Positions 1 through 54,075 of a stretch of DNA of 54,075 nucleotides are shown here, piece by piece. Both the position numbers and the translations under genes were made by a program. Under the pieces are notes generated by a model that saw nothing but the letters and a program-made list of their open reading frames with translations, ran no database searches and was not told the origin of the DNA. Source of the stretch: a virus (lineage: Duplodnaviria; Caudoviricetes); the IMG/VR virus record IMGVR_UViG_3300011114_000387, positions 1 to 54,075 of that record; one strand, given 5' to 3'. Every line of letters begins with the position of its first letter. The first letter of the stretch is position 1.

Positions 1-200
1 GGCCAGCACCGGCACGACTTTGTATGTGTAACTGAAGAACGGCAACGCAAAGTCACGGGCCAAACGGGCGCCCGTGGGCAGGTCGTCGTAGGTAAAAATA
101 AATTGCTGCGAATAGTCGACCGCGTCGTCAATATCTAAACCACGTTTACGGGCATCGCGATAAATCAAATAGCGGAAGAACAAATCCTCAGCTTCGTATG
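1..200. repeat. Terminal direct repeat (copy 1); circular-assembly overlap
   Basis: 1-200 equals 53876-54075 except position 74 (G) vs 53949 (T); falls mid-gene and is exactly 200 bp. Confidence 0.95.
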
Positions 201-3200
201 CTTTGCCAGCGGGCTTGCGCAAGAAGAATGACAGGGCATTGAACACACGGTCTGCTGCCATGCCGGTTTTAGACTCACTCATCTGAGCCATGGCTTTGAG
301 TTGTTCTGGCAACTGGTCCATCAACTCAGAACGGTTAAACGTTCCACCAAACAAGCCGGCTTCTTTGGCTTCGTCGACCATGGCGTCGCCCTTGATCAAG
401 TCGCGCACGGCGCCGGCGTACTTACCCGCGTCCCAATAGGACACGCCGGCAAAGTGGGCCATCGTCAAGTTAGACAATACGTTGTTGGCGTGCGAGACTG
501 GATTGAGAACGGTCTTGCCCTCTTTCCACATTGACAAACCTTTGAGGTACATCTTGAGCAAATCGTTTTGCATCGAGCTGTCAAAGGTGCTGAGCTGGTC
601 CATCACTTCTTTGGGCACCCACTTACCACCAAGCTTGCCGTAACGGCGAACGTTTGCGGTGTCTTCAATTGTGGTTGAAGGGACTTTTACATAGCCCGGC
701 TGCTCTGTGCGGCTGGCGTAATTGGCTGCTAGGTTTTCGTACAGACGGCCAAGCGCTAGATCGCGCTGTGACTTGTTGTAGCCCATGACAAAACGGAACA
801 TGGCATCGCGGATCTCGCCCATGTCGTCACGTTCGTCGCGTGTGTAGTCACGCCACATTGTCACGGTGTCGCTGGTCAAGGGGTCGAACGTGGCATCACG
901 AACTTCCCAGCCTAAGTCAAGCCAGTCTTGCACGTCAGCCACCGGCACGTTCTCAAACATACCGCGAGCCTTAAGACTGTTGCCAGTGATCCCCTGCATT
1001 GTGCGGGTGCGGCCCATCAAACTCTTGGCCGCTTTCATCCATGCTTTTGTTTCGTCGCCAATCTTGGACTCGTAGAAACGCGGCAAGTATTTGCCGTCCC
1101 AGCGACCAGCAGCTTCTGGTGTCAACATGCCAAGGCGTACCAGTTCTGCGGTCTGCTCAGACATGATTGATTGCATTGAGGCGGCCAGTTCCAGCACTCG
1201 CTTGGGCGGCTTGACGCCGCGTTTAAGTTCGCCTTCAATGACATCGCTGATCATCTGGCGCTCTTGCTCTGGCAGGTCTTTAAGTTTTTCGGCTACGTTG
1301 ACCGTAAGGTCTTGAGCCTTTTCAACCTCAGTCTTCATTTTGCGCAGCGCCCGGCTAAGCTCTGGGCTGACTGGCTTCATGCCGATTATGTCGAGAACAT
1401 TGTTGGCCACATCGGCCACAGCCCGATAGGCCTTGGCTCCTGCGCCGAAGCGGAAGCGGCCAGTCTCATCACGGCTAAGAATCCAACCCTCGGTCTGACG
1501 GTTGCTGAACATCATGTCAGCCGGGTTTTCTTGGCGCCACTGAGAAGCGGCTAGGACAAAGGCGTCAAAGTCTTTGTCGCCAAACTCGTCGATTGTTTTG
1601 TAGCCAGCCTCTTCGGCCTTCTGTTGCAGAAAGACTTGTTGTTGCTTGGCGTCTTCGGAAAGCTCGCGCTGCTTTACGGAGTATTGCGGCCCGCTAGGCT
1701 CTTGCCCTCTTTCAGCTTCTCGCTGATTGCGCTGGACATTCTGCTCAGCTTTAGTTTGGCCTCCATCTGCGCGGGACTTAAGCGTGTCGAGGGTTGCGTA
1801 GTAGACGCGTTGGCTGATTCGGCCTGCGTCGAATTCTTCTTCTGTTGCATCTTGGAACTTCTCCAGTAAGCCTTCCCTGCTTACGACGGGGAGATCTGCA
1901 ATATCGATCTCTGCATAGTTGCCTGAACCGCGTGAGTTATCAATCACGTGGATTTTGAATAGTGGGTTATTGCCAAACTCTTGTTGCAGTTGGCGGATAA
2001 CTTGGTTGGAACCAGCGTGCGTTTTAACCAGCGACTCAAGGGTCACTGTTCGTCCGTTCTTTGGGTCCATCGCGCGGTTGAACACGCCGTTTACCAACGC
2101 GTCTACCGGCTCGCGGTATACATGAGCAATTATAACAGACTGCTCTTTGTCGAGCGCGGCCTTGATGTTTCGCTTGGCCTTGTCAATGCTGGACAGCGTG
2201 CCGTCAAAGATTGTGTGCGACTCGTTGAGGATAGGCGCAAGCAAGGCTTCGGCTGAAGATTTACCAGCTCCGCCACCGCCAGACATAAACGTGATCACGC
2301 CGCCCGGCTTGGACTCCTCAAGGCGTTGGTCATACAGCATTTGACTGAATGCGCTGGACGCCTCATGCACTTGCGGTGCAAGGCTGCGGTCTGCGCGGTA
2401 CTCGGGGGACAGGTTGCGGATAAGGTCGACGTCAATCTTCTTACCCTTCTCGGTCCCCTCAATCTCGGAGTACTGCCGAACAGCACCGCCAAAGTCAGAC
2501 AAGATAAGCTGCTCAAGTTTGGCATTGATGTCGTTGGCCCCGCGAGGACTAAAAGCGATTGGCGCACCGGTGATGTCTTTGCCATCTTCGCTAAACGTAG
2601 CGTTCTTGGCCAACACCAGAGGGCCGATCTGAATTACCTCATCAGCCTTGAGCACAGGCTGCATGGTGTCACGGTCGTAGAAGTAGCTGTGTCGGAATGG
2701 GTCCATACCGACCTGTGTCCAAGCCGGGTCTTTGATAGCGGCATCAGCCCGAACCTTTGCGGCTTGGTTGCTAATGGGTTTCCACTTGCCAAGCATGGTG
2801 GCAATAGTGCCTTTGCTTGTACCCTGTGCAATTTTGGTTGCTGCCTTTTGGTTCATGCCAAAAGTTACATCGGTCATTGCTGCTACGGATTCGTAGCCAA
2901 TGACAGTGCCTGCGTCGTAGGCTGCTTGCACTTCACGGTTGGTGGACTTGGGTGTGTGAATGCTAACCACCCACGAGTCATGCTCTTGATACGAAGGAAT
3001 GTCCAAACGTAGCTGGGCAAAGTCGCCTTTGGTTAAGGTGTCTGATGGCAGGCCGTACTTGGCTGCCTTCTCTAGGCTTTGACCACGGCCATTGGCCAAG
3101 GCATATTTAGCGTCGGCTGGTGTTGTAAGCGCAGGGACTTTTTCGTACGGATAGACCGGGCGAAGGTTGTCGACCATGGCGTTGTATTCGTCTTGGGTAA

Positions 3201-4473
3201 TCTTGCCTTCTTGCAAGTCGGTGACGGCTTGCTGCAATTCGTCGGTGCGCTTAAAGCGATCAGAGCTGACATTGGATACGCGGCTTGCTGCTGCGTTCTT
3301 TTGTTCGCGGCGGCTAAGGCTAGGCGCAATTACTTTACGGGCTACAATGCCAAGGCCAACATCAAGCTCGGTTGCATATCGAACTGGGTTTTCTACGGGG
3401 TATAAATATTTAACGCCGCCCGGGGCAATGTCAAACTTGGAATCTTTGGGCACCAAAGTTTGATCTCGATATTGATCAAATTGTTTTTGAGTAGTTACTT
3501 TTATAGGCTCGCCAATTGTTACCGCGCCAATTGCTTTAGCAGGGCCGTCGCCAGTTCTAACAATAGCAACTCGTTTTCCTACATAAGGGCGGAGCGAATC
3601 CGAAGCCCTAGTTTCTAAAGTTTTTTGGCCGTCAACAATTTTATCTGCGTATTGATTTTCACCATCTTGATTGACGTTAATCCCAGTGCTTTCAGTTTGT
3701 TCGCGGCGGCTAAGGCTTATGCCTGCGCCAGCAAACGCGTCACGCAGCGCTTTGGCCCCGTCCTCGGTGCCAATGCGATCGAAGTTGCCCTTAAGCGCAG
3801 CCGCTTGTTCATCGGTCATAGGACCTTTGCTCCAAGGTGCTGCGTCTTCTTGCTCCCTTTCAATGGCTGCGGCCGCTTTGCGCACATCGGCCAAAGGAAC
3901 TGTGGCAAGAAGGTCGGCCTCTGTGCCCTCAGTGAATGAGTACCAGTAACCGCCGTAGCGCGCAGGTTGACGACCGGCTTTTGTAACAGCGCCGCCCCCT
4001 ACGGGTTTACCCGCACGCAGCAAGCTGTATTCACCAAAGCCGCCTTCAGGCACTTTGACTTTGTACACGTAGATGGTGTCTGAGTTAACGCCCTCTGATC
4101 CCGCGCCGGTCTCATCATCGTCGATCATAGAGATGTAGCTGGCCAAGCCTTCGACGCTGGCGGCGTTGGTATTTACGAGGCCTTCCATGTTGGCCAAGCG
4201 AATCACGGTAATAGAGTCACCGGGCTTGGCTTCAAAGACATCGGGTTTTTCTGTACGGGGCCAGTCTTTAACCGGCGTTTGTCGGCCGCTAAAGGCTACG
4301 TCAAAAGGAGCGCCCACATCTTCGTCAGCTTTAGGCGCCAGCATTTCTGCTGCACGACTGGGCAGGTATTGTTCAAGCGCGCCTTGAAGAAGAAATTCTT
4401 TAAGTGCGGGTATGCCCTCAACTGTGGTGCTCTTACCGTCAGCACCAGTGAACGTGTATTTACAGGTTGCCAT
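1..4473 (-). CDS. Giant polyvalent internal virion protein B, N-terminal 1491 codons (continues across junction into 53875-52988; total 1786 aa). Domains: unknown, ASCH/PUA, unknown, zeta-toxin-like P-loop kinase, helical region, LPD38-like C-terminus
   Basis: Hand-translated from ATG at 4473 (MATCKYTFTG...) with no stop to base 1, in frame with ORF 52988..54058; motifs GQKTLETR (ASCH) and GGGGAGKS...FDGTL...GRTV...DNS (zeta-like). Confidence 0.9.
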   Translation of the reverse strand, partial: MATCKYTFTGADGKSTTVEGIPALKEFLLQGALEQYLPSRAAEMLAPKADEDVGAPFDVAFSGRQTPVKDWPRTEKPDVFEAKPGDSITVIRLANMEGLVNTNAASVEGLASYISMIDDDETGAGSEGVNSDTIYVYKVKVPEGGFGEYSLLRAGKPVGGGAVTKAGRQPARYGGYWYSFTEGTEADLLATVPLADVRKAAAAIEREQEDAAPWSKGPMTDEQAAALKGNFDRIGTEDGAKALRDAFAGAGISLSRREQTESTGINVNQDGENQYADKIVDGQKTLETRASDSLRPYVGKRVAIVRTGDGPAKAIGAVTIGEPIKVTTQKQFDQYRDQTLVPKDSKFDIAPGGVKYLYPVENPVRYATELDVGLGIVARKVIAPSLSRREQKNAAASRVSNVSSDRFKRTDELQQAVTDLQEGKITQDEYNAMVDNLRPVYPYEKVPALTTPADAKYALANGRGQSLEKAAKYGLPSDTLTKGDFAQLRLDIPSYQEHDSWVVSIHTPKSTNREVQAAYDAGTVIGYESVAAMTDVTFGMNQKAATKIAQGTSKGTIATMLGKWKPISNQAAKVRADAAIKDPAWTQVGMDPFRHSYFYDRDTMQPVLKADEVIQIGPLVLAKNATFSEDGKDITGAPIAFSPRGANDINAKLEQLILSDFGGAVRQYSEIEGTEKGKKIDVDLIRNLSPEYRADRSLAPQVHEASSAFSQMLYDQRLEESKPGGVITFMSGGGGAGKSSAEALLAPILNESHTIFDGTLSSIDKAKRNIKAALDKEQSVIIAHVYREPVDALVNGVFNRAMDPKNGRTVTLESLVKTHAGSNQVIRQLQQEFGNNPLFKIHVIDNSRGSGNYAEIDIADLPVVSREGLLEKFQDATEEEFDAGRISQRVYYATLDTLKSRADGGQTKAEQNVQRNQREAERGQEPSGPQYSVKQRELSEDAKQQQVFLQQKAEEAGYKTIDEFGDKDFDAFVLAASQWRQENPADMMFSNRQTEGWILSRDETGRFRFGAGAKAYRAVADVANNVLDIIGMKPVSPELSRALRKMKTEVEKAQDLTVNVAEKLKDLPEQERQMISDVIEGELKRGVKPPKRVLELAASMQSIMSEQTAELVRLGMLTPEAAGRWDGKYLPRFYESKIGDETKAWMKAAKSLMGRTRTMQGITGNSLKARGMFENVPVADVQDWLDLGWEVRDATFDPLTSDTVTMWRDYTRDERDDMGEIRDAMFRFVMGYNKSQRDLALGRLYENLAANYASRTEQPGYVKVPSTTIEDTANVRRYGKLGGKWVPKEVMDQLSTFDSSMQNDLLKMYLKGLSMWKEGKTVLNPVSHANNVLSNLTMAHFAGVSYWDAGKYAGAVRDLIKGDAMVDEAKEAGLFGGTFNRSELMDQLPEQLKAMAQMSESKTGMAADRVFNALSFFLRKPAGKAYEAEDLFFRYLIYRDARKRGLDIDDAVDYSQQFIFTYDDLPTGARLARDFALPFFSYTYKVVPVLA
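1674..1850 (-). CDS. Candidate nested +1-frame ORF (58 aa, MQQKKNSTQ...RLSPAQMEAKLKLSRMSSAISEKLKEGKSLAGRNTP) at the end of the zeta-like domain
   Basis: GGAG 9 nt before ATG; spans the end of the domain and the R/E/Q/G-rich host linker; stops at the YS linker motif. Confidence 0.45.
   Translation of the reverse strand: MQQKKNSTQAESANASTTQPSTRLSPAQMEAKLKLSRMSSAISEKLKEGKSLAGRNTP
3300..3717. repeat. 22-bp perfect direct repeat TTTGTTCGCGGCGGCTAAGGCT (3300-3321, 3696-3717) flanking an ASCH domain
   Basis: Read directly; 396-nt (132-codon) spacing; each copy encodes SLSRREQ. Confidence 0.9.
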
Positions 4474-4477
4474 GTGG

Positions 4478-4969
4478 TCAGGCTCCCAGCTCCTGATCGA
4501 TCAAGAGCATGCCTGCCTTGTCGCCGTCCACTAACTGGATGCGGGCAAGCAAATCGCCGTACTCGCCAACGCTGGTGCGCTGAAGCTCCAAGAACTGCAG
4601 CAGGAACTGCTGAACCACGGGGTCGCTACTTGCTTGGGAGTAGTAGTCTTTGTAATTTTTGTAAAGCTCAAGCTCGGTTTCATAGGCCAATTCCATGGCG
4701 TCAGAAAACGACTTAACCGAGGCGGTCATAGCCTCAATCATGGGGACCTTAGCTACACAGCCAACGTCGTTTTGAAATTGGGCGTGCAGTTGGTAATGGT
4801 CCAACTCGGCTTCGCTTTCTTTTAAAAAGAATTTCATTGCACCAAGATAACCAAGGCGCTGCACCTGATTGGCAATGTGCTTGTACAGGTTTGAGGCGTA
4901 AAGCTCAGCGTGGATTGCGTCGTCTAGCATGCGCTTGAGGTCGGCAGAAATGATCATTGTTGGTGTCAT
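4478..4969 (-). CDS. Ferritin (non-heme, FtnA-like)
   Basis: 163 aa, ELYASNLY / FF..ESEAELDH / AYETE / QFL..FLELQ / LLIDQEL pattern of bacterial ferritins. Confidence 0.85.
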   Translation of the reverse strand: MTPTMIISADLKRMLDDAIHAELYASNLYKHIANQVQRLGYLGAMKFFLKESEAELDHYQLHAQFQNDVGCVAKVPMIEAMTASVKSFSDAMELAYETELELYKNYKDYYSQASSDPVVQQFLLQFLELQRTSVGEYGDLLARIQLVDGDKAGMLLIDQELGA

Positions 4970-4978
4970 GGTAAACCC

Positions 4979-7900
4979 TTATTTGCAATTGATTTCAACT
5001 AAGCCAGCGGTGTCCAGCTCGTCAAGGATGTCGAGGAAATTATCCTGCATGTATTGGATCTGAGCCGCATCTGACCGCCGCGCAATCACAGCCTCCGTGT
5101 TGGCCTTGGCCAATCCGCGCTTTTCTAATCCGGCGAAGATGTCTTTGAGGGAGATGCGGTTTCCGATGAAAGTTTCCCGCTCTTCTCCTTGGATCGGGCC
5201 AGCTGGCCCGCTCGGCTGGCCAGCCTGCTTATTTGTTCCCGCGACCGACTCGCCAGCCACTTGTCGTGTTGGTCTTGGTCCAGATTCGGCTGCTGTGCTG
5301 ATTCGTTTTCCATCAAAACCTTCTTTCGTAAGTAGTAATTCTGCCGCACCTGCGTAGTCTTGGCTAGTCACTTGCAGATCAACGCCCAGCTTTTTGTACA
5401 GCTCTTGTTCTGGATACCAGATCAAAGCCTGCAAAGCGGCCGGGGGTACGCGCTTGCCGGTTTGCTCTTCAACCAAAGTCACCAACTGACGGGTTACGTC
5501 ACGTAGACGCTGGCGTTCACCGCCGCTAGAGGGGGAGTCGGTAGGCTTGTCAGCCGATTTAATAATCCCGTTAGACGCACCTACCAAAGCGGTTTTAACG
5601 CGGGCGCCTGAGTCAAACGCAGCCCGCTCTTTGATAAATTGCCGGTTGTGTAGGCTGTATATTTTACGCGCCAAAGCAATTGCGCCCTCGTCGGTTTGTT
5701 GCGCAGCGGCAACATCTTCCGGCTTAAAGTCTGCGGCATAAAGGCCCCGGCTTGAATCGCCGGTCTCAGCCAAAGCGGCGCGCAGCTTGGCCACTTGCTT
5801 GGGAAACAGGACTGGGTCAAACGCTGGCAGCGTACCGCTAAGGCGGCCGATGGTGCGCATGAACCACATGTCCATGGTAATTGGTTCGAAGTTGCCGGTG
5901 AGATTACTGTAAAAGCCGAAGCCAATCTTGGGGCCAAAGATGGCCGAGCCAAGCATCTTCTCATCCATCGACTCAGAGCCAATTGGAAAACCAATAGATT
6001 CCAGCTCACGTTTGGTGAACTCAGTTTGCAAAAAGCGGCGCAGAAGATCCGGCCCCATATCGGCCATCACATCGTTGGCCAATGCAAAGTTCTTAGCCAT
6101 GGCCGGCGCAGATTTGCCTTTGCCGACTTCAGGGAATTTGCCTGTTGCGCGGAAGGCTTCGTATTGACTAGACGCGTAAGTCAGGTTGGCTTCCACGTTC
6201 ATTGTCTGAGAGGCGATGGCAACGGCCATCAAGAAAGCATTGCGTGCGTTCGGGTCCGTGTCCAACTCTGGGTATTTGACAGCCATGATGCGTAGCGTTT
6301 TAGCTACGGTCTCGTCGTACCATTCAACGGCATTGCCGGCGCTGCGGATTGCGCCAACAGCTTCAGCTGCCAACATGCGCGCCAGTGTGCTGCGGTCCTC
6401 GTCTTTGTTGATGTCAAGGGTCGGCATGCCTGAATCGCGGTATCGCTGATCCAGCCATTGAATGGTTTCTGGAATGCCGCCAATGTTGGGGGCGCGGAAG
6501 GTTTTGCCTTTCACACCGCCCAACATTAGGGGCAGAGCACTGGCGTTGTACTCTGCTTGGGAAAGACCGAAGGCGTCTGCAACAGAGCGATAAACGCCTG
6601 TGTCTATTTTGCGCCCGCCGGTACTTTCATCTTTCGCGAGTTCGGCTTCGATGGCGGCGCTGGCTTCTTCGCGGATGCGACGAGCCTCTGTCCGTTTTGC
6701 AAGAAGCTCGGGAGACCCTGTTCCCTCTTGACCATAGTCATACTCCTCTTTGGAGGGGAAGGCCATCTGGCCATCCCCGGTTTTTAAAATAAAGTTTTCC
6801 GGGCGATTGCCAAGAACGCTTTCTATTTTTGATGCAAGGTCGTCCATACTAGCAGAAGGAACGGCCAAAACCATCTCTTGCCCAACCGTTGTGTGGCCGC
6901 TGATGTTTTCTGGCGACACCTGCCGCAAGTCTTGATAAACGGCGTCGACTGATTTTTGATCGACCATGTTTTCTGGCAACGTGATCGTGATCAAACCGAT
7001 AGGTGATGAACCTTCAAAAGGTTTGGAATCCAAAACCATCATGCTGTCTTGAGCTAAACCAAACCCGCCTAACCGAGCAACATCCATGAGCTGCTGAGCA
7101 GATGCCGTGCTTGAAACAAGCGCAGCAAACGAAGGACTTGTTTTTTCAAGATAGCCGCCCAACTGCGGGGTCATCTTAGCCCTAACGCCGGCGAGCTTAA
7201 ACACTTGAGGCATGATCTTCTCAGCAACCCTTTGGCTGATTTCAATCTTGCGTTCAAAAGGCACTGCGTCCCAACGAGCGGTAAGCTCGGTATTGTTAGG
7301 ATCGGGGGCGACCTCAAACATAACCCTAGCGGGTGCTGTTTTCTTGCTGAACCTGACGTCACTGCCGATGCGTTCCAACTCTACGTTGGCTGCGTCGCGT
7401 GAAGTGGCGGGGATCTCCAGATTGCCAGCAGCAACGCGAGCACCCGGTACACGGGAAGCCTTGATGGCGGCCAACTCTTTGGAAAGAAGCCCCTTCTTCA
7501 GCGTTGTGGGTTCGGCTGGTGTAGGGGCTGGGGCACCGGCCACGCGACCCAAAGATCTTACGGGTACGGCAGAGTGGCGCGGGCCCAGCAACACGACGGC
7601 TGACTGGTTGTTCCCAAAGGGGGCCAGATAGCCGTCAAATCCGGCGTTGATTACAGCTGACTCAAAGGCATTGAAGCTGCCCTTTGGTGGAATCAGTTTT
7701 GTTTCGGGGTCGTAGATGTTGTTGAGCTTGGCTTCGTGGGCGATACCTCCGACTCCTGCTTCTGGTCTGACGCCGGAGCCTTGGTCAACATAGAAATAAA
7801 CGCGGTTTTTGAGGCGAGGATCTGGGCTACTGTCCAGCCGATCGCGCTCTGCACCTTTGAGGCCAGTCCCATAATAAGCTCCATTTAACGAGGTACGAGG

Positions 7901-10852
7901 TTGGGTTGAGAAGTGTTGGGCAACGACGGAGACCGCGCCTTGGCGGGCTGTTCCGTACTCTGGGGCTTGACCGCCCCCATCTCCACCAGCGAGTTGTCGA
8001 TTTGACGCTGCAAGTTGCGATATTCCTTGAGTTCCTGTGGTGTCTGCATTTAGGGTTCCTTTGCTGTACGCAATAAGCGCATCTCGAGCAATCACTTTTG
8101 CTTTGCTCAGATCTCGAATGTAAGTGTCAACCAAGGCCGATTCTTTTTGGCCTTGAGTTGGTGTGCCTTTAAGCACGCTCAGCATATTGTCAACGATGCC
8201 AAGCCACTTGTCGACAAAACCCTTGAATCCTTTGGGATCTGTAGCAGCAAGGTCTTTCCAGAATTCTTTGTCGGTGGACCTGTTGCCCAAGAAGTCGGCG
8301 ACCATTTCAGAGCGGGTAGTTGGGGACGCCATCAAGTCTTGAATGCGTTGCTCTTTTGCAACAGGATCTGTGATGCCGGCCAGCTCTTCCGCGTTCAAGA
8401 ACTTTACAAGGTAAGAGCGCTTGCCGTCTTCGGTCATGTCATCAAAGACCGTGTTCACACTGGCAACGTACTGCTGAGCAGGTGTGTCAACCAAACCCTG
8501 TCTGGCTTCGAGCTTAGCAATTTGCTCAACCGTGTGATGGAATTCGTGAATGCTGGTGCGAGCAACGTTGACGTCCACGTTGGCCGTGTTTACGAAAGCG
8601 GCGCCGCCAATGGCAACGCCGTTCAGCGCGTTGGGCCGTGGGTCTATGTAGGCGTAAAGCTTGCCGCCAAATTGGCTGTTGAGAGCTTCGCCAATTTGAT
8701 TGACTGCGCTATCCAGCTCGGCTGGGGCAGCGTTAAAAACCGCTGGGGTTTCTACACCGTTGGAAGTAGCCCACCGGTCGATAGCAACTTGTGCAATTGC
8801 TCTCGCTCCAGCGGCGGCAGACTCTCCTCCCACTGGCGCAATTGCGGTACTAGGCACTTGCGACTCTGGAAGGGCAAGGGTTTTGTCGGCAATGATGCCT
8901 GCGTTTTGGTTGGTTGGTGCATTAGCCAATGGTACGCTAGGAGCGGTTTCAAGTCCAGTGGCTAGGGTAGTATCAGCCACTTCGTTTTGACGCGCTGTAA
9001 GCTCAACTGATGCGCTACGGCGGGTAATTGCTGGGATGGTTTCGTCGCCTGCAATTGTTGTCAGTTGATCGTCTGTCAAGCTGGTAACAGGTTGGCCTTG
9101 GATCTTTTGTGGACGAGGTGGCGTCAAACGCAACTTGTCCAAACCAAACTGTTTTTCGGTAGCAACATCTGGTTGAAGGGGCGCGTTGGCATCAAACGTT
9201 GGTTCGCCCGTTGGCGGCAACGGAGGCAAAGCCAAGCCCGTTAAAGAGGGCTCAATTGCGCGAGGCAACGGGGGTAAGGCCAGATTTGTTAAAGTGGGTT
9301 CAATTTGGCCGGGCAAATTAAGCGGCTGCAAATTGATTGGGGGCAAGTTGACCGTTGGGATACCACCAGCCAACTCAGCTGCTGCCGTTGCTGCGCTGCT
9401 TGCGTCTGTGGCGGTAAAGATCGTGCTGGTATCGACCGGCTCGACGTTGATTTTGCCAATGTTTAGATTGGTTGGCGCGTTGCTAAAAGGACTCAGCTGC
9501 TGGCGGGCTAACTCATCTATTCCAGTAAACTGGGTGTTGGCCACGTTTTCATTGATGGCTTGCGCAATTTGATTTTGAGGCTCGTAGCGGCCGGTCAAAA
9601 TACCGGCTGTTTGTGGGGAGGAAATAAGGCCGCCGCTAACCGCGCCAACAATGGCTGCGTCTTTCAAACCCTTAGTCAGCTCGATGTCCTTGCCTTGGAA
9701 ATACTTGTCCAAAACATTGCCGCCAAATTGAGCAGCTGTTTCTTCAATGGCATTAGTCACGCTAACAATAGTCTGTTGGCCGCCGGCTTGCAAAAGTCTT
9801 TGACCGGCAACGGCCAAAACGGAACTTTGCTTAAGCGGCGATAAGCCTTTAAGCGCATCGCCAATTTTGTCAAAGGCTTTTAATGGCAGCATTTCGGTGC
9901 CAACTTCAACCAATCCTTTAGCCGCAGCAATCATTGCTGGGTCACCTTGGACATAGCTTTGGCCAGCTGAAGTGGCGCCCATAGAAGGCAACAAAACCGC
10001 ACGTAACGGCGGCGCAAACATGGCAGCCATTGACATGCCGGTTGATTGCAAATTAGCTGCAAGTTTGACGCCGAGCCACTTGCCAAATTCTTCTCTGGCA
10101 ATAGCGCCGTCCGATGAACGGCTGTTAATCTTTGGCATGTACTCAGCCGCTGTCTTTGTCAAATACTCAGTACCAAACATCTGGCCAACTTTAGGCAGTG
10201 GTTGCATGCCAGCAGCCTGAAGCAAAGGATTAACTGTAAAGTCGTTAAACAGTTGGGCGGCAACGGTCGGAGCATTGATTGTTCCTGCTAGGCTTGACGC
10301 CATGCCAGCTTGAAGAGCACCGGTCAGTGGGTTCTCTTCGCCAAAACGTTGACGACGCAAAGTCTCGGAGTTGCTTTCAAAGGTTTCGGCTTCTTTAGCC
10401 TTATCAACCAAATCAAAAAAGCTGGTTTCTTTAGCCTGCTCACGGGCCTTGGCCACGGTCAACACCGGACCCGGTTCGATCGGGATCATGCCGCGTCGCA
10501 TCTCGTCGGCCTTGGCCACGGTCTGCAAACTAACAGGACCAGCGCCGTAGCTCAAGCGTTTGTTAAGGTCGGCTTGCCGCTCTTCAACCGTGGGCTGATA
10601 GGTCTCCATCACGCTCTTGTAAGGCGTAAACTTTTCAGCAAGGGCAGCGGGGATGTTGGAAACAGTACCTTTGACCGTCTCAAACGCGCGTGAGATCAGG
10701 CCTTGGGGTTCAGGCGGTGGGGGCTCGGGCGCTTTGTAGCGCGCGGCCAAACGTGCGGCATCATCCCCGGTATCACGAACTTCAAAATCTTCGATTGGCC
10801 TAAACGTTAGGCCGCTATCTTTTTCAAAGTCTGAAAGCGGAATAAAGCGCAT
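4979..10852 (-). CDS. Giant polyvalent internal virion protein A (1957 aa): HExxH metallopeptidase, ADP-ribosyltransferase-like, possible SAM-lyase-like and HhH DNA-glycosylase-like domains
   Basis: ORF track; HEFHH...EMVADF; QHFS...VYFY...AGFDGY; VARLGGFGLAQDSMMV; WYD...GPKIG..FY.NL...TMDMWFMR...QALIW. Confidence 0.85.
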   Translation of the reverse strand: MRFIPLSDFEKDSGLTFRPIEDFEVRDTGDDAARLAARYKAPEPPPPEPQGLISRAFETVKGTVSNIPAALAEKFTPYKSVMETYQPTVEERQADLNKRLSYGAGPVSLQTVAKADEMRRGMIPIEPGPVLTVAKAREQAKETSFFDLVDKAKEAETFESNSETLRRQRFGEENPLTGALQAGMASSLAGTINAPTVAAQLFNDFTVNPLLQAAGMQPLPKVGQMFGTEYLTKTAAEYMPKINSRSSDGAIAREEFGKWLGVKLAANLQSTGMSMAAMFAPPLRAVLLPSMGATSAGQSYVQGDPAMIAAAKGLVEVGTEMLPLKAFDKIGDALKGLSPLKQSSVLAVAGQRLLQAGGQQTIVSVTNAIEETAAQFGGNVLDKYFQGKDIELTKGLKDAAIVGAVSGGLISSPQTAGILTGRYEPQNQIAQAINENVANTQFTGIDELARQQLSPFSNAPTNLNIGKINVEPVDTSTIFTATDASSAATAAAELAGGIPTVNLPPINLQPLNLPGQIEPTLTNLALPPLPRAIEPSLTGLALPPLPPTGEPTFDANAPLQPDVATEKQFGLDKLRLTPPRPQKIQGQPVTSLTDDQLTTIAGDETIPAITRRSASVELTARQNEVADTTLATGLETAPSVPLANAPTNQNAGIIADKTLALPESQVPSTAIAPVGGESAAAGARAIAQVAIDRWATSNGVETPAVFNAAPAELDSAVNQIGEALNSQFGGKLYAYIDPRPNALNGVAIGGAAFVNTANVDVNVARTSIHEFHHTVEQIAKLEARQGLVDTPAQQYVASVNTVFDDMTEDGKRSYLVKFLNAEELAGITDPVAKEQRIQDLMASPTTRSEMVADFLGNRSTDKEFWKDLAATDPKGFKGFVDKWLGIVDNMLSVLKGTPTQGQKESALVDTYIRDLSKAKVIARDALIAYSKGTLNADTTGTQGISQLAASNRQLAGGDGGGQAPEYGTARQGAVSVVAQHFSTQPRTSLNGAYYGTGLKGAERDRLDSSPDPRLKNRVYFYVDQGSGVRPEAGVGGIAHEAKLNNIYDPETKLIPPKGSFNAFESAVINAGFDGYLAPFGNNQSAVVLLGPRHSAVPVRSLGRVAGAPAPTPAEPTTLKKGLLSKELAAIKASRVPGARVAAGNLEIPATSRDAANVELERIGSDVRFSKKTAPARVMFEVAPDPNNTELTARWDAVPFERKIEISQRVAEKIMPQVFKLAGVRAKMTPQLGGYLEKTSPSFAALVSSTASAQQLMDVARLGGFGLAQDSMMVLDSKPFEGSSPIGLITITLPENMVDQKSVDAVYQDLRQVSPENISGHTTVGQEMVLAVPSASMDDLASKIESVLGNRPENFILKTGDGQMAFPSKEEYDYGQEGTGSPELLAKRTEARRIREEASAAIEAELAKDESTGGRKIDTGVYRSVADAFGLSQAEYNASALPLMLGGVKGKTFRAPNIGGIPETIQWLDQRYRDSGMPTLDINKDEDRSTLARMLAAEAVGAIRSAGNAVEWYDETVAKTLRIMAVKYPELDTDPNARNAFLMAVAIASQTMNVEANLTYASSQYEAFRATGKFPEVGKGKSAPAMAKNFALANDVMADMGPDLLRRFLQTEFTKRELESIGFPIGSESMDEKMLGSAIFGPKIGFGFYSNLTGNFEPITMDMWFMRTIGRLSGTLPAFDPVLFPKQVAKLRAALAETGDSSRGLYAADFKPEDVAAAQQTDEGAIALARKIYSLHNRQFIKERAAFDSGARVKTALVGASNGIIKSADKPTDSPSSGGERQRLRDVTRQLVTLVEEQTGKRVPPAALQALIWYPEQELYKKLGVDLQVTSQDYAGAAELLLTKEGFDGKRISTAAESGPRPTRQVAGESVAGTNKQAGQPSGPAGPIQGEERETFIGNRISLKDIFAGLEKRGLAKANTEAVIARRSDAAQIQYMQDNFLDILDELDTAGLVEINCK
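5125..5313 (-). CDS. Candidate nested +1-frame ORF (62 aa, MENESAQQPNLDQDQHDKWLASRSREQISRLASRAGQLARSK...) after the glycosylase-like domain
   Basis: AAGAAGG 5 nt before ATG; internal start of track ORF 5125..5349; lies over a host linker. Confidence 0.45.
   Translation of the reverse strand: MENESAQQPNLDQDQHDKWLASRSREQISRLASRAGQLARSKEKSGKLSSETASPSKTSSPD
6604..6735 (-). CDS. Candidate nested +1-frame ORF (43 aa, MVKREQGLPSFLQNGQRLVASAKK...)
   Basis: AAAGAGGAG 7 nt before ATG; at the boundary between the SAM-lyase-like and glycosylase-like domains. Confidence 0.35.
   Translation of the reverse strand: MVKREQGLPSFLQNGQRLVASAKKPAPPSKPNSRKMKVPAGAK
7885..8049 (-). CDS. Candidate nested +1-frame ORF (54 aa, MQTPQELKEYRNLQRQIDNSLVEMGAVKPQ...) in the linker between the metallopeptidase and ART-like domains
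   Basis: AAAGGA 7 nt before ATG (same SD as several bona fide genes here); amphipathic-helix-like N-terminus. Confidence 0.5.
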   Translation of the reverse strand: MQTPQELKEYRNLQRQIDNSLVEMGAVKPQSTEQPAKARSPSLPNTSQPNLVPR

Positions 10853-10854
10853 GT

Positions 10855-11907
10855 TTATTTCCCAACGTAACCACGAACTACACCGCTTGCGTCTTTGACT
10901 TCCCAGCCACGACTCGTGTAGCTACCAACAGTTGACCCGGCAGGCGCGCCCTTAATATTTGCAATGTTAGGTTTAGGGGGTGTTGTTTCAGCAGCAGGGG
11001 CCTCTTCTTCTTTGGCCGTTTTGGCTGTCCACTGGTCTAGCTTAGAACGAGCTGCTTTAAGCTGGTCTCGATTTTCTTGCAAATCTTCAAGCTTGGCTTT
11101 TGCTTTTGGATCTGTTGCGGCTTTCTTTTCAAGGCGCGCAATTTCTGGGTAAAGCTCTTTGGTTGACACACCCAATTTTTCAGACAAAGCATCTTTGGCC
11201 GATTCAACTTGGCGCTGCAAGTCAGCAGTAGTCTCGCGGGTGTTTCGAGTTTTACCTTCTTTGTTGGCACGAGTCTCAGCAGTAATTGCGTTCTTAGCCA
11301 TTGTTTCAGAGTTCTTAGCCAAGATGTCTAAACGCTCGGCAGTTTGACCGGTCACTGTTTCAAAACGATCTGCCCGAGCGGTTTCTTGTTTTTCTTTAAA
11401 CTCTTGTTTGATTTCGTCAAGAACTGCGGACCGTTGTTTTTGAAGATTGAGAATGGTGGTTGAATGAGAACCCGCCGACATAGCAGCAGCGATGGCGCCC
11501 TCAGTGCGCTCAAGGCTTTCGTTCTTTTTTGAAGCAACGCCAGCTTTCTCGTAGGCTTGTTTCAACTCAGGCCGCTCAGTTAGCATCTGCTTAATTTCGT
11601 CCTCTGACATGGAGGGCGTGCGGGATGCAACTTCTTTAACCACCCGGTTCATGGGTATATCTCTGGCAACTTCTTGTGCGGCAGCGGTTTCTTTGATCAC
11701 GCGCTGTTGCAACTCTTCTGCTTTTTTCTCAGCGGCTTCGTCTTTGATGCGCTGGGCTTCTTCCATCCGACGGATGTAGTTTTCTTCTTTACGGCCTTCG
11801 GCTTCTAGTTGACGTTGATACTCAAGGTCTTTCATCATGGCTCCGCCAATTGCTTGGCCAGCGCCCATGATTCCTTGGCCGATCCCGCTCCAAATAAGTC
11901 CGCCCAT
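10855..11907 (-). CDS. Internal virion/ejection protein (coiled-coil, Gly-rich N-terminus)
   Basis: 350 aa, Cys-free, MGGLIWSGIGQG..., just upstream of the giants. Confidence 0.65.
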   Translation of the reverse strand: MGGLIWSGIGQGIMGAGQAIGGAMMKDLEYQRQLEAEGRKEENYIRRMEEAQRIKDEAAEKKAEELQQRVIKETAAAQEVARDIPMNRVVKEVASRTPSMSEDEIKQMLTERPELKQAYEKAGVASKKNESLERTEGAIAAAMSAGSHSTTILNLQKQRSAVLDEIKQEFKEKQETARADRFETVTGQTAERLDILAKNSETMAKNAITAETRANKEGKTRNTRETTADLQRQVESAKDALSEKLGVSTKELYPEIARLEKKAATDPKAKAKLEDLQENRDQLKAARSKLDQWTAKTAKEEEAPAAETTPPKPNIANIKGAPAGSTVGSYTSRGWEVKDASGVVRGYVGK

Positions 11908-12414
11908 TTAAGCCTCCTGTGCGGCCATGCGGTTGAACTCTTCTGGGTCCACCTGATCCATGGCTTGTTGCAGTTGTGTTGTGTCGACGCCTTGCTCACC
12001 GAGGAATCGCAAGATCATTTGTTTTAAGGCCAGCGCAAGATCGGAGGGCTTGACAGGAATATTTGCAGCTTCCGCAATTGAAGCAATCTCTTCCAAAATG
12101 TTGGTGGCCAACAAGGCCAACAACTCATCTGGCACGGCGCCTTCTGTGCGCTCGTCAATGATGGACATCATTTCGTATGCGGTGTTGCTTAAAGCATCAA
12201 CGGGATTTTTGTTTGCCCGCAAACTTATTGCAATATCTTTGGCGGCTTTCTTTGAGTAAAGAGCCGTCATTGCAAGCTCAAGCGCAGCTTGATAGCCCGG
12301 GTCCGAAGCGTCCTTCTCAGGCGCAGGAGCCGCCTGTTGCTCGGGCGCAGGCATAGGCGCAGGAGCCGCCTGTTGGTCAGGCATAGGCATATTTTGTTGA
12401 ATGAGTCCAGCCAT
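11908..12414 (-). CDS. Hypothetical virion-associated protein
   Basis: 168 aa, AAAAGGAAG SD, duplicated QQAAPAP. Confidence 0.7.
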   Translation of the reverse strand: MAGLIQQNMPMPDQQAAPAPMPAPEQQAAPAPEKDASDPGYQAALELAMTALYSKKAAKDIAISLRANKNPVDALSNTAYEMMSIIDERTEGAVPDELLALLATNILEEIASIAEAANIPVKPSDLALALKQMILRFLGEQGVDTTQLQQAMDQVDPEEFNRMAAQEA

Positions 12415-12426
12415 GATGACTTCCTT

Positions 12427-13176
12427 TTAACCAAAGAGGCGAGTATTGATATTTTTGTTGTAACGGGCACGTGCGTCGGCCGACAGCTTCTCTTGACGCT
12501 GGGCTTCTTGCTGAGCACCGTAGCCTTGCATTGCACCACCGATAAGCTGAGTGCCGCCAGAGATAGCGGCGTACTGGCCATAAGGACCTAAGCCGCTCCA
12601 AAAACCAGATGACGCTGGCGCAGCTGCCGTGTTAAGGGCTGAAAGAGTTGAGCCCACTGGAAGAGTACTGGCTACACCGGCAGAATTTAAACCGGCTGAA
12701 GCGGGAATGTTTAAACTTGCTGCGCCGGGTACTGTTGTGCCACTGGTCAACGCTCCGGGTGTGGACGTCAAGCCCGTTGCACCGCCGGTGCCGGCAGTCA
12801 GACCGGTTCCGCCTCCCATAGCACCGGTTACCAAGCCGGCAGGCGCTGTGGTTGCAGCACCAGCAGCGCTTGCACCAGTAAAGCCTGAGCCAAGAGCCGA
12901 GCCAGCCGCGCCAACATTACCGGCCATTAAAGAGCCCCACGCGGTTGAAACCCCCGTGGCCGCCCCCGATAGCCCAGCGGAGGCCCCTGTAAGGAAGCTG
13001 CCTCCCGCAGCGGAAGCACCAAAGCCCCCCATCAAAGCGGCACCGCCAAAATAAACAGCTGCTGCGGTTAATAAAATTTTGCCCAAACTAGAACTGGCGA
13101 CGCTTTTAACAACGTTTACTACACCGTTAACAACGCCGGAAATGGCTCGGCCAATTCCTTTAACAACTTGACTCAT
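12427..13176 (-). CDS. Gly/Ala-rich pilot/ejection protein
   Basis: 249 aa, hydrophobic Gly-rich segments, position in ejection cluster. Confidence 0.6.
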   Translation of the reverse strand: MSQVVKGIGRAISGVVNGVVNVVKSVASSSLGKILLTAAAVYFGGAALMGGFGASAAGGSFLTGASAGLSGAATGVSTAWGSLMAGNVGAAGSALGSGFTGASAAGAATTAPAGLVTGAMGGGTGLTAGTGGATGLTSTPGALTSGTTVPGAASLNIPASAGLNSAGVASTLPVGSTLSALNTAAAPASSGFWSGLGPYGQYAAISGGTQLIGGAMQGYGAQQEAQRQEKLSADARARYNKNINTRLFG

Positions 13177-13625
13177 ACAGCAACCTTTCTTATGTAGGAG
13201 AGATTTAAGGATTCACGCTCAAATCCCGCCCGTTTTAAAAACTTTACAAGCCGAGGATCGGCACTTGGCTCCAGCTCCAATACAGCTACTTTAATGGCTG
13301 ATCGGCTTTTAACCCATCTAGCAAACTCACGCAACAACGGCAGCCCAGCTCCGGGTACCCGGCTGTAGTACAGCAGCACAGAGCACTGAAGCTTTTCAAA
13401 CCAGAACGACGGTTGGACCACGGCACCTACTGCGGCGACCACCTTGCCCTCGACCTCCGCAACCCACACGAAATGGGCCGGATTGATTGCAGCTCTGGTG
13501 GTCTGCTCCATGGCTGCACGATCAATCTTGACGGGCAACGGGTTTTGAGACACAGACTCCACCGCCAAATCGACGATAGCCGGAACATCGTCTAATTTGG
13601 CTTTGCGGCAAACAATTTTGGTCAT
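13173..13625 (-). CDS. GNAT-fold acetyltransferase-like protein
   Basis: RKAKLDDVPAIVDL, VWVAEVEGKVV, FLKRAGF. Confidence 0.75.
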   Translation of the reverse strand: MTKIVCRKAKLDDVPAIVDLAVESVSQNPLPVKIDRAAMEQTTRAAINPAHFVWVAEVEGKVVAAVGAVVQPSFWFEKLQCSVLLYYSRVPGAGLPLLREFARWVKSRSAIKVAVLELEPSADPRLVKFLKRAGFERESLNLSYIRKVAV

Positions 13626-15445
13626 GGTGCACCGCCGCCATCGCCGCCTTGACCTGCGGCGCTATACGAATCGTCGGTCGTTGTAGCTCCTCTACCGGCA
13701 ACCTTGGTAGTTGCGGCATCCGTGGTCGCTGTAGATCCACCACCTGAGGTCGTTGTAGATCCACCGCCTGTGGTCGTTGTAAAATTAAGCTTTGTCACGG
13801 GAGTGTTGTAAACCGTTGCGGCCCAAGAAAGGGTAGCGTTGCCAGCATCTATGGCATTTTGAACAGCCGTTGCTTTAGCTGCCGCATCCAAGTCCCCATT
13901 TAGGGCAATAGCGTTGATGGAATTAAGCGTTGCTGCGGCGGTGTTCAAATTAAAGGCTGTTCCAACGTTGGTTGCATTTGCAGCAATTTGCAAATCTGCA
14001 ATTGCTTTTTGTTGAGTACGGTCTAGCTGATTTTGCGTAGTAGTGTAAGTCTGTTGGGCTGTTTGCAACGCGCTGTTGGCCGTGATTTGTTTATCAGCAA
14101 TTGCTGATTGTTGAGTGCGGTCCAGCGCGTTCTGCGCACTGGTAAAGGTCTGTTGAGCCGTGGCCAAATCTTGTTGAGCCTTGATGCTTTTGTCTGTAAG
14201 GACAACCTCTTGAGCACGGGTCAAATCGTTTTGCGCACTGGTAAAAGTTTGTTGGGCTGTTTGCAAAGCTGCGTTGGCCGCGATCTGACCTGCTTGCAAA
14301 GAGGCGTTGGCCGCAATTTGGCTTGCTTGCAAATTTTGACTAGACGTAATTTGAGCGTTAGAAATAGCGGTTTGCTGCGCGCGATCCAAAGCGTTTTGCG
14401 CAGAGGTAAAGGTTTGTTGAGCTGTGGCCAAAGCTTGCTGGGCCGCAATGCTTTTGTCTGCAAGAACTACTTCTTGAGCACGAGCTAAACCGTTTTCTGC
14501 ACTGGTAAAAACTTGCTGGGCTGTTTGCAAAGAAACTTGCTGCGCGCGGTCCAAAACGTTTTGCGCACTAACAAAAGTTTGTTGAGCTGTTTGCAAATCG
14601 CTTTGAGCCTTGATACTTTTGTCTGTAAGGGCAATCTCTTGAGCACGAGCCAAACCGCTTTCTGCGCTGGTAAAAACCTGCTGGGCTGTTTGCAAGTCTT
14701 TATTAGCTGTGATTTGTTTATCAACAATTGCTGTTTGCTGCGTACGGTCCAGCGCGCTTTGCGTGCCGGTAAAGGTTTGCTGCGATTCTTGCAAAGCTTT
14801 TTGGTTTACACGTTCAAGTTCGTTTTGAGCCCCAGTAAAAACCTGCTGCGCATTTTGCAAAGACTTTTGGGCTTCGATGCTTTTATCTGTAAGAGAAACT
14901 TCTTGGGCACGGTCTAAAGCTTTTTGAGCACTGGTGAAATTTTGTGTTGCTAGATTTTGCTCAGACGAAAAAGTCTGACCGCCCAAACGCTCAGCCGTTT
15001 GAAACTCGCGGCCAGCTAAATTTTCAGCTGCTGCGAATTTCTGTGCACCCAACTGCAACCCGTATTTGTTTTGCTCACCAGCATTGGCCAAGCCTGTCGT
15101 ATTGACAGCGCCCATGTTGGCAAGAGCTCGGTTGGAATAGATCTCAGCATCTTGCTGAGCAATGGGCGTGGCGCGGTCGATCATGGCGGCGACACCGGCA
15201 CCGGCTGACATGGAGCTGTTGATCAGCCCGCGCTGGTTCATATCTTGCAATGCTTGCGTGCGGGCACGCTGCATCAAGGGGCTGTCTTGGGCAAGGATAG
15301 ACTCAAGTTGACCGGCTGCGGTCTCAGTACCGGCTTGCACTGCGCGCTCTTGCGCGGTGTATTGGGCAGCGGCTGTGTCCGTGGCCGGAGTCAAAGCTCC
15401 GCCAGAGATTCCGGTCCGAATATCAAAAGGATTTGCTGTTGCCAT
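13622..15445 (-). CDS. Internal virion protein with 11-residue-based Q/A/T-rich repeats
   Basis: 607 aa; AQQxFTSAQNxLxRAQ recurs at 22/33-aa spacing; N-terminal RGLINSS motif. Confidence 0.75.
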   Translation of the reverse strand: MATANPFDIRTGISGGALTPATDTAAAQYTAQERAVQAGTETAAGQLESILAQDSPLMQRARTQALQDMNQRGLINSSMSAGAGVAAMIDRATPIAQQDAEIYSNRALANMGAVNTTGLANAGEQNKYGLQLGAQKFAAAENLAGREFQTAERLGGQTFSSEQNLATQNFTSAQKALDRAQEVSLTDKSIEAQKSLQNAQQVFTGAQNELERVNQKALQESQQTFTGTQSALDRTQQTAIVDKQITANKDLQTAQQVFTSAESGLARAQEIALTDKSIKAQSDLQTAQQTFVSAQNVLDRAQQVSLQTAQQVFTSAENGLARAQEVVLADKSIAAQQALATAQQTFTSAQNALDRAQQTAISNAQITSSQNLQASQIAANASLQAGQIAANAALQTAQQTFTSAQNDLTRAQEVVLTDKSIKAQQDLATAQQTFTSAQNALDRTQQSAIADKQITANSALQTAQQTYTTTQNQLDRTQQKAIADLQIAANATNVGTAFNLNTAAATLNSINAIALNGDLDAAAKATAVQNAIDAGNATLSWAATVYNTPVTKLNFTTTTGGGSTTTSGGGSTATTDAATTKVAGRGATTTDDSYSAAGQGGDGGGAP

Positions 15446-15460
15446 ATTTGCTCCACAAAT

Positions 15461-15538
15461 GAGAAAGCCGCTTTAAGCGGCCTCTTGCGGGCGCACGGGC
15501 CCCGCAAAGATTTTACGTCAAGAATCGTTTAACAACAA
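15461..15538 (-). promoter_or_regulatory. Late leader A: sigma70-like promoter (TTGTTG-17-TAAAAT) + GTGCGCCC hairpin + terminator-like hairpin
   Basis: -35 15533-38, -10 15510-15, motif 15489-96, hairpin GCCGC-TTAAA-GCGGC-TTTC at 15461-84. Confidence 0.55.
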
Positions 15539-15967
15539 GCATTCTGCTTGTCGGCGTTTTAGAAGGCCGGGTAATACTTTACCCCCACCTCTGGTCCAAA
15601 GCATGAGCTGTTCCTTGGCGCCTTCCCAGTCTTGAGCATTGATTTTGCGTTTCAGGGTAGAAGTCTGGAGACGGCCAATCCCAAGGTTGTAACAGAAGTC
15701 AACGGCCGCGTTGCACTTGCGAACGTCAGTAATTAAGCCGGGGCAGTTACGCAAAACACCGGGTAAGTACGTATGCTCCAGCTCAATCATCAGCAGCGCT
15801 CGTGCTGTGGGCTCATCCATGGGGGCGTCCTCTAGGGTCACCTTGCGCTTGTCTGCGTAGTACGTTGAGCCGTACCCGATCGTGGCCACTCCGGCTGGAC
15901 ATAGGTACGGCTTGGCCCGGTAGCCCTCAAACTGTCGGCACAGAGCAGCGGCTAACTCTAAGTTCAT
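15518..15967 (-). CDS. Endolysin, GH24 lysozyme
   Basis: FEG....PYLCPAGVATIGYG (E-C-T triad), YNLG, GLLKRRQAE. Confidence 0.95.
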   Translation of the reverse strand: MNLELAAALCRQFEGYRAKPYLCPAGVATIGYGSTYYADKRKVTLEDAPMDEPTARALLMIELEHTYLPGVLRNCPGLITDVRKCNAAVDFCYNLGIGRLQTSTLKRKINAQDWEGAKEQLMLWTRGGGKVLPGLLKRRQAECLLLNDS

Positions 15968-16458
15968 ATTCCGCGCTGCTTGAGAGTTCTATCAAGGAAC
16001 CAATAATTTATCGTTCCGGATAGAAGGGCTGAGAAGTCAGGTGTCATCATGGTCTTAAACACTTCTACGGCCGGAGCACCGGCAAGCCATGCGTTCCATG
16101 CAAACCATACGTGGATGAAAGACCAAACAAACAACACCCAGTATGTGACTACGGGGCGCACGGAAGCTGACAGGCTGGCTACCCAGCCACCAGCGGCTTT
16201 GACCATCTCTGCTTGTTGTGTAATGGCGTTGTTGAAGGCATCCATGACCCCGACGTCAATGGCGGCTTCGCGTTGAGCGCCTATTTCTGCAAGTTTCATT
16301 TGACCGCGCATTTGCTCTAAATCACATTGGCGAGAGAACATTAAGGCCTCGTGCTGCCTCTCGTTCTTCTTATCAAAAAACTTGAGCACCTCGGGGGCCA
16401 TACGGAACACCCCGCCAAAGATGGAACCGAGTAAGCCCCCAGAAAGAATGTCAAGCAT
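15964..16458 (-). CDS. Holin-like membrane protein (GTA 3TM-holin type)
   Basis: SASVRPVVTY, hydrophobic segments, YWFLDR; adjacent to endolysin. Confidence 0.65.
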   Translation of the reverse strand: MLDILSGGLLGSIFGGVFRMAPEVLKFFDKKNERQHEALMFSRQCDLEQMRGQMKLAEIGAQREAAIDVGVMDAFNNAITQQAEMVKAAGGWVASLSASVRPVVTYWVLFVWSFIHVWFAWNAWLAGAPAVEVFKTMMTPDFSALLSGTINYWFLDRTLKQRGI

Positions 16459-16467
16459 AGTCGCTCC

Positions 16468-17193
16468 TTATTTAGCCATCTCAGTGGCAGCTAGGTTAAT
16501 ACGTGTTTTAACGGTTCCAAGGTCTTGCGGTTCTTTAGTAAAGCCTACAGAAATGTAGCCCTCAAAGGTACCCACTTCGGGTGGTATAGAACCTCTGCAA
16601 ATAAAGCCTACGCCTTGCTTTTCTTCCCACTCTGCCGTTTTTCCAGAAGGGGTCAGTTTGTCGCAGTAAACCTCACCGTTCATCATTGCAACAATTGCGG
16701 CATTACGGGCGGGGTCTTTGCCAAACAAAGAAGCAATATAACCATCAAGGATCGCATCTCGACCTTTGGGGCCGTACGCAAGTAGCGTAGTCCTGCTGTT
16801 AACAGCAAGCACTACTTTGTGAACTAGCACTGTTTCAGCCTCTAAATCTTTTTTCAATTTTTCGGCTACCTGCTCCAGCACTTTAATTTCTTTGAGCTCG
16901 GGCTGGTGGCTTGAGTTTGTAATGGCGTTCAAGATGACTGTCCGTGAATCCCAAGCAAAGTACCCAGCAAAAAACAAAAACGACAACAAGATAACGGTAA
17001 ACAACTTGAAAGGATTGTCAACCCACTCAATCAAGCCAATCACTTTGCCAACAGTGCTGTCGTCCTTTTTGGCTTCAGTTTTTGGAGCTGGGGCTGGCGC
17101 AGCAACAGACACGTTGATTGTCTGTTCTGCTTTGGGTTTGGGTGTACGCCGTTTGACCGGCGCCACTTTTGCTGGGGGTTTCTTTGTGACCAT
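16468..17193 (-). CDS. Single-TM membrane protein with soluble (GAF-like?) C-domain
   Basis: 241 aa, basic N-terminus, one TM, two Cys, GYISVGF. Confidence 0.6.
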   Translation of the reverse strand: MVTKKPPAKVAPVKRRTPKPKAEQTINVSVAAPAPAPKTEAKKDDSTVGKVIGLIEWVDNPFKLFTVILLSFLFFAGYFAWDSRTVILNAITNSSHQPELKEIKVLEQVAEKLKKDLEAETVLVHKVVLAVNSRTTLLAYGPKGRDAILDGYIASLFGKDPARNAAIVAMMNGEVYCDKLTPSGKTAEWEEKQGVGFICRGSIPPEVGTFEGYISVGFTKEPQDLGTVKTRINLAATEMAK

Positions 17194-17194
17194 G

Positions 17195-17434
17195 TTAAAT
17201 CATTATGTCCAATTTACGATTTGTAAAAATTTCTAAACGTAATTGATTCTGTTCTGCCCTTTTAACGTACAACTCAAAGTCAAGATCTTCAAGTTTGTTT
17301 ATCTCTTTTTTCATTTTCAGCGCTTGCTTGTATTCTTCTTCAAGGCGCTCTGCCCTGCGTTCAAGCGCATCTGTTTTGTCCGGGTAACCAGAGGCCTCTA
17401 CCTTTGGATACCATTTGTTTAATGGCGGAATCAT
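17195..17434 (-). CDS. Hypothetical coiled-coil protein
   Basis: 79 aa, coupled ATGA overlap. Confidence 0.65.
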   Translation of the reverse strand: MIPPLNKWYPKVEASGYPDKTDALERRAERLEEEYKQALKMKKEINKLEDLDFELYVKRAEQNQLRLEIFTNRKLDIMI

Positions 17435-17724
17435 TTCTTTTCCCGTTCAAGAGCTTCTTTGTATCCATGAATAACTAGGCCTCTAGTTTCTGCTGAATCT
17501 GCCGAACCCGCCCATTCGGACAAATTGTTCCAAATCACCACATAGTCTGAAGATTTGCAATATGGCGCATTGTTTTTAAGCCACTGAATCATTTGAAGAT
17601 GGCGCTCTGAAGGGTTGTGGATTTTGTAAGCTATTCCATAAAACTCGCGCACGTGACAGCCACTTTTGGCTGTGGCTCCAACTAGCCCCCCAACAATTAA
17701 CAGTAATATTATGAGCCAGCGCAT
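17431..17724 (-). CDS. Signal-peptide/anchor protein with two Cys
   Basis: 97 aa, MRWLIILLLIVGGLVGA. Confidence 0.7.
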   Translation of the reverse strand: MRWLIILLLIVGGLVGATAKSGCHVREFYGIAYKIHNPSERHLQMIQWLKNNAPYCKSSDYVVIWNNLSEWAGSADSAETRGLVIHGYKEALEREKK

Positions 17725-17820
17725 TTACCATATCCCAGCCCATGCAATCATGTAAGAACAAAATACCACAAAGCAGAAGATTGCGGCGGCGGCTACGATA
17801 GCTTCCACCCAATCCCACAT
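17725..17820 (-). CDS. Small TM peptide (31 aa, MWDWVEAIVAAAAIFCFVVFCSYMIAWAGIW)
   Basis: Fills the gap between neighbours almost exactly; hand translated. Confidence 0.6.
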   Translation of the reverse strand: MWDWVEAIVAAAAIFCFVVFCSYMIAWAGIW

Positions 17821-17821
17821 G

Positions 17822-18031
17822 CTATAGCCCCAAGATCTTTTTGACAAATTCGGCTGCTACTCCGGGGCCAAAAAGCACGCATGCAATTACACCGTACAAA
17901 AGATACTCAATCTTATTCATGCGCTTTGAACCTTCGTCAAAGCGAGTCTGAATAACCTCATAACGCTGGGCGCAAATTTGCTCATGCGTAGCCAGCTTGG
18001 CTTCCGTTTCGCTAATCATTTTTTCGGTCAT
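17822..18031 (-). CDS. Small coiled-coil + TM protein (holin/XhlA-like)
   Basis: HEQICAQRY...C-terminal TM. Confidence 0.65.
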   Translation of the reverse strand: MTEKMISETEAKLATHEQICAQRYEVIQTRFDEGSKRMNKIEYLLYGVIACVLFGPGVAAEFVKKILGL

Positions 18032-18288
18032 GATGTACTAGGCTTTGGATACTTAGCCTTCACAGCAAGACACGCATCAATGTACGCTTGTATTTGTGCT
18101 TGGTCACCTTTGACTACGCCATCAATGTAGTTATTGATTGACGGGTATTCAGCGGCTCTGTCACGTTGATATTGTGTTTTAGCAAGTTCCGCTAGTTCTG
18201 CTTGGCGAGCAATTGCCATTGCATCAAATTCGGCTTCGTCAGCTTCAGTAAATGCAACTATGCCATTGTCAGTTGTTTTGAATCTCAT
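18028..18288 (-). CDS. Tail fibre assembly chaperone-like
   Basis: [12 protein letters not shown]...AVKAKYPKP; follows fibre gene. Confidence 0.65.
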
Positions 18289-19403
18289 TTCTGTACCCCA
18301 AAAAGTTGAATAGTGCCGCTTGCAATTTGAAGCCCATCATCGGGTTCATAAAATTGTATTGCGTTATTTGCTTCTTCATTTTTTCTAAAACCACCACCAA
18401 CATAAGAATTAAAACTGTATGAATCAGCGTCATTAGCTGATGCGCTTCCCCAAAATTGTGTTCCTAGACCGCTATTCAATGGGGCAGCCATATACAAAAT
18501 ACCATTGAAAGATGACTCTGGGGGGGCAAATGTATTACCAACACTCACCGTGTCAAAAACACGGATGAAAGTTGCTGAATTATTATAATAAGGCCCACTT
18601 CCAGAACTAGCTCGCATCATTTGAAACGTCCAGCTGTAACTCCCTGCCGCTGATATAAAAGTTGCCCCATTATCAGTAGACACCCTCATACCTAAACCTC
18701 TATTGTGATTCACAAATTTTATACTATTAAAAACAAATAAATACAAATCGTAAGTAGATGTAATACTTGTATTTGTAAATGTTAATGTTGTCGAATTAGA
18801 TGCGGTTAATGTAGTTATTAAAGTTAAACCACTTGCACTAGCTGCTGGTGCAGTTGACTGCCAAGTTGTCCCGTTGCTGGTCAACAAATTCCCGCTAGTG
18901 CTAGGCGCAACAAACAAAGGTGCGCTTGTGCCATTGCCAAGAATGACATTGTTTGCCGTCAATGTTGCAAGGCTTGTTCCACCATTAGCAACTGGCAAAG
19001 TACCTGTTACATTTGTTGCGGCATTAACAAAGGTTGTTGAAGTTGTGCCTGTTCCACCGTTAGCAATAGGCAAGGTACCCGTTACACCTGTGCTTAAAGG
19101 CAACCCAGTAGCACTAGTCAAAGTGCCGCTAGACGGCGTGCCCAAAGCCCCGCCATTAACAACAGCGGCGCCAGCAGAACCGACGTTAACTGCTAACGCT
19201 GTAGCCACCCCAGTGCCAAGCCCAGACACACCGGTACCAATTGGCAAACCAGTGGCGTTGGTTAAGGTACCGCTTGCTGGGGTTCCCAATACGGGAGCAG
19301 TCAACACAGGAGCAGTTAATGTTTTGTTTGTTAACGTTTCGGTGCTTGTCGCCGTAACAAGATTGCTAGGTGTGACGATTCCGGATAACGGTATTGTGGC
19401 CAT
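18285..19403 (-). CDS. Short tail fibre / receptor-binding protein
   Basis: [14 protein letters not shown] repeats; AT-rich C-terminal domain ending SGTIQLFG. Confidence 0.75.
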
Positions 19404-19406
19404 GAT

Positions 19407-19637
19407 TTATTCCAAAAGTTGAATTTTTACTGTCAACGCCTGCAACTCAGCAAGTAGTTGTTCTTTGGTTGGCGTAGCTAAAGTAGCTTCTAAAACAGGT
19501 CTTGTAAATACGCCATTAGCGTAAGTCCAACCGGGGCCAGCTTCAGGGCACTCGACCCATCCTTCGGCGTTTGCAAATTCAGCGTCGGCAAGAACAACAT
19601 TGTCTACCACACCGTTTTTAATGATTGCGTATCTCAT
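19407..19637 (-). CDS. Tail fibre assembly chaperone-like
   Basis: MRYAIIKNGVVDNVV...GWTY.NGVF; AAGGA SD. Confidence 0.7.
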   Translation of the reverse strand: MRYAIIKNGVVDNVVLADAEFANAEGWVECPEAGPGWTYANGVFTRPVLEATLATPTKEQLLAELQALTVKIQLLE

Positions 19638-19645
19638 GTTAATCC

Positions 19646-22600
19646 TTACCAAGTGTAAACAATGCAACGACCCGCGCCGCCAGCGCCGCTAGTAGCCGCG
19701 CCCGCGTTGGTATTTACTCCGCCGCCGCCACCGCCCGGTGCTGTTCCTGCTGTAGCGTTTCCAGTAAAAGACCCTGCACCGCCATTACCCCCAAACGATG
19801 ACACGCCTCCCGCGCCAGCGTTTGACCCGCTGGCTGAACCGCCACCCCCACCACCCATTAAAGATGCGCCGCCAGCACCAGACGAGGCGTTTGCGCCACC
19901 CGCACCACTAGCATCAAAAGGGCCACTTATACCTGTATAACCATTAGCCGCCACACCTCCTAATGTAAAGGCACCTCCAATACCGCCACCTTGCCCAACA
20001 ATAGGCCCAAATTTGCCGCCTAATCCAGTAGCATACGAACCAAAAGTTGTGTTGCCGCCACTATTACCAACAGTGTCATTAGTACTTTGTCCAACTCCAC
20101 CAGCACCAATAGTTACGGTGACTGTGCTTGTTAAACTTGAAGCGGGGAAAATTTGTTGAAAGTACATTCCGCCGCCGCCCCCATTACCGGAGCTGCCAGA
20201 GGAAGCCCAGTTTCCACCACTACCGCCAGCGCCCCACATTACAACTTGCACCCAAGAAGCACCAGAAGGTTTTGTCCAAGTACCGGACGACGTAAAAGTT
20301 TGTGTGTCGGTTAAAACACCGGTAGGTGCAGCCCAACTCCCGTCACCTCGCCAAAACGTAGATGCGCTTGCAGAAGTTCCGCTGTTTAAATTTCCGACAG
20401 GAAGATTACCAGTTACACCAGTTGACAATGGCAAACCAGTAGCGCTGGTCAGGACAGCGGCAGATGGTGTGCCAAGATTAGGAGTAGTCAGTATTGGGCT
20501 TGTCAGAGTCTTGTTAGTCAGAGTTTGTGTACCAGTTAAGGTAACTGCTGTCCCGCCATTGCCGCCAACCTGTGCAGAAACATTCCAACCATAAGTTGCA
20601 CCTGTGTAAACTAGCGTAACAGTCGCACCCGTAATGTCACAGGTCAAGGTGCTGCCAGCAGTATTGCCAGCGATCTTAATTAGTGCCGTAGGATCAATTA
20701 TTAAATTGTTTGTTCCCCATTGGCTAAACGAGTCAATGACAACAACAACGTTGCCCACCGATGGGCTTGTAGGCAAAGTAACTGTAAAAGCACCGCCCGT
20801 TGTATTGGTTAGAACACCGTCATTGTTTGCGGCTGTGTAGTTGGCTGTTTTTACTGCTGTGTAAACAATACCACCAGCGGCTGGGAGAGAACTTATCCAA
20901 GTCGTACCATTGGAGGTCAGCACGTTACCTGCTGTGCTGGGTGCTACAAAAGTTGGGGCTGAAGTGCCGTTGCCCAAAAGGACGTTGTTGGCTGTAAGAG
21001 TTGTCAGGCTTGTGCCGCCATTGGCAACAGACACAAGCTGTGCGGCTGCAAATGTAATTGCGCCGGTCATGGTGCCGCCGGAAAGGGCTAGGTAGCCGGT
21101 GGCGGGCAAATATGCGGTCAGCCAAGTTGCGCCGGTATACACGCGCATTTCGCTTGTCGTGGTGTTGAAATACAAAGCACCCGTCAGCAAAGCATTGCCG
21201 TCGTTGTCCAGAGTTGGGTCAGTAGCTTTTGGGCCAAGGTATCGGTCATCAAACGAATCGTATGACGCGGCCGCTGCTGTAGCGCTTCCTGCGGCTGCCG
21301 TGGCGCTGCTGGCCGCTGCCGTGGCGCTGTTGCCCGCGTTGGTTGCGCTTGTTGCTGCGGCAGAAGCCGAAGCCGCCGCGCTGGTAGCGCTGCCCAGAAT
21401 GCCGTCTACGTAGGTCTTGGTCGTGGCATCTTGGGCAAGCGTAGGGTCGGCCATGCCGGTAATCTTGTTTGCACCCATGGCGATAACACCGGACATCGTG
21501 CCGCCAGCCAAATCAAGCTTAAGCGCAAGAGCAGTGTTAACTTGCGTTTGTGTATACGCATCGGTGATGCCAAAACCAGACAACGTCGTGGGATTTGTGC
21601 CGGCAGTCACGCGGCCGTAAGTATCTACGGTCACGGACTTATATGTGCTGGCGCCGACGCCGGTGGTGGCCAAATCGATGTCGTTAGCGTTGACAACAAT
21701 TCGGCTGCTAGACGCGGTGCCAACATCCAAAGTGTTGCCGCTTTTAGTTAAGCCAGCGCCTGCGGTAATTTGGCCAGCGCCTGAGAACTGGACCCAAGTC
21801 ACGGCCGTAGAACCTAAAGTGCCGCCGGCATCGATCGTGCAAACAAAACCGTTGTCTCCGTTAACTGTGCCCGCTTCAACAAACGTAAACGCTGATGTCA
21901 ACTCCACCCAAGTGTCGGCGTCTGTGGATCGGCTCCAAGTGCCGGCGGCTACTACGTAAATGCCGTTATTGGCCGTGGTGGTTTGGTCTTTAACCAATAC
22001 CCGGTCCCCTGAAAGAACCGACACGCCGTCAATTGTTTGAGGGGCCGACAAGGTAATGTTGGCCGTAGTGGCCGCAACGCAAGATGCTTTTGCATCCAGC
22101 CCTTGTGCGGTGTTGTCAACGTAGTTCTTGGTTGCCGCATCTTGGGCAGATGTTGGATCGCCCATACCAGTAATCTTGCTGGTGTTCATGGCAATAGCAC
22201 CCGACATCGTGCCGCCAGCCAAGGCCAATTTGAGCGCCAAGCCAGTGTCTACGTAGCCCTTAGTGGCCGCATCGCCTGAGTTAGTTGGCGTGGCCAAATT
22301 GGTAATAGTGGCTACGGTACCGGCATCCATGTCCAAGCCACCGGAAATCGTCACGTTGTTAAACGTCGACGTGCCGGAACTGGCGGTCACATTACCTGTC
22401 AAATTGCCGGTAACGTTGCCGACGACGTTACCGGTCACGTTGCCAATAACGTTACCCGTAATGTTGCCAGTAAATCCAGAGCTGGCGCTAACGGTTGTGA
22501 AAGCGCCTGTTGAAGCAGTTGTTCCACCGATCGGCGTACTGTTTATTGTGCCCCCGGTAATCACAACGCTGGAGCCAAGAATTGCGTTGCCGGTAACTGT

Positions 22601-22873
22601 CAGATTGGTGAACGTGCCGGCCGCAGCCGAACTTGCGCCAATCGGCGTGCTGTTCAAAGTGCTGGCCGTAATTGCTAAAGCTTGAAGAGCCGCTGATGCA
22701 ATCAAAGCCGTGCCGGCCGAATTAACCATGGCGACTTTGTATCCATTAGCAGCCAAAGTGGGCAAAAGATCAAAGGCGTCGGTAATTGCTTCCAACTCAG
22801 CCCGCAAGGAGGCTGACGAGCCCGGCGAGTTGGGCGTTGGGTAGGTGGCGTGATTGTAGTAACTATTGCTCAT
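19646..22873 (-). CDS. Long tail fibre, Gly-rich C-terminus
   Basis: 1075 aa, DAATKxYVD repeats, [27 protein letters not shown]. Confidence 0.85.
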
Positions 22874-24915
22874 CGAAGTCCTCGGCGCAAAGTGTAGTGA
22901 ATAATAATGCTATTCACTGTAAAAGGTTGAAGAAGATCGGACGTTGACGAAATACGGATTGACATATTTTCAGCCGTTCCTGTGATGCCAATCTCTGAAG
23001 GGGTGACATCTGATCCATCCCAAACAAAGTTGTCCCAGATCATGCTGTCCCAATACGAAGATCTCAAATCAACGTCATAAGTTTCGTCAAGCGGCTGGGT
23101 TAAGTAGTCCGTACGGTAACCTAAATCATAACCAAATTCAATCTGGGCGTAGTAGTCGCCGGTCATCTCAACACTGCTATGCCGGTATCGCTTAAGCACG
23201 CGGGGGGATCTGGTGCTGTTATAAACTAGGTTGAAGCTGGCCGCAATAGGATCACCGTCAAAACTAGTACCTTTGTCAAGCTGATAAACCACACCGTTGT
23301 CAGATCCAAAATATTGGACCGCTGAACCGGCGGTTGTCTCACCTTCAACTGCGCAAAGCACGGGGTCCAACATTTGAATAGGCATTGTGCCCAACAGCTT
23401 GCCATTCAATATCGTCATGTAAAGCGCAGTGCCATCGCTGAAGAACACGCGGTACTGGCCTTTCTCTCGGCTAAGCGTGCTGGCCGTAGCCAAATTGATT
23501 CGGTCAATCAAAAATGGGCGCAACGTCATGGTCAGCGTTGCCGGTGTAAAATTACCAAAGTTTAACGACGTACCCAAACTAACAATACCGCGATCGTCCA
23601 ACACATAGGACTGATCCATGTTCTGGGCTGAGTAAGGCATAGCGCCCGTTCCGGTGTTGAACGTAGATAGCGCAAAGTTTGCTGAGCTAGTTCCGTACAG
23701 AACCGACGTATCGTGCCGGGTATAGACTGCTAAGGCGCCGCTTGACTGGTCACCCGGCAAAGCAATCATATTGCTGATTGGGCCATTCATTGCAATCTCG
23801 CCCGCGCCCAGCACCGGGCTCCATTGGTAGGGATTGCCAATTGCTGAAAATTGCAAGGAGGCGCCAAAGCTCAAAAACAGGTGCTGTTTGTGAACAACGA
23901 CGTGCACTGGGGTGTCCGTTGTCATTGTGGTCGGGATGGGCGCAAACACGGTGCCGTCAAATTCAAAAGCTTTGTTTACGCCATCAGCCCCGTACATTTT
24001 GGCGTTAGCTGTGCCTCCGCCAAAGTTGGCAATTACTGTTTCAAATCTGCCGTTAGGAAGCAAAGTAATTTGAACGGGCACCGAAACTACTACCGCATAA
24101 ACCGTTGCGCCAATGCGAATGTTTTCGCCAATTGTAAACACGCCGGTAACGCTGGATAGAACCAATTGGCCGGCTGCCGTGCCTGCGGAATAGCTCCCGG
24201 ACGCAAGCATGGTGCGAGATACCACCGCCGTAGCGCCACTGGTTTGGCCGTTAATTGTGGAGCCGTCAGGTATTGCAATAACACCCAAGTTAAAGCGCAT
24301 TGTTTTGCCAAAGGTTACTAGGGTCCAACCAGAGGACGTGGCTTTGTACATAACGGCCGCTGTAGCGCCCACGTTATTGCGCCAAGCGTACAAAATGCCG
24401 GCATGGATTCCAACTCCTAAGATGTTGCCGGAACCGGGCACAGCAGTAATGTCAGCTCGGTAGTCATCGGCTGCAAGGTTGCGATAAACCGCATCTTGAT
24501 AACCATCTGAATCGACGCCTTGAATTGTGGTTATCGTACCAACGGGTGTCGCGCCAACTCGGATACCTTCAGTTGCTACAAACGTTCCGACTTCACGGGT
24601 GATAACAACAGTACTACCGTCAAGCGCGATGACTTTGCCCGTGGCAGCAGAAGACTGGCCAATGATGGTATTGCCTACCGCAACAGTGCCTGTCAAGCTG
24701 CATACCAAGATAAGGTAGATTGCAGAAGAAGGACTTGGCCTTCCGTCGTAACGTTCGTATCCAACAATGCGCGTGTAGCCCCCAGTAATGGAGGCTTCAA
24801 AATTAGCGGCCTTGCGAGCAAAGCCGGGAGGCAAAGAAAGTGTGGGAGTGACTTGATCCAAACCGCCGCCAAGGCGTATCAAATCATACTGAACTGGAGG
24901 GGTCTTGAGTGGCAT
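22870..24915 (-). CDS. Tail nozzle / stabilisation protein (beta-propeller type)
   Basis: 681 aa, GGLD N-terminus, lies between adaptor and fibre. Confidence 0.7.
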
Positions 24916-24925
24916 CGCGCCTCCT

Positions 24926-25618
24926 TTAAGCCAAAGGCGGACCGCTTACCATGGTCGGGAGTTGATCGATATTCAAACGATTCATGAGACGTTTAAATTC
25001 AAACTCACCGCGCGAATAAACCTCGGGTGCTGCTTCGTATCCACCGTAAAACATCATGGCTCGGTAGACAATCATCATGTGAAAACGATCAGGAAACACA
25101 GAGGGCGGTGCGTCTGTGTTTGCTGCAAACGTAACTGGTACTTTGTAGTACTCACCTACAATCACGTAGGGTTGGTCAGGGACTGAACCAAAGCCTAAGT
25201 TTTTATCTGGATCGACTGTAACAACGACAGGACGCGCATACGTGTAACGCATGTTTCCGTAGACGTACAAATTTCTAAAAATTGACCAATCCATGTAGTT
25301 CAACAACTGCTCGTCGGCGTAGTTCTGTCCTACAGACGAAGCTCGAAAGCTATCGCGCTTCCAATTTCCAAAGGTAGTCCCCACACCGGCTTCGGTGGGG
25401 GTGTAGATTTGCTGCTGAGTAATGGTGTTAAATTGAAAAGTGTCCCGCAACCATTGCCAGTCTTCCTTCGACGTTTGAATATCCTCCCAAGCCGAATTGA
25501 CCCAGTTGGCAATCCTTGCAGACTCGCCAGTTAGGCCGACAACGCTAGTCAAGGGTGTGCCGGCGCCAGAGACGCCGCACTCTACTCGTGCGCGATTAAC
25601 AAGCTGAAGGAAGTTCAC
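24926..25618 (-). CDS. Tail adaptor (tubular protein A-like)
   Basis: MNFLQLVNR...W.WL...FPDRFH. Confidence 0.75.
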   Translation of the reverse strand: MNFLQLVNRARVECGVSGAGTPLTSVVGLTGESARIANWVNSAWEDIQTSKEDWQWLRDTFQFNTITQQQIYTPTEAGVGTTFGNWKRDSFRASSVGQNYADEQLLNYMDWSIFRNLYVYGNMRYTYARPVVVTVDPDKNLGFGSVPDQPYVIVGEYYKVPVTFAANTDAPPSVFPDRFHMMIVYRAMMFYGGYEAAPEVYSRGEFEFKRLMNRLNIDQLPTMVSGPPLA

Positions 25619-25632
25619 AGAGCAGCTCCGGT

Positions 25633-26061
25633 TTAAGCTGGTTCAGCCAATACGTTTTGAAGCCATGCACGGCCACGAGGATTGTCGTCGTGCATCAACT
25701 CAAAAGGATACGCCAAACCATGGCGCGCGATCATGTCAATCTGATCAGGCGCTGCTGGGTTGCGAGTTACTTGGCTGTATTTGGTTTCCTTCATACGGGC
25801 CAAGATCTCAACGTACTTGCGACGAACGCGCATTGGCACGCCGCGCATGATCGGTTGATTGGTTCCGTTGCAGTTAAGGATCACATGAGGAGATTGGTTT
25901 TCGTCAGTGCTGGCGTGCACCATGACTTCAACCATTTCGTTCATAAACGCTTCGCTTGCTGCAAGCTCACGAAAATCTACAACTTGGGAAACCGGATCAA
26001 CTGTTGGTGTGTCGTCAATGATTTCAATTCCTGCGACTACTTGTTTTTTTGCCATCTTCAT
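25633..26061 (-). CDS. Hypothetical structural-module protein
   Basis: 142 aa, GGAG SD. Confidence 0.7.
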   Translation of the reverse strand: MKMAKKQVVAGIEIIDDTPTVDPVSQVVDFRELAASEAFMNEMVEVMVHASTDENQSPHVILNCNGTNQPIMRGVPMRVRRKYVEILARMKETKYSQVTRNPAAPDQIDMIARHGLAYPFELMHDDNPRGRAWLQNVLAEPA

Positions 26062-26094
26062 TCTCCGTTAGGTTTAAAAAAAAATCGGTCTGCC

Positions 26095-26123
26095 AAAAAG
26101 CAGGCTGCCCGAAGGCAACCTGC
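26095..26123 (-). terminator. Intrinsic terminator after capsid/decoration genes
   Basis: GCAGGTTGCC-TTCG-GGCAGCCTGC-TTTTT. Confidence 0.85.
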
Positions 26124-26152
26124 AAAACCCTCTGTTAAGAGAGGATGGCAAC

Positions 26153-26590
26153 TTACTGGGCAGTGCCGGGCATGTCCATGCAATCGGAGTACGCGGCTGT
26201 GATGCCAGTGGCAGACAAGTCGGTAGTAGCTGGCGTGAACGTAACGGCAGAACTGGTAGTGACTTTGATCAAACCGACCAAAGTTGTGTTGGCCGTAACT
26301 TGACCGGGCACTGGGCATGGATCGCCAGCGGCAACAATAGGACCTTGACTGGTCGATACCGTGCCGCCAGATGTAATCCACACTGCAAACAAGCAAGCCT
26401 GTGATGCAGCCAAAGCTGTACCGGCAGTGAATGTCAAGTTGTCAGTAGCAGCCTTAGACTTAAAAATACCGTTGCTTGTAAAAGTCAAAGTATTAGCAGT
26501 CTTAAAAGTTGCGGTGTTAGTGCCTTCAGCTAAGCCGGCAGCGGTCAGGGAGAGATAGCCACTATTGGCTTGTTCGATGTTGTATGACAT
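26153..26590 (-). CDS. Putative capsid decoration protein
   Basis: 145 aa T/A-rich, after major capsid, AAAGGA SD. Confidence 0.65.
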   Translation of the reverse strand: MSYNIEQANSGYLSLTAAGLAEGTNTATFKTANTLTFTSNGIFKSKAATDNLTFTAGTALAASQACLFAVWITSGGTVSTSQGPIVAAGDPCPVPGQVTANTTLVGLIKVTTSSAVTFTPATTDLSATGITAAYSDCMDMPGTAQ

Positions 26591-26610
26591 GATTTATTCC
26601 TTTAGGAAAA

Positions 26611-27111
26611 TTAGGAGACAGTTGCTGAGAACGGTGTGGCTTCTGTGCCAGTCGCAGCGGTAAACACACGGACGGCAAAGGTGCCGGTGATGGCATCGAT
26701 GATCTCGATGTGATCGCCAGCAAGGCCGCCCAATGTTGTGCCGTTAAGCGTAATGGTGTCGCTTGTAGAAGTCGTGGCATAACCCAAGACCGCTGCCGTG
26801 TTATCACTGACCACAAACGCCCGACCAGACATCACATCGATTGCGTTAGCAACTTTGATGGTTGTCGAGTTAGACGTTATGGCTGCACCAATGACGAAGC
26901 GGTAGACAGAACCCGTGCCGGTTGCGGCCGGCAGAGTAACTGCGCAACCTGCCGCAGCGGTAATCACGATAGTGCGCCCCGCATGCACATCTTTTGTGCA
27001 AGTAAGCGTTGCGCCGGTGACGCTGATTGGCGTTGTGGACAGCACGGAGCCGTTCATATTGCCAAGCAGCACACCGTCGTTGACGATGCTATATAAAGCT
27101 GTATTGCTCAT
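26611..27111 (-). CDS. Putative head fibre/decoration protein
   Basis: HAGRTI...VTLPAATGTG motif. Confidence 0.65.
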   Translation of the reverse strand: MSNTALYSIVNDGVLLGNMNGSVLSTTPISVTGATLTCTKDVHAGRTIVITAAAGCAVTLPAATGTGSVYRFVIGAAITSNSTTIKVANAIDVMSGRAFVVSDNTAAVLGYATTSTSDTITLNGTTLGGLAGDHIEIIDAITGTFAVRVFTAATGTEATPFSATVS

Positions 27112-27121
27112 AAGGTTCTCC

Positions 27122-28180
27122 TTACAGAGCGGTCACACCGGCTTCGATACGGGCCATGAAGGCGTCGTTCAGACGCACAGTCGCGAACCATGTAGAAGCG
27201 CCCACGTAGCCGAATTGGCCCAATGGGTTGGCGTGGTTGGTCTGTGAGGCTTTGAGGACCACAGGCTTGATGGCAGACATGCCCTTGAGGGCGACTTGGC
27301 CCCAGCAGTCTTCACCAATAATGATGAAGGGATATACGTCAACGTTAGCAGCGCCAACAGACAACATGCCATTCAAGGTTGCAGAACCAGCAGCAGCAAA
27401 GGATTTCAACAGGGGTGAGCTGATGAAACGGAAGTCTTCGCAAGCACCGATTTCGCGGTCATGGATTGGCTTGAATGAACCGTACTCTTCCACGCGGGTG
27501 AAACCGGGCAAGTTACGAATGTCGCTGACAGCGTCAGTGTGGCAGAAGATAACGTATGCGGGCTGCACAGCGCGAGTGCCGAAGTTGACACCGGGAGCCA
27601 GACGGCTGGTCACGCGGCGTGAACGGTTGGACTCAAGTGTACGAGCTGCTTTACGAATTGCGTTCAAGCTGATCGCTGTGTTGATTGCAGAGCGGCTAGA
27701 ACCGTTTGCATAGATCACAGTAGAGCCGGCTTTCAACACACCGTAACGAACCATCTCCATCACCTCAGCCAGTGTCTCGCCTGTGAGCTTGACCATTTCG
27801 CCGGGGATGTCATCTTCATACAGCTGCTCAACTTTGCTGGAGTACTTGAACAGCACGCCATATTGTTGCAACTGGACAGACACGTCTTGGAAAGAGATCG
27901 TGTTTGCGTTAGGTGTCACACCTTCAGCCAACACGAAGTTGGAAGCGGTGATGTCAGGAGTACCAACATAGCGAGAAGAGTTCTCGATTGTCGTACCAGC
28001 AGTAGATGCGCCAAAAGGCAGAGTACGACGGAACACCAAGGTGTCTGTCGAATTCTGTGGCATCTCACGTTGAGTACCGAAGTCGCCCAAAACAGTAATG
28101 GGCTGTGCGTGTTCAAGCATACCTTGGGCAGCGCGGATAAGGTTTCGCGATGCTACGGTGCCGTAATTTTGAATAGACAT
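27122..28180 (-). CDS. Major capsid protein, N4-gp56 family
   Basis: LAEGVTP, LQQYG, YVIFCHTD, REIGACE.FRFI, NPLGQFGYVG. Confidence 0.9.
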   Translation of the reverse strand: MSIQNYGTVASRNLIRAAQGMLEHAQPITVLGDFGTQREMPQNSTDTLVFRRTLPFGASTAGTTIENSSRYVGTPDITASNFVLAEGVTPNANTISFQDVSVQLQQYGVLFKYSSKVEQLYEDDIPGEMVKLTGETLAEVMEMVRYGVLKAGSTVIYANGSSRSAINTAISLNAIRKAARTLESNRSRRVTSRLAPGVNFGTRAVQPAYVIFCHTDAVSDIRNLPGFTRVEEYGSFKPIHDREIGACEDFRFISSPLLKSFAAAGSATLNGMLSVGAANVDVYPFIIIGEDCWGQVALKGMSAIKPVVLKASQTNHANPLGQFGYVGASTWFATVRLNDAFMARIEAGVTAL

Positions 28181-28208
28181 GGTCTAGTTTCCTTTTTTGA
28201 AAATTGAT

Positions 28209-29096
28209 TTAGTAGCCGCGTTCTTTGAGCTCTCGCTCACGTTTCTTGGCTTCGTAGTTCCACAGTTCTGCCGGTGACATGTCGCCAATTGTTTTAGGCG
28301 GCGGTGTCTGGCCGGGTCGAGTTGTCGCGGCTGCAGCGAGACGTGCTCCGCGCTCTTGCCGAATATCCGATGCTGAACGCGTTCGAGAATCGCTGAACAT
28401 GTCCAGCATCTTGATTGCGTCTTTGCTTTGTGGGCTTTCTGCCAAGGCTTTGACATCAAAGGATTGCACGGCAAACCATGCGGCAAACTCCGGAGTATTT
28501 ACCGTTGTTTTCCAGTCTTCGTACTTACCTTCAATCCTAGCCTCTTCAATGTTGGCCATCATCTCTGCTTTGGTCTGACTCACTTGTTGCTGCACAAGCT
28601 GTGATACCTGTTCGGGTGTCAAGCCTGTTTGCTGTGTGCCGATCTTGGCAGCGACATACTCCTCCATCGCTCCTGCCCACTCGGGGAAATCCTGCTTAAG
28701 CTGATCCCACTTCTCTGGGTTTTTAGCGGCGCTGGCGATGGCCGTCTGCGATGGCGCGTCTTGTACTGCTACTTGACGGGCCTGCTGGGCTTCTCGTTGC
28801 ATCGCTGCCACGCGACCTTCGGTAGTCTTAACGTGGTGCAGCAATTGAGCATTTGCTTGGGCTAACTCATCGATCTGAGCCAATTTGGCTCGAAGCGTTG
28901 GCGATAGTCCAGCGTATGGGTCTTCCTCTTGTTCCGGTTGTCGCGCTTCAGGTTCTAACTGGAGTTCAGCTTGCGGCGTTTCCGGCGCAGTGGCTATAGG
29001 GTCAGCCGCGAGTGAGTCATCACCGGCAGTTAACTTTGAAGCCTCTTCGTTCCATAAGTTTTGTGCTTCTTCCGAAGTCAATTGGTTTTCTTCCAC
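28209..29096 (-). CDS. Scaffolding protein
   Basis: Acidic coiled-coil between portal and capsid; GTG start. Confidence 0.75.
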   Translation of the reverse strand: MEENQLTSEEAQNLWNEEASKLTAGDDSLAADPIATAPETPQAELQLEPEARQPEQEEDPYAGLSPTLRAKLAQIDELAQANAQLLHHVKTTEGRVAAMQREAQQARQVAVQDAPSQTAIASAAKNPEKWDQLKQDFPEWAGAMEEYVAAKIGTQQTGLTPEQVSQLVQQQVSQTKAEMMANIEEARIEGKYEDWKTTVNTPEFAAWFAVQSFDVKALAESPQSKDAIKMLDMFSDSRTRSASDIRQERGARLAAAATTRPGQTPPPKTIGDMSPAELWNYEAKKRERELKERGY

Positions 29097-29111
29097 TTTT
29101 GCTCTCCAAAC

Positions 29112-29133
29112 AAAAACCGCCTCTCAGCGGTTT
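29112..29133 (-). terminator. Intrinsic terminator-like hairpin before the scaffold gene
   Basis: AACCGC-TGAGAG-GCGGTT-TTTG. Confidence 0.6.
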
Positions 29134-29155
29134 ACTTACAAGGCCAAGCGGGAAT

Positions 29156-29356
29156 TTACTCCGGCTCGACCGCCACACCCCGAGTTGCCTCATTAGGCAA
29201 GTCGAGAAATCTTTTCAGTGCTCTGATCTCACCCCTCAACGCTGCCGTCTCTGTGTCGGAGAGCCCGACGGCATCGTTTTTCTTGCGCGCAAGATCAAGC
29301 TGAGCTTCTGCCCATTTGCGTAATCTGTGCCAAGTATCGGAGGAGTAATCAGTCAT
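29156..29356 (-). CDS. Small portal-adjacent protein
   Basis: 66 aa, TAALRGEIRALK. Confidence 0.75.
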   Translation of the reverse strand: MTDYSSDTWHRLRKWAEAQLDLARKKNDAVGLSDTETAALRGEIRALKRFLDLPNEATRGVAVEPE

Positions 29357-29360
29357 TTAC

Positions 29361-29446
29361 GAAAAAACCAGCGAGTAGCTGGCTTGGTAAATTTTGGGCG
29401 CACTTCGCCCAAAGAAATTGTAGATCAAAGCGTATGGTTTGTGCAA
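29361..29446 (-). promoter_or_regulatory. Late leader B: TTGCAC-18-TACAAT + GTGCGCCC hairpin + terminator
   Basis: -35 29441-46, -10 29417-22, motif 29396-403, GCCAGC-TACTC-GCTGGT-TTTTT at 29361-85. Confidence 0.6.
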
Positions 29447-29453
29447 CACTTTT

Positions 29454-31676
29454 TTAAATGCCTGATCCGACCCGTAATTTAAGGTCCTGCTCAGCGGAGA
29501 ACAGCTCTTTGCGGCTGCGTTCCTTGATCGCCGTATCAGCCAATTTGGCCTTAATGGTCTCAAGGCTGATGTTCTGGTTGTTGGACATCTTGAGCATTTC
29601 GATCTCGCGAGACATCTGCAGTTCGGCCATGCGCATCTCGGCTTCTTGCTGGGCCAATTGCTGGCGCAACTGAATCTCTGCGGCATCGGCTTCATTCTGT
29701 GCTTTGGCTTTGGCCATATCAGACTCAGCCCTGATCTGCGCAGCTTGGATGCGTGGGTCTGGCGCTTGCTGCTGGCCTTGGCCTGCCTGCTCTTTGATTT
29801 TTTCCAGCTCATCCTCAGACTTAAATATTTCTGCTGGGTCAATGTGCTGGGCTTGCAGCGCCTTCTCAAACAGCTTCTGCGCGTCGATGTACACGCCAAA
29901 CACTGGGTTGGTGGCCGCAGCCAACAAGTTCAGGAAGGCTTGGTTCTGTACGTCACGAACCAGCAAGGCTGATGAGCCGCGAGCGTCAATGTTGAAATCG
30001 CCCTTGATCTCTTCATCTTCGTTGTACAACATGTTGAAGTCGTAATAACGGCGAATGTGGGGGCGGGTGATCATGTCGTCATACTGTTTGACCAAACGGC
30101 GCAGGACCACGTTGGCTGAGTTCATCAGCATTTGCATGCCACCGACAGTGTCTGGCGCTGCACCCTGCTCGCCCTGCATGATGGCAGGCACCCCGGTCTC
30201 TTGGTCTGCCAGCTCCATCGCCATCTTGATGATGTTGGCCAACTCGGCTTGGTGCGAATCAAACTCGAACGTCGCAAAAGCTTTGCTCACGTCGTCCACG
30301 TCGTCCGTGGCGTACCAGATCTTGCGGGCTGATAGCTGCCACTGCTTGTCGGCTGGTTGAATCGTGTTGGGCTTGACAACAATCTGAGGACCGCTGGACA
30401 CACCAGCGTTGTCCATCATCTGGCGCCATGCGGCGTTCAGGACCTTTTGCTGCGCGCGCATAAGGTAGGGGATACCATAGCCCCAGACGCTGTCGGCTAC
30501 CTTCTCCCAAACGAAGAAGTCGTAGGGGAGGTCTCCGCCTTCCAGCGGATTAGGGAATGCCTTAACAACCGTGTTGTTGATCATGACCACACAGCCGCTG
30601 ACGCTGCGCAGCACATCCTTCTCGCCCATCTTGACGCCGGCTGATTCAAGGTCGTCGTGGTCAACTTCGCCCCAGTAGGTCCACATCTCAAACGTGGCAC
30701 GAGCCACATCGCGCTGGTCGTCGTCTCGCATCTCTTGGAACACGGCTGCACGCTTAGGCCCCTCTTCGAGCACCTTGCGCAACTGGTCCTTCATGAAGCC
30801 GGGTTGCTTGGCCAGCTCACGGACCTGACGGCCTGTAATCTGCTCACGCTCATAGATGCCTTTGCCATTATGGATCGACTCGCCGCAAGCTGGGTCAGGC
30901 CATACGTTACGCGGGTCAATGCGGAACGAAGCTGGGCTGGCCTCCTTGACAATCTCCAGCTGGTGCACTGTCTCGCCGTTGGCGTCAGTCAGTGGCTGCC
31001 AAGCCTTGCGAGTGCGGTTAGTGACAATCGGGCCCTTGATCACACCAGTGCCCAGCACTGCTGCGTCATGGATCAGTTTGCGCACCTCGCCGTTGTAGTC
31101 ACACTCGACAAGCTGGTCCTCGATTGTGGTCTGCATGGCCTTGGCTTTTTCCCGTGCAGTCTGCATGGCAGCGCGGGCAATATCCTTCATGCGTAAAGGC
31201 TCACCGGTCTCCGGGTTCATGAGCTGCTCGCCCGTGTACTTGTCACCGGCCATGCGTGTATCGCGCCCCATCTCAGCGACGTCGGGCTTAGGCGTTGGTT
31301 GAATGCCCCAGTTGCGATCGTCCGTTGGAAGCAAGATGTCCGCTATGCGGGCTTCGGCTGAGTTGGTCTTCTGACGTGTCAAGCCGATGAACACTGTTGA
31401 GCGGTGGGGCTTAGCGTTCTGTGTGGTCACAGGGTAGCCCTGCTCAACCGACGTCATCATTTGGCTGGCTGCCTTGTTGACGTTGTCTTTGGCATTGTAT
31501 TGATCCTCGTCCTCCAACCAGCGTTTGTCAACGCCGTAGCTGTAGCGCGAACGAATCCATTCGTCGCGTTGCTGACCAAGGCTGTGGCCAAAAGCCTGCA
31601 AGCGCTCAGTCTGCTTGGCTTGAAGGTCCTCTTCGGTCACGACCTCGACGTCGATTTGTTGTGGTTGAAAGTCCAT
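29454..31676 (-). CDS. Portal protein (podovirus type, with C-terminal barrel)
   Basis: 740 aa, DAAVLGTGVIKGP, WGYGIP, Q-rich coiled C-terminus. Confidence 0.9.
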   Translation of the reverse strand: MDFQPQQIDVEVVTEEDLQAKQTERLQAFGHSLGQQRDEWIRSRYSYGVDKRWLEDEDQYNAKDNVNKAASQMMTSVEQGYPVTTQNAKPHRSTVFIGLTRQKTNSAEARIADILLPTDDRNWGIQPTPKPDVAEMGRDTRMAGDKYTGEQLMNPETGEPLRMKDIARAAMQTAREKAKAMQTTIEDQLVECDYNGEVRKLIHDAAVLGTGVIKGPIVTNRTRKAWQPLTDANGETVHQLEIVKEASPASFRIDPRNVWPDPACGESIHNGKGIYEREQITGRQVRELAKQPGFMKDQLRKVLEEGPKRAAVFQEMRDDDQRDVARATFEMWTYWGEVDHDDLESAGVKMGEKDVLRSVSGCVVMINNTVVKAFPNPLEGGDLPYDFFVWEKVADSVWGYGIPYLMRAQQKVLNAAWRQMMDNAGVSSGPQIVVKPNTIQPADKQWQLSARKIWYATDDVDDVSKAFATFEFDSHQAELANIIKMAMELADQETGVPAIMQGEQGAAPDTVGGMQMLMNSANVVLRRLVKQYDDMITRPHIRRYYDFNMLYNEDEEIKGDFNIDARGSSALLVRDVQNQAFLNLLAAATNPVFGVYIDAQKLFEKALQAQHIDPAEIFKSEDELEKIKEQAGQGQQQAPDPRIQAAQIRAESDMAKAKAQNEADAAEIQLRQQLAQQEAEMRMAELQMSREIEMLKMSNNQNISLETIKAKLADTAIKERSRKELFSAEQDLKLRVGSGI

Positions 31677-31693
31677 GGATTCTGATCCTCAGC

Positions 31694-32059
31694 TTAGTAA
31701 GGTGCTTTGGCGTAGCGTGCGTGGATGGCCATGACGCCTTTGATTACAACGCTTGTGCCGCTGGTGACTGCGGGACGAACCCACGCTGGGTTCTCGTTGG
31801 CTGTGTGAACTGCGGCCGCTGTAAAGGCCATGTCAGTTCCAACAGACCGGCGGGTCAAAGGGTGCCAGTTGGTATTGTCATTAGACCCTTGCCACGTAAT
31901 CGTGCCGCCGCCAAAGGTGCCGGTCGCTTGACCAGTTAGGTCGGCCGCATAGGCAATGGGCACGCCCGCGCCGACGTCGCCGGTAGCCATGGCATCCCAC
32001 GTAGCCAGTACGGCGCCGGGGACTGAGTCGCGATCGATTGTTGGTGTGATAGTAGCCAT
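31694..32059 (-). CDS. Hypothetical beta-rich protein
   Basis: GTFGGGTITWQGSND..NW. Confidence 0.75.
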   Translation of the reverse strand: MATITPTIDRDSVPGAVLATWDAMATGDVGAGVPIAYAADLTGQATGTFGGGTITWQGSNDNTNWHPLTRRSVGTDMAFTAAAVHTANENPAWVRPAVTSGTSVVIKGVMAIHARYAKAPY

Positions 32060-32083
32060 GAAAGTTTCCTCTGTTAAGGTTAA

Positions 32084-33553
32084 TCAATATCCAGTTGTCT
32101 CGTCAAAGACGCTGAAGGATAAGACTGGCGCCATGCGCCCCGGTCTCAATCTTGTCTCAGCTTCTTCCTGCGTCTTGGCAAAGCGGCGCATCATCATGCC
32201 GTACCTCGTTGCACTCATCAAGTCGTCGCTGATTTTAACGACCATACCGTCCTTGCGGTGGTACAGCCTGAATTCTTCGAACCAGTCTTCCAAATGCGAG
32301 AACACGCGCAGGCGCATTGTTTGCATGCGGGTCAGCATCTCGGACAAGCCGGCCTCGACACCGTTGCTGCCATCCTCGAACGTAGCCCGATTGGCAAGCA
32401 TATTTAGACCTTGGTCTTTGTACTGCTTGGCCAACTGCTCACCGCTGCCGCCCTTGTCGCGCTGCAAGCCGTCATGCGGCCATGCCAGAGGAACCCATTC
32501 GCCTCGTGCACGCACAGCCATGGCGTGGCCAGCAATGCCGGGCTCGCTGCGTCTGTAGCAGTCAGTCACATAAAGCGTATCGCTGTCCTTGTCCCAAGCC
32601 ATCCACACGACGGCTGTCGGGTGGTCAACCCCGAAGTCAATAGCGGCAATGCGCGCCCAGTGCGGCGGGATCGGGAAGGCCCTGATCTTGATCGCTTCCT
32701 CGACCACGGGAAACACGCGACCCGATCCTAAGATCGGTATGCCTTTGGCCCGAGCCTCGCGCTCGTGCTCAGGGTAGCTGGCGATGATCGCTGCAGCCTG
32801 CTCGGGCGTGTAGTGCTCGGCGTCGCTGATCGTCATGTTGATGACCGTTGATGACGCCGGCTTTTCCAGCAGGAATCGTTTGACTACTTCGGACATGCCA
32901 AGCAAAGGCGTGAAGGTCACAAAGACCTGACCGGCCGTTGCCTGCGTACGGGTCAAGCCCTCAGAATAAATTGACAGCGGTGGCTCTTCGTCAAACCAGA
33001 CTAGGTCCACTGTGTCGGCCTGCCACTTGGTGCGGCCTTGGTCGTAGCTGTTGAACTGGATTACGCTGTCTTCGCCGCATTCGTGGCGGACCACAATGCT
33101 TGAGACCGCATCGGGCACGCCCTGCTTCATGCTGGTATCGCGCACGCAGTCAAACGGAATGGCGCCAGTGCCCCACTCTTCCCGCATCTCTGGCGGACCA
33201 AGCAGCAAGCGCTGGATACCCTTGCGGGTCAACTCGGCCGATTCAGATCCAACCATGCAGCGAATAGCGTAGTTGTATCGCTTACCTTTCCACCATGATG
33301 GGTAGCGGCCTGTCGTGTGCATCGCGACCTCGAAGGCCCCGGCCCACGTTTTGCCAAGCTGGTTGCCTGCCATGAACAAGCGCTCTCGAAAGTCAGCGCC
33401 AGCGTTGTGAAAGTCGATCTGCTTCTTGTAGGCCGCATAGCTCAACAAGCGATTGCGCTTGGCCCTGATGTCTTTCAGGCGCAGCAGCTCGTACAGCTCG
33501 CGCTTCTCGTCGTCGTCTAACAGCGCTGTGTCTATGCGATCGAGCTTGATCAT
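32084..33553 (-). CDS. terL: Terminase large subunit
   Basis: AGNQLGKT Walker A, WFDEEP, TFTP, AIDFG..HP, DDLMSATRY. Confidence 0.95.
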   Translation of the reverse strand: MIKLDRIDTALLDDDEKRELYELLRLKDIRAKRNRLLSYAAYKKQIDFHNAGADFRERLFMAGNQLGKTWAGAFEVAMHTTGRYPSWWKGKRYNYAIRCMVGSESAELTRKGIQRLLLGPPEMREEWGTGAIPFDCVRDTSMKQGVPDAVSSIVVRHECGEDSVIQFNSYDQGRTKWQADTVDLVWFDEEPPLSIYSEGLTRTQATAGQVFVTFTPLLGMSEVVKRFLLEKPASSTVINMTISDAEHYTPEQAAAIIASYPEHEREARAKGIPILGSGRVFPVVEEAIKIRAFPIPPHWARIAAIDFGVDHPTAVVWMAWDKDSDTLYVTDCYRRSEPGIAGHAMAVRARGEWVPLAWPHDGLQRDKGGSGEQLAKQYKDQGLNMLANRATFEDGSNGVEAGLSEMLTRMQTMRLRVFSHLEDWFEEFRLYHRKDGMVVKISDDLMSATRYGMMMRRFAKTQEEAETRLRPGRMAPVLSFSVFDETTGY

Positions 33554-34014
33554 CTTGCAGCCTTGGCAAGCAACATGTTTAGCCGATTGTCCAGCTGCTC
33601 ACTGGTCAGGTCCAGCGTGCCGGACATCTTGACCTCAATGCTTTTGAGCTTTGGTTGCGTGTATTGCAGAAACTCATTGAGCGTTCGCATGCGCGTGTCA
33701 ACGTCAAGCAACGGGACCATGATGTTCTTGCCGTCAGAGTCAAGCACTGGCATGCCGCTGCGCATCATTGGGATTGTGGCCTTCAAGGCCTTGGCAATCT
33801 CCACCGCAGGATCGAGCCCTTCCTCGATGCAAGCCTCGGCAACAGCGCGAAGGTTGATTCGATGCGGCGCTCGGCTCGTGCTGGCACTCTTGCTCACTGG
33901 GTGAGCGCGACCAGTCTTGGCCGCTGTCGGAATCGCCAAATCATCCATGGTCGCCAGCTTAGGTGGCGCCCCGGCTAAGTCGGCGTTACGACTTGGGTTT
34001 CTTCTGCTTGCCAT
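33550..34014 (-). CDS. Terminase small subunit (putative)
   Basis: Overlaps terL start; QYTQPKLKSIE motif. Confidence 0.65.
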   Translation of the reverse strand: MASRRNPSRNADLAGAPPKLATMDDLAIPTAAKTGRAHPVSKSASTSRAPHRINLRAVAEACIEEGLDPAVEIAKALKATIPMMRSGMPVLDSDGKNIMVPLLDVDTRMRTLNEFLQYTQPKLKSIEVKMSGTLDLTSEQLDNRLNMLLAKAAR

Positions 34015-34324
34015 CGTTCATTGCCTTTCGCACCAGTCCTTCGTTTCTCGCGCTAATCGCCTTTGCCTTGGCCTTGGCGTCAGCTTTGCTGCTGGCACCC
34101 CAAGCTTTGAGGCTGAGCAGCAAACGCGTTGGCTCCCCGTTCTTACGTTCAGGGCCGGGCATATTGCCCATGCGCGCCAAAAAGGAAGCACGGCGAGGAT
34201 TGTCGCCGGACTTGACTGGAGCTTTGAGGTTCATCCCCTCAGCCTTTGCGCTGGCACGGCCCTTTTCGTTCAAGCCACCTGACGGTGACTTGCCCTCTTT
34301 GCGTTGCCAAGCGGGGCTCTTCAC
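33986..34324 (-). CDS. Basic conserved phage protein (DUF6321-like)
   Basis: AWQRKEGK.PSGGLN.KGRAS...RRASFLARM. Confidence 0.75.
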   Translation of the reverse strand: MKSPAWQRKEGKSPSGGLNEKGRASAKAEGMNLKAPVKSGDNPRRASFLARMGNMPGPERKNGEPTRLLLSLKAWGASSKADAKAKAKAISARNEGLVRKAMNDGKQKKPKS

Positions 34325-34491
34325 TTCATCGCCCTTTTGATCAGGCCGGTCTTAGCCGTCTTGGCGGACTCTTTAAAGTCCGCTTTTGTCGGGGCGCCCT
34401 TATCGCCGGGCTGGCGCATGCGCTCACCCGAGCCAGAGGCTATGCGTGCCCTCTTGGCTTGGATGTTGGCGTACAAGCCGGGCTTGGCCAT
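34321..34491 (-). CDS. Small basic protein (56 aa, MAKPGLYANIQAKRARIASGSGERMR...)
   Basis: Hand translated; coupled to both neighbours. Confidence 0.8.
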   Translation of the reverse strand: MAKPGLYANIQAKRARIASGSGERMRQPGDKGAPTKADFKESAKTAKTGLIKRAMK

Positions 34492-34742
34492 TAGATCATT
34501 CCGTTGATGATGCCGTTGTTAAAACCAACAGGTGCCTTGGCCACGCCGCCTTTGTAGGCTGGCTGCGTAGCGTTCGTGCCGGGCATTGGTACAGACACCT
34601 TGCCGGGGATCTCGCCCTTGCCTTGAGTCTGATTGCCGCCGCCGCCGCCGATAGCTGCGCCGGGCATCTTGGCTGCATTGCCCGTCATGCCGCCGGCTGC
34701 GCGCATTTTGTTACGTGATTCTGGGTTTGAGTAGTCTTGCAT
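34491..34742 (-). CDS. Gly/Met-rich low-complexity protein (83 aa)
   Basis: AAGGAG SD before MQDYSNP. Confidence 0.7.
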   Translation of the reverse strand: MQDYSNPESRNKMRAAGGMTGNAAKMPGAAIGGGGGNQTQGKGEIPGKVSVPMPGTNATQPAYKGGVAKAPVGFNNGIINGMI

Positions 34743-34758
34743 GTGTAGCTCCTTGCGA

Positions 34759-35001
34759 TTAGGCCATAAGGCCCGGTTGGGGTTTGCGGCTGGCCGCCTC
34801 TTCATTCCACATCTGGCCGTAGTCTTCGGGTCCTTCTGTGGCTTGCTCTTCCGGACTCTCGCCGGCTTCTTCAGCCAGCATATTGTCCACGTACTGACGG
34901 CACTCATCAATGCTCTTGCACTGATAAGGCTCTTTGCCTTCGCTGCTTGTAACCATGATTGTGCCGTCGTCGGCCATTTCGATCGTAATTGTCTTGGCCA
35001 T
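34759..35001 (-). CDS. Acidic small protein, first late gene (80 aa)
   Basis: GGAG SD before MAKTITIE. Confidence 0.7.
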   Translation of the reverse strand: MAKTITIEMADDGTIMVTSSEGKEPYQCKSIDECRQYVDNMLAEEAGESPEEQATEGPEDYGQMWNEEAASRKPQPGLMA

Positions 35002-35018
35002 GAGGGCTCCAAATGTGC

Positions 35019-35118
35019 AAAAAGCCGTGCAAATTGACGGCTTTTCTTGGGGTTTGTTCGCCTTTAAGCGGGCGCACCTGCGCACGCAGAGAATAAACCA
35101 ACCAGATTTCGAGGTCAA
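35019..35118 (-). promoter_or_regulatory. Late leader C: TTGACC-17-TATTCT + GTGCGCCC hairpin + terminator
   Basis: -35 35113-18, -10 35090-95, motif 35070-77, AAGCCGT-CAATTTGC-ACGGCTT-TTT at 35019-46. Confidence 0.65.
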
Positions 35119-35204
35119 GTGGCAAAACCCAACTATTTTCAGTTGCATAAAAACAACGCTTTTAAATTATTTTAGTTGTATTTGCGCAACATTAAAGAAA
35201 GTAG

Positions 35205-35232
35205 TTGACAGTGCCTGTCACCGTGCTACATT
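35205..35232 (+). promoter_or_regulatory. Early promoter TTGACA-16-TACATT (extended TG) with AT-rich UP region and TGACAG-N3-CTGTCA palindrome
   Basis: Read directly; heads the plus-strand early arm. Confidence 0.7.
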
Positions 35233-35489
35233 TGAGTTGTTGGTTGATTGTTCTTTGTTCTTGCTTCCCCGCCCAGCCAACAAGGGGATACGTTCCAGAC
35301 GACCGAGAGATGTTCTGGTGAGACAGAGTCCAAGAGGGCAAGAGTCTTGAGGCGGTGAGCTAAACCGGTACGTAAAGGTCCTTAATCGGGCACGTAGGTA
35401 ATCCCCCGCCCACAACTAATGCCAAGCGTGCTTGGCATTGGCGGCGTATTCAGGCGGCCGTGACAGCTTGATATTTTTAGGAGTTTTAT

Positions 35490-35753
35490 ATGGCAAATAG
35501 ATTAACTCTCAAGCAGCTTTACCTTGGTCAATTGATTGTGCGCGGCCCACACGCTGACGCTCAGGTCTACACCGTGGCTGCAATTCGGGGCTTCAACATT
35601 TACGTTGTTTGGTTCGAAGGCAAGCGTATGAGTGGCCAGTGGACAGACTACGGTGACTGCTACAAGCCAACGCTCGCTCAGATTGAGTACAGCATTGCTG
35701 CTAACGGTCGTTTGGCTTCAGGCCAAGACATCAAGGACCTTGATTTGGTCTAA
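35490..35753 (+). CDS. Early hypothetical protein
   Basis: AGGAG SD. Confidence 0.8.
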   Translation: MANRLTLKQLYLGQLIVRGPHADAQVYTVAAIRGFNIYVVWFEGKRMSGQWTDYGDCYKPTLAQIEYSIAANGRLASGQDIKDLDLV

Positions 35754-35769
35754 CTTTTTGGAGATTGAT

Positions 35770-35964
35770 ATGCCAGTTGTTTTTCTGACCATCAAAATTG
35801 TTTACGGTGTTCCAAAGATCTACCCTGATCCAAACAACGCCACTGCGTTGCGGCTTGCCAAGTTGATTGGCGCTAAGACTTTCAACGCTCAGCAAGTTGC
35901 TGACATCAAGGCTCTTGGCTTTGAAATTCAATACAGCGACGCTTATGCCGCTGCTCAGGTTTAA
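35770..35964 (+). CDS. Early hypothetical protein
   Basis: GGAG SD; VYG..KIYP...A..LAKLIGAKTF. Confidence 0.8.
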   Translation: MPVVFLTIKIVYGVPKIYPDPNNATALRLAKLIGAKTFNAQQVADIKALGFEIQYSDAYAAAQV

Positions 35965-35976
35965 CAGGAGATCACC

Positions 35977-36156
35977 ATGGACATTACTACCGCAATCCAA
36001 ATCATCAACGACAGATGCGACATCTACGGCATGAGCTTGCTCGACACCGTGATCGTGATGAGAGAGCTGTTGGACAACGATGAGTTGGACAACAGAGAAG
36101 CTGCGGCTCTTCGCGTGTTTATGCGCGAAGGTCGTGCAATGTTTGCCCCCGTTTGA
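35977..36156 (+). CDS. Early hypothetical protein (59 aa)
   Basis: AGGAG SD; hand translated. Confidence 0.75.
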   Translation: MDITTAIQIINDRCDIYGMSLLDTVIVMRELLDNDELDNREAAALRVFMREGRAMFAPV

Positions 36157-36168
36157 TAGGAGATTGAT

Positions 36169-36378
36169 ATGAGATACCGCAACGAACCGATCGTTGTCCA
36201 GCTTGTCAAGTTGGACATGCCGCTGGTTGAGCTGGGTGGTAAACGCTTCGACACTTTGCGCGAAGACTTCTACGACAACGCGGTCAACCTGACCTGCAAT
36301 GCTCGTCGGTTTATCCCAGTCTTTTCACCGTACGACATCGCGCTCAGCGGTGGCGAACCTTATTCTGTTTGGAGTTAA
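36169..36378 (+). CDS. Early hypothetical protein
   Basis: AGGAG SD. Confidence 0.75.
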   Translation: MRYRNEPIVVQLVKLDMPLVELGGKRFDTLREDFYDNAVNLTCNARRFIPVFSPYDIALSGGEPYSVWS

Positions 36379-36380
36379 TT

Positions 36381-36476
36381 ATGGAAACTTTGCAATCGCG
36401 TTATCAAATCTATGTGGCTTGTGCCGAGTCGCTCGGCTTGCCAATCAAATCTTTTGAAGAGTGGCTCAACTCTTAA
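36381..36476 (+). CDS. Early micro-protein (31 aa, METLQSRYQIY...KSFEEWLNS)
   Basis: GGAG SD; hand translated. Confidence 0.7.
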   Translation: METLQSRYQIYVACAESLGLPIKSFEEWLNS

Positions 36477-36545
36477 TCCCAGCGTGCTGCACCGTGACAG
36501 GGTGTAGTGCAGTGTGATTAACACTCCGATCCAGCCGGATGCTGG
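36474..36545 (+). promoter_or_regulatory. Repeated intergenic RNA element copy 1 (long stem with GC/AG internal loop + CGGAT-loop hairpin)
   Basis: Same architecture at 37834 and 38878. Confidence 0.7.
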
Positions 36546-36564
36546 TGTGCCTTTGGAGATCATC

Positions 36565-36852
36565 ATGGCAAAAGCAATCATTCAGGCGATCACCGCCGAC
36601 GACATCGATACCTTGGGTATCTTGCTGGCTGACATCAGCCGCTTGACCAAGGAAGCTGACGCAATCAAATTGCGTTTGAAAGAAGGTGGTTTGGATAGCT
36701 ACGACGGCGAGGTGTTTAGCGCTGTTGTGGTTAAGCAGGACCGCACCAGCTACGACCCACGCAAGGTCGAAGAGCTGCTAGGTGACTTGGTCAGCCAAGT
36801 CGAAAGAGTCAGCAAAGTGACCAGTGTCAAAGTCACTGCTCGCAAAGCATAA
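36565..36852 (+). CDS. Early hypothetical protein
   Basis: GGAG SD; ID.LG.L.A.I..L...AD.IK. Confidence 0.8.
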   Translation: MAKAIIQAITADDIDTLGILLADISRLTKEADAIKLRLKEGGLDSYDGEVFSAVVVKQDRTSYDPRKVEELLGDLVSQVERVSKVTSVKVTARKA

Positions 36853-36854
36853 GG

Positions 36855-37058
36855 GTGGCAGTCATGGAATACAAAGTCGATGACTGCCCGGGCGACGACG
36901 ATCGCCTGCCCTGCTGGTTCGTTTACAAATCAATTGCTGGTTCAAATATTTCGCCCATCATTGAGAAGTTTTACGGACCCGACGCTGAGTTTGACGCCCG
37001 TCTTTACGCTGACTGGCTTAACAACGCACCCATAGAAGTAGGGTGCGAGTTTGATTGA
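36855..37058 (+). CDS. Early hypothetical protein
   Basis: ORF track, tight packing. Confidence 0.6.
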   Translation: MAVMEYKVDDCPGDDDRLPCWFVYKSIAGSNISPIIEKFYGPDAEFDARLYADWLNNAPIEVGCEFD

Positions 37059-37068
37059 GGAGTGCATC

Positions 37069-37239
37069 ATGAGAGTTGTTTTTAGGGCCCCTTCGGCCAC
37101 CGTGTTCTACGAATTCGAATACGAAGAATTCGTTGTGAAGTTTTATCGCGAAGGCGTCTACCTTGCAGAGGCTGACTACTTCACCACAGATCGCGCTGAA
37201 GCGATCGAAACCGCATTGTCTTTTACTGAGGAGGTTTGA
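37069..37239 (+). CDS. Early acidic hypothetical protein
   Basis: GAGGAG SD; ADYFTTD..EAI.TA. Confidence 0.7.
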   Translation: MRVVFRAPSATVFYEFEYEEFVVKFYREGVYLAEADYFTTDRAEAIETALSFTEEV

Positions 37240-37240
37240 A

Positions 37241-37423
37241 ATGACACGCGCTGAGTTTTATGAAACCTACGGTTCAATGAGCTTTCCGTATTATCCAAAA
37301 GAGCTTCGGGCTGTAAGCCCTGTGACTGGTGCTTTCGAGACTTTCAAAATCGAAAGTGGTTTGGCCATGACCTTCCGTCGCATTCTGGAAGAAGAAGGTT
37401 ACATAAGAGTGGAGGCGATATGA
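37241..37423 (+). CDS. Early hypothetical protein
   Basis: GAGGAGG SD. Confidence 0.7.
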   Translation: MTRAEFYETYGSMSFPYYPKELRAVSPVTGAFETFKIESGLAMTFRRILEEEGYIRVEAI

Positions 37424-37605
37424 TTTTCAGAACTTATCTTGTGACTGTGATGCCCAAGTTTATATCTTGGAATTGCAACCCCTACACAACGCCAGTCAGT
37501 GCTACCAGCCGCAGTGCTGCAATCAAAATCGTTCGTCGCGAATACAACGAAAACTGTGGCTGGACCAACGGTCCTGCTACCTACACCGCGTGCCTTGAGA
37601 AATGA
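37420..37605 (+). CDS. Early hypothetical protein
   Basis: GGAGG SD, ATGA overlap. Confidence 0.7.
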   Translation: MIFRTYLVTVMPKFISWNCNPYTTPVSATSRSAAIKIVRREYNENCGWTNGPATYTACLEK

Positions 37606-37835
37606 AAAAGAAAAGAGGAAATATGACTAAAGAAATGATTATGTATGGTTGCGACATTGACGCCTTCTTCGATAACGTTGAAAGGTCAATCACTTACAAA
37701 ACCGCTGGCCCTTTGATGGTGGTCGCTGGTTTGATGTCCGACGCTCAAGAGATGATGGCCTTTGGCGACGTTGAGTCTGCCCGGCAAGCACTCAACAGGG
37801 CCAAGGCTTTGCTGTTCCGCGAGATGCGGGGCTGA
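37602..37835 (+). CDS. Early hypothetical protein
   Basis: MYGCD...LMSDAQE...ARQALNRAK; start may be 37623. Confidence 0.75.
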   Translation: MKKKRGNMTKEMIMYGCDIDAFFDNVERSITYKTAGPLMVVAGLMSDAQEMMAFGDVESARQALNRAKALLFREMRG

Positions 37836-37876
37836 TCACAGCGTGCAGGGCATGACGTGCCCTGTGCAGTGCGATC
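37834..37876 (+). promoter_or_regulatory. Repeated intergenic RNA stem copy 2
   Basis: GATCACA-GC-GTGCAGGGCAT-GAC-GTGCCCTGTGC-AG-TGCGATC. Confidence 0.7.
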
Positions 37877-37922
37877 CGCACTCTGGCTTACGCCAGTATC
37901 TAAACCAACCTAAAGGAAATTT

Positions 37923-38879
37923 ATGTCTCACGAACTCACCACTCACGCTGATGGCCGCGTCGAATTTGCATACCTCGCTTCGGACGGAACACCATGGCAC
38001 GGTTTGGGTCAAGCACTCGAAGATGGCACTAGCCTCGATGCTTGGCGCGTAGCCGCTGGCATGGACTGGAAGATCAAACGCGGTATCGTTCGCTACAACA
38101 CTGACTTCGACGGCTCTCAGTTGGAGTTGCCAGAACAGCACGTTCTGTTCCGCTCTGACACAAAGGCGCCGCTCGGTGTCGTGTCCAATCGCTACCAAGT
38201 TGTTCAGCCCGGTGATGTTGTGGAATTCTTCCGCGACATTGCACGCGCTGGTGGCTTGGAGTTGTCAGCAGCAGGAACCATCTACGGTGGCAAGCGCTTC
38301 TGGGCAACGGCCAAGATTGGCGAAGCTGCTCCCACTTCGGTGGCAGACACGATCGGCGGCTACATCCTGATCAGCACAAGCGCTGACGGATCGCTGGCCA
38401 CTGAGGTACGTCGTACCACCGTGCGCACCGTGTGCAAAAACACACTGGCCATGGCGTTGGCTGAGAAGTCAACAATCAAGGTTACTCACCGCTCTGTGTT
38501 TGATCCAGATTCTGTTAAAGAATTCATGGGCCTGAACACTGCAGCTTGGGACGCCTTCCGCCACAACGTTGTCAAGTTGTCCAACATCGAGTTGTTTGAA
38601 GAAGAGGCCGGTGAGATCACCGCCAACATCTTTGGCAACGGCGAGAAGGTCCGCGAAGCTGCTGGCTTCAAGAAGGTCCTGTCGTTGTTCAACGGCGCCG
38701 GCATGGGCGCTCAGATGGACGGCGTGATGGGCACACGTTGGGGCTTGCTCAACGCGTTCACAGAGTACGCTGACCACCACGTCCGTGCTCGCTCTGACGA
38801 GAACCGCTTCGTGGCTTCTCAGTGGGGCGCTGGCGCTGACCTCAAGCAGCGCGCTCTGTCTGCTTTGATGCCTGCTTGA
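37923..38879 (+). CDS. DUF932-family protein
   Basis: TPWHGLG, RSDT..PLGVVS.RY.VVQ, VRTVCKNTL, GTRWGLLNA.TEY.DH. Confidence 0.9.
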   Translation: MSHELTTHADGRVEFAYLASDGTPWHGLGQALEDGTSLDAWRVAAGMDWKIKRGIVRYNTDFDGSQLELPEQHVLFRSDTKAPLGVVSNRYQVVQPGDVVEFFRDIARAGGLELSAAGTIYGGKRFWATAKIGEAAPTSVADTIGGYILISTSADGSLATEVRRTTVRTVCKNTLAMALAEKSTIKVTHRSVFDPDSVKEFMGLNTAAWDAFRHNVVKLSNIELFEEEAGEITANIFGNGEKVREAAGFKKVLSLFNGAGMGAQMDGVMGTRWGLLNAFTEYADHHVRARSDENRFVASQWGAGADLKQRALSALMPA

Positions 38880-38951
38880 TCGTAGCGTGTAGGGCACCCG
38901 CTGGGTGCTCTATGCAGTGCGATCGCACTACCGATCTGACCGGATGTCAGA
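38878..38951 (+). promoter_or_regulatory. Repeated intergenic RNA element copy 3
   Basis: GATCGTA-GC-GTGTAGGGCACCC-GCT-GGGTGCTCTATGC-AG-TGCGATC, then TCTGAC-CGGAT-GTCAGA. Confidence 0.7.
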
Positions 38952-38969
38952 ACCTTTTGGAGATTGACC

Positions 38970-39308
38970 ATGGAAACACTTATTCGCCGTGAACGTTGGG
39001 GCAACAAAAGCTGGACAGCTGAGACCAAGGAATCTTTTGATTTGAACGGCCGCCCTGCTCGGCTTAGCATTACAACTTCAAAAAATTCTGTTGGTGACTT
39101 GGCCACCTACGCCAGCATTGGTTTTGTAAACCAGCCCGGCATTGTGACGTTTGCCGTCTTTGCCGATTACTTTAAGGTCCTTGAGATCGGCAAGAAAGTT
39201 CGCTGCACCGACAAGAATGTCGAAGCTCAACAGGCCCGCGCCGTTGCGCGTTGGGCTGAAATCAAGCAAGACGTCTTTGCCTTTTACGCTTTGAAGGAGG
39301 TTGCATGA
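38970..39308 (+). CDS. Early hypothetical protein
   Basis: GGAG SD. Confidence 0.75.
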   Translation: METLIRRERWGNKSWTAETKESFDLNGRPARLSITTSKNSVGDLATYASIGFVNQPGIVTFAVFADYFKVLEIGKKVRCTDKNVEAQQARAVARWAEIKQDVFAFYALKEVA

Positions 39309-39508
39309 ACTACAACAACCACTACGCGGTCTTTGCCAACAAGGCAAAGGCCTACGACTTTTACACCTGCCGCCGGGCTTTGTTTGATTGCCACGACACC
39401 CTCAATATCTGGGGTGAAGACATCAACCCTGACTACGCAGTCAAGCTCTGGGCGGAGATCGACGCCCTTCGAGATCGTCAAATGAAATTGAAAGGAGAGA
39501 CATCATGA
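39305..39508 (+). CDS. Early hypothetical protein
   Basis: AAGGAGG SD. Confidence 0.75.
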   Translation: MNYNNHYAVFANKAKAYDFYTCRRALFDCHDTLNIWGEDINPDYAVKLWAEIDALRDRQMKLKGETS

Positions 39509-39858
39509 GTACATACTGGGAAAGTAAAGGCCTGTATCAGGCCGAAGCAGATGCGCTTGAAAAACTGCTGCCAAGTTTTGGTGAAGTGCCTGACAACAAG
39601 GTGACCAACAAATACCTTGAGAAGTTTCGCAAGGCCGTGAACTGCTACTACGATCTGTACAACAACGGCCTGTGCAATCGGGCTCGTGAATTCAGCACCG
39701 TGTTTCGCATACCCGGTGTGCCCCGGGAGATCAAACAGAACTACGGGTCCAACTTCTTGGTGTCCTCGGCGACTGAAGACGCTATCGACGCAAAGATGGA
39801 TCAGATCATTTTGCTTGCTTACGAAGAACAACTGCTCTTGAAAAAGGTAAAACCATGA
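39505..39858 (+). CDS. Early hypothetical protein
   Basis: TYW..KG.YQ, YYDLYNNGLCN. Confidence 0.8.
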   Translation: MSTYWESKGLYQAEADALEKLLPSFGEVPDNKVTNKYLEKFRKAVNCYYDLYNNGLCNRAREFSTVFRIPGVPREIKQNYGSNFLVSSATEDAIDAKMDQIILLAYEEQLLLKKVKP

Positions 39859-40127
39859 ACGTCAAAAGACGCAAAGAACTACACGCCCTCATCGACCGGC
39901 TACGTGCTGCGGCCGATGAGGCCTCAAACATTTACACTGACTTTAGCATCACTGTTGACGAAGAACGTGAAGCCTTTGACAACATGCCCGAAAGCCTGCA
40001 GCAGTCAGAAAAAGGAGAGGCCGCAAGCGAAGGCCTTAACACCCTTGACTCGGCTTTGGACATGCTCGACACCGTCATAGATGACCTCAATCAAATTGCA
40101 GACAACATTCAGGAGACCTTAGATTGA
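39855..40127 (+). CDS. Acidic helical conserved phage protein
   Basis: MN.KRRK...EEREAFDNMPESLQ.SEKGE. Confidence 0.8.
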   Translation: MNVKRRKELHALIDRLRAAADEASNIYTDFSITVDEEREAFDNMPESLQQSEKGEAASEGLNTLDSALDMLDTVIDDLNQIADNIQETLD

Positions 40128-40204
40128 ACTACGCATACGCAACCGTCTACGCCCTCGCAATTATCGTCCTCTTCATGGACCTCATGATATGGAGGCCATT
40201 TTGA
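40124..40204 (+). CDS. Small TM peptide (26 aa)
   Basis: AGGAG SD, TTG start, ...IIVLFMDLMIWRPF. Confidence 0.5.
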   Translation: MNYAYATVYALAIIVLFMDLMIWRPF

Positions 40205-40380
40205 TTGACGACCTTGCCAAGGCCCTCGAGGCTTTGCTTAACATGCCTCCGTATGATGGCTTCACCGAGACCTCCCGTGTTCGGTTGCGAATTAAGAACC
40301 GGGCTAAAAAAGTTTTAAAGGAATATAAAGATGAACGCTTGGCAAAAGTGCGACGCGTGCAACAAGAGTCGGCTGATTGA
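40189..40380 (+). CDS. Hypothetical protein
   Basis: ORF track. Confidence 0.6.
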   Translation: MEAILIDDLAKALEALLNMPPYDGFTETSRVRLRIKNRAKKVLKEYKDERLAKVRRVQQESAD

Positions 40381-40455
40381 AGGCGGCTGTGAAATCTCAA
40401 GCCTCAAGTGGATCTGTGCCGCTTGCTGGTCCAAATACATACAAAGGAAATTCAA

Positions 40456-40851
40456 ATGAAACATCAAACTCTTGACGAGTTTTTGCAAACCAACAACTGG
40501 TCAACTAATCTCAAAAACAAACTTCGCGAAACATCAGAAAACCCAGACGTTAAATACCTTGTTGCTTGGGACAACGCTGGCCAGATCTCTGCTTCGGCTT
40601 ACACGACCAAGCCCGATGAATGGCCCGAAACTGCGGTGGCTGTTTGGGCCAAAGAGAAAGACCTTGACCCTGCTACCAAGTCACGAACCATGATGGCTGT
40701 TGATCTTGTCGAGAAAGACAGCATGACCGTCTACGCAGCAGCCAAGGCTCTTGGCATCAACCAGTCCGCTGTTCACCGCGCCATCAAACGGCGTGAAGAC
40801 AAGGACGTTTGCCCCCACTGCAACCAAGTAATCAGAACTCAATCTGCCTAG
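40456..40851 (+). CDS. HTH + CxxC putative transcription regulator
   Basis: AAAGGA SD; TVYAAAKALGINQSAVHRAI, CPHC. Confidence 0.75.
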   Translation: MKHQTLDEFLQTNNWSTNLKNKLRETSENPDVKYLVAWDNAGQISASAYTTKPDEWPETAVAVWAKEKDLDPATKSRTMMAVDLVEKDSMTVYAAAKALGINQSAVHRAIKRREDKDVCPHCNQVIRTQSA

Positions 40852-41293
40852 CTAACTTCTTCATGATGGCCGCTGCGATCTCCTGCTCCATGCGGGTGAT
40901 TGCGGCGGCCAATTTTGTTTCTGCTTCGCCTTTTAGTTCTTTGCGGCCTGCACCCCTGCAATCCAAACAAATCTCATCACTCAAGACCGGCGCGCCCTTG
41001 ATGACGTTGTAACCCCTGCCATGGCACACCGGGCACACGTCTTTGGACAAGTGGTGCATCACGTTGTAAACCACCAAGGGCTCGTGACCCATGTCAACCA
41101 AAGCCTCTGCAATGCGAAACACTTCTCGTGTATCGCCCGCATATCGCCACCGCCAAATCGCCAGCCCCAGCGGGTTGGCTGCGCCAGCCATCCCACATGC
41201 CCTCACCAAGTCAATGTCGCCAATCTCGTTGACCGGGACCTCACCCAAATTCTTTGACACTTGCGCCTTTGTGATCCGCTCTTTAAACATCAC
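40832..41293 (-). CDS. Lambda Q-like antiterminator (putative)
   Basis: CPVCHGRG...CLDCRGAG zinc finger; last gene of the replication operon. Confidence 0.6.
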   Translation of the reverse strand: MMFKERITKAQVSKNLGEVPVNEIGDIDLVRACGMAGAANPLGLAIWRWRYAGDTREVFRIAEALVDMGHEPLVVYNVMHHLSKDVCPVCHGRGYNVIKGAPVLSDEICLDCRGAGRKELKGEAETKLAAAITRMEQEIAAAIMKKLARQIEF

Positions 41294-42603
41294 TTCCCCT
41301 TTGCTTCGTTGACCGCGTCAATCAGTGCTTGCTGCATGTTGCCCTTGCTTGCAAGTACCGCCATGATTCTTTCGTCGATTGTGCCAACAGCCACAAGGTG
41401 ATGCACGACAACCTCATTCTTTTGTCCTGACCTGTGAAGCCTTGCGTTGGCCTGCTCGTACAGGTCCAAGCTAAAAGGCAGACCAAACCAAACAGCCACA
41501 TTGCCGCCCACCTGAAGGCCGTCCACGCCGTGACCGCCGCTTGCTGGGTGCATCACCATCAACTTGATCTCTCCGGCCTGCCAGCGGGCCAATGAAGCCT
41601 CGCCGTCAAACTGCACCGCGTCCGGAAACCTTGCTTTGATCCGGTCCATGTCGTGCACGTACGCCGTGAAGCAAAGCACCGGCTCTCCCTGATCCACGAT
41701 CTCTTCGAGTGCATCCAGCTTGGCGTCATGTATCGGGTGCACAACCCGGTTGTCGTCGTACACCGCGCCGTTGGCCATCTGGCCCAGCTTGCCGGCCAGC
41801 ACTGCAGCGTTGACCGCCATCACGGCTCCGCTCACCATGGTCTGTTCCATGTCGCGGTATTGCTTCATGTCAAAAGTCACTTGGACCACGTTGTCGATCC
41901 GCTCTGGCATCTCAACACCGCTGTCCACGCTGACCATCACATCCCTTACCGCTTCTTGGATCTCTTGCCTCGCACCCTTCCTGAGTTTCCAGCTGTAGAT
42001 CGTTTGGCCATTGCGTTTGTCTGGCACGTACCACTTGTCCCGGTACTTGGTGATCCCGGTGCCCAGTCTTTTGCCGTTGTCCATGATGCTGATCTGAGCC
42101 CACAGGTCCAACAAATCGCCGTTGGGATCTGGTGTGCCTGTAAGGATGTACAGCTTTTGGATCTGCTTGCGCACCGACTTCAACGCCTGCCACGCTTTGC
42201 TGGCCCGGTCCTTGAAACCCCGGTTTTCGTCAATCACCACGCACTCAAACGGCCAAGGCTCTTTGCTCTCTTTGACCAAATCCACCAGCCAACGGAAGTT
42301 CTCCCGGTTAATCACGTACACGTCCGCGTCCTGCAATAACCCCTCCATTCGTTGTTTAACGGGCCCCAGCACCTTCGAAACACGCAAGGTGGATAGGTGG
42401 TCCCACTTAGCCGCTTCCGTGTGCCACACGAGCTCTGCGACCCGTTTAGGCGCCACCACAAGGGTCTTCATCTCCAACCGCATGACCGCAGTCAAGGTGG
42501 CCACCGTCTTTCCGGCGCCCATGCGAAGGGCAATTAGCTGGTAAGTCTCGTCCAGCATTCTCTGAATTGTCACGGCTTGCGCCGGTCTAGCGGAAAATTT
42601 CAT
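41290..42603 (-). CDS. SNF2-like helicase
   Basis: MGAGKT, VIDE, LTGTP, QANARLHRSGQ. Confidence 0.92.
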   Translation of the reverse strand: MKFSARPAQAVTIQRMLDETYQLIALRMGAGKTVATLTAVMRLEMKTLVVAPKRVAELVWHTEAAKWDHLSTLRVSKVLGPVKQRMEGLLQDADVYVINRENFRWLVDLVKESKEPWPFECVVIDENRGFKDRASKAWQALKSVRKQIQKLYILTGTPDPNGDLLDLWAQISIMDNGKRLGTGITKYRDKWYVPDKRNGQTIYSWKLRKGARQEIQEAVRDVMVSVDSGVEMPERIDNVVQVTFDMKQYRDMEQTMVSGAVMAVNAAVLAGKLGQMANGAVYDDNRVVHPIHDAKLDALEEIVDQGEPVLCFTAYVHDMDRIKARFPDAVQFDGEASLARWQAGEIKLMVMHPASGGHGVDGLQVGGNVAVWFGLPFSLDLYEQANARLHRSGQKNEVVVHHLVAVGTIDERIMAVLASKGNMQQALIDAVNEAKGK

Positions 42604-42853
42604 CTACCTTCTCCATCGAGTCGACCACGCGCACATCGGCGCCCAGCCCCCTCAGCATTTCAATAATTCGGTTTTGAAGTGGCGTTGGCTTTTCGCCCGG
42701 CCGCTTCAGCTCCACAAAAATAATCTTGCCCCCCGGCAGAAAAACAATCCGGTCAGGCACCCCGCTCATGGACGGCGACACCCACTTGGCCGCCAGCCCA
42801 CCAGCCTCTTTGGCCTTCTTCCTCAGTCGCTCCTCAATCTTCTTCTCCAACAT
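42587..42853 (-). CDS. VRR-NUC nuclease
   Basis: GVPDRIV..FVELK...LQ. Confidence 0.9.
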   Translation of the reverse strand: MLEKKIEERLRKKAKEAGGLAAKWVSPSMSGVPDRIVFLPGGKIIFVELKRPGEKPTPLQNRIIEMLRGLGADVRVVDSMEKVDEIFR

Positions 42854-42867
42854 CACTTTTCCAATCG

Positions 42868-43086
42868 CAGGGTAATAGGGCATTACAGGGCAATTGATTT
42901 CCTATATATACCTTTGGGAAACACTAACATTTGCCACAACTGTCAAGTATCATCTTCCTAAAATATGTATATCTTTTTCTATTACCCTTATTACCCTAAC
43001 TACTATATTCTTCAATGATTTCAAAGACTTAAGTCAGGGTAATAGGGCAGGGTAATAGGCAGGGTAATAGACCCCCTATTACCCTG
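42868..43086. repeat. Iteron-like AGGGTAATA repeats (4 direct, 3 inverted) around an AT-rich core; putative origin
   Basis: Direct at 42868, 43035, 43048, 43060; inverted at 42979, 42989, 43076. Confidence 0.75.
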
Positions 43087-45394
43087 AAAACTCAGGCTCA
43101 TCGGCAGGAACCAAGAAAACCACACGTCCGTTCGTCTTTTTGCGCTGACCGCCGTTCAACTTCTTCAATGCCCTGCCGGCCGTAATCGTCTGCCCTTTTG
43201 ACGGATCGCGCACCCCAATCTTCATTAGCGCATCGGTTGCCGTCACCCACAAATCGCTTCCAAGCCCCAATTCCGACCAGTTAAATGCGGCCGCCACGCG
43301 CTCCTCGATCGGATCGACCACCGTAAATTCCTCGTTGTGGGTGTTCAACTCGCCCATCTCTTGCATGTTCAGGGCCCAGTTCTCGCCCCCAACCCACAAC
43401 CCCTTCACTTCGGCCCAAAGCTGCTGAATGTCAATACCGCTGTCCAAATCAAACCCGTCAACCTCGATCGACCAAAACCTGCGGTTGCCTGTTGGGTCAC
43501 TCAGGTATTGAGATTCGTTGACCGTTCCGCCAAACACGGTGCGGCGACCAAAGTTCGATTCTGTTGCGGCGTATGGCCGGCGCAGCTTGTCCATGGCCTG
43601 CGTTGTGAATGACTTCAACGCGCTAATCTCAGACTTTGAGAACGTCGCGTCAAGCTCACCCAGCTCGACAATCCAATAGGACAGGGCAATGAAGATCGAG
43701 TCCTTGGAACGCATGTCAAGCGTGTGGCCTGTCAGCACCGCGTCAAGGTGGGCCGGCGCCAGCCTCTGGAACCAAGTTGTTTTGCCGATGTTCTGTGGGC
43801 CAACGAAAGTCAGGATGCCTTGGCCGGCAATGCCGTCAGGGCTGAACGCTGCAGCCACCGCTTGGATGAGCCACTTGCGCATGAGCTTGCGCTTCATCTT
43901 CTCGCCCCCGGCCGGCACCCGCACAGTGGCATAAAAGTCGTCAAGCCGCGACACACCGTCCCACCCCCTTGAATCGATCCATGTGGCCACGGGGTTGTAT
44001 TGGTTCTTGTCTGCGAGGGTGATCAGGAATTGAGCAACGTGCTTGGTCGGCATGCGCACCTTCTCGCACTCAGACAGGACGTGTGAGATGGCCGCGTTGT
44101 CACGGTTGTCACGTGTGAAGGCGCTCCCCGGTATAAGCAGCTCGATTGCCTTCTTGATCACGTTGTATCTGACCGAATACTGCAACTTGTCCATCAGCAC
44201 ATAGAAGTTGTCAAGCGTGCATAAGGGATAACCCTCATCGTTCAAGTTGACGAAGCCGCCCGAGACTTTGACCCTTGCCCGAACCCACCCCCGTACAGTT
44301 GACAGGGGCAGCTTCGTGCCAAGGTCCTTCGCCCGCATCTGGATCGCAACTGCGATCTGTTCGCGCTCCACGTCCGACACTTCGGCAGTGTGTGCAATGC
44401 CAGCCGCGATCTTTTCTTGCAGTTGGCGCACGTCTGTGCACGCAGCCACCATGTCCATCACCGCACTCAGAGCCACATCGCGCTTGTCCAGCTTGGCCAC
44501 ATCCCGCTTGTCTTTAGTCATGTGCAGCAGCGACGCAAGCGTCACTGCTCCTCGACCCGTCGCGCGCTGCTGGCTAAACGTCCCCCACTTTTCAGCGCAG
44601 TAACCAGATACCCACTTGTCAGAGACCGCGCTCCAGTTATCCCAAGCCTCAAGCCACTCAGGGTCGCCGCCGCTCTGGTGGTGCAGTGCCGCACCGACCT
44701 TGAGCCACTCGCCGTACCCCACATCAGGGTCAAGGTGCACGAGCACTTCATCGACCACGCGGTCAAGCTCCCAGCCGTCAAGAGCGAACTTCAGGTTGGC
44801 AAAGCCGTCTTCGTCGTCACCGCCTGCCGCGCCCATCTCTTCGTCCCACACCTTTGCAATCATCCAGCCTAGGTCCTGCGGCAGCACCGGCAGCGACGCG
44901 TGGCCGTTGATCGCATGGCCAGTCACTGTGAAATAACGGCCGTCTTTGTACAGCTCAACGCCAGCCTCTTTTTTGGTCCGACTCCCGTCAAGGTTTGTCT
45001 GTGTGAAGATCTTCAGGCCAGTGCCAGACGGCGATACCTCGGCGTAGCCCTCGACTCTGTCGAGCGTCTCTTGCGCCAGATCCGACAACACCCCGGTGAC
45101 CGGGTCGCGGCAGTCGTCTAGGTCGATGCCGTGCAGCATGCCACCAAGCACAATGCCAATACCGTCGTAGTCGCCAAGCGGGTATTCGTCTACGGCCGCA
45201 CCGAATGAAGCCCATGTGGCCGCATCGGTTGAGCTGCCTGCGCCGCCCTTGGCAGAGAGCGGCATCTTGGCCCAGACCTTCTCGCCGTTGGGCTTGCTGC
45301 GCTGCACGTTCTTCCACAGGACCCAGCGGTCCAGCGCTTGCAGGTCTTGGGGTATGTTGTCTAGGCTGAGCGCCAGTACTTCGGGGCGAGTCAT
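43079..45394 (-). CDS. Primase-polymerase / PriCT-2 / VapE-type helicase fusion
   Basis: GIDLDDC, EVSPSGTG, RYFTVTG; W..VG.ALH; GPQNIGKTT, TGNRRFW. Confidence 0.9.
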   Translation of the reverse strand: MTRPEVLALSLDNIPQDLQALDRWVLWKNVQRSKPNGEKVWAKMPLSAKGGAGSSTDAATWASFGAAVDEYPLGDYDGIGIVLGGMLHGIDLDDCRDPVTGVLSDLAQETLDRVEGYAEVSPSGTGLKIFTQTNLDGSRTKKEAGVELYKDGRYFTVTGHAINGHASLPVLPQDLGWMIAKVWDEEMGAAGGDDEDGFANLKFALDGWELDRVVDEVLVHLDPDVGYGEWLKVGAALHHQSGGDPEWLEAWDNWSAVSDKWVSGYCAEKWGTFSQQRATGRGAVTLASLLHMTKDKRDVAKLDKRDVALSAVMDMVAACTDVRQLQEKIAAGIAHTAEVSDVEREQIAVAIQMRAKDLGTKLPLSTVRGWVRARVKVSGGFVNLNDEGYPLCTLDNFYVLMDKLQYSVRYNVIKKAIELLIPGSAFTRDNRDNAAISHVLSECEKVRMPTKHVAQFLITLADKNQYNPVATWIDSRGWDGVSRLDDFYATVRVPAGGEKMKRKLMRKWLIQAVAAAFSPDGIAGQGILTFVGPQNIGKTTWFQRLAPAHLDAVLTGHTLDMRSKDSIFIALSYWIVELGELDATFSKSEISALKSFTTQAMDKLRRPYAATESNFGRRTVFGGTVNESQYLSDPTGNRRFWSIEVDGFDLDSGIDIQQLWAEVKGLWVGGENWALNMQEMGELNTHNEEFTVVDPIEERVAAAFNWSELGLGSDLWVTATDALMKIGVRDPSKGQTITAGRALKKLNGGQRKKTNGRVVFLVPADEPEFSG

Positions 45395-45588
45395 GACCGG
45401 TCACCCCGCTGCATCACAAACGTGGGGCTTGTCGCTTGCAGCATTGCTTTGCGTATACCGTTGTAGCTGTCGGACTGGATCAGCGCTGCAATCACAACAC
45501 CTTGGTGCTCTTCGCTAATTTTCATTTGATCAACCGCGTCTATGCAGTCGGCCAAAAGATCCTTGTAATACTCAACGCGAGTAAACAT
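45391..45588 (-). CDS. Hypothetical protein
   Basis: AGGAG SD before MFTRVEYY. Confidence 0.7.
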   Translation of the reverse strand: MFTRVEYYKDLLADCIDAVDQMKISEEHQGVVIAALIQSDSYNGIRKAMLQATSPTFVMQRGDRS

Positions 45589-45629
45589 AACATCTCCTAA
45601 ATACAACACCGGCATCCGGCCGGCTCGGT

Positions 45630-45824
45630 TTAATTCGGCATGTCGCTGATAGGCAACATGTGCAGGAGCGCCCGCTGTACCTGTGTGTGAAAAGCGTTGA
45701 CCGCTTCATCATCACAAGACACAAACATGCGCACACCTTCCTCTTCCACATCAAACACCAACTCCGCCCCCTCAGCAATCGCGCGCATCGCTTGAAGGGA
45801 CAAGGCTAATCTAAGTTCTATCAC
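45630..45824 (-). CDS. Hypothetical protein
   Basis: GTGA overlap with Cro-like stop. Confidence 0.6.
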   Translation of the reverse strand: MIELRLALSLQAMRAIAEGAELVFDVEEEGVRMFVSCDDEAVNAFHTQVQRALLHMLPISDMPN

Positions 45825-46042
45825 CGGCGCCCCTTGAGGGCGTCCCAATCAATGTCAGGCCTCATGTCTTCAGCACGCAGGCCAAGGCGCAGCAACCGCG
45901 AGACACGTACCAATTCAGGTACGCGCGCCATGGGTATGCGATCCTTGCTGGCCCACAGTGACACGGCTTGAGAGCGTATGCCAAGGTAGTGGGCTAGATT
46001 AACGGGGCCGCCGAAGCGGCTGATGATTTCACTTGTAGTCAT
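45821..46042 (-). CDS. Cro/YdaS-like HTH regulator
   Basis: FGGPVNLAHYLGIRSQAVSLW...IP...MRPDIDW. Confidence 0.85.
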   Translation of the reverse strand: MTTSEIISRFGGPVNLAHYLGIRSQAVSLWASKDRIPMARVPELVRVSRLLRLGLRAEDMRPDIDWDALKGRR

Positions 46043-46050
46043 GGGCTGCC

Positions 46051-46133
46051 ATGATAGCGTTGTTTACATGTAACATGCAATAAATTTATTTTTCACAGGT
46101 GCATTGCAAACGCGATGAAAGCAATGCTATCAT
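46051..46133. promoter_or_regulatory. Divergent promoter pair (minus TTGCAT-18-TATCAT; plus TTGCAA-18-TATCAT) with palindromes
   Basis: TTACATGTAA at 46064-73; GCATTGC-N13-GCAATGC at 46101-27. Confidence 0.6.
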
Positions 46134-46165
46134 GAGGGTTCTAAACCAACCTAAAGGACTAAACC

Positions 46166-46375
46166 ATGAATGATCTTTACCAAGGGTTCTTGAATTTCTT
46201 CAAGGCACCCAGCGCGATAGTGATTGCTGCACGCGAGCTTGAAGAAGCGCGCCGGCAGTTACTTCAATCGCAAAGCGCAGCCGAGTACGCAATCCGAATT
46301 TCATCTTATCACCAAGACCGCATCAAGCGTTTGTCTGCTTTCCTTGTCGATGCCAACAAGGAGTCAGCAGAATGA
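46166..46375 (+). CDS. Hypothetical protein
   Basis: AAAGGA SD; A.RELEEARR.LL..Q.A.EYA. Confidence 0.75.
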   Translation: MNDLYQGFLNFFKAPSAIVIAARELEEARRQLLQSQSAAEYAIRISSYHQDRIKRLSAFLVDANKESAE

Positions 46376-46548
46376 AATACCCAAACGAAGCAGTTCGCCA
46401 GTACATGGCCAAGCGCCGCGCCGAGTTGCGCAAGCCATGCCCAAGACTTTATCCCAAGAACGGTGATGTTCTCACGACCAAAGAATACGTGGCCAGATAC
46501 TGGGCCGCAAATTTTATCAACCAGAAACCAGAGGAGTTTTTTCAATGA
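46372..46548 (+). CDS. Hypothetical protein (58 aa)
   Basis: AAGGAG SD, ATGA overlaps at both ends. Confidence 0.7.
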   Translation: MKYPNEAVRQYMAKRRAELRKPCPRLYPKNGDVLTTKEYVARYWAANFINQKPEEFFQ

Positions 46549-46892
46549 TCACGATTACCTTTAACCCCCAGAACGCAGATCAAGTTCAGATCTTGGCTTG
46601 GGCTATGACCAAGCTCTTGGAGGCCACACCCGCCCCCGCCCCCGCCACTGAGTCGGAGGCGCCAGCCAAGAAGCCCAAGGCAGTCAAGGCCGCACCGGCT
46701 CTGGCCGTTGAGCCAGAGACGCCGCCTGCTGCACCCGCTATCACGCTTGAGGAAGTGCGCGCCAAGCTGGTGGCCTACAAAGAAAAGGGCAAGCCACTCA
46801 AAGAATTGTTTGAGACCGTTGGCTGCGCCAACCTGAGCGCAGTGCCGCCCGAGCGCTACGCTGAGTTGCTAGGCAACATGGGGGCAGCGTAA
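46545..46892 (+). CDS. Conserved phage protein with P/A-rich linker
   Basis: ITLEEVRAKL...LSAVPPERYAELL. Confidence 0.8.
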   Translation: MITITFNPQNADQVQILAWAMTKLLEATPAPAPATESEAPAKKPKAVKAAPALAVEPETPPAAPAITLEEVRAKLVAYKEKGKPLKELFETVGCANLSAVPPERYAELLGNMGAA

Positions 46893-46894
46893 AC

Positions 46895-46987
46895 ATGAAT
46901 GCGTGCCAACATCGTTGGGAGCCCGTTGAGGGCCAACCAATGTACAAATGCGCTAGGTGTAATGCTTTTATGAGGATCATCACGTGA
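46895..46987 (+). CDS. Zinc-ribbon micro-protein (30 aa)
   Basis: CQHRW...YKCARC; fills the gap. Confidence 0.55.
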   Translation: MNACQHRWEPVEGQPMYKCARCNAFMRIIT

Positions 46988-47613
46988 GCTACATCATTGC
47001 ATCGCTGCCACCAATTAAATGCTTTGTGAAGCGCGAGTTTTTGTACAACGACCACAAGGGTCACGGCGAGTTGGAGCCGGCCATTTGGGTCAGCCTTAAA
47101 GCCTTGCGTGGCCAAGTGTTCCGCATTGAATCGTTGCTGCCCAACTATGGCGCGCTGTACGACAAGCTGCCGATACATGCGTACGTCTGGCACGCTGACG
47201 CCGGCAACTTGCCCATTGACACGTTGCAATTGTGGGACTGCATGGGCTATCGATTCACAATCGTTGAGAAGATTGGCCTGCGCAATTTGGGTGTGAAGTT
47301 CTTGGGCAAAAACAAAGAGTGGCATTTTGGTCGATACATGTTTACCGTAGACTTCTGCGCCGACGGTATGGACCTAGACACTGGTTTCACTGAGACGGCT
47401 GAAGAGCACAAGAGCTTTAACTTTATCCAACTAGACAACGGCCAGTTTGCTTGTCAGCCAAACAACCGTTGCCTGTGGTACGACCAGTCTTTGATTCCTG
47501 CTGAGACAAAGCACCCGGACTTTCAAGCAGCGCAAAGACTATGGACTGTTGACGGCACGCGCAAGTGGGCTGCCGGAGACGATTGGTTTTATGACATAGA
47601 GGAGAAAAAGTAA
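46984..47613 (+). CDS. Conserved hypothetical phage protein
   Basis: LQLWDC, EEHKSFNFI.LDNGQFACQPNNR. Confidence 0.8.
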   Translation: MSYIIASLPPIKCFVKREFLYNDHKGHGELEPAIWVSLKALRGQVFRIESLLPNYGALYDKLPIHAYVWHADAGNLPIDTLQLWDCMGYRFTIVEKIGLRNLGVKFLGKNKEWHFGRYMFTVDFCADGMDLDTGFTETAEEHKSFNFIQLDNGQFACQPNNRCLWYDQSLIPAETKHPDFQAAQRLWTVDGTRKWAAGDDWFYDIEEKK

Positions 47614-47858
47614 TGGCAAAAGTAACGATCATCATTGAGGACAAGGAAGACGAGGTCATGGTTCATGGCAGCGTTGAGCCTTTCATGACTGAGGACAAGC
47701 TGGTATTTACTACAGCGGAAATCATTGGCCTGTACATGCAAGACAACATTGCAAAGATCATGGCCGACGCGGTCAAGTGGTCGCAGACGCCGGACCCAGT
47801 GGAAGAAGTGGCCGTCAAAGAACCAAGCCGCATCATCTTGCCGGGCGCCGAGCTATGA
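47613..47858 (+). CDS. Hypothetical protein
   Basis: GAGGAG SD. Confidence 0.75.
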   Translation: MAKVTIIIEDKEDEVMVHGSVEPFMTEDKLVFTTAEIIGLYMQDNIAKIMADAVKWSQTPDPVEEVAVKEPSRIILPGAEL

Positions 47859-49027
47859 CCATCGAACTAGCACACGCCAAACTGTCCGCATCTGGCAGTG
47901 AGAAGTGGATGACCTGCACGCCAAGCGCGCGCATGGAAGAAGCGTTCCCAGACGAGGGCAGCGAGTTTGCCCGCGAAGGTACGTTTGCCCATGCAGTGTT
48001 TGAGCAGGAGCTGCTGCACTACCTTGGCCGCGAGGTCGAGCCTTTGCCAAACGAGCTGATGCACTTTGATTCACCAGCGCTTGTCGACTACGTGCGCGAG
48101 TCGGTGGACTATTGCATCGAGCGGATCAAGGCGGCGCGTGCTAGGTGCAAGGACCCGGTGTTCTACGTTGAGCGCAGGCTTGACTTCAGCCGTTGGGTGC
48201 CAGAAGGTTTCGGCACTGGCGACTTTGTGATCATCACTGACGAGCTTGTCGAGGTGCTGGATTTGAAATACGGCAAGGGCATCTTTGTTGACGCGAAGAG
48301 CAACAGCCAAATGCGTTTGTATGGTCTCGGTGCTTACAACGAGTTGGCCGACCTGTACGACATACAGAAAGTGCGCATGACCGTATTGCAGCCACGCCTT
48401 GGCAACTACAGCAGCGAAGAGCTTTCAATAGCCGAGCTGCTCAAGTGGGCGGACGAGGCAGTTGTGCCAGCAGCCAAGCTGGCTTGGGATGGCGAGGGTA
48501 CGTTTGTCCCCGGGCCTCATTGCACAAGCAGTTTTTGCAAAGCAAGGTACACATGCCCTGCACGCGCAGAAGGCGCGCTTGCTGTAGCAAGGCAAGAGTT
48601 CAGTTCGCTGCCACCGGCAGTGGACACATTGACACTGGACCGCATCGCCCAGTTGCTGCCTAGCGCAGACGCTGTGATCGATTGGTTTACAGACCTGAAG
48701 GCCCATGCACTCAAGCAGGCCGAGAAAGGTACGACAGTCCCCGGCTACAAGCTGGTCGAGGGCCGAAGCAATCGCAAGTACAGCGACCAAGACGCCGTGG
48801 CCAAAGCGCTGCGCGACGCCGAGGTCCCTGACGAAATTGCATACGAGCGCAGCCTGCTTGGCATCACTGCCATGGAGAAGGCGATCGGTAAAAAGAAATT
48901 TGTTGAGGTGCTGGGGGATCTGATCACCAAGCCCGAAGGCAAACCAACGCTGGTGCCCGAAGGGGACAAGAGGCCAGCACTTACATCTCGTGTATCCGCA
49001 CTTGATGATTTTTCTAAACCAGTCTAA
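47855..49027 (+). CDS. DUF2800 / Cas4-like PD-(D/E)xK exonuclease
   Basis: HAKLSASG..W..C, FGTGD, DLKYGKG, QMRLY.LG, C..FCKAR..CPAR. Confidence 0.9.
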   Translation: MTIELAHAKLSASGSEKWMTCTPSARMEEAFPDEGSEFAREGTFAHAVFEQELLHYLGREVEPLPNELMHFDSPALVDYVRESVDYCIERIKAARARCKDPVFYVERRLDFSRWVPEGFGTGDFVIITDELVEVLDLKYGKGIFVDAKSNSQMRLYGLGAYNELADLYDIQKVRMTVLQPRLGNYSSEELSIAELLKWADEAVVPAAKLAWDGEGTFVPGPHCTSSFCKARYTCPARAEGALAVARQEFSSLPPAVDTLTLDRIAQLLPSADAVIDWFTDLKAHALKQAEKGTTVPGYKLVEGRSNRKYSDQDAVAKALRDAEVPDEIAYERSLLGITAMEKAIGKKKFVEVLGDLITKPEGKPTLVPEGDKRPALTSRVSALDDFSKPV

Positions 49028-49036
49028 AGGACAAAC

Positions 49037-49576
49037 ATGACTACCGACTACAAAGTTATCACAGGCAAAGTTCGCCTCTCTTTCACCAAGAACGTTTTCA
49101 CACCTGATGAAAAAGGTTCTTACTCAATCATGATTTTGATTGACAAGAAAGACAAAGAGACCTTGGCCAAAATCAACGGCGCTGTTGACAAGTTTAAGAC
49201 TGACCCCAAGGCAGTAACCATTTGGGGTTCTAAGTTCTTGGCCAGCTTCAAGACGCCTTTGCGTGACGGCGACACAGACCGCGACACTGAGAAGTACCCA
49301 GAGTACAAGGGCCACTACTTCATCAATGCCAATACGTACAACAGGCCCGGCGTTGTTGATGCTCAAAAGAACGACATCATCGACAAGTCAGAGTTGTACA
49401 GCGGTTGCTACGGCCGTGTGTCCATCATGCCTGCGGCGTACAACGTCGACGGCAACAAGGGCATCAAGTTCTATTTGAACAACGTGCAGAAGCTGGCCGA
49501 CGGCGAGCCTCTAGGTGGCAGCGTGTCCAACGCAGCCGACGACTTCACTGCTGTTGAAGACGATTTCCTGAATTGA
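49037..49576 (+). CDS. DUF2815 ssDNA-binding protein
   Basis: VRLSF, PLRDGD, YSGCYGR, GNKGI..LNNVQK..DGEPLGG, acidic tail. Confidence 0.92.
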   Translation: MTTDYKVITGKVRLSFTKNVFTPDEKGSYSIMILIDKKDKETLAKINGAVDKFKTDPKAVTIWGSKFLASFKTPLRDGDTDRDTEKYPEYKGHYFINANTYNRPGVVDAQKNDIIDKSELYSGCYGRVSIMPAAYNVDGNKGIKFYLNNVQKLADGEPLGGSVSNAADDFTAVEDDFLN

Positions 49577-49616
49577 TTAACGGGGCTGTAGCAGGCCCTG
49601 CTTTTGAAAGAACAAT

Positions 49617-49832
49617 ATGACCGAACAAACTAAACCCCCAGTCCTGTCAATCAAGATGGTCCCCGCCGGCGTTGAGCTGGTGTTGGCCGCATTGGCAAAG
49701 TTGCCGCACGAGCAGGTGGCGGATCTCTTCATGGAGATTCGCGGCCAAGCAATGTATCAAATGGAAGAGCTGCAAAAGACGCAAGTCTTAGCAGTAGAAC
49801 CAGATGACGCAACAGACGTCACACCTGTCTAA
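49617..49832 (+). CDS. Hypothetical protein
   Basis: LAALAKLPHEQVADL. Confidence 0.75.
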   Translation: MTEQTKPPVLSIKMVPAGVELVLAALAKLPHEQVADLFMEIRGQAMYQMEELQKTQVLAVEPDDATDVTPV

Positions 49833-49897
49833 CGAAGAGCTTTGGATCTTGGTGCGTCATTACGAGCACCTGATCCAATTACTTCTGGAACAATTAG

Positions 49898-51955
49898 ATG
49901 ACAACCCTACGAATTGACCTTGAGACGTACAGCGATGTCGACTTGAAAAAGTGTGGCGTGCACAAGTACGTTGAGTCGGACAACTTCGAAGTGCTGTTGT
50001 TTGCTTACGCGTTTGGCGACAGTGACGTTAACGTCATCGACTTGGCAGCAGGTGAGAAGCTACCCTACTGGCTTTTACTTAAACTGTACGACCCGGCGGT
50101 TACCAAGACCGCGTACAACGCAGCGTTTGAGATAGCCTGCTTGAACAGGATACTTGACGCAAACCTTGAGCGAGAGCAATGGCGTTGCACCAGCGTGCAT
50201 GCGCTTTATCTTGGCTTGCCCGGCAGCCTCGGTGAAGTAGGCAAGGTGTTAGGCCTCGGAGCCGACAAGCAAAAGCTGATGTCGGGCTGGGCGCTGATCC
50301 GTTACTTTTGCCTGCCATGCAAACCGACATTGAAGAACGGCGGCCGCGTGCGCAACCTACCGCAGCACGACCCTGACAAGTGGGCGCTGTTTAAAGAATA
50401 CTGCGCCCGCGACGTTGAGTCAGAGCGCGAGATCGCAACACGGATTGCAAAGTTTCCCGTGCCCGACAAAGAGTGGAAGCTGTGGCACCTTGATCAACGG
50501 ATGATGAGCATTGGGATTAAGGTTGACCGCGAGTTGGTCAACGCAGCCATTGAGTGCGACAACATTTTCAAAGCGCGGATGACCGCAGAGGCCATTGCTC
50601 TTACAGGTTTAGACAACCCCAACTCTCGGGACCAATTGCTCAAGTGGTTGCAGACTGAAGAGGACGACGACACGATCGTCGACCTGACCAAGAAGAGCGT
50701 GCCCAAGGTTCTTGAATCTACGGACAGTGCGACGGTGCGCCGCGTGCTGGAGCTGCGCCAAGAGATGGCCAAGACCAGCGTGTCCAAGTACCACGCCATG
50801 GCCCGAGCCATGTGCGACACCGACGACGCGGTCAAAGGCTTGACCCAGTTCTACGGCGCGAACCGCACAGGCCGTTGGGCTGGTCGTCTGGTGCAGGTGC
50901 AGAACCTACCGCAGAACAAACTGCGTGACATCGACTTGGCCCGCAACCTGTTGAAGAAGCGAGACTACGAAACACTTGAGCTGCTGTTTGGCAATGTGCC
51001 TGACACGCTGTCACAGCTCATCAGGACGGCGTTCGTTGCTCGGGAGGGGTGCAGGTACATCATCGTCGACTTCAGCGCCATTGAGGCCCGTGTGATCGCT
51101 TGGATGGCATGGTGCCAGTGGCGGCTGGATGTGTTTGCCACACACGGCAAGATCTACGAAGCGTCGGCCGAACAAATGTTTAACTTGCCGGCCGGCAGCG
51201 TCACGAAGAAAAGTCCGTACCGGCAGAAGGGCAAGATCTCTGAGCTGGCTTTGGGATACCAAGGCGGAGCCGGCGCACTCAAGACCATGGGCGCTTTGGA
51301 GATGGGGCTCACAGAGGATGAGCTTGAGCCTATCAAAGAAGCGTGGCGCGGGGCCAACCCTGAGATCGTTCAGTTCTGGTACGCGTGCGAGCGCTCGGCC
51401 AAGGAAGCGGTGCTGGGCAAGAGGTCTGTTGTCCTACCCATTGCGGGCCAGATGGTTGCGTTTTATGAAGACGGCCGCCCAGTTAAAAACTCCCGGGCTT
51501 GGCTAGTGTTTGCCTATGAGTCAGGGTTCCTGACGATCCAGTTGCCAAGCAAGCGCAAACTGTTCTACGTAAAACCACGTATTGAGGTTGAAGACCTTGT
51601 GCGTGAGACCAGCTCAGGCGGCAAGTTCATTGCGGCCAGAGCGGGGTCCTTGACGTACGAAGGGCAGGACCAGAAGACCAAACAGTGGACGCGCTTGTCT
51701 ACGTACGGCGGCAAGCTGGTGGAGAACATCACTCAGGCGGTGGCTCGTGATTGTTTAGCCGAGTCGATGCTGGCGCTAGACTATGTAGGCTACACGCAGC
51801 TGGCCACGGTGCACGACGAGATCATCATGGAGATGAAAGGCGGCACGTTGAAAGAAGCCGAAAAGATTATGGGCGAAGCTATTACATGGGCGCCCGGCTT
51901 GCCGTTGCGAGGCGACGGCTTTGAGACCAAGTACTACATGAAGGAGATTGACTGA
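49898..51955 (+). CDS. polA: DNA polymerase family A with 3'-5' exonuclease
   Basis: IDLETYS, YNAAFE, DFSAIEARV, RQKGKISELALGY, TVHDEI. Confidence 0.95.
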   Translation: MTTLRIDLETYSDVDLKKCGVHKYVESDNFEVLLFAYAFGDSDVNVIDLAAGEKLPYWLLLKLYDPAVTKTAYNAAFEIACLNRILDANLEREQWRCTSVHALYLGLPGSLGEVGKVLGLGADKQKLMSGWALIRYFCLPCKPTLKNGGRVRNLPQHDPDKWALFKEYCARDVESEREIATRIAKFPVPDKEWKLWHLDQRMMSIGIKVDRELVNAAIECDNIFKARMTAEAIALTGLDNPNSRDQLLKWLQTEEDDDTIVDLTKKSVPKVLESTDSATVRRVLELRQEMAKTSVSKYHAMARAMCDTDDAVKGLTQFYGANRTGRWAGRLVQVQNLPQNKLRDIDLARNLLKKRDYETLELLFGNVPDTLSQLIRTAFVAREGCRYIIVDFSAIEARVIAWMAWCQWRLDVFATHGKIYEASAEQMFNLPAGSVTKKSPYRQKGKISELALGYQGGAGALKTMGALEMGLTEDELEPIKEAWRGANPEIVQFWYACERSAKEAVLGKRSVVLPIAGQMVAFYEDGRPVKNSRAWLVFAYESGFLTIQLPSKRKLFYVKPRIEVEDLVRETSSGGKFIAARAGSLTYEGQDQKTKQWTRLSTYGGKLVENITQAVARDCLAESMLALDYVGYTQLATVHDEIIMEMKGGTLKEAEKIMGEAITWAPGLPLRGDGFETKYYMKEID

Positions 51956-52437
51956 TGAGAAAGCGCAGCAAGTACAGGCCCAAGGGCGTGCGCCTTGACA
52001 CAATTGCTTATGTTATGTCGGGCCTTCAAAGGTTTGATGACGTCAGCGTAGCGCTGGATTTGCGAATTAAAAATCACACTGCGTTAGATCTTCTTTGCAC
52101 AGGCAAGGCCGGCAAAGCGCACATTGATGTTTTGATTGGCGCGTTCAATATGGTCGAGGCGCTTGCCCGGCTTCGGGATGAAATGGGCGCTGACTGGGTC
52201 AAAGAAATTAAGCAGGCTCAGGATGCGCTGCTTGCCGTAGCGCAAAGAGGCGTGGCAACCGAACACTTTATTTGCAGGGGCCCTGAAATGGTAGCGCTTA
52301 AATTAGCCATGGAAATTCACGACGCCCAGCTTGATGCGGCTACGGTGCTTGACATTGAGCGGGCCGTAGATCTTATTCAAAAAGAAATCCGGGGTGGCAA
52401 AGCCCGGCCGATTGTTAAACTAACGGTGGCAGCATGA
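51955..52437 (+). CDS. Hypothetical protein
   Basis: AAGGAG SD; MRKRSKYRPK. Confidence 0.8.
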   Translation: MRKRSKYRPKGVRLDTIAYVMSGLQRFDDVSVALDLRIKNHTALDLLCTGKAGKAHIDVLIGAFNMVEALARLRDEMGADWVKEIKQAQDALLAVAQRGVATEHFICRGPEMVALKLAMEIHDAQLDAATVLDIERAVDLIQKEIRGGKARPIVKLTVAA

Positions 52438-52622
52438 AATCCGAAACCAAACGAATCACACTACCGGTGTCTGAAAGCATCGACGACATACGCGATCAAC
52501 TGGCCAAAGACACGGGCATCCGAATGACGTACACCCAGATATTCAATTATTTGGTTCACTTTTATCTGTCACGCACAGAACAACCCGCTGCCCCGCGCAC
52601 GCAATGGAGGCGCGCACAATGA
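52434..52622 (+). CDS. Small possible RHH-type DNA-binding protein
   Basis: KRITLPVS..ID.IR..L....G..MTY.QI. Confidence 0.65.
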   Translation: MKSETKRITLPVSESIDDIRDQLAKDTGIRMTYTQIFNYLVHFYLSRTEQPAAPRTQWRRAQ

Positions 52623-52807
52623 GCAACAAAGTAATTTATTTTTTTGTGTTTGTTTTCATTGCTTTGTTTTGGGGCGGGGTAATTTATTTGGTGCAAATGG
52701 ACCCGCAGCACGAGGTGCGGCGCGACTGTTCAATAGCAGCATTCCACCCGGACTTTACACCTGAGATGAAAGCAAAATGTCGCGAACTACTGAGGCACAA
52801 ACTATGA
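52619..52807 (+). CDS. Small membrane protein
   Basis: GGAGG SD, TM, DCSIA.FHPDF....K.KCR. Confidence 0.7.
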   Translation: MSNKVIYFFVFVFIALFWGGVIYLVQMDPQHEVRRDCSIAAFHPDFTPEMKAKCRELLRHKL

Positions 52808-53028
52808 AGATATGGACCGAAGACTTTGTGTTGGCCAATCCAAAACTAGCAGCCGATGCAATTGGCTGTCTTATTGAATTGGCCACTGACACACGCAACG
52901 ATACACTAGATGAGATCTCAAAGAAAATAGCCGCCATGCCCGGAGACACGGCGGCTGGCATTGCCCTCTGGGTCAGGGATCAGAAAACTATTTCCGCTCC
53001 TCACCCTCTACCGTCAGACCAGCCTTGA
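52804..53028 (+). CDS. Hypothetical protein, convergent with giant B
   Basis: ATGA overlap. Confidence 0.6.
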   Translation: MKIWTEDFVLANPKLAADAIGCLIELATDTRNDTLDEISKKIAAMPGDTAAGIALWVRDQKTISAPHPLPSDQP

Positions 53029-54075
53029 CGTTCTCGATCTTCTCGCGCTGTCGTTCGCGTTGCTTTTCAGCAGCTTCTTCACCGATAGCGCCTTTTCTTT
53101 CAAGGCGATCAAGCTGACGAATCTCGGCCTCCATGTCCCGGATCAACTTGAGTTGCTGGGACTTGTTGATCTGCTCTGACAAGTCAAGGTCGATCGGTCT
53201 TGCTTTAATGCCCAAGGTTTGCATTGCCGCAAAGCCGGGCTGTACTGGCAGGCCGTCTTTGCCCGTGCCGGTGTAGCCAAGGATCTCTTGGCCAGTCACG
53301 TTAGCCATCACGTTAAGGGCACGATCCCAGTGGTAGTTGCCAATTGCAATTGCTGGGGCAAACTGTTGCCACAACCACTTGCCGCGTTTGGCTGCAGCCT
53401 CTGCGCTGGTGTCGTTCTTGTCGACAATGTCTTTGCCAAAGAACGGGTCTTTGTTCCAGATCATTGCGCCAACAGTGTTGAGCACTGGGTTGCTTGGCGT
53501 GATTGGTTGCAAAAGCGGGACGCCGCCAGCGTTGGCGCTTGCATCTAACAAGTCGCCGCCCGGGAAGATCCGGCTTACGTCCAAAAACACGGGCAGGTTG
53601 GTCACGTCGTCCATGCCAAGGCGGATAGCCTTTGGCGTAGCCAACGTGGCGCTGGCGCCCTTCATCCAAGGCGGCAAGTTCTCACGCTCTTGCTTCTCCA
53701 TGGCGCGTGCGCTATTGCGGAACTCAGGGTCTGTTACGTATCGGCGGATGACGGTCCACCAGTCTTCGTCCTCACCGCCGCCAAGGCTGGCAGCCATGGC
53801 GTACATAAGCGCGTTGACTGTGTAGAGTGCAGCAGCTGGGGCAGCGTATCGCATCGGGTGCTCAAGCGCTGTACGGGCCAGCACCGGCACGACTTTGTAT
53901 GTGTAACTGAAGAACGGCAACGCAAAGTCACGGGCCAAACGGGCGCCCTTGGGCAGGTCGTCGTAGGTAAAAATAAATTGCTGCGAATAGTCGACCGCGT
54001 CGTCAATATCTAAACCACGTTTACGGGCATCGCGATAAATCAAATAGCGGAAGAACAAATCCTCAGCTTCGTATG
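52988..54075 (-). CDS. C-terminal part of giant protein B (LPD38-like domain)
   Basis: In frame with 4473..1; PFFSYTYK, LPPWMK, NKDPFFGKDI. Confidence 0.85.
   Translation of the reverse strand, partial: YEAEDLFFRYLIYRDARKRGLDIDDAVDYSQQFIFTYDDLPKGARLARDFALPFFSYTYKVVPVLARTALEHPMRYAAPAAALYTVNALMYAMAASLGGGEDEDWWTVIRRYVTDPEFRNSARAMEKQERENLPPWMKGASATLATPKAIRLGMDDVTNLPVFLDVSRIFPGGDLLDASANAGGVPLLQPITPSNPVLNTVGAMIWNKDPFFGKDIVDKNDTSAEAAAKRGKWLWQQFAPAIAIGNYHWDRALNVMANVTGQEILGYTGTGKDGLPVQPGFAAMQTLGIKARPIDLDLSEQINKSQQLKLIRDMEAEIRQLDRLERKGAIGEEAAEKQRERQREKIENVKAGLTVEGEERK
53876..54075. repeat. Terminal direct repeat (copy 2)
   Basis: Matches 1-200. Confidence 0.95.

Follow-up and report, generated by a model that had tools for sequence, protein, structure and literature searches.

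Two giant genes and their domains

The window analysed here, the whole stretch of 54,075 nucleotides, corresponds to a phage genome of ~54 kb of freshwater type, with podovirus-like structural genes. Two giant genes lie on its minus strand. Giant gene A (4979-10852(-)), defined by its open reading frame (ORF) and translation, encodes 1957 aa and is the host of three small nested ORFs, m1, m2 and m3. Giant gene B (1-4473(-)) is the host of a fourth, m4; its first 1491 aa are encoded there before it runs off the window edge, and it carries on at 52988-54073(-), by way of the 200-nt overlap between the window's two ends. Judged by its architecture, the product of gene A would be a multi-domain ("polyvalent"-type) virion protein, and on the same grounds giant B, at >1700 aa, may be a virion protein of the polyvalent class.

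Giant A as a whole has zero matches in Pfam and PHROGs, and a sequence search against the PDB returned nothing meaningful. Neither giant had a DNA match among the INPHARED phages, where the protein-mode search found distant partial relatives only. Relatives of giant A are present in IMG/VR, where 27 were found, and the full comparative set consists of 86 related loci.

Several domains can be delimited along giant A. The segment "pep" (8063-8755(-), aa 700-930) contains an HExxH motif, recognized by eye only, and is followed by m1 and then by the segment "art". The initial annotation had called these two segments a peptidase and an ART-like domain, labels that no tool confirmed and for which Pfam is empty. 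Domain x (6749-7465(-), aa 1130-1368) has no assigned family and always has m2 next to it; its sole lead is an S-AdoMet lyase in the ESM-Atlas, at 0.80. The DNA-glycosylase-like domain (gly; 5324-6595(-), aa 1420-1843), putatively of HhH-GPD fold, is all-alpha, with an AF2 model pLDDT of 83.1. A wide VIA search with this model placed members of the HhH-GPD superfamily in the top 22 positions, at Z 9.2-5.8, a middling range for a helical model; the best match was 3n0u_A (Z 9.2, rmsd 4.5, 193 residues aligned), and Foldseek returned nothing at E<=1e-3. The name "glycosylase-like" accordingly has support at the level of the fold and no sequence-family match, Pfam being empty here as well: the pep, art, x and gly segments all gave nothing in Pfam, even at E 5.

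The zeta-toxin-like kinase domain of giant B (1858-2496(-), aa 660-872) is better defined. Residues 754-846 match the Zeta_toxin family PF06414 with 29.4 bits (curated cut-off 22.3), the Zeta_1 toxin chain 6epg_B aligns to residues 667-896 with E 8e-9, and the P-loop GGGGxGKS is invariant, all of which bears out the earlier designation as zeta-like.

Nested +1-frame ORFs in the inter-domain linkers

Four ATG-initiated ORFs are found on the same strand as the giants and in their +1 frame, exactly at the coordinates given in the initial annotation. The ORF m1 (7885-8049(-), 54 aa) occupies the linker that joins pep to art, m2 (6604-6735(-), 43 aa) the linker following domain x, and m3 (5125-5313(-), 62 aa) the linker following the DNA-glycosylase-like domain, while m4 (1674-1850(-), 58 aa) begins where the zeta-toxin-like domain has its C-terminal edge. 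Our mapping of domain ends agrees with the earlier placement of each ORF at the end of a globular domain. The host frame over the ORFs is of low complexity and rich in G/Q/E/R/A/P, as had also been observed.

An SD-like site precedes each start. For m1 it is AAAGGA (8057-8062(-); relatives: CAAGGAGA), with a spacer of 7 nt to the ATG; for m2, AGAGGAG (6743-6749(-)), also with a 7 nt spacer; for m3, AAGAAGG (5319-5325(-)), with a 5 nt spacer and the weakest of the four; and for m4, GGAG (1861-1864(-); relatives: AAGGAGAA), with a spacer of 10 nt. Motifs and spacers had been given correctly for m1, m2 and m3, and the m4 spacer, previously put at 9 nt, is corrected here. Two of the ORFs extend further upstream, to an ATG at 6774 and to a GTG at 5349, but the starts conserved in relatives are those originally picked rather than these two.

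The products of m1-m4 are 43-62 aa long, hydrophilic and mostly basic, and contain no cysteine, lipobox or membrane segment. The m2 and m3 peptides are modelled as largely disordered, with one or two helices. Searches of Pfam and PHROGs with the four peptides and their fused forms gave nothing significant and no known family, and hhalign detected no similarity among the four families (probabilities 0.1-0.4%).

A possible fifth nested +1 ORF, m0 (8752-8922(-), 56 aa), ends at the start of segment pep. L083, L086 and L014/16 share its C-terminal motif; the ATG is retained in only 3/12 homologues, and the copy in the window has no SD.

Chance ORFs and the evidence from a single genome

The initial annotation cautioned that the +1 frames of these genes are often open, and the caution is valid: the +1 frame is generally open, and one genome alone cannot exclude chance ORFs. 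The two giants have 67 and 53 stops in the +1 frame and 115 and 106 in the +2 frame. Together they contain 9 +1-frame ATG-ORFs of at least 43 aa, against 7.4 expected from synonymous shuffles (P=0.28). With a loose SD motif, defined post hoc once the finding was known, the count is 5 against 1.8 expected (P=0.02). Openness is a weak criterion among relatives as well, control ORFs being open in 7/10, 10/12, 24/31 and 27/32 homologues, and clusters of +1 peptides are not discriminating by themselves, since conserved DNA translated off-frame forms clusters too. Counts of this kind are what would be expected if the four frames were open by chance and any conservation belonged to a nucleotide element, such as a recombination linker, an RNA structure or a pause site.

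Conservation and selection in related loci

The comparison proposed with the initial annotation, of SD, ATG, +1-frame peptide and host synonymous sites in relatives, found an SD-like motif and the ATG conserved in every family, the +1 peptide conserved and host synonymous sites constrained. All four families keep their open frame, their length and the position of their stop across the related loci. The ATG is retained in 14/17 codon-aligned homologues of m1, 14/14 of m2, 25/25 of m3 and 6/6 of m4, counts of non-independent events since the homologues are mutually related, and zero internal stops occur across the conserved part of the +1 ORFs. A profile search covering L001-L066 and the window found 22 nested copies of m1, 23 of m2, 42 of m3 and 12 of m4, nearly all of which end at the ORF's own stop. 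Family means of the anti-SD duplex energy are -7.5 (m1), -7.2 (m2), -5.4 (m3) and -7.4 kcal/mol (m4), against a background of -1.8 kcal/mol (68 +1-frame ATGs), and are comparable to those of the window's real gene starts.

The +1 peptides are conserved at least as well as the host frame. For m3, +1 identity is 0.54-0.98 (0.74-0.98 in 18/24 homologues), compared with 0.39-0.83 for the host. Observed over expected synonymous change in the host frame is 0.13-0.57 over the ORFs (0.36 for m2, 0.13-0.19 for m3). The +1-frame pN/pS is 0.45-0.68 within the ORFs and 1.0-1.4 (1.02-1.36) in the flanks; m3 has a value of 0.45, and m1 has 0.58 inside and 1.04-1.06 in its flanks. Codon-phase diversity is inverted within the ORFs, where host first positions become the most variable. 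Host third-position diversity falls to as low as 0.04-0.27 in 10-codon bins over the upstream part of m1-m3, the flanks for comparison having 0.35-0.58 when averaged over all four ORFs. Over the linkers, the host frame is near neutral, an open tether, and the +1 frame bears the purifying selection.

An unbiased scan of gene A for synonymous constraint gave m3, m3 and m2 as the windows ranked 1-3, with m1 fifth; the corresponding scan of gene B had no m4 window among its 12 strongest. Measured against 2823 control windows, residuals of +1 identity reach z values, which are not probabilities, of 8.5 for m3, 4.9 for m2, 3.8 for m1 and 2.7 for m4, the highest control being 3.4. By this measure m4 is the weakest family, its value being matched by 4% of matched controls. 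The +2-frame identity is also elevated in the ORF windows (z 1.8-4.7), and therefore simple conservation of nucleotides makes up part of the signal, as a nucleotide element would produce. Such an element does not account for the remainder. The three-base period of variation follows the +1 frame, and only in that frame is pN/pS below 1. The phase ratio is 1.07-1.40 in the four families and 0.16-0.83 in the 17 control +1 ORF clusters for which it is defined (0.16-0.65 in 16 of them), so that the controls show the opposite pattern; three clusters outside the four families also reach at least 1.1 and were classed as further candidates, not as controls. Start, stop and length are, moreover, retained at 22-28% peptide identity, m4 keeping both ends and a length of 58-60 aa down to this level. 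Chance frames over a conserved nucleotide element are thus largely refuted by the +1 periodicity, the pN/pS values and the retained start, stop and length, and we assign this explanation a very small probability.

Programmed ribosomal frameshifting out of the giant's frame could instead make the +1 sequences alternative C-terminal tails of truncated giants. Same-strand +1 ORFs at domain ends could indeed yield domain-truncated products, and some relatives have 5-55 open +1-frame codons ahead of the ATG. However, an in-frame TAA stands immediately 5' of the m1 ATG, and therefore frameshifting cannot supply m1; an in-frame stop lies 0 or 1 codon 5' of the m1 start in 7/22 matches, the window included. 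A conserved ATG and SD would also be superfluous for a frameshift, and in loci with a broken giant the same peptides are ORFs in their own right. With a stop abutting the m1 ATG and with ATG and SD conserved in all families, we rejected a programmed frameshift product, which we regard as highly improbable.

From their conserved sequence features, the four ORFs are very probably independently initiated nested genes. Their own SD-like sites and ATGs would most likely serve internal initiation on the mRNA of the giant.

Linkage to the upstream domain

Every ORF takes up a single inter-domain linker almost exactly, giving the pairs pep and m1, x and m2, DNA-glycosylase-like and m3, and zeta-toxin-like and m4, in that order. 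A +1 ATG-ORF starts no more than 75 nt from the domain end in 15/15 cases for x, 15/15 for zeta, 28/31 for gly and 10/13 for pep; 3/13 pep-m1 junctions have no ATG and would require a GTG start. The same criterion gives 1/23 after art, 2/37 after the segment that follows m4, and 133/900 at random interior positions. Domain x and m2 are both missing from the L028-type architecture, and in L017 the pair comes after gly and m3, as gly-m3-x-m2. Co-occurrence counts and these two architectures uphold the earlier proposal that each micro-ORF travels with its upstream domain as one cassette: nested gene and domain just upstream are inherited as one module.

The m4 ORF accompanies 15/15 distinct zeta-like domains, including a branch at 26% peptide identity that hhalign nevertheless relates to it (probability 95.8%, E 6.8e-9). 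An m4 profile found 14 matches at E<=0.001 in a representative library of ~1.84 billion proteins, and 10 of the 14 are 58-63 aa long and aligned essentially end to end. A scan of genome contigs with the m4 protein gave no match. Co-folding of m4 with the zeta-like domain gave a score of 0.59, the best of 3 controls reaching 0.01; the partner pLDDT is at least 58, and the runs agree in at least 86% of contacts. In calibration, the mark was reached by 58/80 solved complexes and 2/110 mismatched pairs, and the range at <=0.60 holds only 7 of the 80 solved complexes, yet both of the passing mismatches. The model thus hints at contact between m4 and the zeta-like domain, and it is weakly suggestive of a partner or inhibitor role for m4 with this kinase.

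Five bacterial-island contigs (L077-L081) carry a different arrangement. The giant is broken, the domains belonging to m2 and m3 are deleted, and m2 and m3 are kept in a fused form, which was not found in IMG/VR. The pN/pS of the island m3 core is 0.32 in its own frame, compared with 2.06 in the broken host frame. An island relative contains MuF_C. The persistence of m2 and m3 without their domains counts against a scheme of one domain and one immunity gene, yet it would fit orphan immunity. The simple form of that scheme is counted against by these orphans, by the ART-like domain, which has a trailing ORF in 1/23 cases, and by the distant glycosylase-like domains (31-32% identity; L024-L026), which lack m3.

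Possible roles of the nested products

The best explanation as a whole, and one that the comparative evidence makes quite probable, is that the two giants contain genuine nested +1-frame coding genes whose products are putative trans-acting partners. The most likely role of a nested product would be as the partner of the enzyme domain just upstream. We lean toward an antitoxin-like inhibitor, which would silence the domain in the producing cell and perhaps also in cells holding orphan copies; a domain-neutralising role for the peptides is nevertheless a tentative proposal.

It is almost an even chance that the nested genes are real and that they encode something other than inhibitors. The products could be domain-specific chaperones for folding, packaging or ejection of the giant proteins, or could have an unrelated role, for example as a small regulator or anti-defence peptide overprinted where the host frame tolerates it, both variants being included in this estimate. 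Linkage to the upstream domain suits a chaperone equally well, disordered and basic peptides are typical of overprinted proteins, and the ORFs fill the unconstrained linkers exactly, as would occur if a new frame were able to extend only where the host frame is free. A putative toxic domain that typically has no ORF also exists, in the form of art (1/23). On the other hand, island m3 is under purifying selection although the domain to be chaperoned is gone, and for such genes to have arisen independently four or five times, each time tied to an enzyme domain, a common selective reason is needed.

The inhibitor proposal can be extended to a fuller scheme, which we consider somewhat unlikely in its entirety. 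The linkers would themselves be genes, whose +1 antitoxin-like peptides silence each effector domain and stay behind at packaging, while the module shuffles and the orphans in islands protect. Toxin and antidote would then share one DNA stretch and shuffle between phages as one module, and islands L077-L081 would use their orphan peptides against incoming effectors.

Comparison with known systems

Precedents for small same-strand genes nested in the +1 frame of a larger gene, with their own ribosome-binding sites, are Rz/Rz1 of phage lambda and the nested genes of phiX174; Rz1 is a lipoprotein that acts with Rz in lysis. Like these, each of m1-m4 is contained entirely in a longer phage gene of the same strand, reads in its +1 frame and has its own SD-like site. 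Unlike Rz1, they have no lipobox, cysteine or membrane segment, and there are four or five of them, each coinciding with an inter-domain linker and coming after a particular domain.

The zeta-like domain and m4 resemble the epsilon/zeta toxin-antitoxin pair (6epg_B), where a small helical protein is encoded alongside a zeta-type P-loop kinase. The m4 gene differs in position, being inside the toxin-coding sequence and behind it instead of ahead of it, and the kinase differs in being one domain of a >1700-aa virion protein. As for a relation to epsilon/PezA antitoxins, Pfam and PHROGs gave no significant match of any kind to m4.

Polymorphic toxins, as Zhang and colleagues reportedly described in 2012, shuffle a toxin domain and its small cognate immunity gene as a cassette, and orphan immunity genes are said to occur. 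A similar relationship is seen here, since domain and small gene move together and copies of the small gene exist without the toxin in the islands. Immunity genes of polymorphic toxins are, however, separate ORFs after the toxin, whereas the overlap here is in another frame and immunity is putative.

Polyvalent proteins are described as giant, virion-delivered strings of enzyme domains, with a zeta-toxin-like kinase among the listed domains (Iyer et al. 2017, PMC5512222). Giants A and B likewise string enzyme domains together, with the kinase in B and MuF_C in the island relative. The text of PMC5512222 contains neither the word "overlapping" nor the word "linker" and describes no nested partner genes. 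A bacterial small protein from an alternative frame of a larger gene is GndA, within gnd (PMC11230408). GndA-type cases are reportedly single and concern housekeeping genes, unlike the repeated architectural rule found here in phage effector proteins. Searches of the open-access full-text literature found no report of nested small genes in the linkers of phage polyvalent or ejection proteins.

Significance

Because an ORF that lies within a longer gene on the same strand is thrown out by gene callers, annotation does not show this coding layer of the phage: one gene pair conceals four or five conserved small proteins. The linkers also offer a clean natural example of a gene whose "main" frame is nearly neutral while the alternative frame is under selection. 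The case lends itself to direct testing, because the start codons can be knocked out by changes that are synonymous in the host frame. Were the peptides inhibitors, a zeta-type kinase, a DNA-glycosylase-like enzyme and two domains of no assigned family would each have a specific antagonist ready to hand, and the targets of the peptides would help to reveal what these domains do. A shuffling unit made up of a domain and its nested trailing gene suggests how virion effectors may be assembled and exchanged without harm to the producer.

The phage genome and its two giant genes

The window ends (1-200 and 53876-54075) share 200 nt that are identical bar one mismatch; the overlap marks the window as a whole phage genome, about 53.9 kb long and either circularly permuted or terminally redundant. 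Its minus-strand structural block encodes a terminase, a portal, a major head protein, an SU10-type adaptor and tail fibres. At the end of the block lie two giant genes, also on the minus strand: giant A (10852-4979, 1957 aa) and giant B, which runs from 4473 to 1 and resumes at the opposite window end, with a total of about 1786 aa across the end junction. Pfam returned no match for A and only three for B, namely Zeta_toxin (residues 754-846), Phage_L5_gp82 and a weak ASCH. In architecture both giants are like the polyvalent proteins described by Iyer et al. 2017 (PMC5512222), and a zeta-toxin-like kinase is one of the domains named there. The closest named phage, Limnohabitans phage DC33, matches part of A only, at 33% identity.

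All four micro-ORFs proposed in the initial annotation are present in the +1 frame of their host gene, on the minus strand: m1 (8049-7885), m2 (6735-6604) and m3 (5313-5125) in A, and m4 (1850-1674) in B. The sole error in their description was the length of the m4 SD-to-ATG spacer (10 nt, given as 9). Judged from this genome alone, the four do not stand out. Against synonymous-codon shuffling, the giants hold 9 ATG-ORFs of 43 aa or more in the +1 frame where 7.4 are expected (P=0.28), and 5 with a loose SD where 1.8 are expected (P=0.02, for a motif defined post hoc).

Conservation of the nested ORFs among relatives

IMG/VR relatives at 29-95% identity comprised 27 loci for A and 39 for B, and further scans enlarged the set to 86; because some loci share one contig, only distinct sequences were counted. 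SD, ATG and +1 peptide are all conserved in homologues, with some exceptions at the m1 start. In codon alignments the ATG is retained in 14 of 17 homologues for m1, 14 of 14 for m2, 25 of 25 for m3 and 6 of 6 for m4; internal stops are absent from the conserved part in every homologue, and where the same columns are compared the +1 peptide is mostly better conserved than the host frame. For m3, +1 identity is 0.54-0.98 (0.74-0.98 in 18 of 24 homologues) versus 0.39-0.83 for the host frame. The aligned m1 ATG is missing from loci L048, L014 and L016, where a profile search still detects the peptide. An ATG lies upstream of the aligned column in L048; L014, L016 and a further locus, L086, have none, and from their sequences the start is probably GTG. 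The SD-like motifs are kept; they are predicted to pair as strongly as those of genuine gene starts in the window, and much more strongly than at 68 background +1-frame ATGs.

Six-frame profile searches of L001-L066 and the window found 22 nested copies of m1, 23 of m2, 42 of m3 and 12 of m4, all at the homologous site and nearly all with the ORF's exact stop. A 60-aa ORF at the m4 site, following zeta-like domains of 50-54% identity, was overlooked by the first m4 profile; hhalign identifies it as a distant m4 (probability 95.8%, E 6.8e-9, 26% identity). When a 17-sequence m4 profile was run against a library of 1.84 billion proteins, 14 representatives were found, 10 of them 58-63 aa long and aligned essentially end to end. 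L086 is the sole match in a collection of species-representative genomes, a 5.4-kb contig carrying a giant with m1 and m3 nested inside; it belongs to a MAG labelled Rhodoferax sp., which hints at a host among the Comamonadaceae.

Sequence evidence indicates that m1-m4 are most likely made by their own initiation. A frameshift from the host frame was rejected as their origin, given that each of the four families has a conserved ATG and SD and that the peptides occur as separate ORFs in broken giants. In the window an in-frame TAA lies immediately 5′ of the m1 ATG, and 7 of 22 m1 matches have an upstream in-frame stop 0 or 1 codon from the start.

Selection on the +1 frame

Given the relatedness of the homologues, none of the selection figures is a formal probability. 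The third codon position of the host frame is the most variable in the flanks (0.35-0.58) and falls to as low as 0.04-0.27 in the upstream part of m1-m3 (10-codon bins), where the most variable position is the host first position, the wobble position of the +1 frame. The synonymous constraint expected in the host frame was found for m1-m3. An unbiased scan of gene A for synonymous change (21-codon windows) placed m3 first and second (observed/expected 0.13 and 0.19), m2 third (0.36) and m1 fifth (0.57); no m4 window is among the 12 strongest of gene B. Identity in the +1 frame exceeds the value predicted from host identity with z of 8.5 for m3, 4.9 for m2, 3.8 for m1 and 2.7 for m4, against a top value of 3.4 among 2823 control windows. 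Identity in the +2 frame is also raised at m1-m4 (z 1.8-4.7), so plain nucleotide conservation is part of the signal. Pairwise pN/pS in the +1 frame is 0.58, 0.68, 0.45 and 0.68 inside m1-m4 and 1.02-1.36 in the flanks; host-frame pN/pS rises to 0.68-0.91 inside the ORFs versus 0.12-0.59 in the flanks.

The phase ratio was compared over the 24 clusters of +1 ORFs that have five or more members. It is 1.07-1.40 for the four families, 1.11-2.61 for three more clusters, undefined for one and 0.16-0.83 for the remaining 16, 15 of which lie within 0.16-0.65. Additional nested +1 families, absent from the window, occur in relatives (L017, giant ORF 2341-10149; L019-L023; L036-type giants). A 68-aa family of relatives has the highest phase ratio overall (2.61, 5 members), and a 146-aa family has 1.17 (7 members).

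Two other +1-frame ORFs of giant A, both on the minus strand, lie on either side of m1 and the segment before it. A 63-aa ORF at 7693-7884, starting at the first base after the m1 stop, was set aside as chance-like (ATG in 6 of 30 homologues; +1 identity 0.44 versus 0.69 for the host; phase ratio 0.43). A 56-aa ORF at 8752-8922, a possible fifth nested gene, ends exactly where the segment upstream of m1 starts. L083 and L086 keep its C-terminal motif (E about 1e-13), as L014/L016 do weakly. Only 3 of 12 homologues, however, retain its ATG, and no SD-like site precedes it in the window.

Linkers and domain linkage

The names of the segments around the nested ORFs fared unevenly. Pfam and a match of B residues 667-896 to the solved Zeta_1 toxin chain 6epg_B (E 8e-9) bear out "zeta-like" for the domain before m4. 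An AlphaFold2 model of A residues 1420-1843, before m3, has pLDDT 83.1 and no Foldseek match in the PDB. An exhaustive VIA search with the model gave members of the HhH-GPD DNA-glycosylase superfamily in every one of the top 22 rows, led by 3n0u_A (Z 9.2, rmsd 4.5, 193 aligned residues). For a model made of helices such Z values are middling, so "glycosylase-like" (gly) is plausible at fold level only. None of the tools run confirmed "peptidase" (pep) or "ART-like" (art) for the A segments before and after m1. Domain x (6749-7465, minus strand), which precedes m2, has no Pfam match; a language-model lead to S-adenosylmethionine lyase clusters (0.80) fell under the tool's threshold.

Each nested ORF starts 7-17 nt past the end of the upstream-domain alignment and stops about 9-12 nt short of the following domain, so that the nested gene spans the linker. 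That the ORFs sit at domain ends and are inherited with the upstream domain, as first proposed, is borne out across relatives. The pairs pep-m1, x-m2, gly-m3 and zeta-m4 are constant across varied architectures: x and m2 are jointly missing from L028-type giants, and the L017 giant has the order gly-m3-x-m2-art, with neither pep nor m1. Among distinct sequences, a +1 ATG-ORF that is 35 aa or longer starts within 75 nt of the domain end in 15/15 cases after x, 15/15 after zeta, 28/31 after gly and 10/13 after pep, versus 1/23 after art, 2/37 after the segment following m4 and 133/900 at random interior positions. The pep misses are L014, L016 and L086, which have no ATG for m1, and the gly misses are L024-L026, which are 31-32% identical. 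Other gly-like domains, at 29-33% identity, are followed by an SD-led +1 ATG-ORF of 71-74 aa (L031:1471-1692, L060:1466-1684, L027:4010-4222); those of L031 and L060 are alike, with a beginning that by eye is m3-like.

Copies outside intact giants

A protein search with m3 led to five metagenome contigs (L077-L081) with ORFs of about 94-101 aa that are m2-m3 fusions. The contigs look like elements integrated in bacterial chromosomes, a reading suggested by tilS, an aspartate kinase gene, tRNA-Ser and a P4-type integrase on L077 and a DUF5906 protein on L078. On all five contigs the giant is in fragments, with in-frame stops at one conserved place, and the glycosylase-like domain is lost. The zeta-like domain of L077 has lost its P-loop half with m4 kept, and a single ORF comprises this remnant, the nested m4 and a MuF_C domain. 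Over the five island copies, the m3 core has a pN/pS of 0.32 when read in its own frame, compared with 2.06 for the former host frame and 0.92 for the remaining one. Selection on m3 is thus independent of the giant.

Possible functions and novelty

The m1-m4 peptides are 43-62 aa long, hydrophilic (GRAVY -0.8 to -1.4), cysteine-free and of pI 8.2-11.8, with no similarity among themselves or to Pfam and PHROG families. The modelled m2-m3 fusion is disordered over most of its length (pLDDT 65.2) and has two helices over the m3 core (pLDDT 80-89).

The initial annotation cast the peptides as inhibitors of their neighbouring domains, made in the producing cell. That m1-m4 neutralise their upstream domains is possible but somewhat doubtful. 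Their linkage to the upstream domain as a module, the perfect association of m4 with zeta, which is analogous to epsilon/zeta pairs, and the resemblance of the island copies to orphan immunity genes are in favour. A simple rule of domain immunity is at odds, however, with an ART-like domain that has no trailing gene and with the absence of m3 after distant glycosylase-like domains; the toxicity of the upstream domains is itself putative, and a doomed infected cell would need protection only against premature damage. Co-folding of m4 with the zeta-like domain, from author-supplied alignments, scored 0.59, and the best of three controls reached 0.01 (partner pLDDT at least 58; runs agreeing on at least 86% of contacts), support that is graded weak. 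When the tool was calibrated, the mark was reached by 58 of 80 solved complexes and by 2 of 110 mismatched pairs; passes at 0.60 or less, however, came from only 7 of the 80 and from both passing mismatches, and the tool rates a pass in this range as wrong more often than right where the pairing was not already likely. A role as chaperones, or one unrelated to the domains, comes close to an even chance, and other readings take up the remainder.

Genes nested in the +1 frame are familiar in phages, as in Rz1 within Rz and in phiX174. Same-strand nested small ORFs are also known in bacteria, for example GndA (PMC11230408). A search of open-access full text yielded no account of linker-filling small genes in phage polyvalent or ejection proteins that are shuffled along with the domains.

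Follow-up and report, generated by a model that had tools for sequence, protein, structure and literature searches.

The window (the whole 54,075-nucleotide stretch of viral DNA analyzed here) encodes, on its minus strand, two giant proteins, denoted A and B, that are separated by a gene for a ferritin-like protein. In the gene order, the two giant genes come after the tail genes, the lysis genes and a block of genes for Cys-free proteins, which, together with the family to which A and B belong, suggests that both are virion proteins. The features of the locus are as follows.

10855..15445, minus strand: upstream block encoding four proteins with a putative internal or ejection role (350, 168, 249 and 607 aa), none of which has a Cys
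13173-13625: 150-aa acetyltransferase-like gene inside the upstream block, 2 Cys
4979..10852, minus strand: giant A, 1957 aa, ending ...EINCK before the stop, sole Cys at residue 1956
4982..5155, minus strand: A-mod, the C-terminal docking module, last 58 aa of giant A (ISLKDIF...LVEINCK)
4985..4987, minus strand: codon of Cys1956, the penultimate residue of giant A
4478..4969, minus strand: ferritin gene between the giants, 163 aa, 1 Cys
4348..4473, minus strand: B-mod, the N-terminal docking module, first 42 aa of giant B (MATCKYTFTGADGK...)
4462..4464, minus strand: codon of Cys4 of giant B
1..4473, minus strand: first 1491 aa of giant B, with the start at 4473 (MATCK...), which is all that the linear window shows of it
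52988..53875, minus strand: C-terminal 295 aa and stop of giant B, as the continuation, beyond the circular junction, of the frame that reaches base 1

The ferritin gene starts 9 nt past the stop of giant A, and its own stop lies 4 nt ahead of the start of giant B. The record carries a 200-bp terminal direct repeat (positions 1-200 and 53876-54075 coincide except for a single mismatch, at base 74), and when giant B is read across this repeat, the open reading frame runs on to 52988, yielding a protein of 1786 aa with residue 4 as its sole Cys. An independent database protein of the same length (P0271, 1786 aa) matches giant B over its full length with 92.6% identity, confirming the wrap-around reading.

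The initial annotation had placed the only Cys of the 1957-aa protein at the penultimate residue and the only Cys of the 1786-aa protein at residue 4, and had described the four upstream proteins as Cys-free; residue counts, made for giant B across the repeat, bear out all three statements, and no additional Cys was found in A or B. In a crude ORF set covering the rest of the window, Cys accounts for 105 of 12,206 residues (0.86%), and it is present in the portal, the major capsid protein and the tail proteins. At this background rate, A and B, with 3,743 aa between them, should contain approximately 32 Cys, compared to the 2 observed. Given one Cys in each protein, the chance that these fall within the last two residues of A and the first four residues of B is about 2.3e-6.

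Searches with giant A gave zero matches in Pfam, PHROG or NCBIfam; blocks of its sequence reappear, in shuffled order, within fused giants of its relatives, which also contain blocks of B along with LPD38 and Zeta_toxin. In giant B, the Pfam search identified a Zeta_toxin-like P-loop domain (residues 754-846, 29.4 bits, cutoff 22.3) and Phage_L5_gp82 (residues 520-614, 28.2 bits, cutoff 27), in addition to a weak ASCH match. The protein encoded between the giants matches the ferritin family PF00210 over residues 14-146 (59.3 bits, cutoff 24.5), can be aligned with solved ferritins from residue 10 to residue 161 (E 1e-8) and shows a weak match to the Rubrerythrin family; it falls outside the bacterial non-haem ferritin equivalog NF007638 of NCBIfam (31.3 bits against a cutoff of 178). 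Judging from its sequence, the inserted gene is a divergent ferritin.

Conserved end modules of the split giants

In all 34 related loci that carry both genes, A ends with INC, INCK or INCD, with this Cys as its only one, and the only Cys of B is residue 3-5; the totals for these split loci are 34 Cys in 55,144 aa for A and 34 Cys in 52,392 aa for B. A search of 1.84 billion representative sequences with the A-mod profile (E<=0.001) produced 204 matches, of which 150 are listed, and a search with the B-mod profile produced 231, of which 120 are listed. Among the matches listed, A-mod reaches the final residue of the protein in most cases, Cys is the last or penultimate residue in 149/150, and exactly one Cys is present in 140/150; B-mod is N-terminal, with Cys at position 4 or 5 in 120/120 and a single Cys in 112/120. 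A variant clade (9/150 among the matches listed) has an extension of approximately 13 residues after A-mod and retains the penultimate Cys (...LEVNG-x11-SCL); this Cys is located 13 residues past the pairing strand, so that a position opposite Cys4 of B is not guaranteed there.

In the A-mod alignment of 16 diverse sequences, only F, I and C are invariant, with module identity down to 29-44%, and the residues adjoining the terminal Cys vary freely. The Asn that precedes the Cys of A is invariant in 28 close relatives; in other clades, Lys, Glu, Val or Gln stands at this position. Many B proteins among the matches listed begin with M-A-N-C. Both TGC and TGT are in use as codons for the Cys, which points to selection on the residue itself. 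The terminal-Cys pattern is not due to chance. An explanation that dispenses with function altogether, namely, that a young cassette has spread horizontally and its features, including the Cys, have had no time to change, is barely credible. It would account for the mosaic locus L082, in which the cassette is 80-91% identical to that of the window as opposed to approximately 40% for much of the flanking A gene, but is largely refuted by the synonymous variation of the Cys codons, the free variation beside the Cys, the A-mod matches listed and the divergence of the modules.

The modules track the split. The related loci include 25 complete fused giants, single chains of 2776-3931 aa, 20 of which lack Cys altogether (7 Cys in 79,374 aa overall). 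At E<=0.01, the A-mod and B-mod profiles match 36 loci and the window, compared to 0/44 loci without the split, and the modules were not found in the DC33 giant, in L084/85 or in L151-153. For the A-mod proteins P0062 and P0076, relatives were found that are fused and contain neither the modules nor the ferritin. The two modules always occur as a pair, on two adjacent genes, and were never found together in one protein among the matches listed (0/150 for A-mod and 0/120 for B-mod). A-mod and B-mod are exclusive to split giant "polyvalent" virion proteins; the Cys reside on these dedicated, conserved docking modules, and the ferritin gene is an inserted gene and the constant companion of the modules. 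The initial annotation had envisaged a split polyprotein that tolerates a gene inserted at the split. The unsplit relatives, without Cys (20/25) and without the end modules, fit a split giant of this kind, for which "polyvalent multidomain virion protein" is a more apt term than "polyprotein".

Predicted docking of the chain ends

Predicted alone, A-mod consists of three helices and a terminal tail, and in the co-fold this tail forms a strand along B; B-mod is predicted to form a beta-hairpin and a helix. The hairpin of B-mod follows the pattern M-x(1-3)-C-x-Y-x-F, and the terminal strand of A-mod follows the pattern ...V-x-I-N-C. The Pfam scans of A and B gave zero matches inside either end module, and neither module matches a solved fold at E<=0.001, so that the co-fold is not a remembered complex.

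The last 60 aa of A were co-folded with the first 45 aa of B, using user-supplied alignments and three controls. The three runs gave ipSAE values of 0.80, 0.78 and 0.80, compared to 0.00 for the best of the three controls; the calibration mark for this score is reached by 58/80 solved complexes and 2/110 mismatched pairs and applies only roughly here because of the user-supplied alignments. The runs share at least 96% of the contacts, with a partner pLDDT of at least 86, and in the control co-folds, in which each module was placed beside an unrelated partner, the pLDDT of the module was 46-49. The lowest-error contacts (55:8, 56:7, 57:6 and 58:5) define an antiparallel register, i+j=63, which sets C59 (Cys1956 of A) opposite C4 of B; both residues are in the listed interface, and the 59:4 pair is an extrapolation from the register, given that the co-fold output consists of contacts, without coordinates. 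The prediction thus passes with clean controls, has the two Cys facing across a pair of antiparallel strands and supports the binding of A-mod to B-mod. Of the head-to-tail Cys link postulated in the initial annotation, the part that stands is the predicted docking with facing, conserved Cys; the disulfide itself, and the postulated part in ordered packaging or ejection, would be further steps.

Given that the co-fold passes without a modelled covalent bond, the docking could be wholly non-covalent, with the Cys acting as packing residues or having no chemistry of their own; similarly, the split NrdA of the Aeromonas phage Aeh1 needs terminal tails for its activity, and a covalent bond goes unmentioned in the abstract (PMC3045599). 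We nevertheless consider such docking quite unlikely: a packing position should admit Ser, Ala or Val, none of which was found in the 149/150 and 120/120 proteins among the matches listed, nearly all other positions of the modules vary, and the sole Cys is retained in proteins that otherwise exclude this residue. It is improbable, too, that each terminal Cys is used separately, for a link to the portal, to the capsid or to a second copy of the same protein, or as a modification site, with the facing arrangement as a by-product. Such separate use would be compatible with the Cys present in the portal, major capsid and tail proteins, and with the location of the A Cys of the variant clade on a 13-residue extension. 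However, the modules are always paired on adjacent genes, never both in one protein among the matches listed, and the co-fold is predicted to pair precisely the two Cys-bearing strands.

A possible disulfide link and the ferritin gene

We propose that A and B together make up one giant multidomain "polyvalent" virion protein, belonging to a podovirus-like phage with a genome of approximately 54 kb, that a three-part cassette (A-mod, ferritin gene, B-mod) is located at the break between them, and that A-mod and B-mod would each provide half of a small composite domain, with an inter-chain disulfide as the staple. We estimate the probability of this reading at roughly 0.5. The final strand of A would pair antiparallel with the first strand of B, such that the chain ends meet and Cys1956 of A comes to lie across from Cys4 of B, and the thiols would form the inter-chain disulfide once the particle is in the oxidising exterior; phages are assembled in the reducing cytoplasm, so that any disulfide must form late. 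Because the Cys are within 0-1 and 2-4 residues of the respective chain ends, the joined product would be, topologically, nearly a single linear beads-on-a-string chain of approximately 3,740 aa. Such a chain could be packaged 1:1 and could pass through the narrow tail like the unsplit protein, after which reduction in the cytoplasm of the host would set the thiols free again. Literature and sequence searches found neither this system in a cultured phage nor a published description of it.

A disulfide does not explain the constant presence of the ferritin gene between the giants. Wherever a locus extends far enough, its two module genes flank a full-length ferritin gene, and the gap contains an ORF of 156-170 aa in each of the 34 split loci. 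The motifs ELYA, NLY, EL.HYQ, YETE and QQfLLQFlE, which, by ferritin numbering, may mark the ferroxidase site, are invariant or nearly so in the 34 copies. A tentative and rather doubtful extension of our proposal is that A-mod, the ferritin gene and B-mod make up a portable "split-and-staple" cassette in which the ferritin takes an active part in the linkage and is no passenger. Because the cassette would bring its own two-piece docking domain and terminal Cys pair, giant ejected proteins of phages could harbour it in a linker without harm. The iron/oxygen chemistry of the ferritin might oxidise the thiols in the reducing cell or in the head; alternatively, the Cys pair might hold iron supplied by the ferritin. 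If it works in this way, the cassette would give a virus its own means of forming a specific bond between two chains, and would amount to a natural tag of approximately 100 aa for joining proteins covalently.

The ferritin is also the starting point for an alternative that we regard as unlikely, namely, that the modules dock but the thiols bind metal, in an Fe or Zn site or in a four-Cys or [2Fe-2S] centre that bridges two A:B heterodimers, with the ferritin supplying or buffering iron. In accord with this possibility, the gene found between the two modules in all sufficiently long loci encodes a ferritin whose putative ferroxidase-type residues are invariant, both Cys are predicted to be at the interface, and the ferritin has a weak match to the Rubrerythrins, in which a ferritin-like domain is accompanied by a Cys4 iron site. 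However, each chain contributes only one Cys, no His is invariant in the A-mod or B-mod alignments, and a metal site would not need the strict end position that is seen in A (0-1 residues after the Cys in 149/149 Cys-bearing proteins among the matches listed).

A remnant or a new form of protein splicing (a split intein or similar), which would create a true A-B peptide bond, is very improbable. The arrangement of an N-piece, a free-standing gene and a C-piece is that of "fractured genes" (PMC2677866); further points in its favour are the Asn that the 28 close relatives have ahead of the Cys of A and the M-A-N-C start of many B proteins. Against it, the Cys are at free termini rather than at the junctions with the protein body (approximately 57 aa after the body of A and 38 aa before that of B), the halves are helical and a hairpin, the Asn is substituted in other clades, and the middle gene encodes a ferritin, not an endonuclease. 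Neither the junction Cys/Ser and Asn-ended C-intein nor the Hint/intein fold or signature typical of split inteins was detected in A or B, and no intein family is among their Pfam matches.

Comparison with known systems

Polyvalent proteins of phages and conjugative elements are giant multidomain proteins that are encoded beside virion genes (Iyer et al. 2017, PMC5512222). In giant B and its relatives, several unrelated effector and LPD domains are likewise combined in one giant, and the Zeta-toxin-like, ART-PolyVal, RelA/SpoT, LPD and methylase-helicase domains are spread across B, its relatives and other A-mod proteins. Specifically, B-mod proteins carry ART-PolyVal, RelA_SpoT and LPD38, the fused relative L042 contains LPD38 and Zeta_toxin, and the A-mod protein P0035 contains LPD3, a methylase and a helicase. 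The terms "cysteine", "disulfide", "split" and "ferritin" do not appear in the main text of PMC5512222. Among giant ejected proteins, the virion RNA polymerase (vRNAP) of phage N4 passes through a tail channel of 30-45 A, and a beads-on-a-string pre-ejection state has been proposed for it, with neither "cysteine" nor "disulfide" appearing in the main text (2026, PMC13434306); gp47 of phi24B is another protein of several thousand residues with described or proposed packaging inside the head (bioRxiv 10.64898/2026.04.10.717836). Both are single chains, whereas A and B are two chains.

The docking domains of modular polyketide and non-ribosomal peptide synthases are short C- and N-terminal modules that order giant polypeptides non-covalently and are not Cys-tipped. 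A-mod and B-mod resemble them as complementary end modules and are unrelated to them in sequence as far as tested (Pfam). In two-chain (AB) toxins and in cell-entry proteins with cross-strand disulfides, a reducible tie holds outside the cell and is freed in the reducing cytosol; the two toxin chains are cleavage products of one precursor, and their Cys are not at the chain termini. The proposed tie between A and B would similarly be covalent but reducible; unlike in the toxins, the Cys of A and B are at the chain termini.

Fractured genes with split inteins, found mainly in phages, show a three-gene layout in which complementary end modules rejoin the products (2009, PMC2677866). The A/B locus shares both the layout and the complementary end modules, but inteins have nucleophilic Cys/Ser at the extein-intein junctions and excise themselves, whereas the Cys of A and B are at free chain ends. 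In the Aeromonas phage Aeh1, the gene for NrdA, which is contiguous in relatives, is broken into NrdA-a and NrdA-b by the mobE endonuclease gene, and new C- and N-terminal tails that are not in the unsplit protein are described as interaction domains that restore function (Crona et al. 2011, PMC3045599). The authors of that study suggested that phages may, in general, counteract the fragmentation of genes by such means. The giants described here are, likewise, contiguous in relatives and split by an inserted ORF, and the A-mod and B-mod tails are absent from the unsplit giants. Unlike in Aeh1, the inserted gene encodes a ferritin rather than a homing endonuclease, and the tails, rather than being confined to a single phage, form a conserved family with 204 representative matches and invariant Cys tips.

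Facing cysteines of giants A and B

The window spans an entire IMG/VR record (54,075 bp), has an estimated completeness of 97% (CheckV) and closes into a circle through a 200-bp direct terminal repeat with a single mismatch, G/T at base 74, which makes residue 1467 of giant B either T or K; the assembly, which is circularly closed, probably derives from a mixed population. Its gene content, as judged from sequence, fits a short-tailed dsDNA phage, with genes for the large terminase, the portal and the major head protein, for tail proteins along with a tail fibre of 1075 aa, for an endolysin, and for DNA polymerase, primase-helicase, helicase and exonuclease. Downstream of the endolysin gene, the minus-strand genes encode, in order, proteins of 607, 150 (acetyltransferase-like), 249, 168 and 350 aa, giant A, a 163-aa protein and giant B. 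The features discussed here are:

1-200 and 53876-54075: direct terminal repeat
15518-15967, minus strand: endolysin, 149 aa
13173-13625, minus strand: acetyltransferase-like protein, 150 aa
4979-10852, minus strand: giant A, 1957 aa
4478-4969, minus strand: 163-aa protein, predicted ferritin
4473 to the left edge (1491 aa), resuming past the repeat from 53875 to 52988, minus strand: giant B, 1786 aa in total

The initial annotation described A as having its only cysteine at the penultimate residue, B as a 1786-aa protein with its only cysteine at residue 4, and the four upstream proteins of 350, 168, 249 and 607 aa as having none. All of this holds: the cysteine of A is residue 1956 (end ...EINCK), that of B is found in the start MATCK once the gene is read across the terminal repeat, and a count detects none in the four upstream proteins. 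A 1786-aa database protein from a different contig aligns with B from end to end at 92.6% identity. Given that cysteine makes up 0.86% of a crude ORF set from the remaining genome, about 32 cysteines would be expected in A and B together, against the 2 observed, and the chance of both falling at the facing ends is about 2e-6. The acetyltransferase-like protein (phrog_1249, E 1.6e-13), located inside the otherwise cysteine-free block of putative internal or ejection proteins, contains 2 cysteines; the endolysin contains 6 (4%), in sharp contrast to its cysteine-free neighbors.

The two cysteines had been taken as a head-to-tail disulfide or other cysteine-based link that rejoins a split protein, with conservation in homologs named as a check. 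A search of IMG/VR using the C-terminal 500 aa of A as query yielded 80 loci, and the pattern is kept in all 34 loci that hold both genes: A ends in INC, INCK or INCD, and B starts with M-x(1-3)-C-[TKR]-Y-x-F, the cysteine being in each case the only one in the protein. Both TGC and TGT serve as the codons for these cysteines, and the proteins span a wide range of lengths, from 1632 to 2189 aa for A and from 1117 to 2029 aa for B. Directly after A, each of the 34 loci has an ORF of 156-170 aa. In a 98% identical relative (L004), A ends in ...EINC, the Lys codon of the window being a stop codon there. In the same contig (11300-11883), the ferritin gene breaks off after about 30 nt and is followed by sequence reverse-complementary to the counterpart of window 4312-4658, which reflects either a fold-back assembly artifact where the contig ends or a genuine inversion.

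Fused relatives and the nature of the giants

More distant relatives, at about 50% identity, encode a single fused giant in place of A and B. Among the 25 complete fused giants (2776-3931 aa), 20 have no cysteine, and the entire set contains 7 cysteines in 79,374 aa. The order of the A and B blocks differs among these proteins, which identifies the family as mosaic and multidomain. In Limnohabitans phage DC33, which is cultured, a fused giant of 3125 aa has one cysteine; a tblastn alignment of A with this giant that reaches residue 1954 of A turned out to be a low-identity extension, and the profile search finds no module there. In the IMG/VR contig L082 (53,927 bp), identity to the window is 80-94% over the final ~150 nt of A, the ferritin gene and roughly the first kilobase of B, and ~40% over much of the remaining A; this mosaicism indicates, at the sequence level, recombination around the cassette that comprises the two facing ends and the ferritin gene. 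Single-linkage clustering by flanking context carried no information: it merged nearly all sequences, and the loci had been preselected by similarity to A.

B contains a Zeta-toxin-like P-loop domain and a Phage_L5_gp82 domain, and one fused relative combines LPD38 with Zeta_toxin. By domain content, B and its fused relatives are 'polyvalent proteins' as defined by Iyer et al. 2017 (PMC5512222), and A, blocks of which lie inside such fused giants, probably is one too; the words cysteine, disulfide, split and ferritin do not occur in the body of that article. Gene order and analogy suggest that A and B are packaged in the virion and ejected. A 2026 preprint (bioRxiv 10.64898/2026.04.10.717836) proposes that phi24B gp47, a 2811-aa protein with LPD domains, is a capsid-packaged ejection protein, and the N4 vRNAP is reportedly ejected via a 30-45 A tail, with a beads-on-a-string pre-ejection state proposed by its authors (PMC13434306). 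Comparison with the fused giants by blastp places short motifs near the block edges, namely ...DVRFS... (A 1165-1169), ...AFSGRQ... (B 60-65) and ...DMMFS... (B 986-990). A longer linker motif, IKSATGN-x-G-x-F-x(4-6)-DIR[FY]S, of the database protein P0061, which has the same type of C-terminal module as A (described below), drew most of 64 IMG/VR loci, from many phages. Such motifs may serve as linkers between domains or as sites of processing.

End modules and their predicted docking

Alignments delineate a conserved module of ~58 aa that closes A, preceded by a low-complexity linker (A-mod), and a conserved module of ~42 aa that opens B (B-mod), past which the B proteins diverge into differing domains. 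Profiles of the two modules match 36 loci in addition to the window and none of the 44 loci without a split; this distribution fits genes in pieces that are rejoined by end modules, in which the terminal tails are absent from the unsplit protein.

In a search of 1.84 billion representative proteins, the A-mod profile has 204 matches at E<=0.001, so that the family is common in uncultured freshwater-type phages. The 150 matches listed are proteins of 44-3935 aa that carry the module C-terminally, in most cases extending to the last residue; cysteine is last or penultimate in 149, the lone exception looking truncated, and 140 of the 150 have exactly one cysteine. The 74 A-mod proteins of at least 1000 aa among the matches listed contain 82 cysteines in 152,906 aa. 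A sub-clade of 9 of these 150 has a 13-residue extension (...LEVNG-x11-SCL) in which the cysteine is still penultimate. The B-mod profile matches 231 proteins; in all 120 matches listed, it begins at residue 1-2 and has a cysteine at position 4 or 5, which is the only cysteine in 112, and in several shorter entries the extra cysteines are found in odd-looking C-terminal tails. Elsewhere, B-mod proteins carry ART-PolyVal, RelA_SpoT, LPD38 and further domains, and another A-mod protein carries LPD3, a methylase and a SNF2-type helicase. Chains of three or more pieces were considered and rejected: none of the 150 listed A-mod matches contains B-mod and none of the 120 listed B-mod matches contains A-mod.

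In a diverse alignment of 16 A-mod sequences, the only invariant positions are F, I and C. This divergence, along with the synonymous codon use for the cysteine, largely refutes the view that the cassette is young and functionless, which we regard as hardly credible.

Neither module has a match in 50,697 GenBank phage records. Among 185,579 species genomes, there are 4 matches: three short MAG contigs (L154-L156, 4-5.4 kb; labeled Rhodoferax, Cyanobacteriota and Zoogloea) that carry A-mod and are probably phage contigs binned with bacteria, their labels hinting weakly at hosts, and a weak match (L157) in which the profile does not confirm the module. For two A-mod proteins (P0062 and P0076), the IMG/VR relatives found are fused giants without modules or a ferritin gene, and the ORFs matched to P0076 have no cysteine. 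For a clade in which A-mod ends in ...IKC, searches of viral and metagenome contigs for gene context found either no relative or fused giants lacking the modules.

Co-folding of the C-terminal 60 aa of A with the N-terminal 45 aa of B, another check suggested in the initial annotation, with its own alignment supplied for each, yielded ipSAE values of 0.80, 0.78 and 0.80, the best of three controls scoring 0.00; of the solved complexes, 58 of 80 attain the ipSAE mark, as do 2 of 110 mismatched pairs, counts that are rough with user-supplied alignments. At least 96% of contacts are shared between runs, and the partner pLDDT is at least 86. This prediction supports binding of A-mod to B-mod, and we consider such docking highly probable. 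The pLDDT of the modules is 86-89 in the pair and 46-49 beside an unrelated partner, which suggests that they are two halves of one domain. Modeled alone with AlphaFold2, A-mod forms three helices with the last nine residues unstructured (pLDDT 89.6), and B-mod forms a beta-hairpin and a helix (pLDDT 79.2). A fold search with each half alone against the PDB found no match at E<=0.001, so that the co-fold score is unlikely to reflect a remembered complex; the best ESM Atlas look-alikes score 0.79 and 0.88, under the 0.9 level.

The most confident contacts, of A-mod residues 55, 56, 57 and 58 with B residues 8, 7, 6 and 5, form an antiparallel strand pair in the register i+j=63. Extrapolation of this register would place Cys59 of A-mod (Cys1956 of A) opposite Cys4 of B, and both residues lie in the predicted interface. 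An inter-chain disulfide between them is the simplest chemistry that would explain both the invariance and the terminal position of these cysteines, and we assign it a probability of about 0.5. Docking alone, without a covalent bond, would account for the predicted interface and seems rather unlikely as the full explanation; separate use of each end cysteine appears improbable.

The ferritin gene and the proposed join

The 163-aa protein encoded between A and B is, by sequence comparison, a full-length ferritin: it scores 59.3 bits against Pfam PF00210 (cut-off 24.5), its scores lie under the NCBIfam equivalog cut-offs, and residues 10-161 align with solved ferritins (E 1e-8). Motifs that putatively provide the ferroxidase ligands do not vary among 34 copies. 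The gene lies between the modules in all 34 close loci, in six more remote loci representing three sub-clades (L087-89, L098-99 and L129) and in two MAG contigs, L154, where the contig end cuts the gene short, and L155; none was found within about 10 kb of fused giants, and a search of 50,697 GenBank phage records at E<=0.001 found no match to the protein. Ferritin-like proteins are packaged as cargo in encapsulins, a parallel that would apply if the phage ferritin is packaged in the head. The spacers are tiny, typically ~9 nt after the A stop codon and 1-4 nt before the B start codon, suggesting coupled translation. A read-through A-ferritin fusion, in frame in the window, was rejected because the frame relation is not conserved, the spacer being 7, 8, 9, 10, 11 or 12 nt, or an overlap, over the 34 loci; an intron or ribosomal bypass was rejected as well, the ~505-nt gap containing the conserved ferritin ORF with its own start. 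A metal bridge between the two thiols would give the ferritin a role, and we regard it as unlikely. Intein-like chemistry is very improbable: the defining features that we looked for were not found.

Under the disulfide hypothesis, the two modules, as halves of one small domain, would restore, with two polypeptides, the unsplit giant's continuity from bead to bead. The sole cysteines tolerated would face each other where the chains end, within 0-1 residues of the C-terminus in A and at residue 3-5 in B; the bond would arise when the particle has left the cell, yielding a nearly linear chain of ~3,740 aa, and could be reduced after entry. Exclusion of other cysteines, from the fused forms and the four upstream proteins as well, would prevent stray cross-links in proteins that would have to pass through the tail.

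Ordered packaging and threading of proteins of multiple thousands of residues through a 3-4 nm phage tail is an open problem, and the occurrence of the same giant as one cysteine-free chain or as two chains with end cysteines looks like a natural experiment on chain delivery. Docking and cross-linking of the ends would mean that a chain continuous from end to end is important for delivery, would account for the near absence of cysteine from the giants, and would make the ~100-aa two-piece module, possibly redox-switchable, available for joining in protein engineering. The invariable ferritin gene would point to an unrecognized link of iron or oxygen chemistry with virion protein assembly.

The literature searches made here found no published description of a cysteine-tipped split-giant system. 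Two known systems share the layout and logic of A, ferritin and B: in the Aeh1 NrdA split, insertion of mobE made terminal tails, interpreted by the authors as interaction domains (PMC3045599), and in 'fractured genes', split inteins flank a free-standing endonuclease gene (PMC2677866). Genes in pieces rejoined by end modules are already known, and a possibly new component is the obligatory ferritin. The system described here differs from both in that the modules form a widespread family, the terminal cysteine pair is invariant, the inserted gene encodes a ferritin rather than an endonuclease, and the proteins acted upon are giant and putatively ejected.
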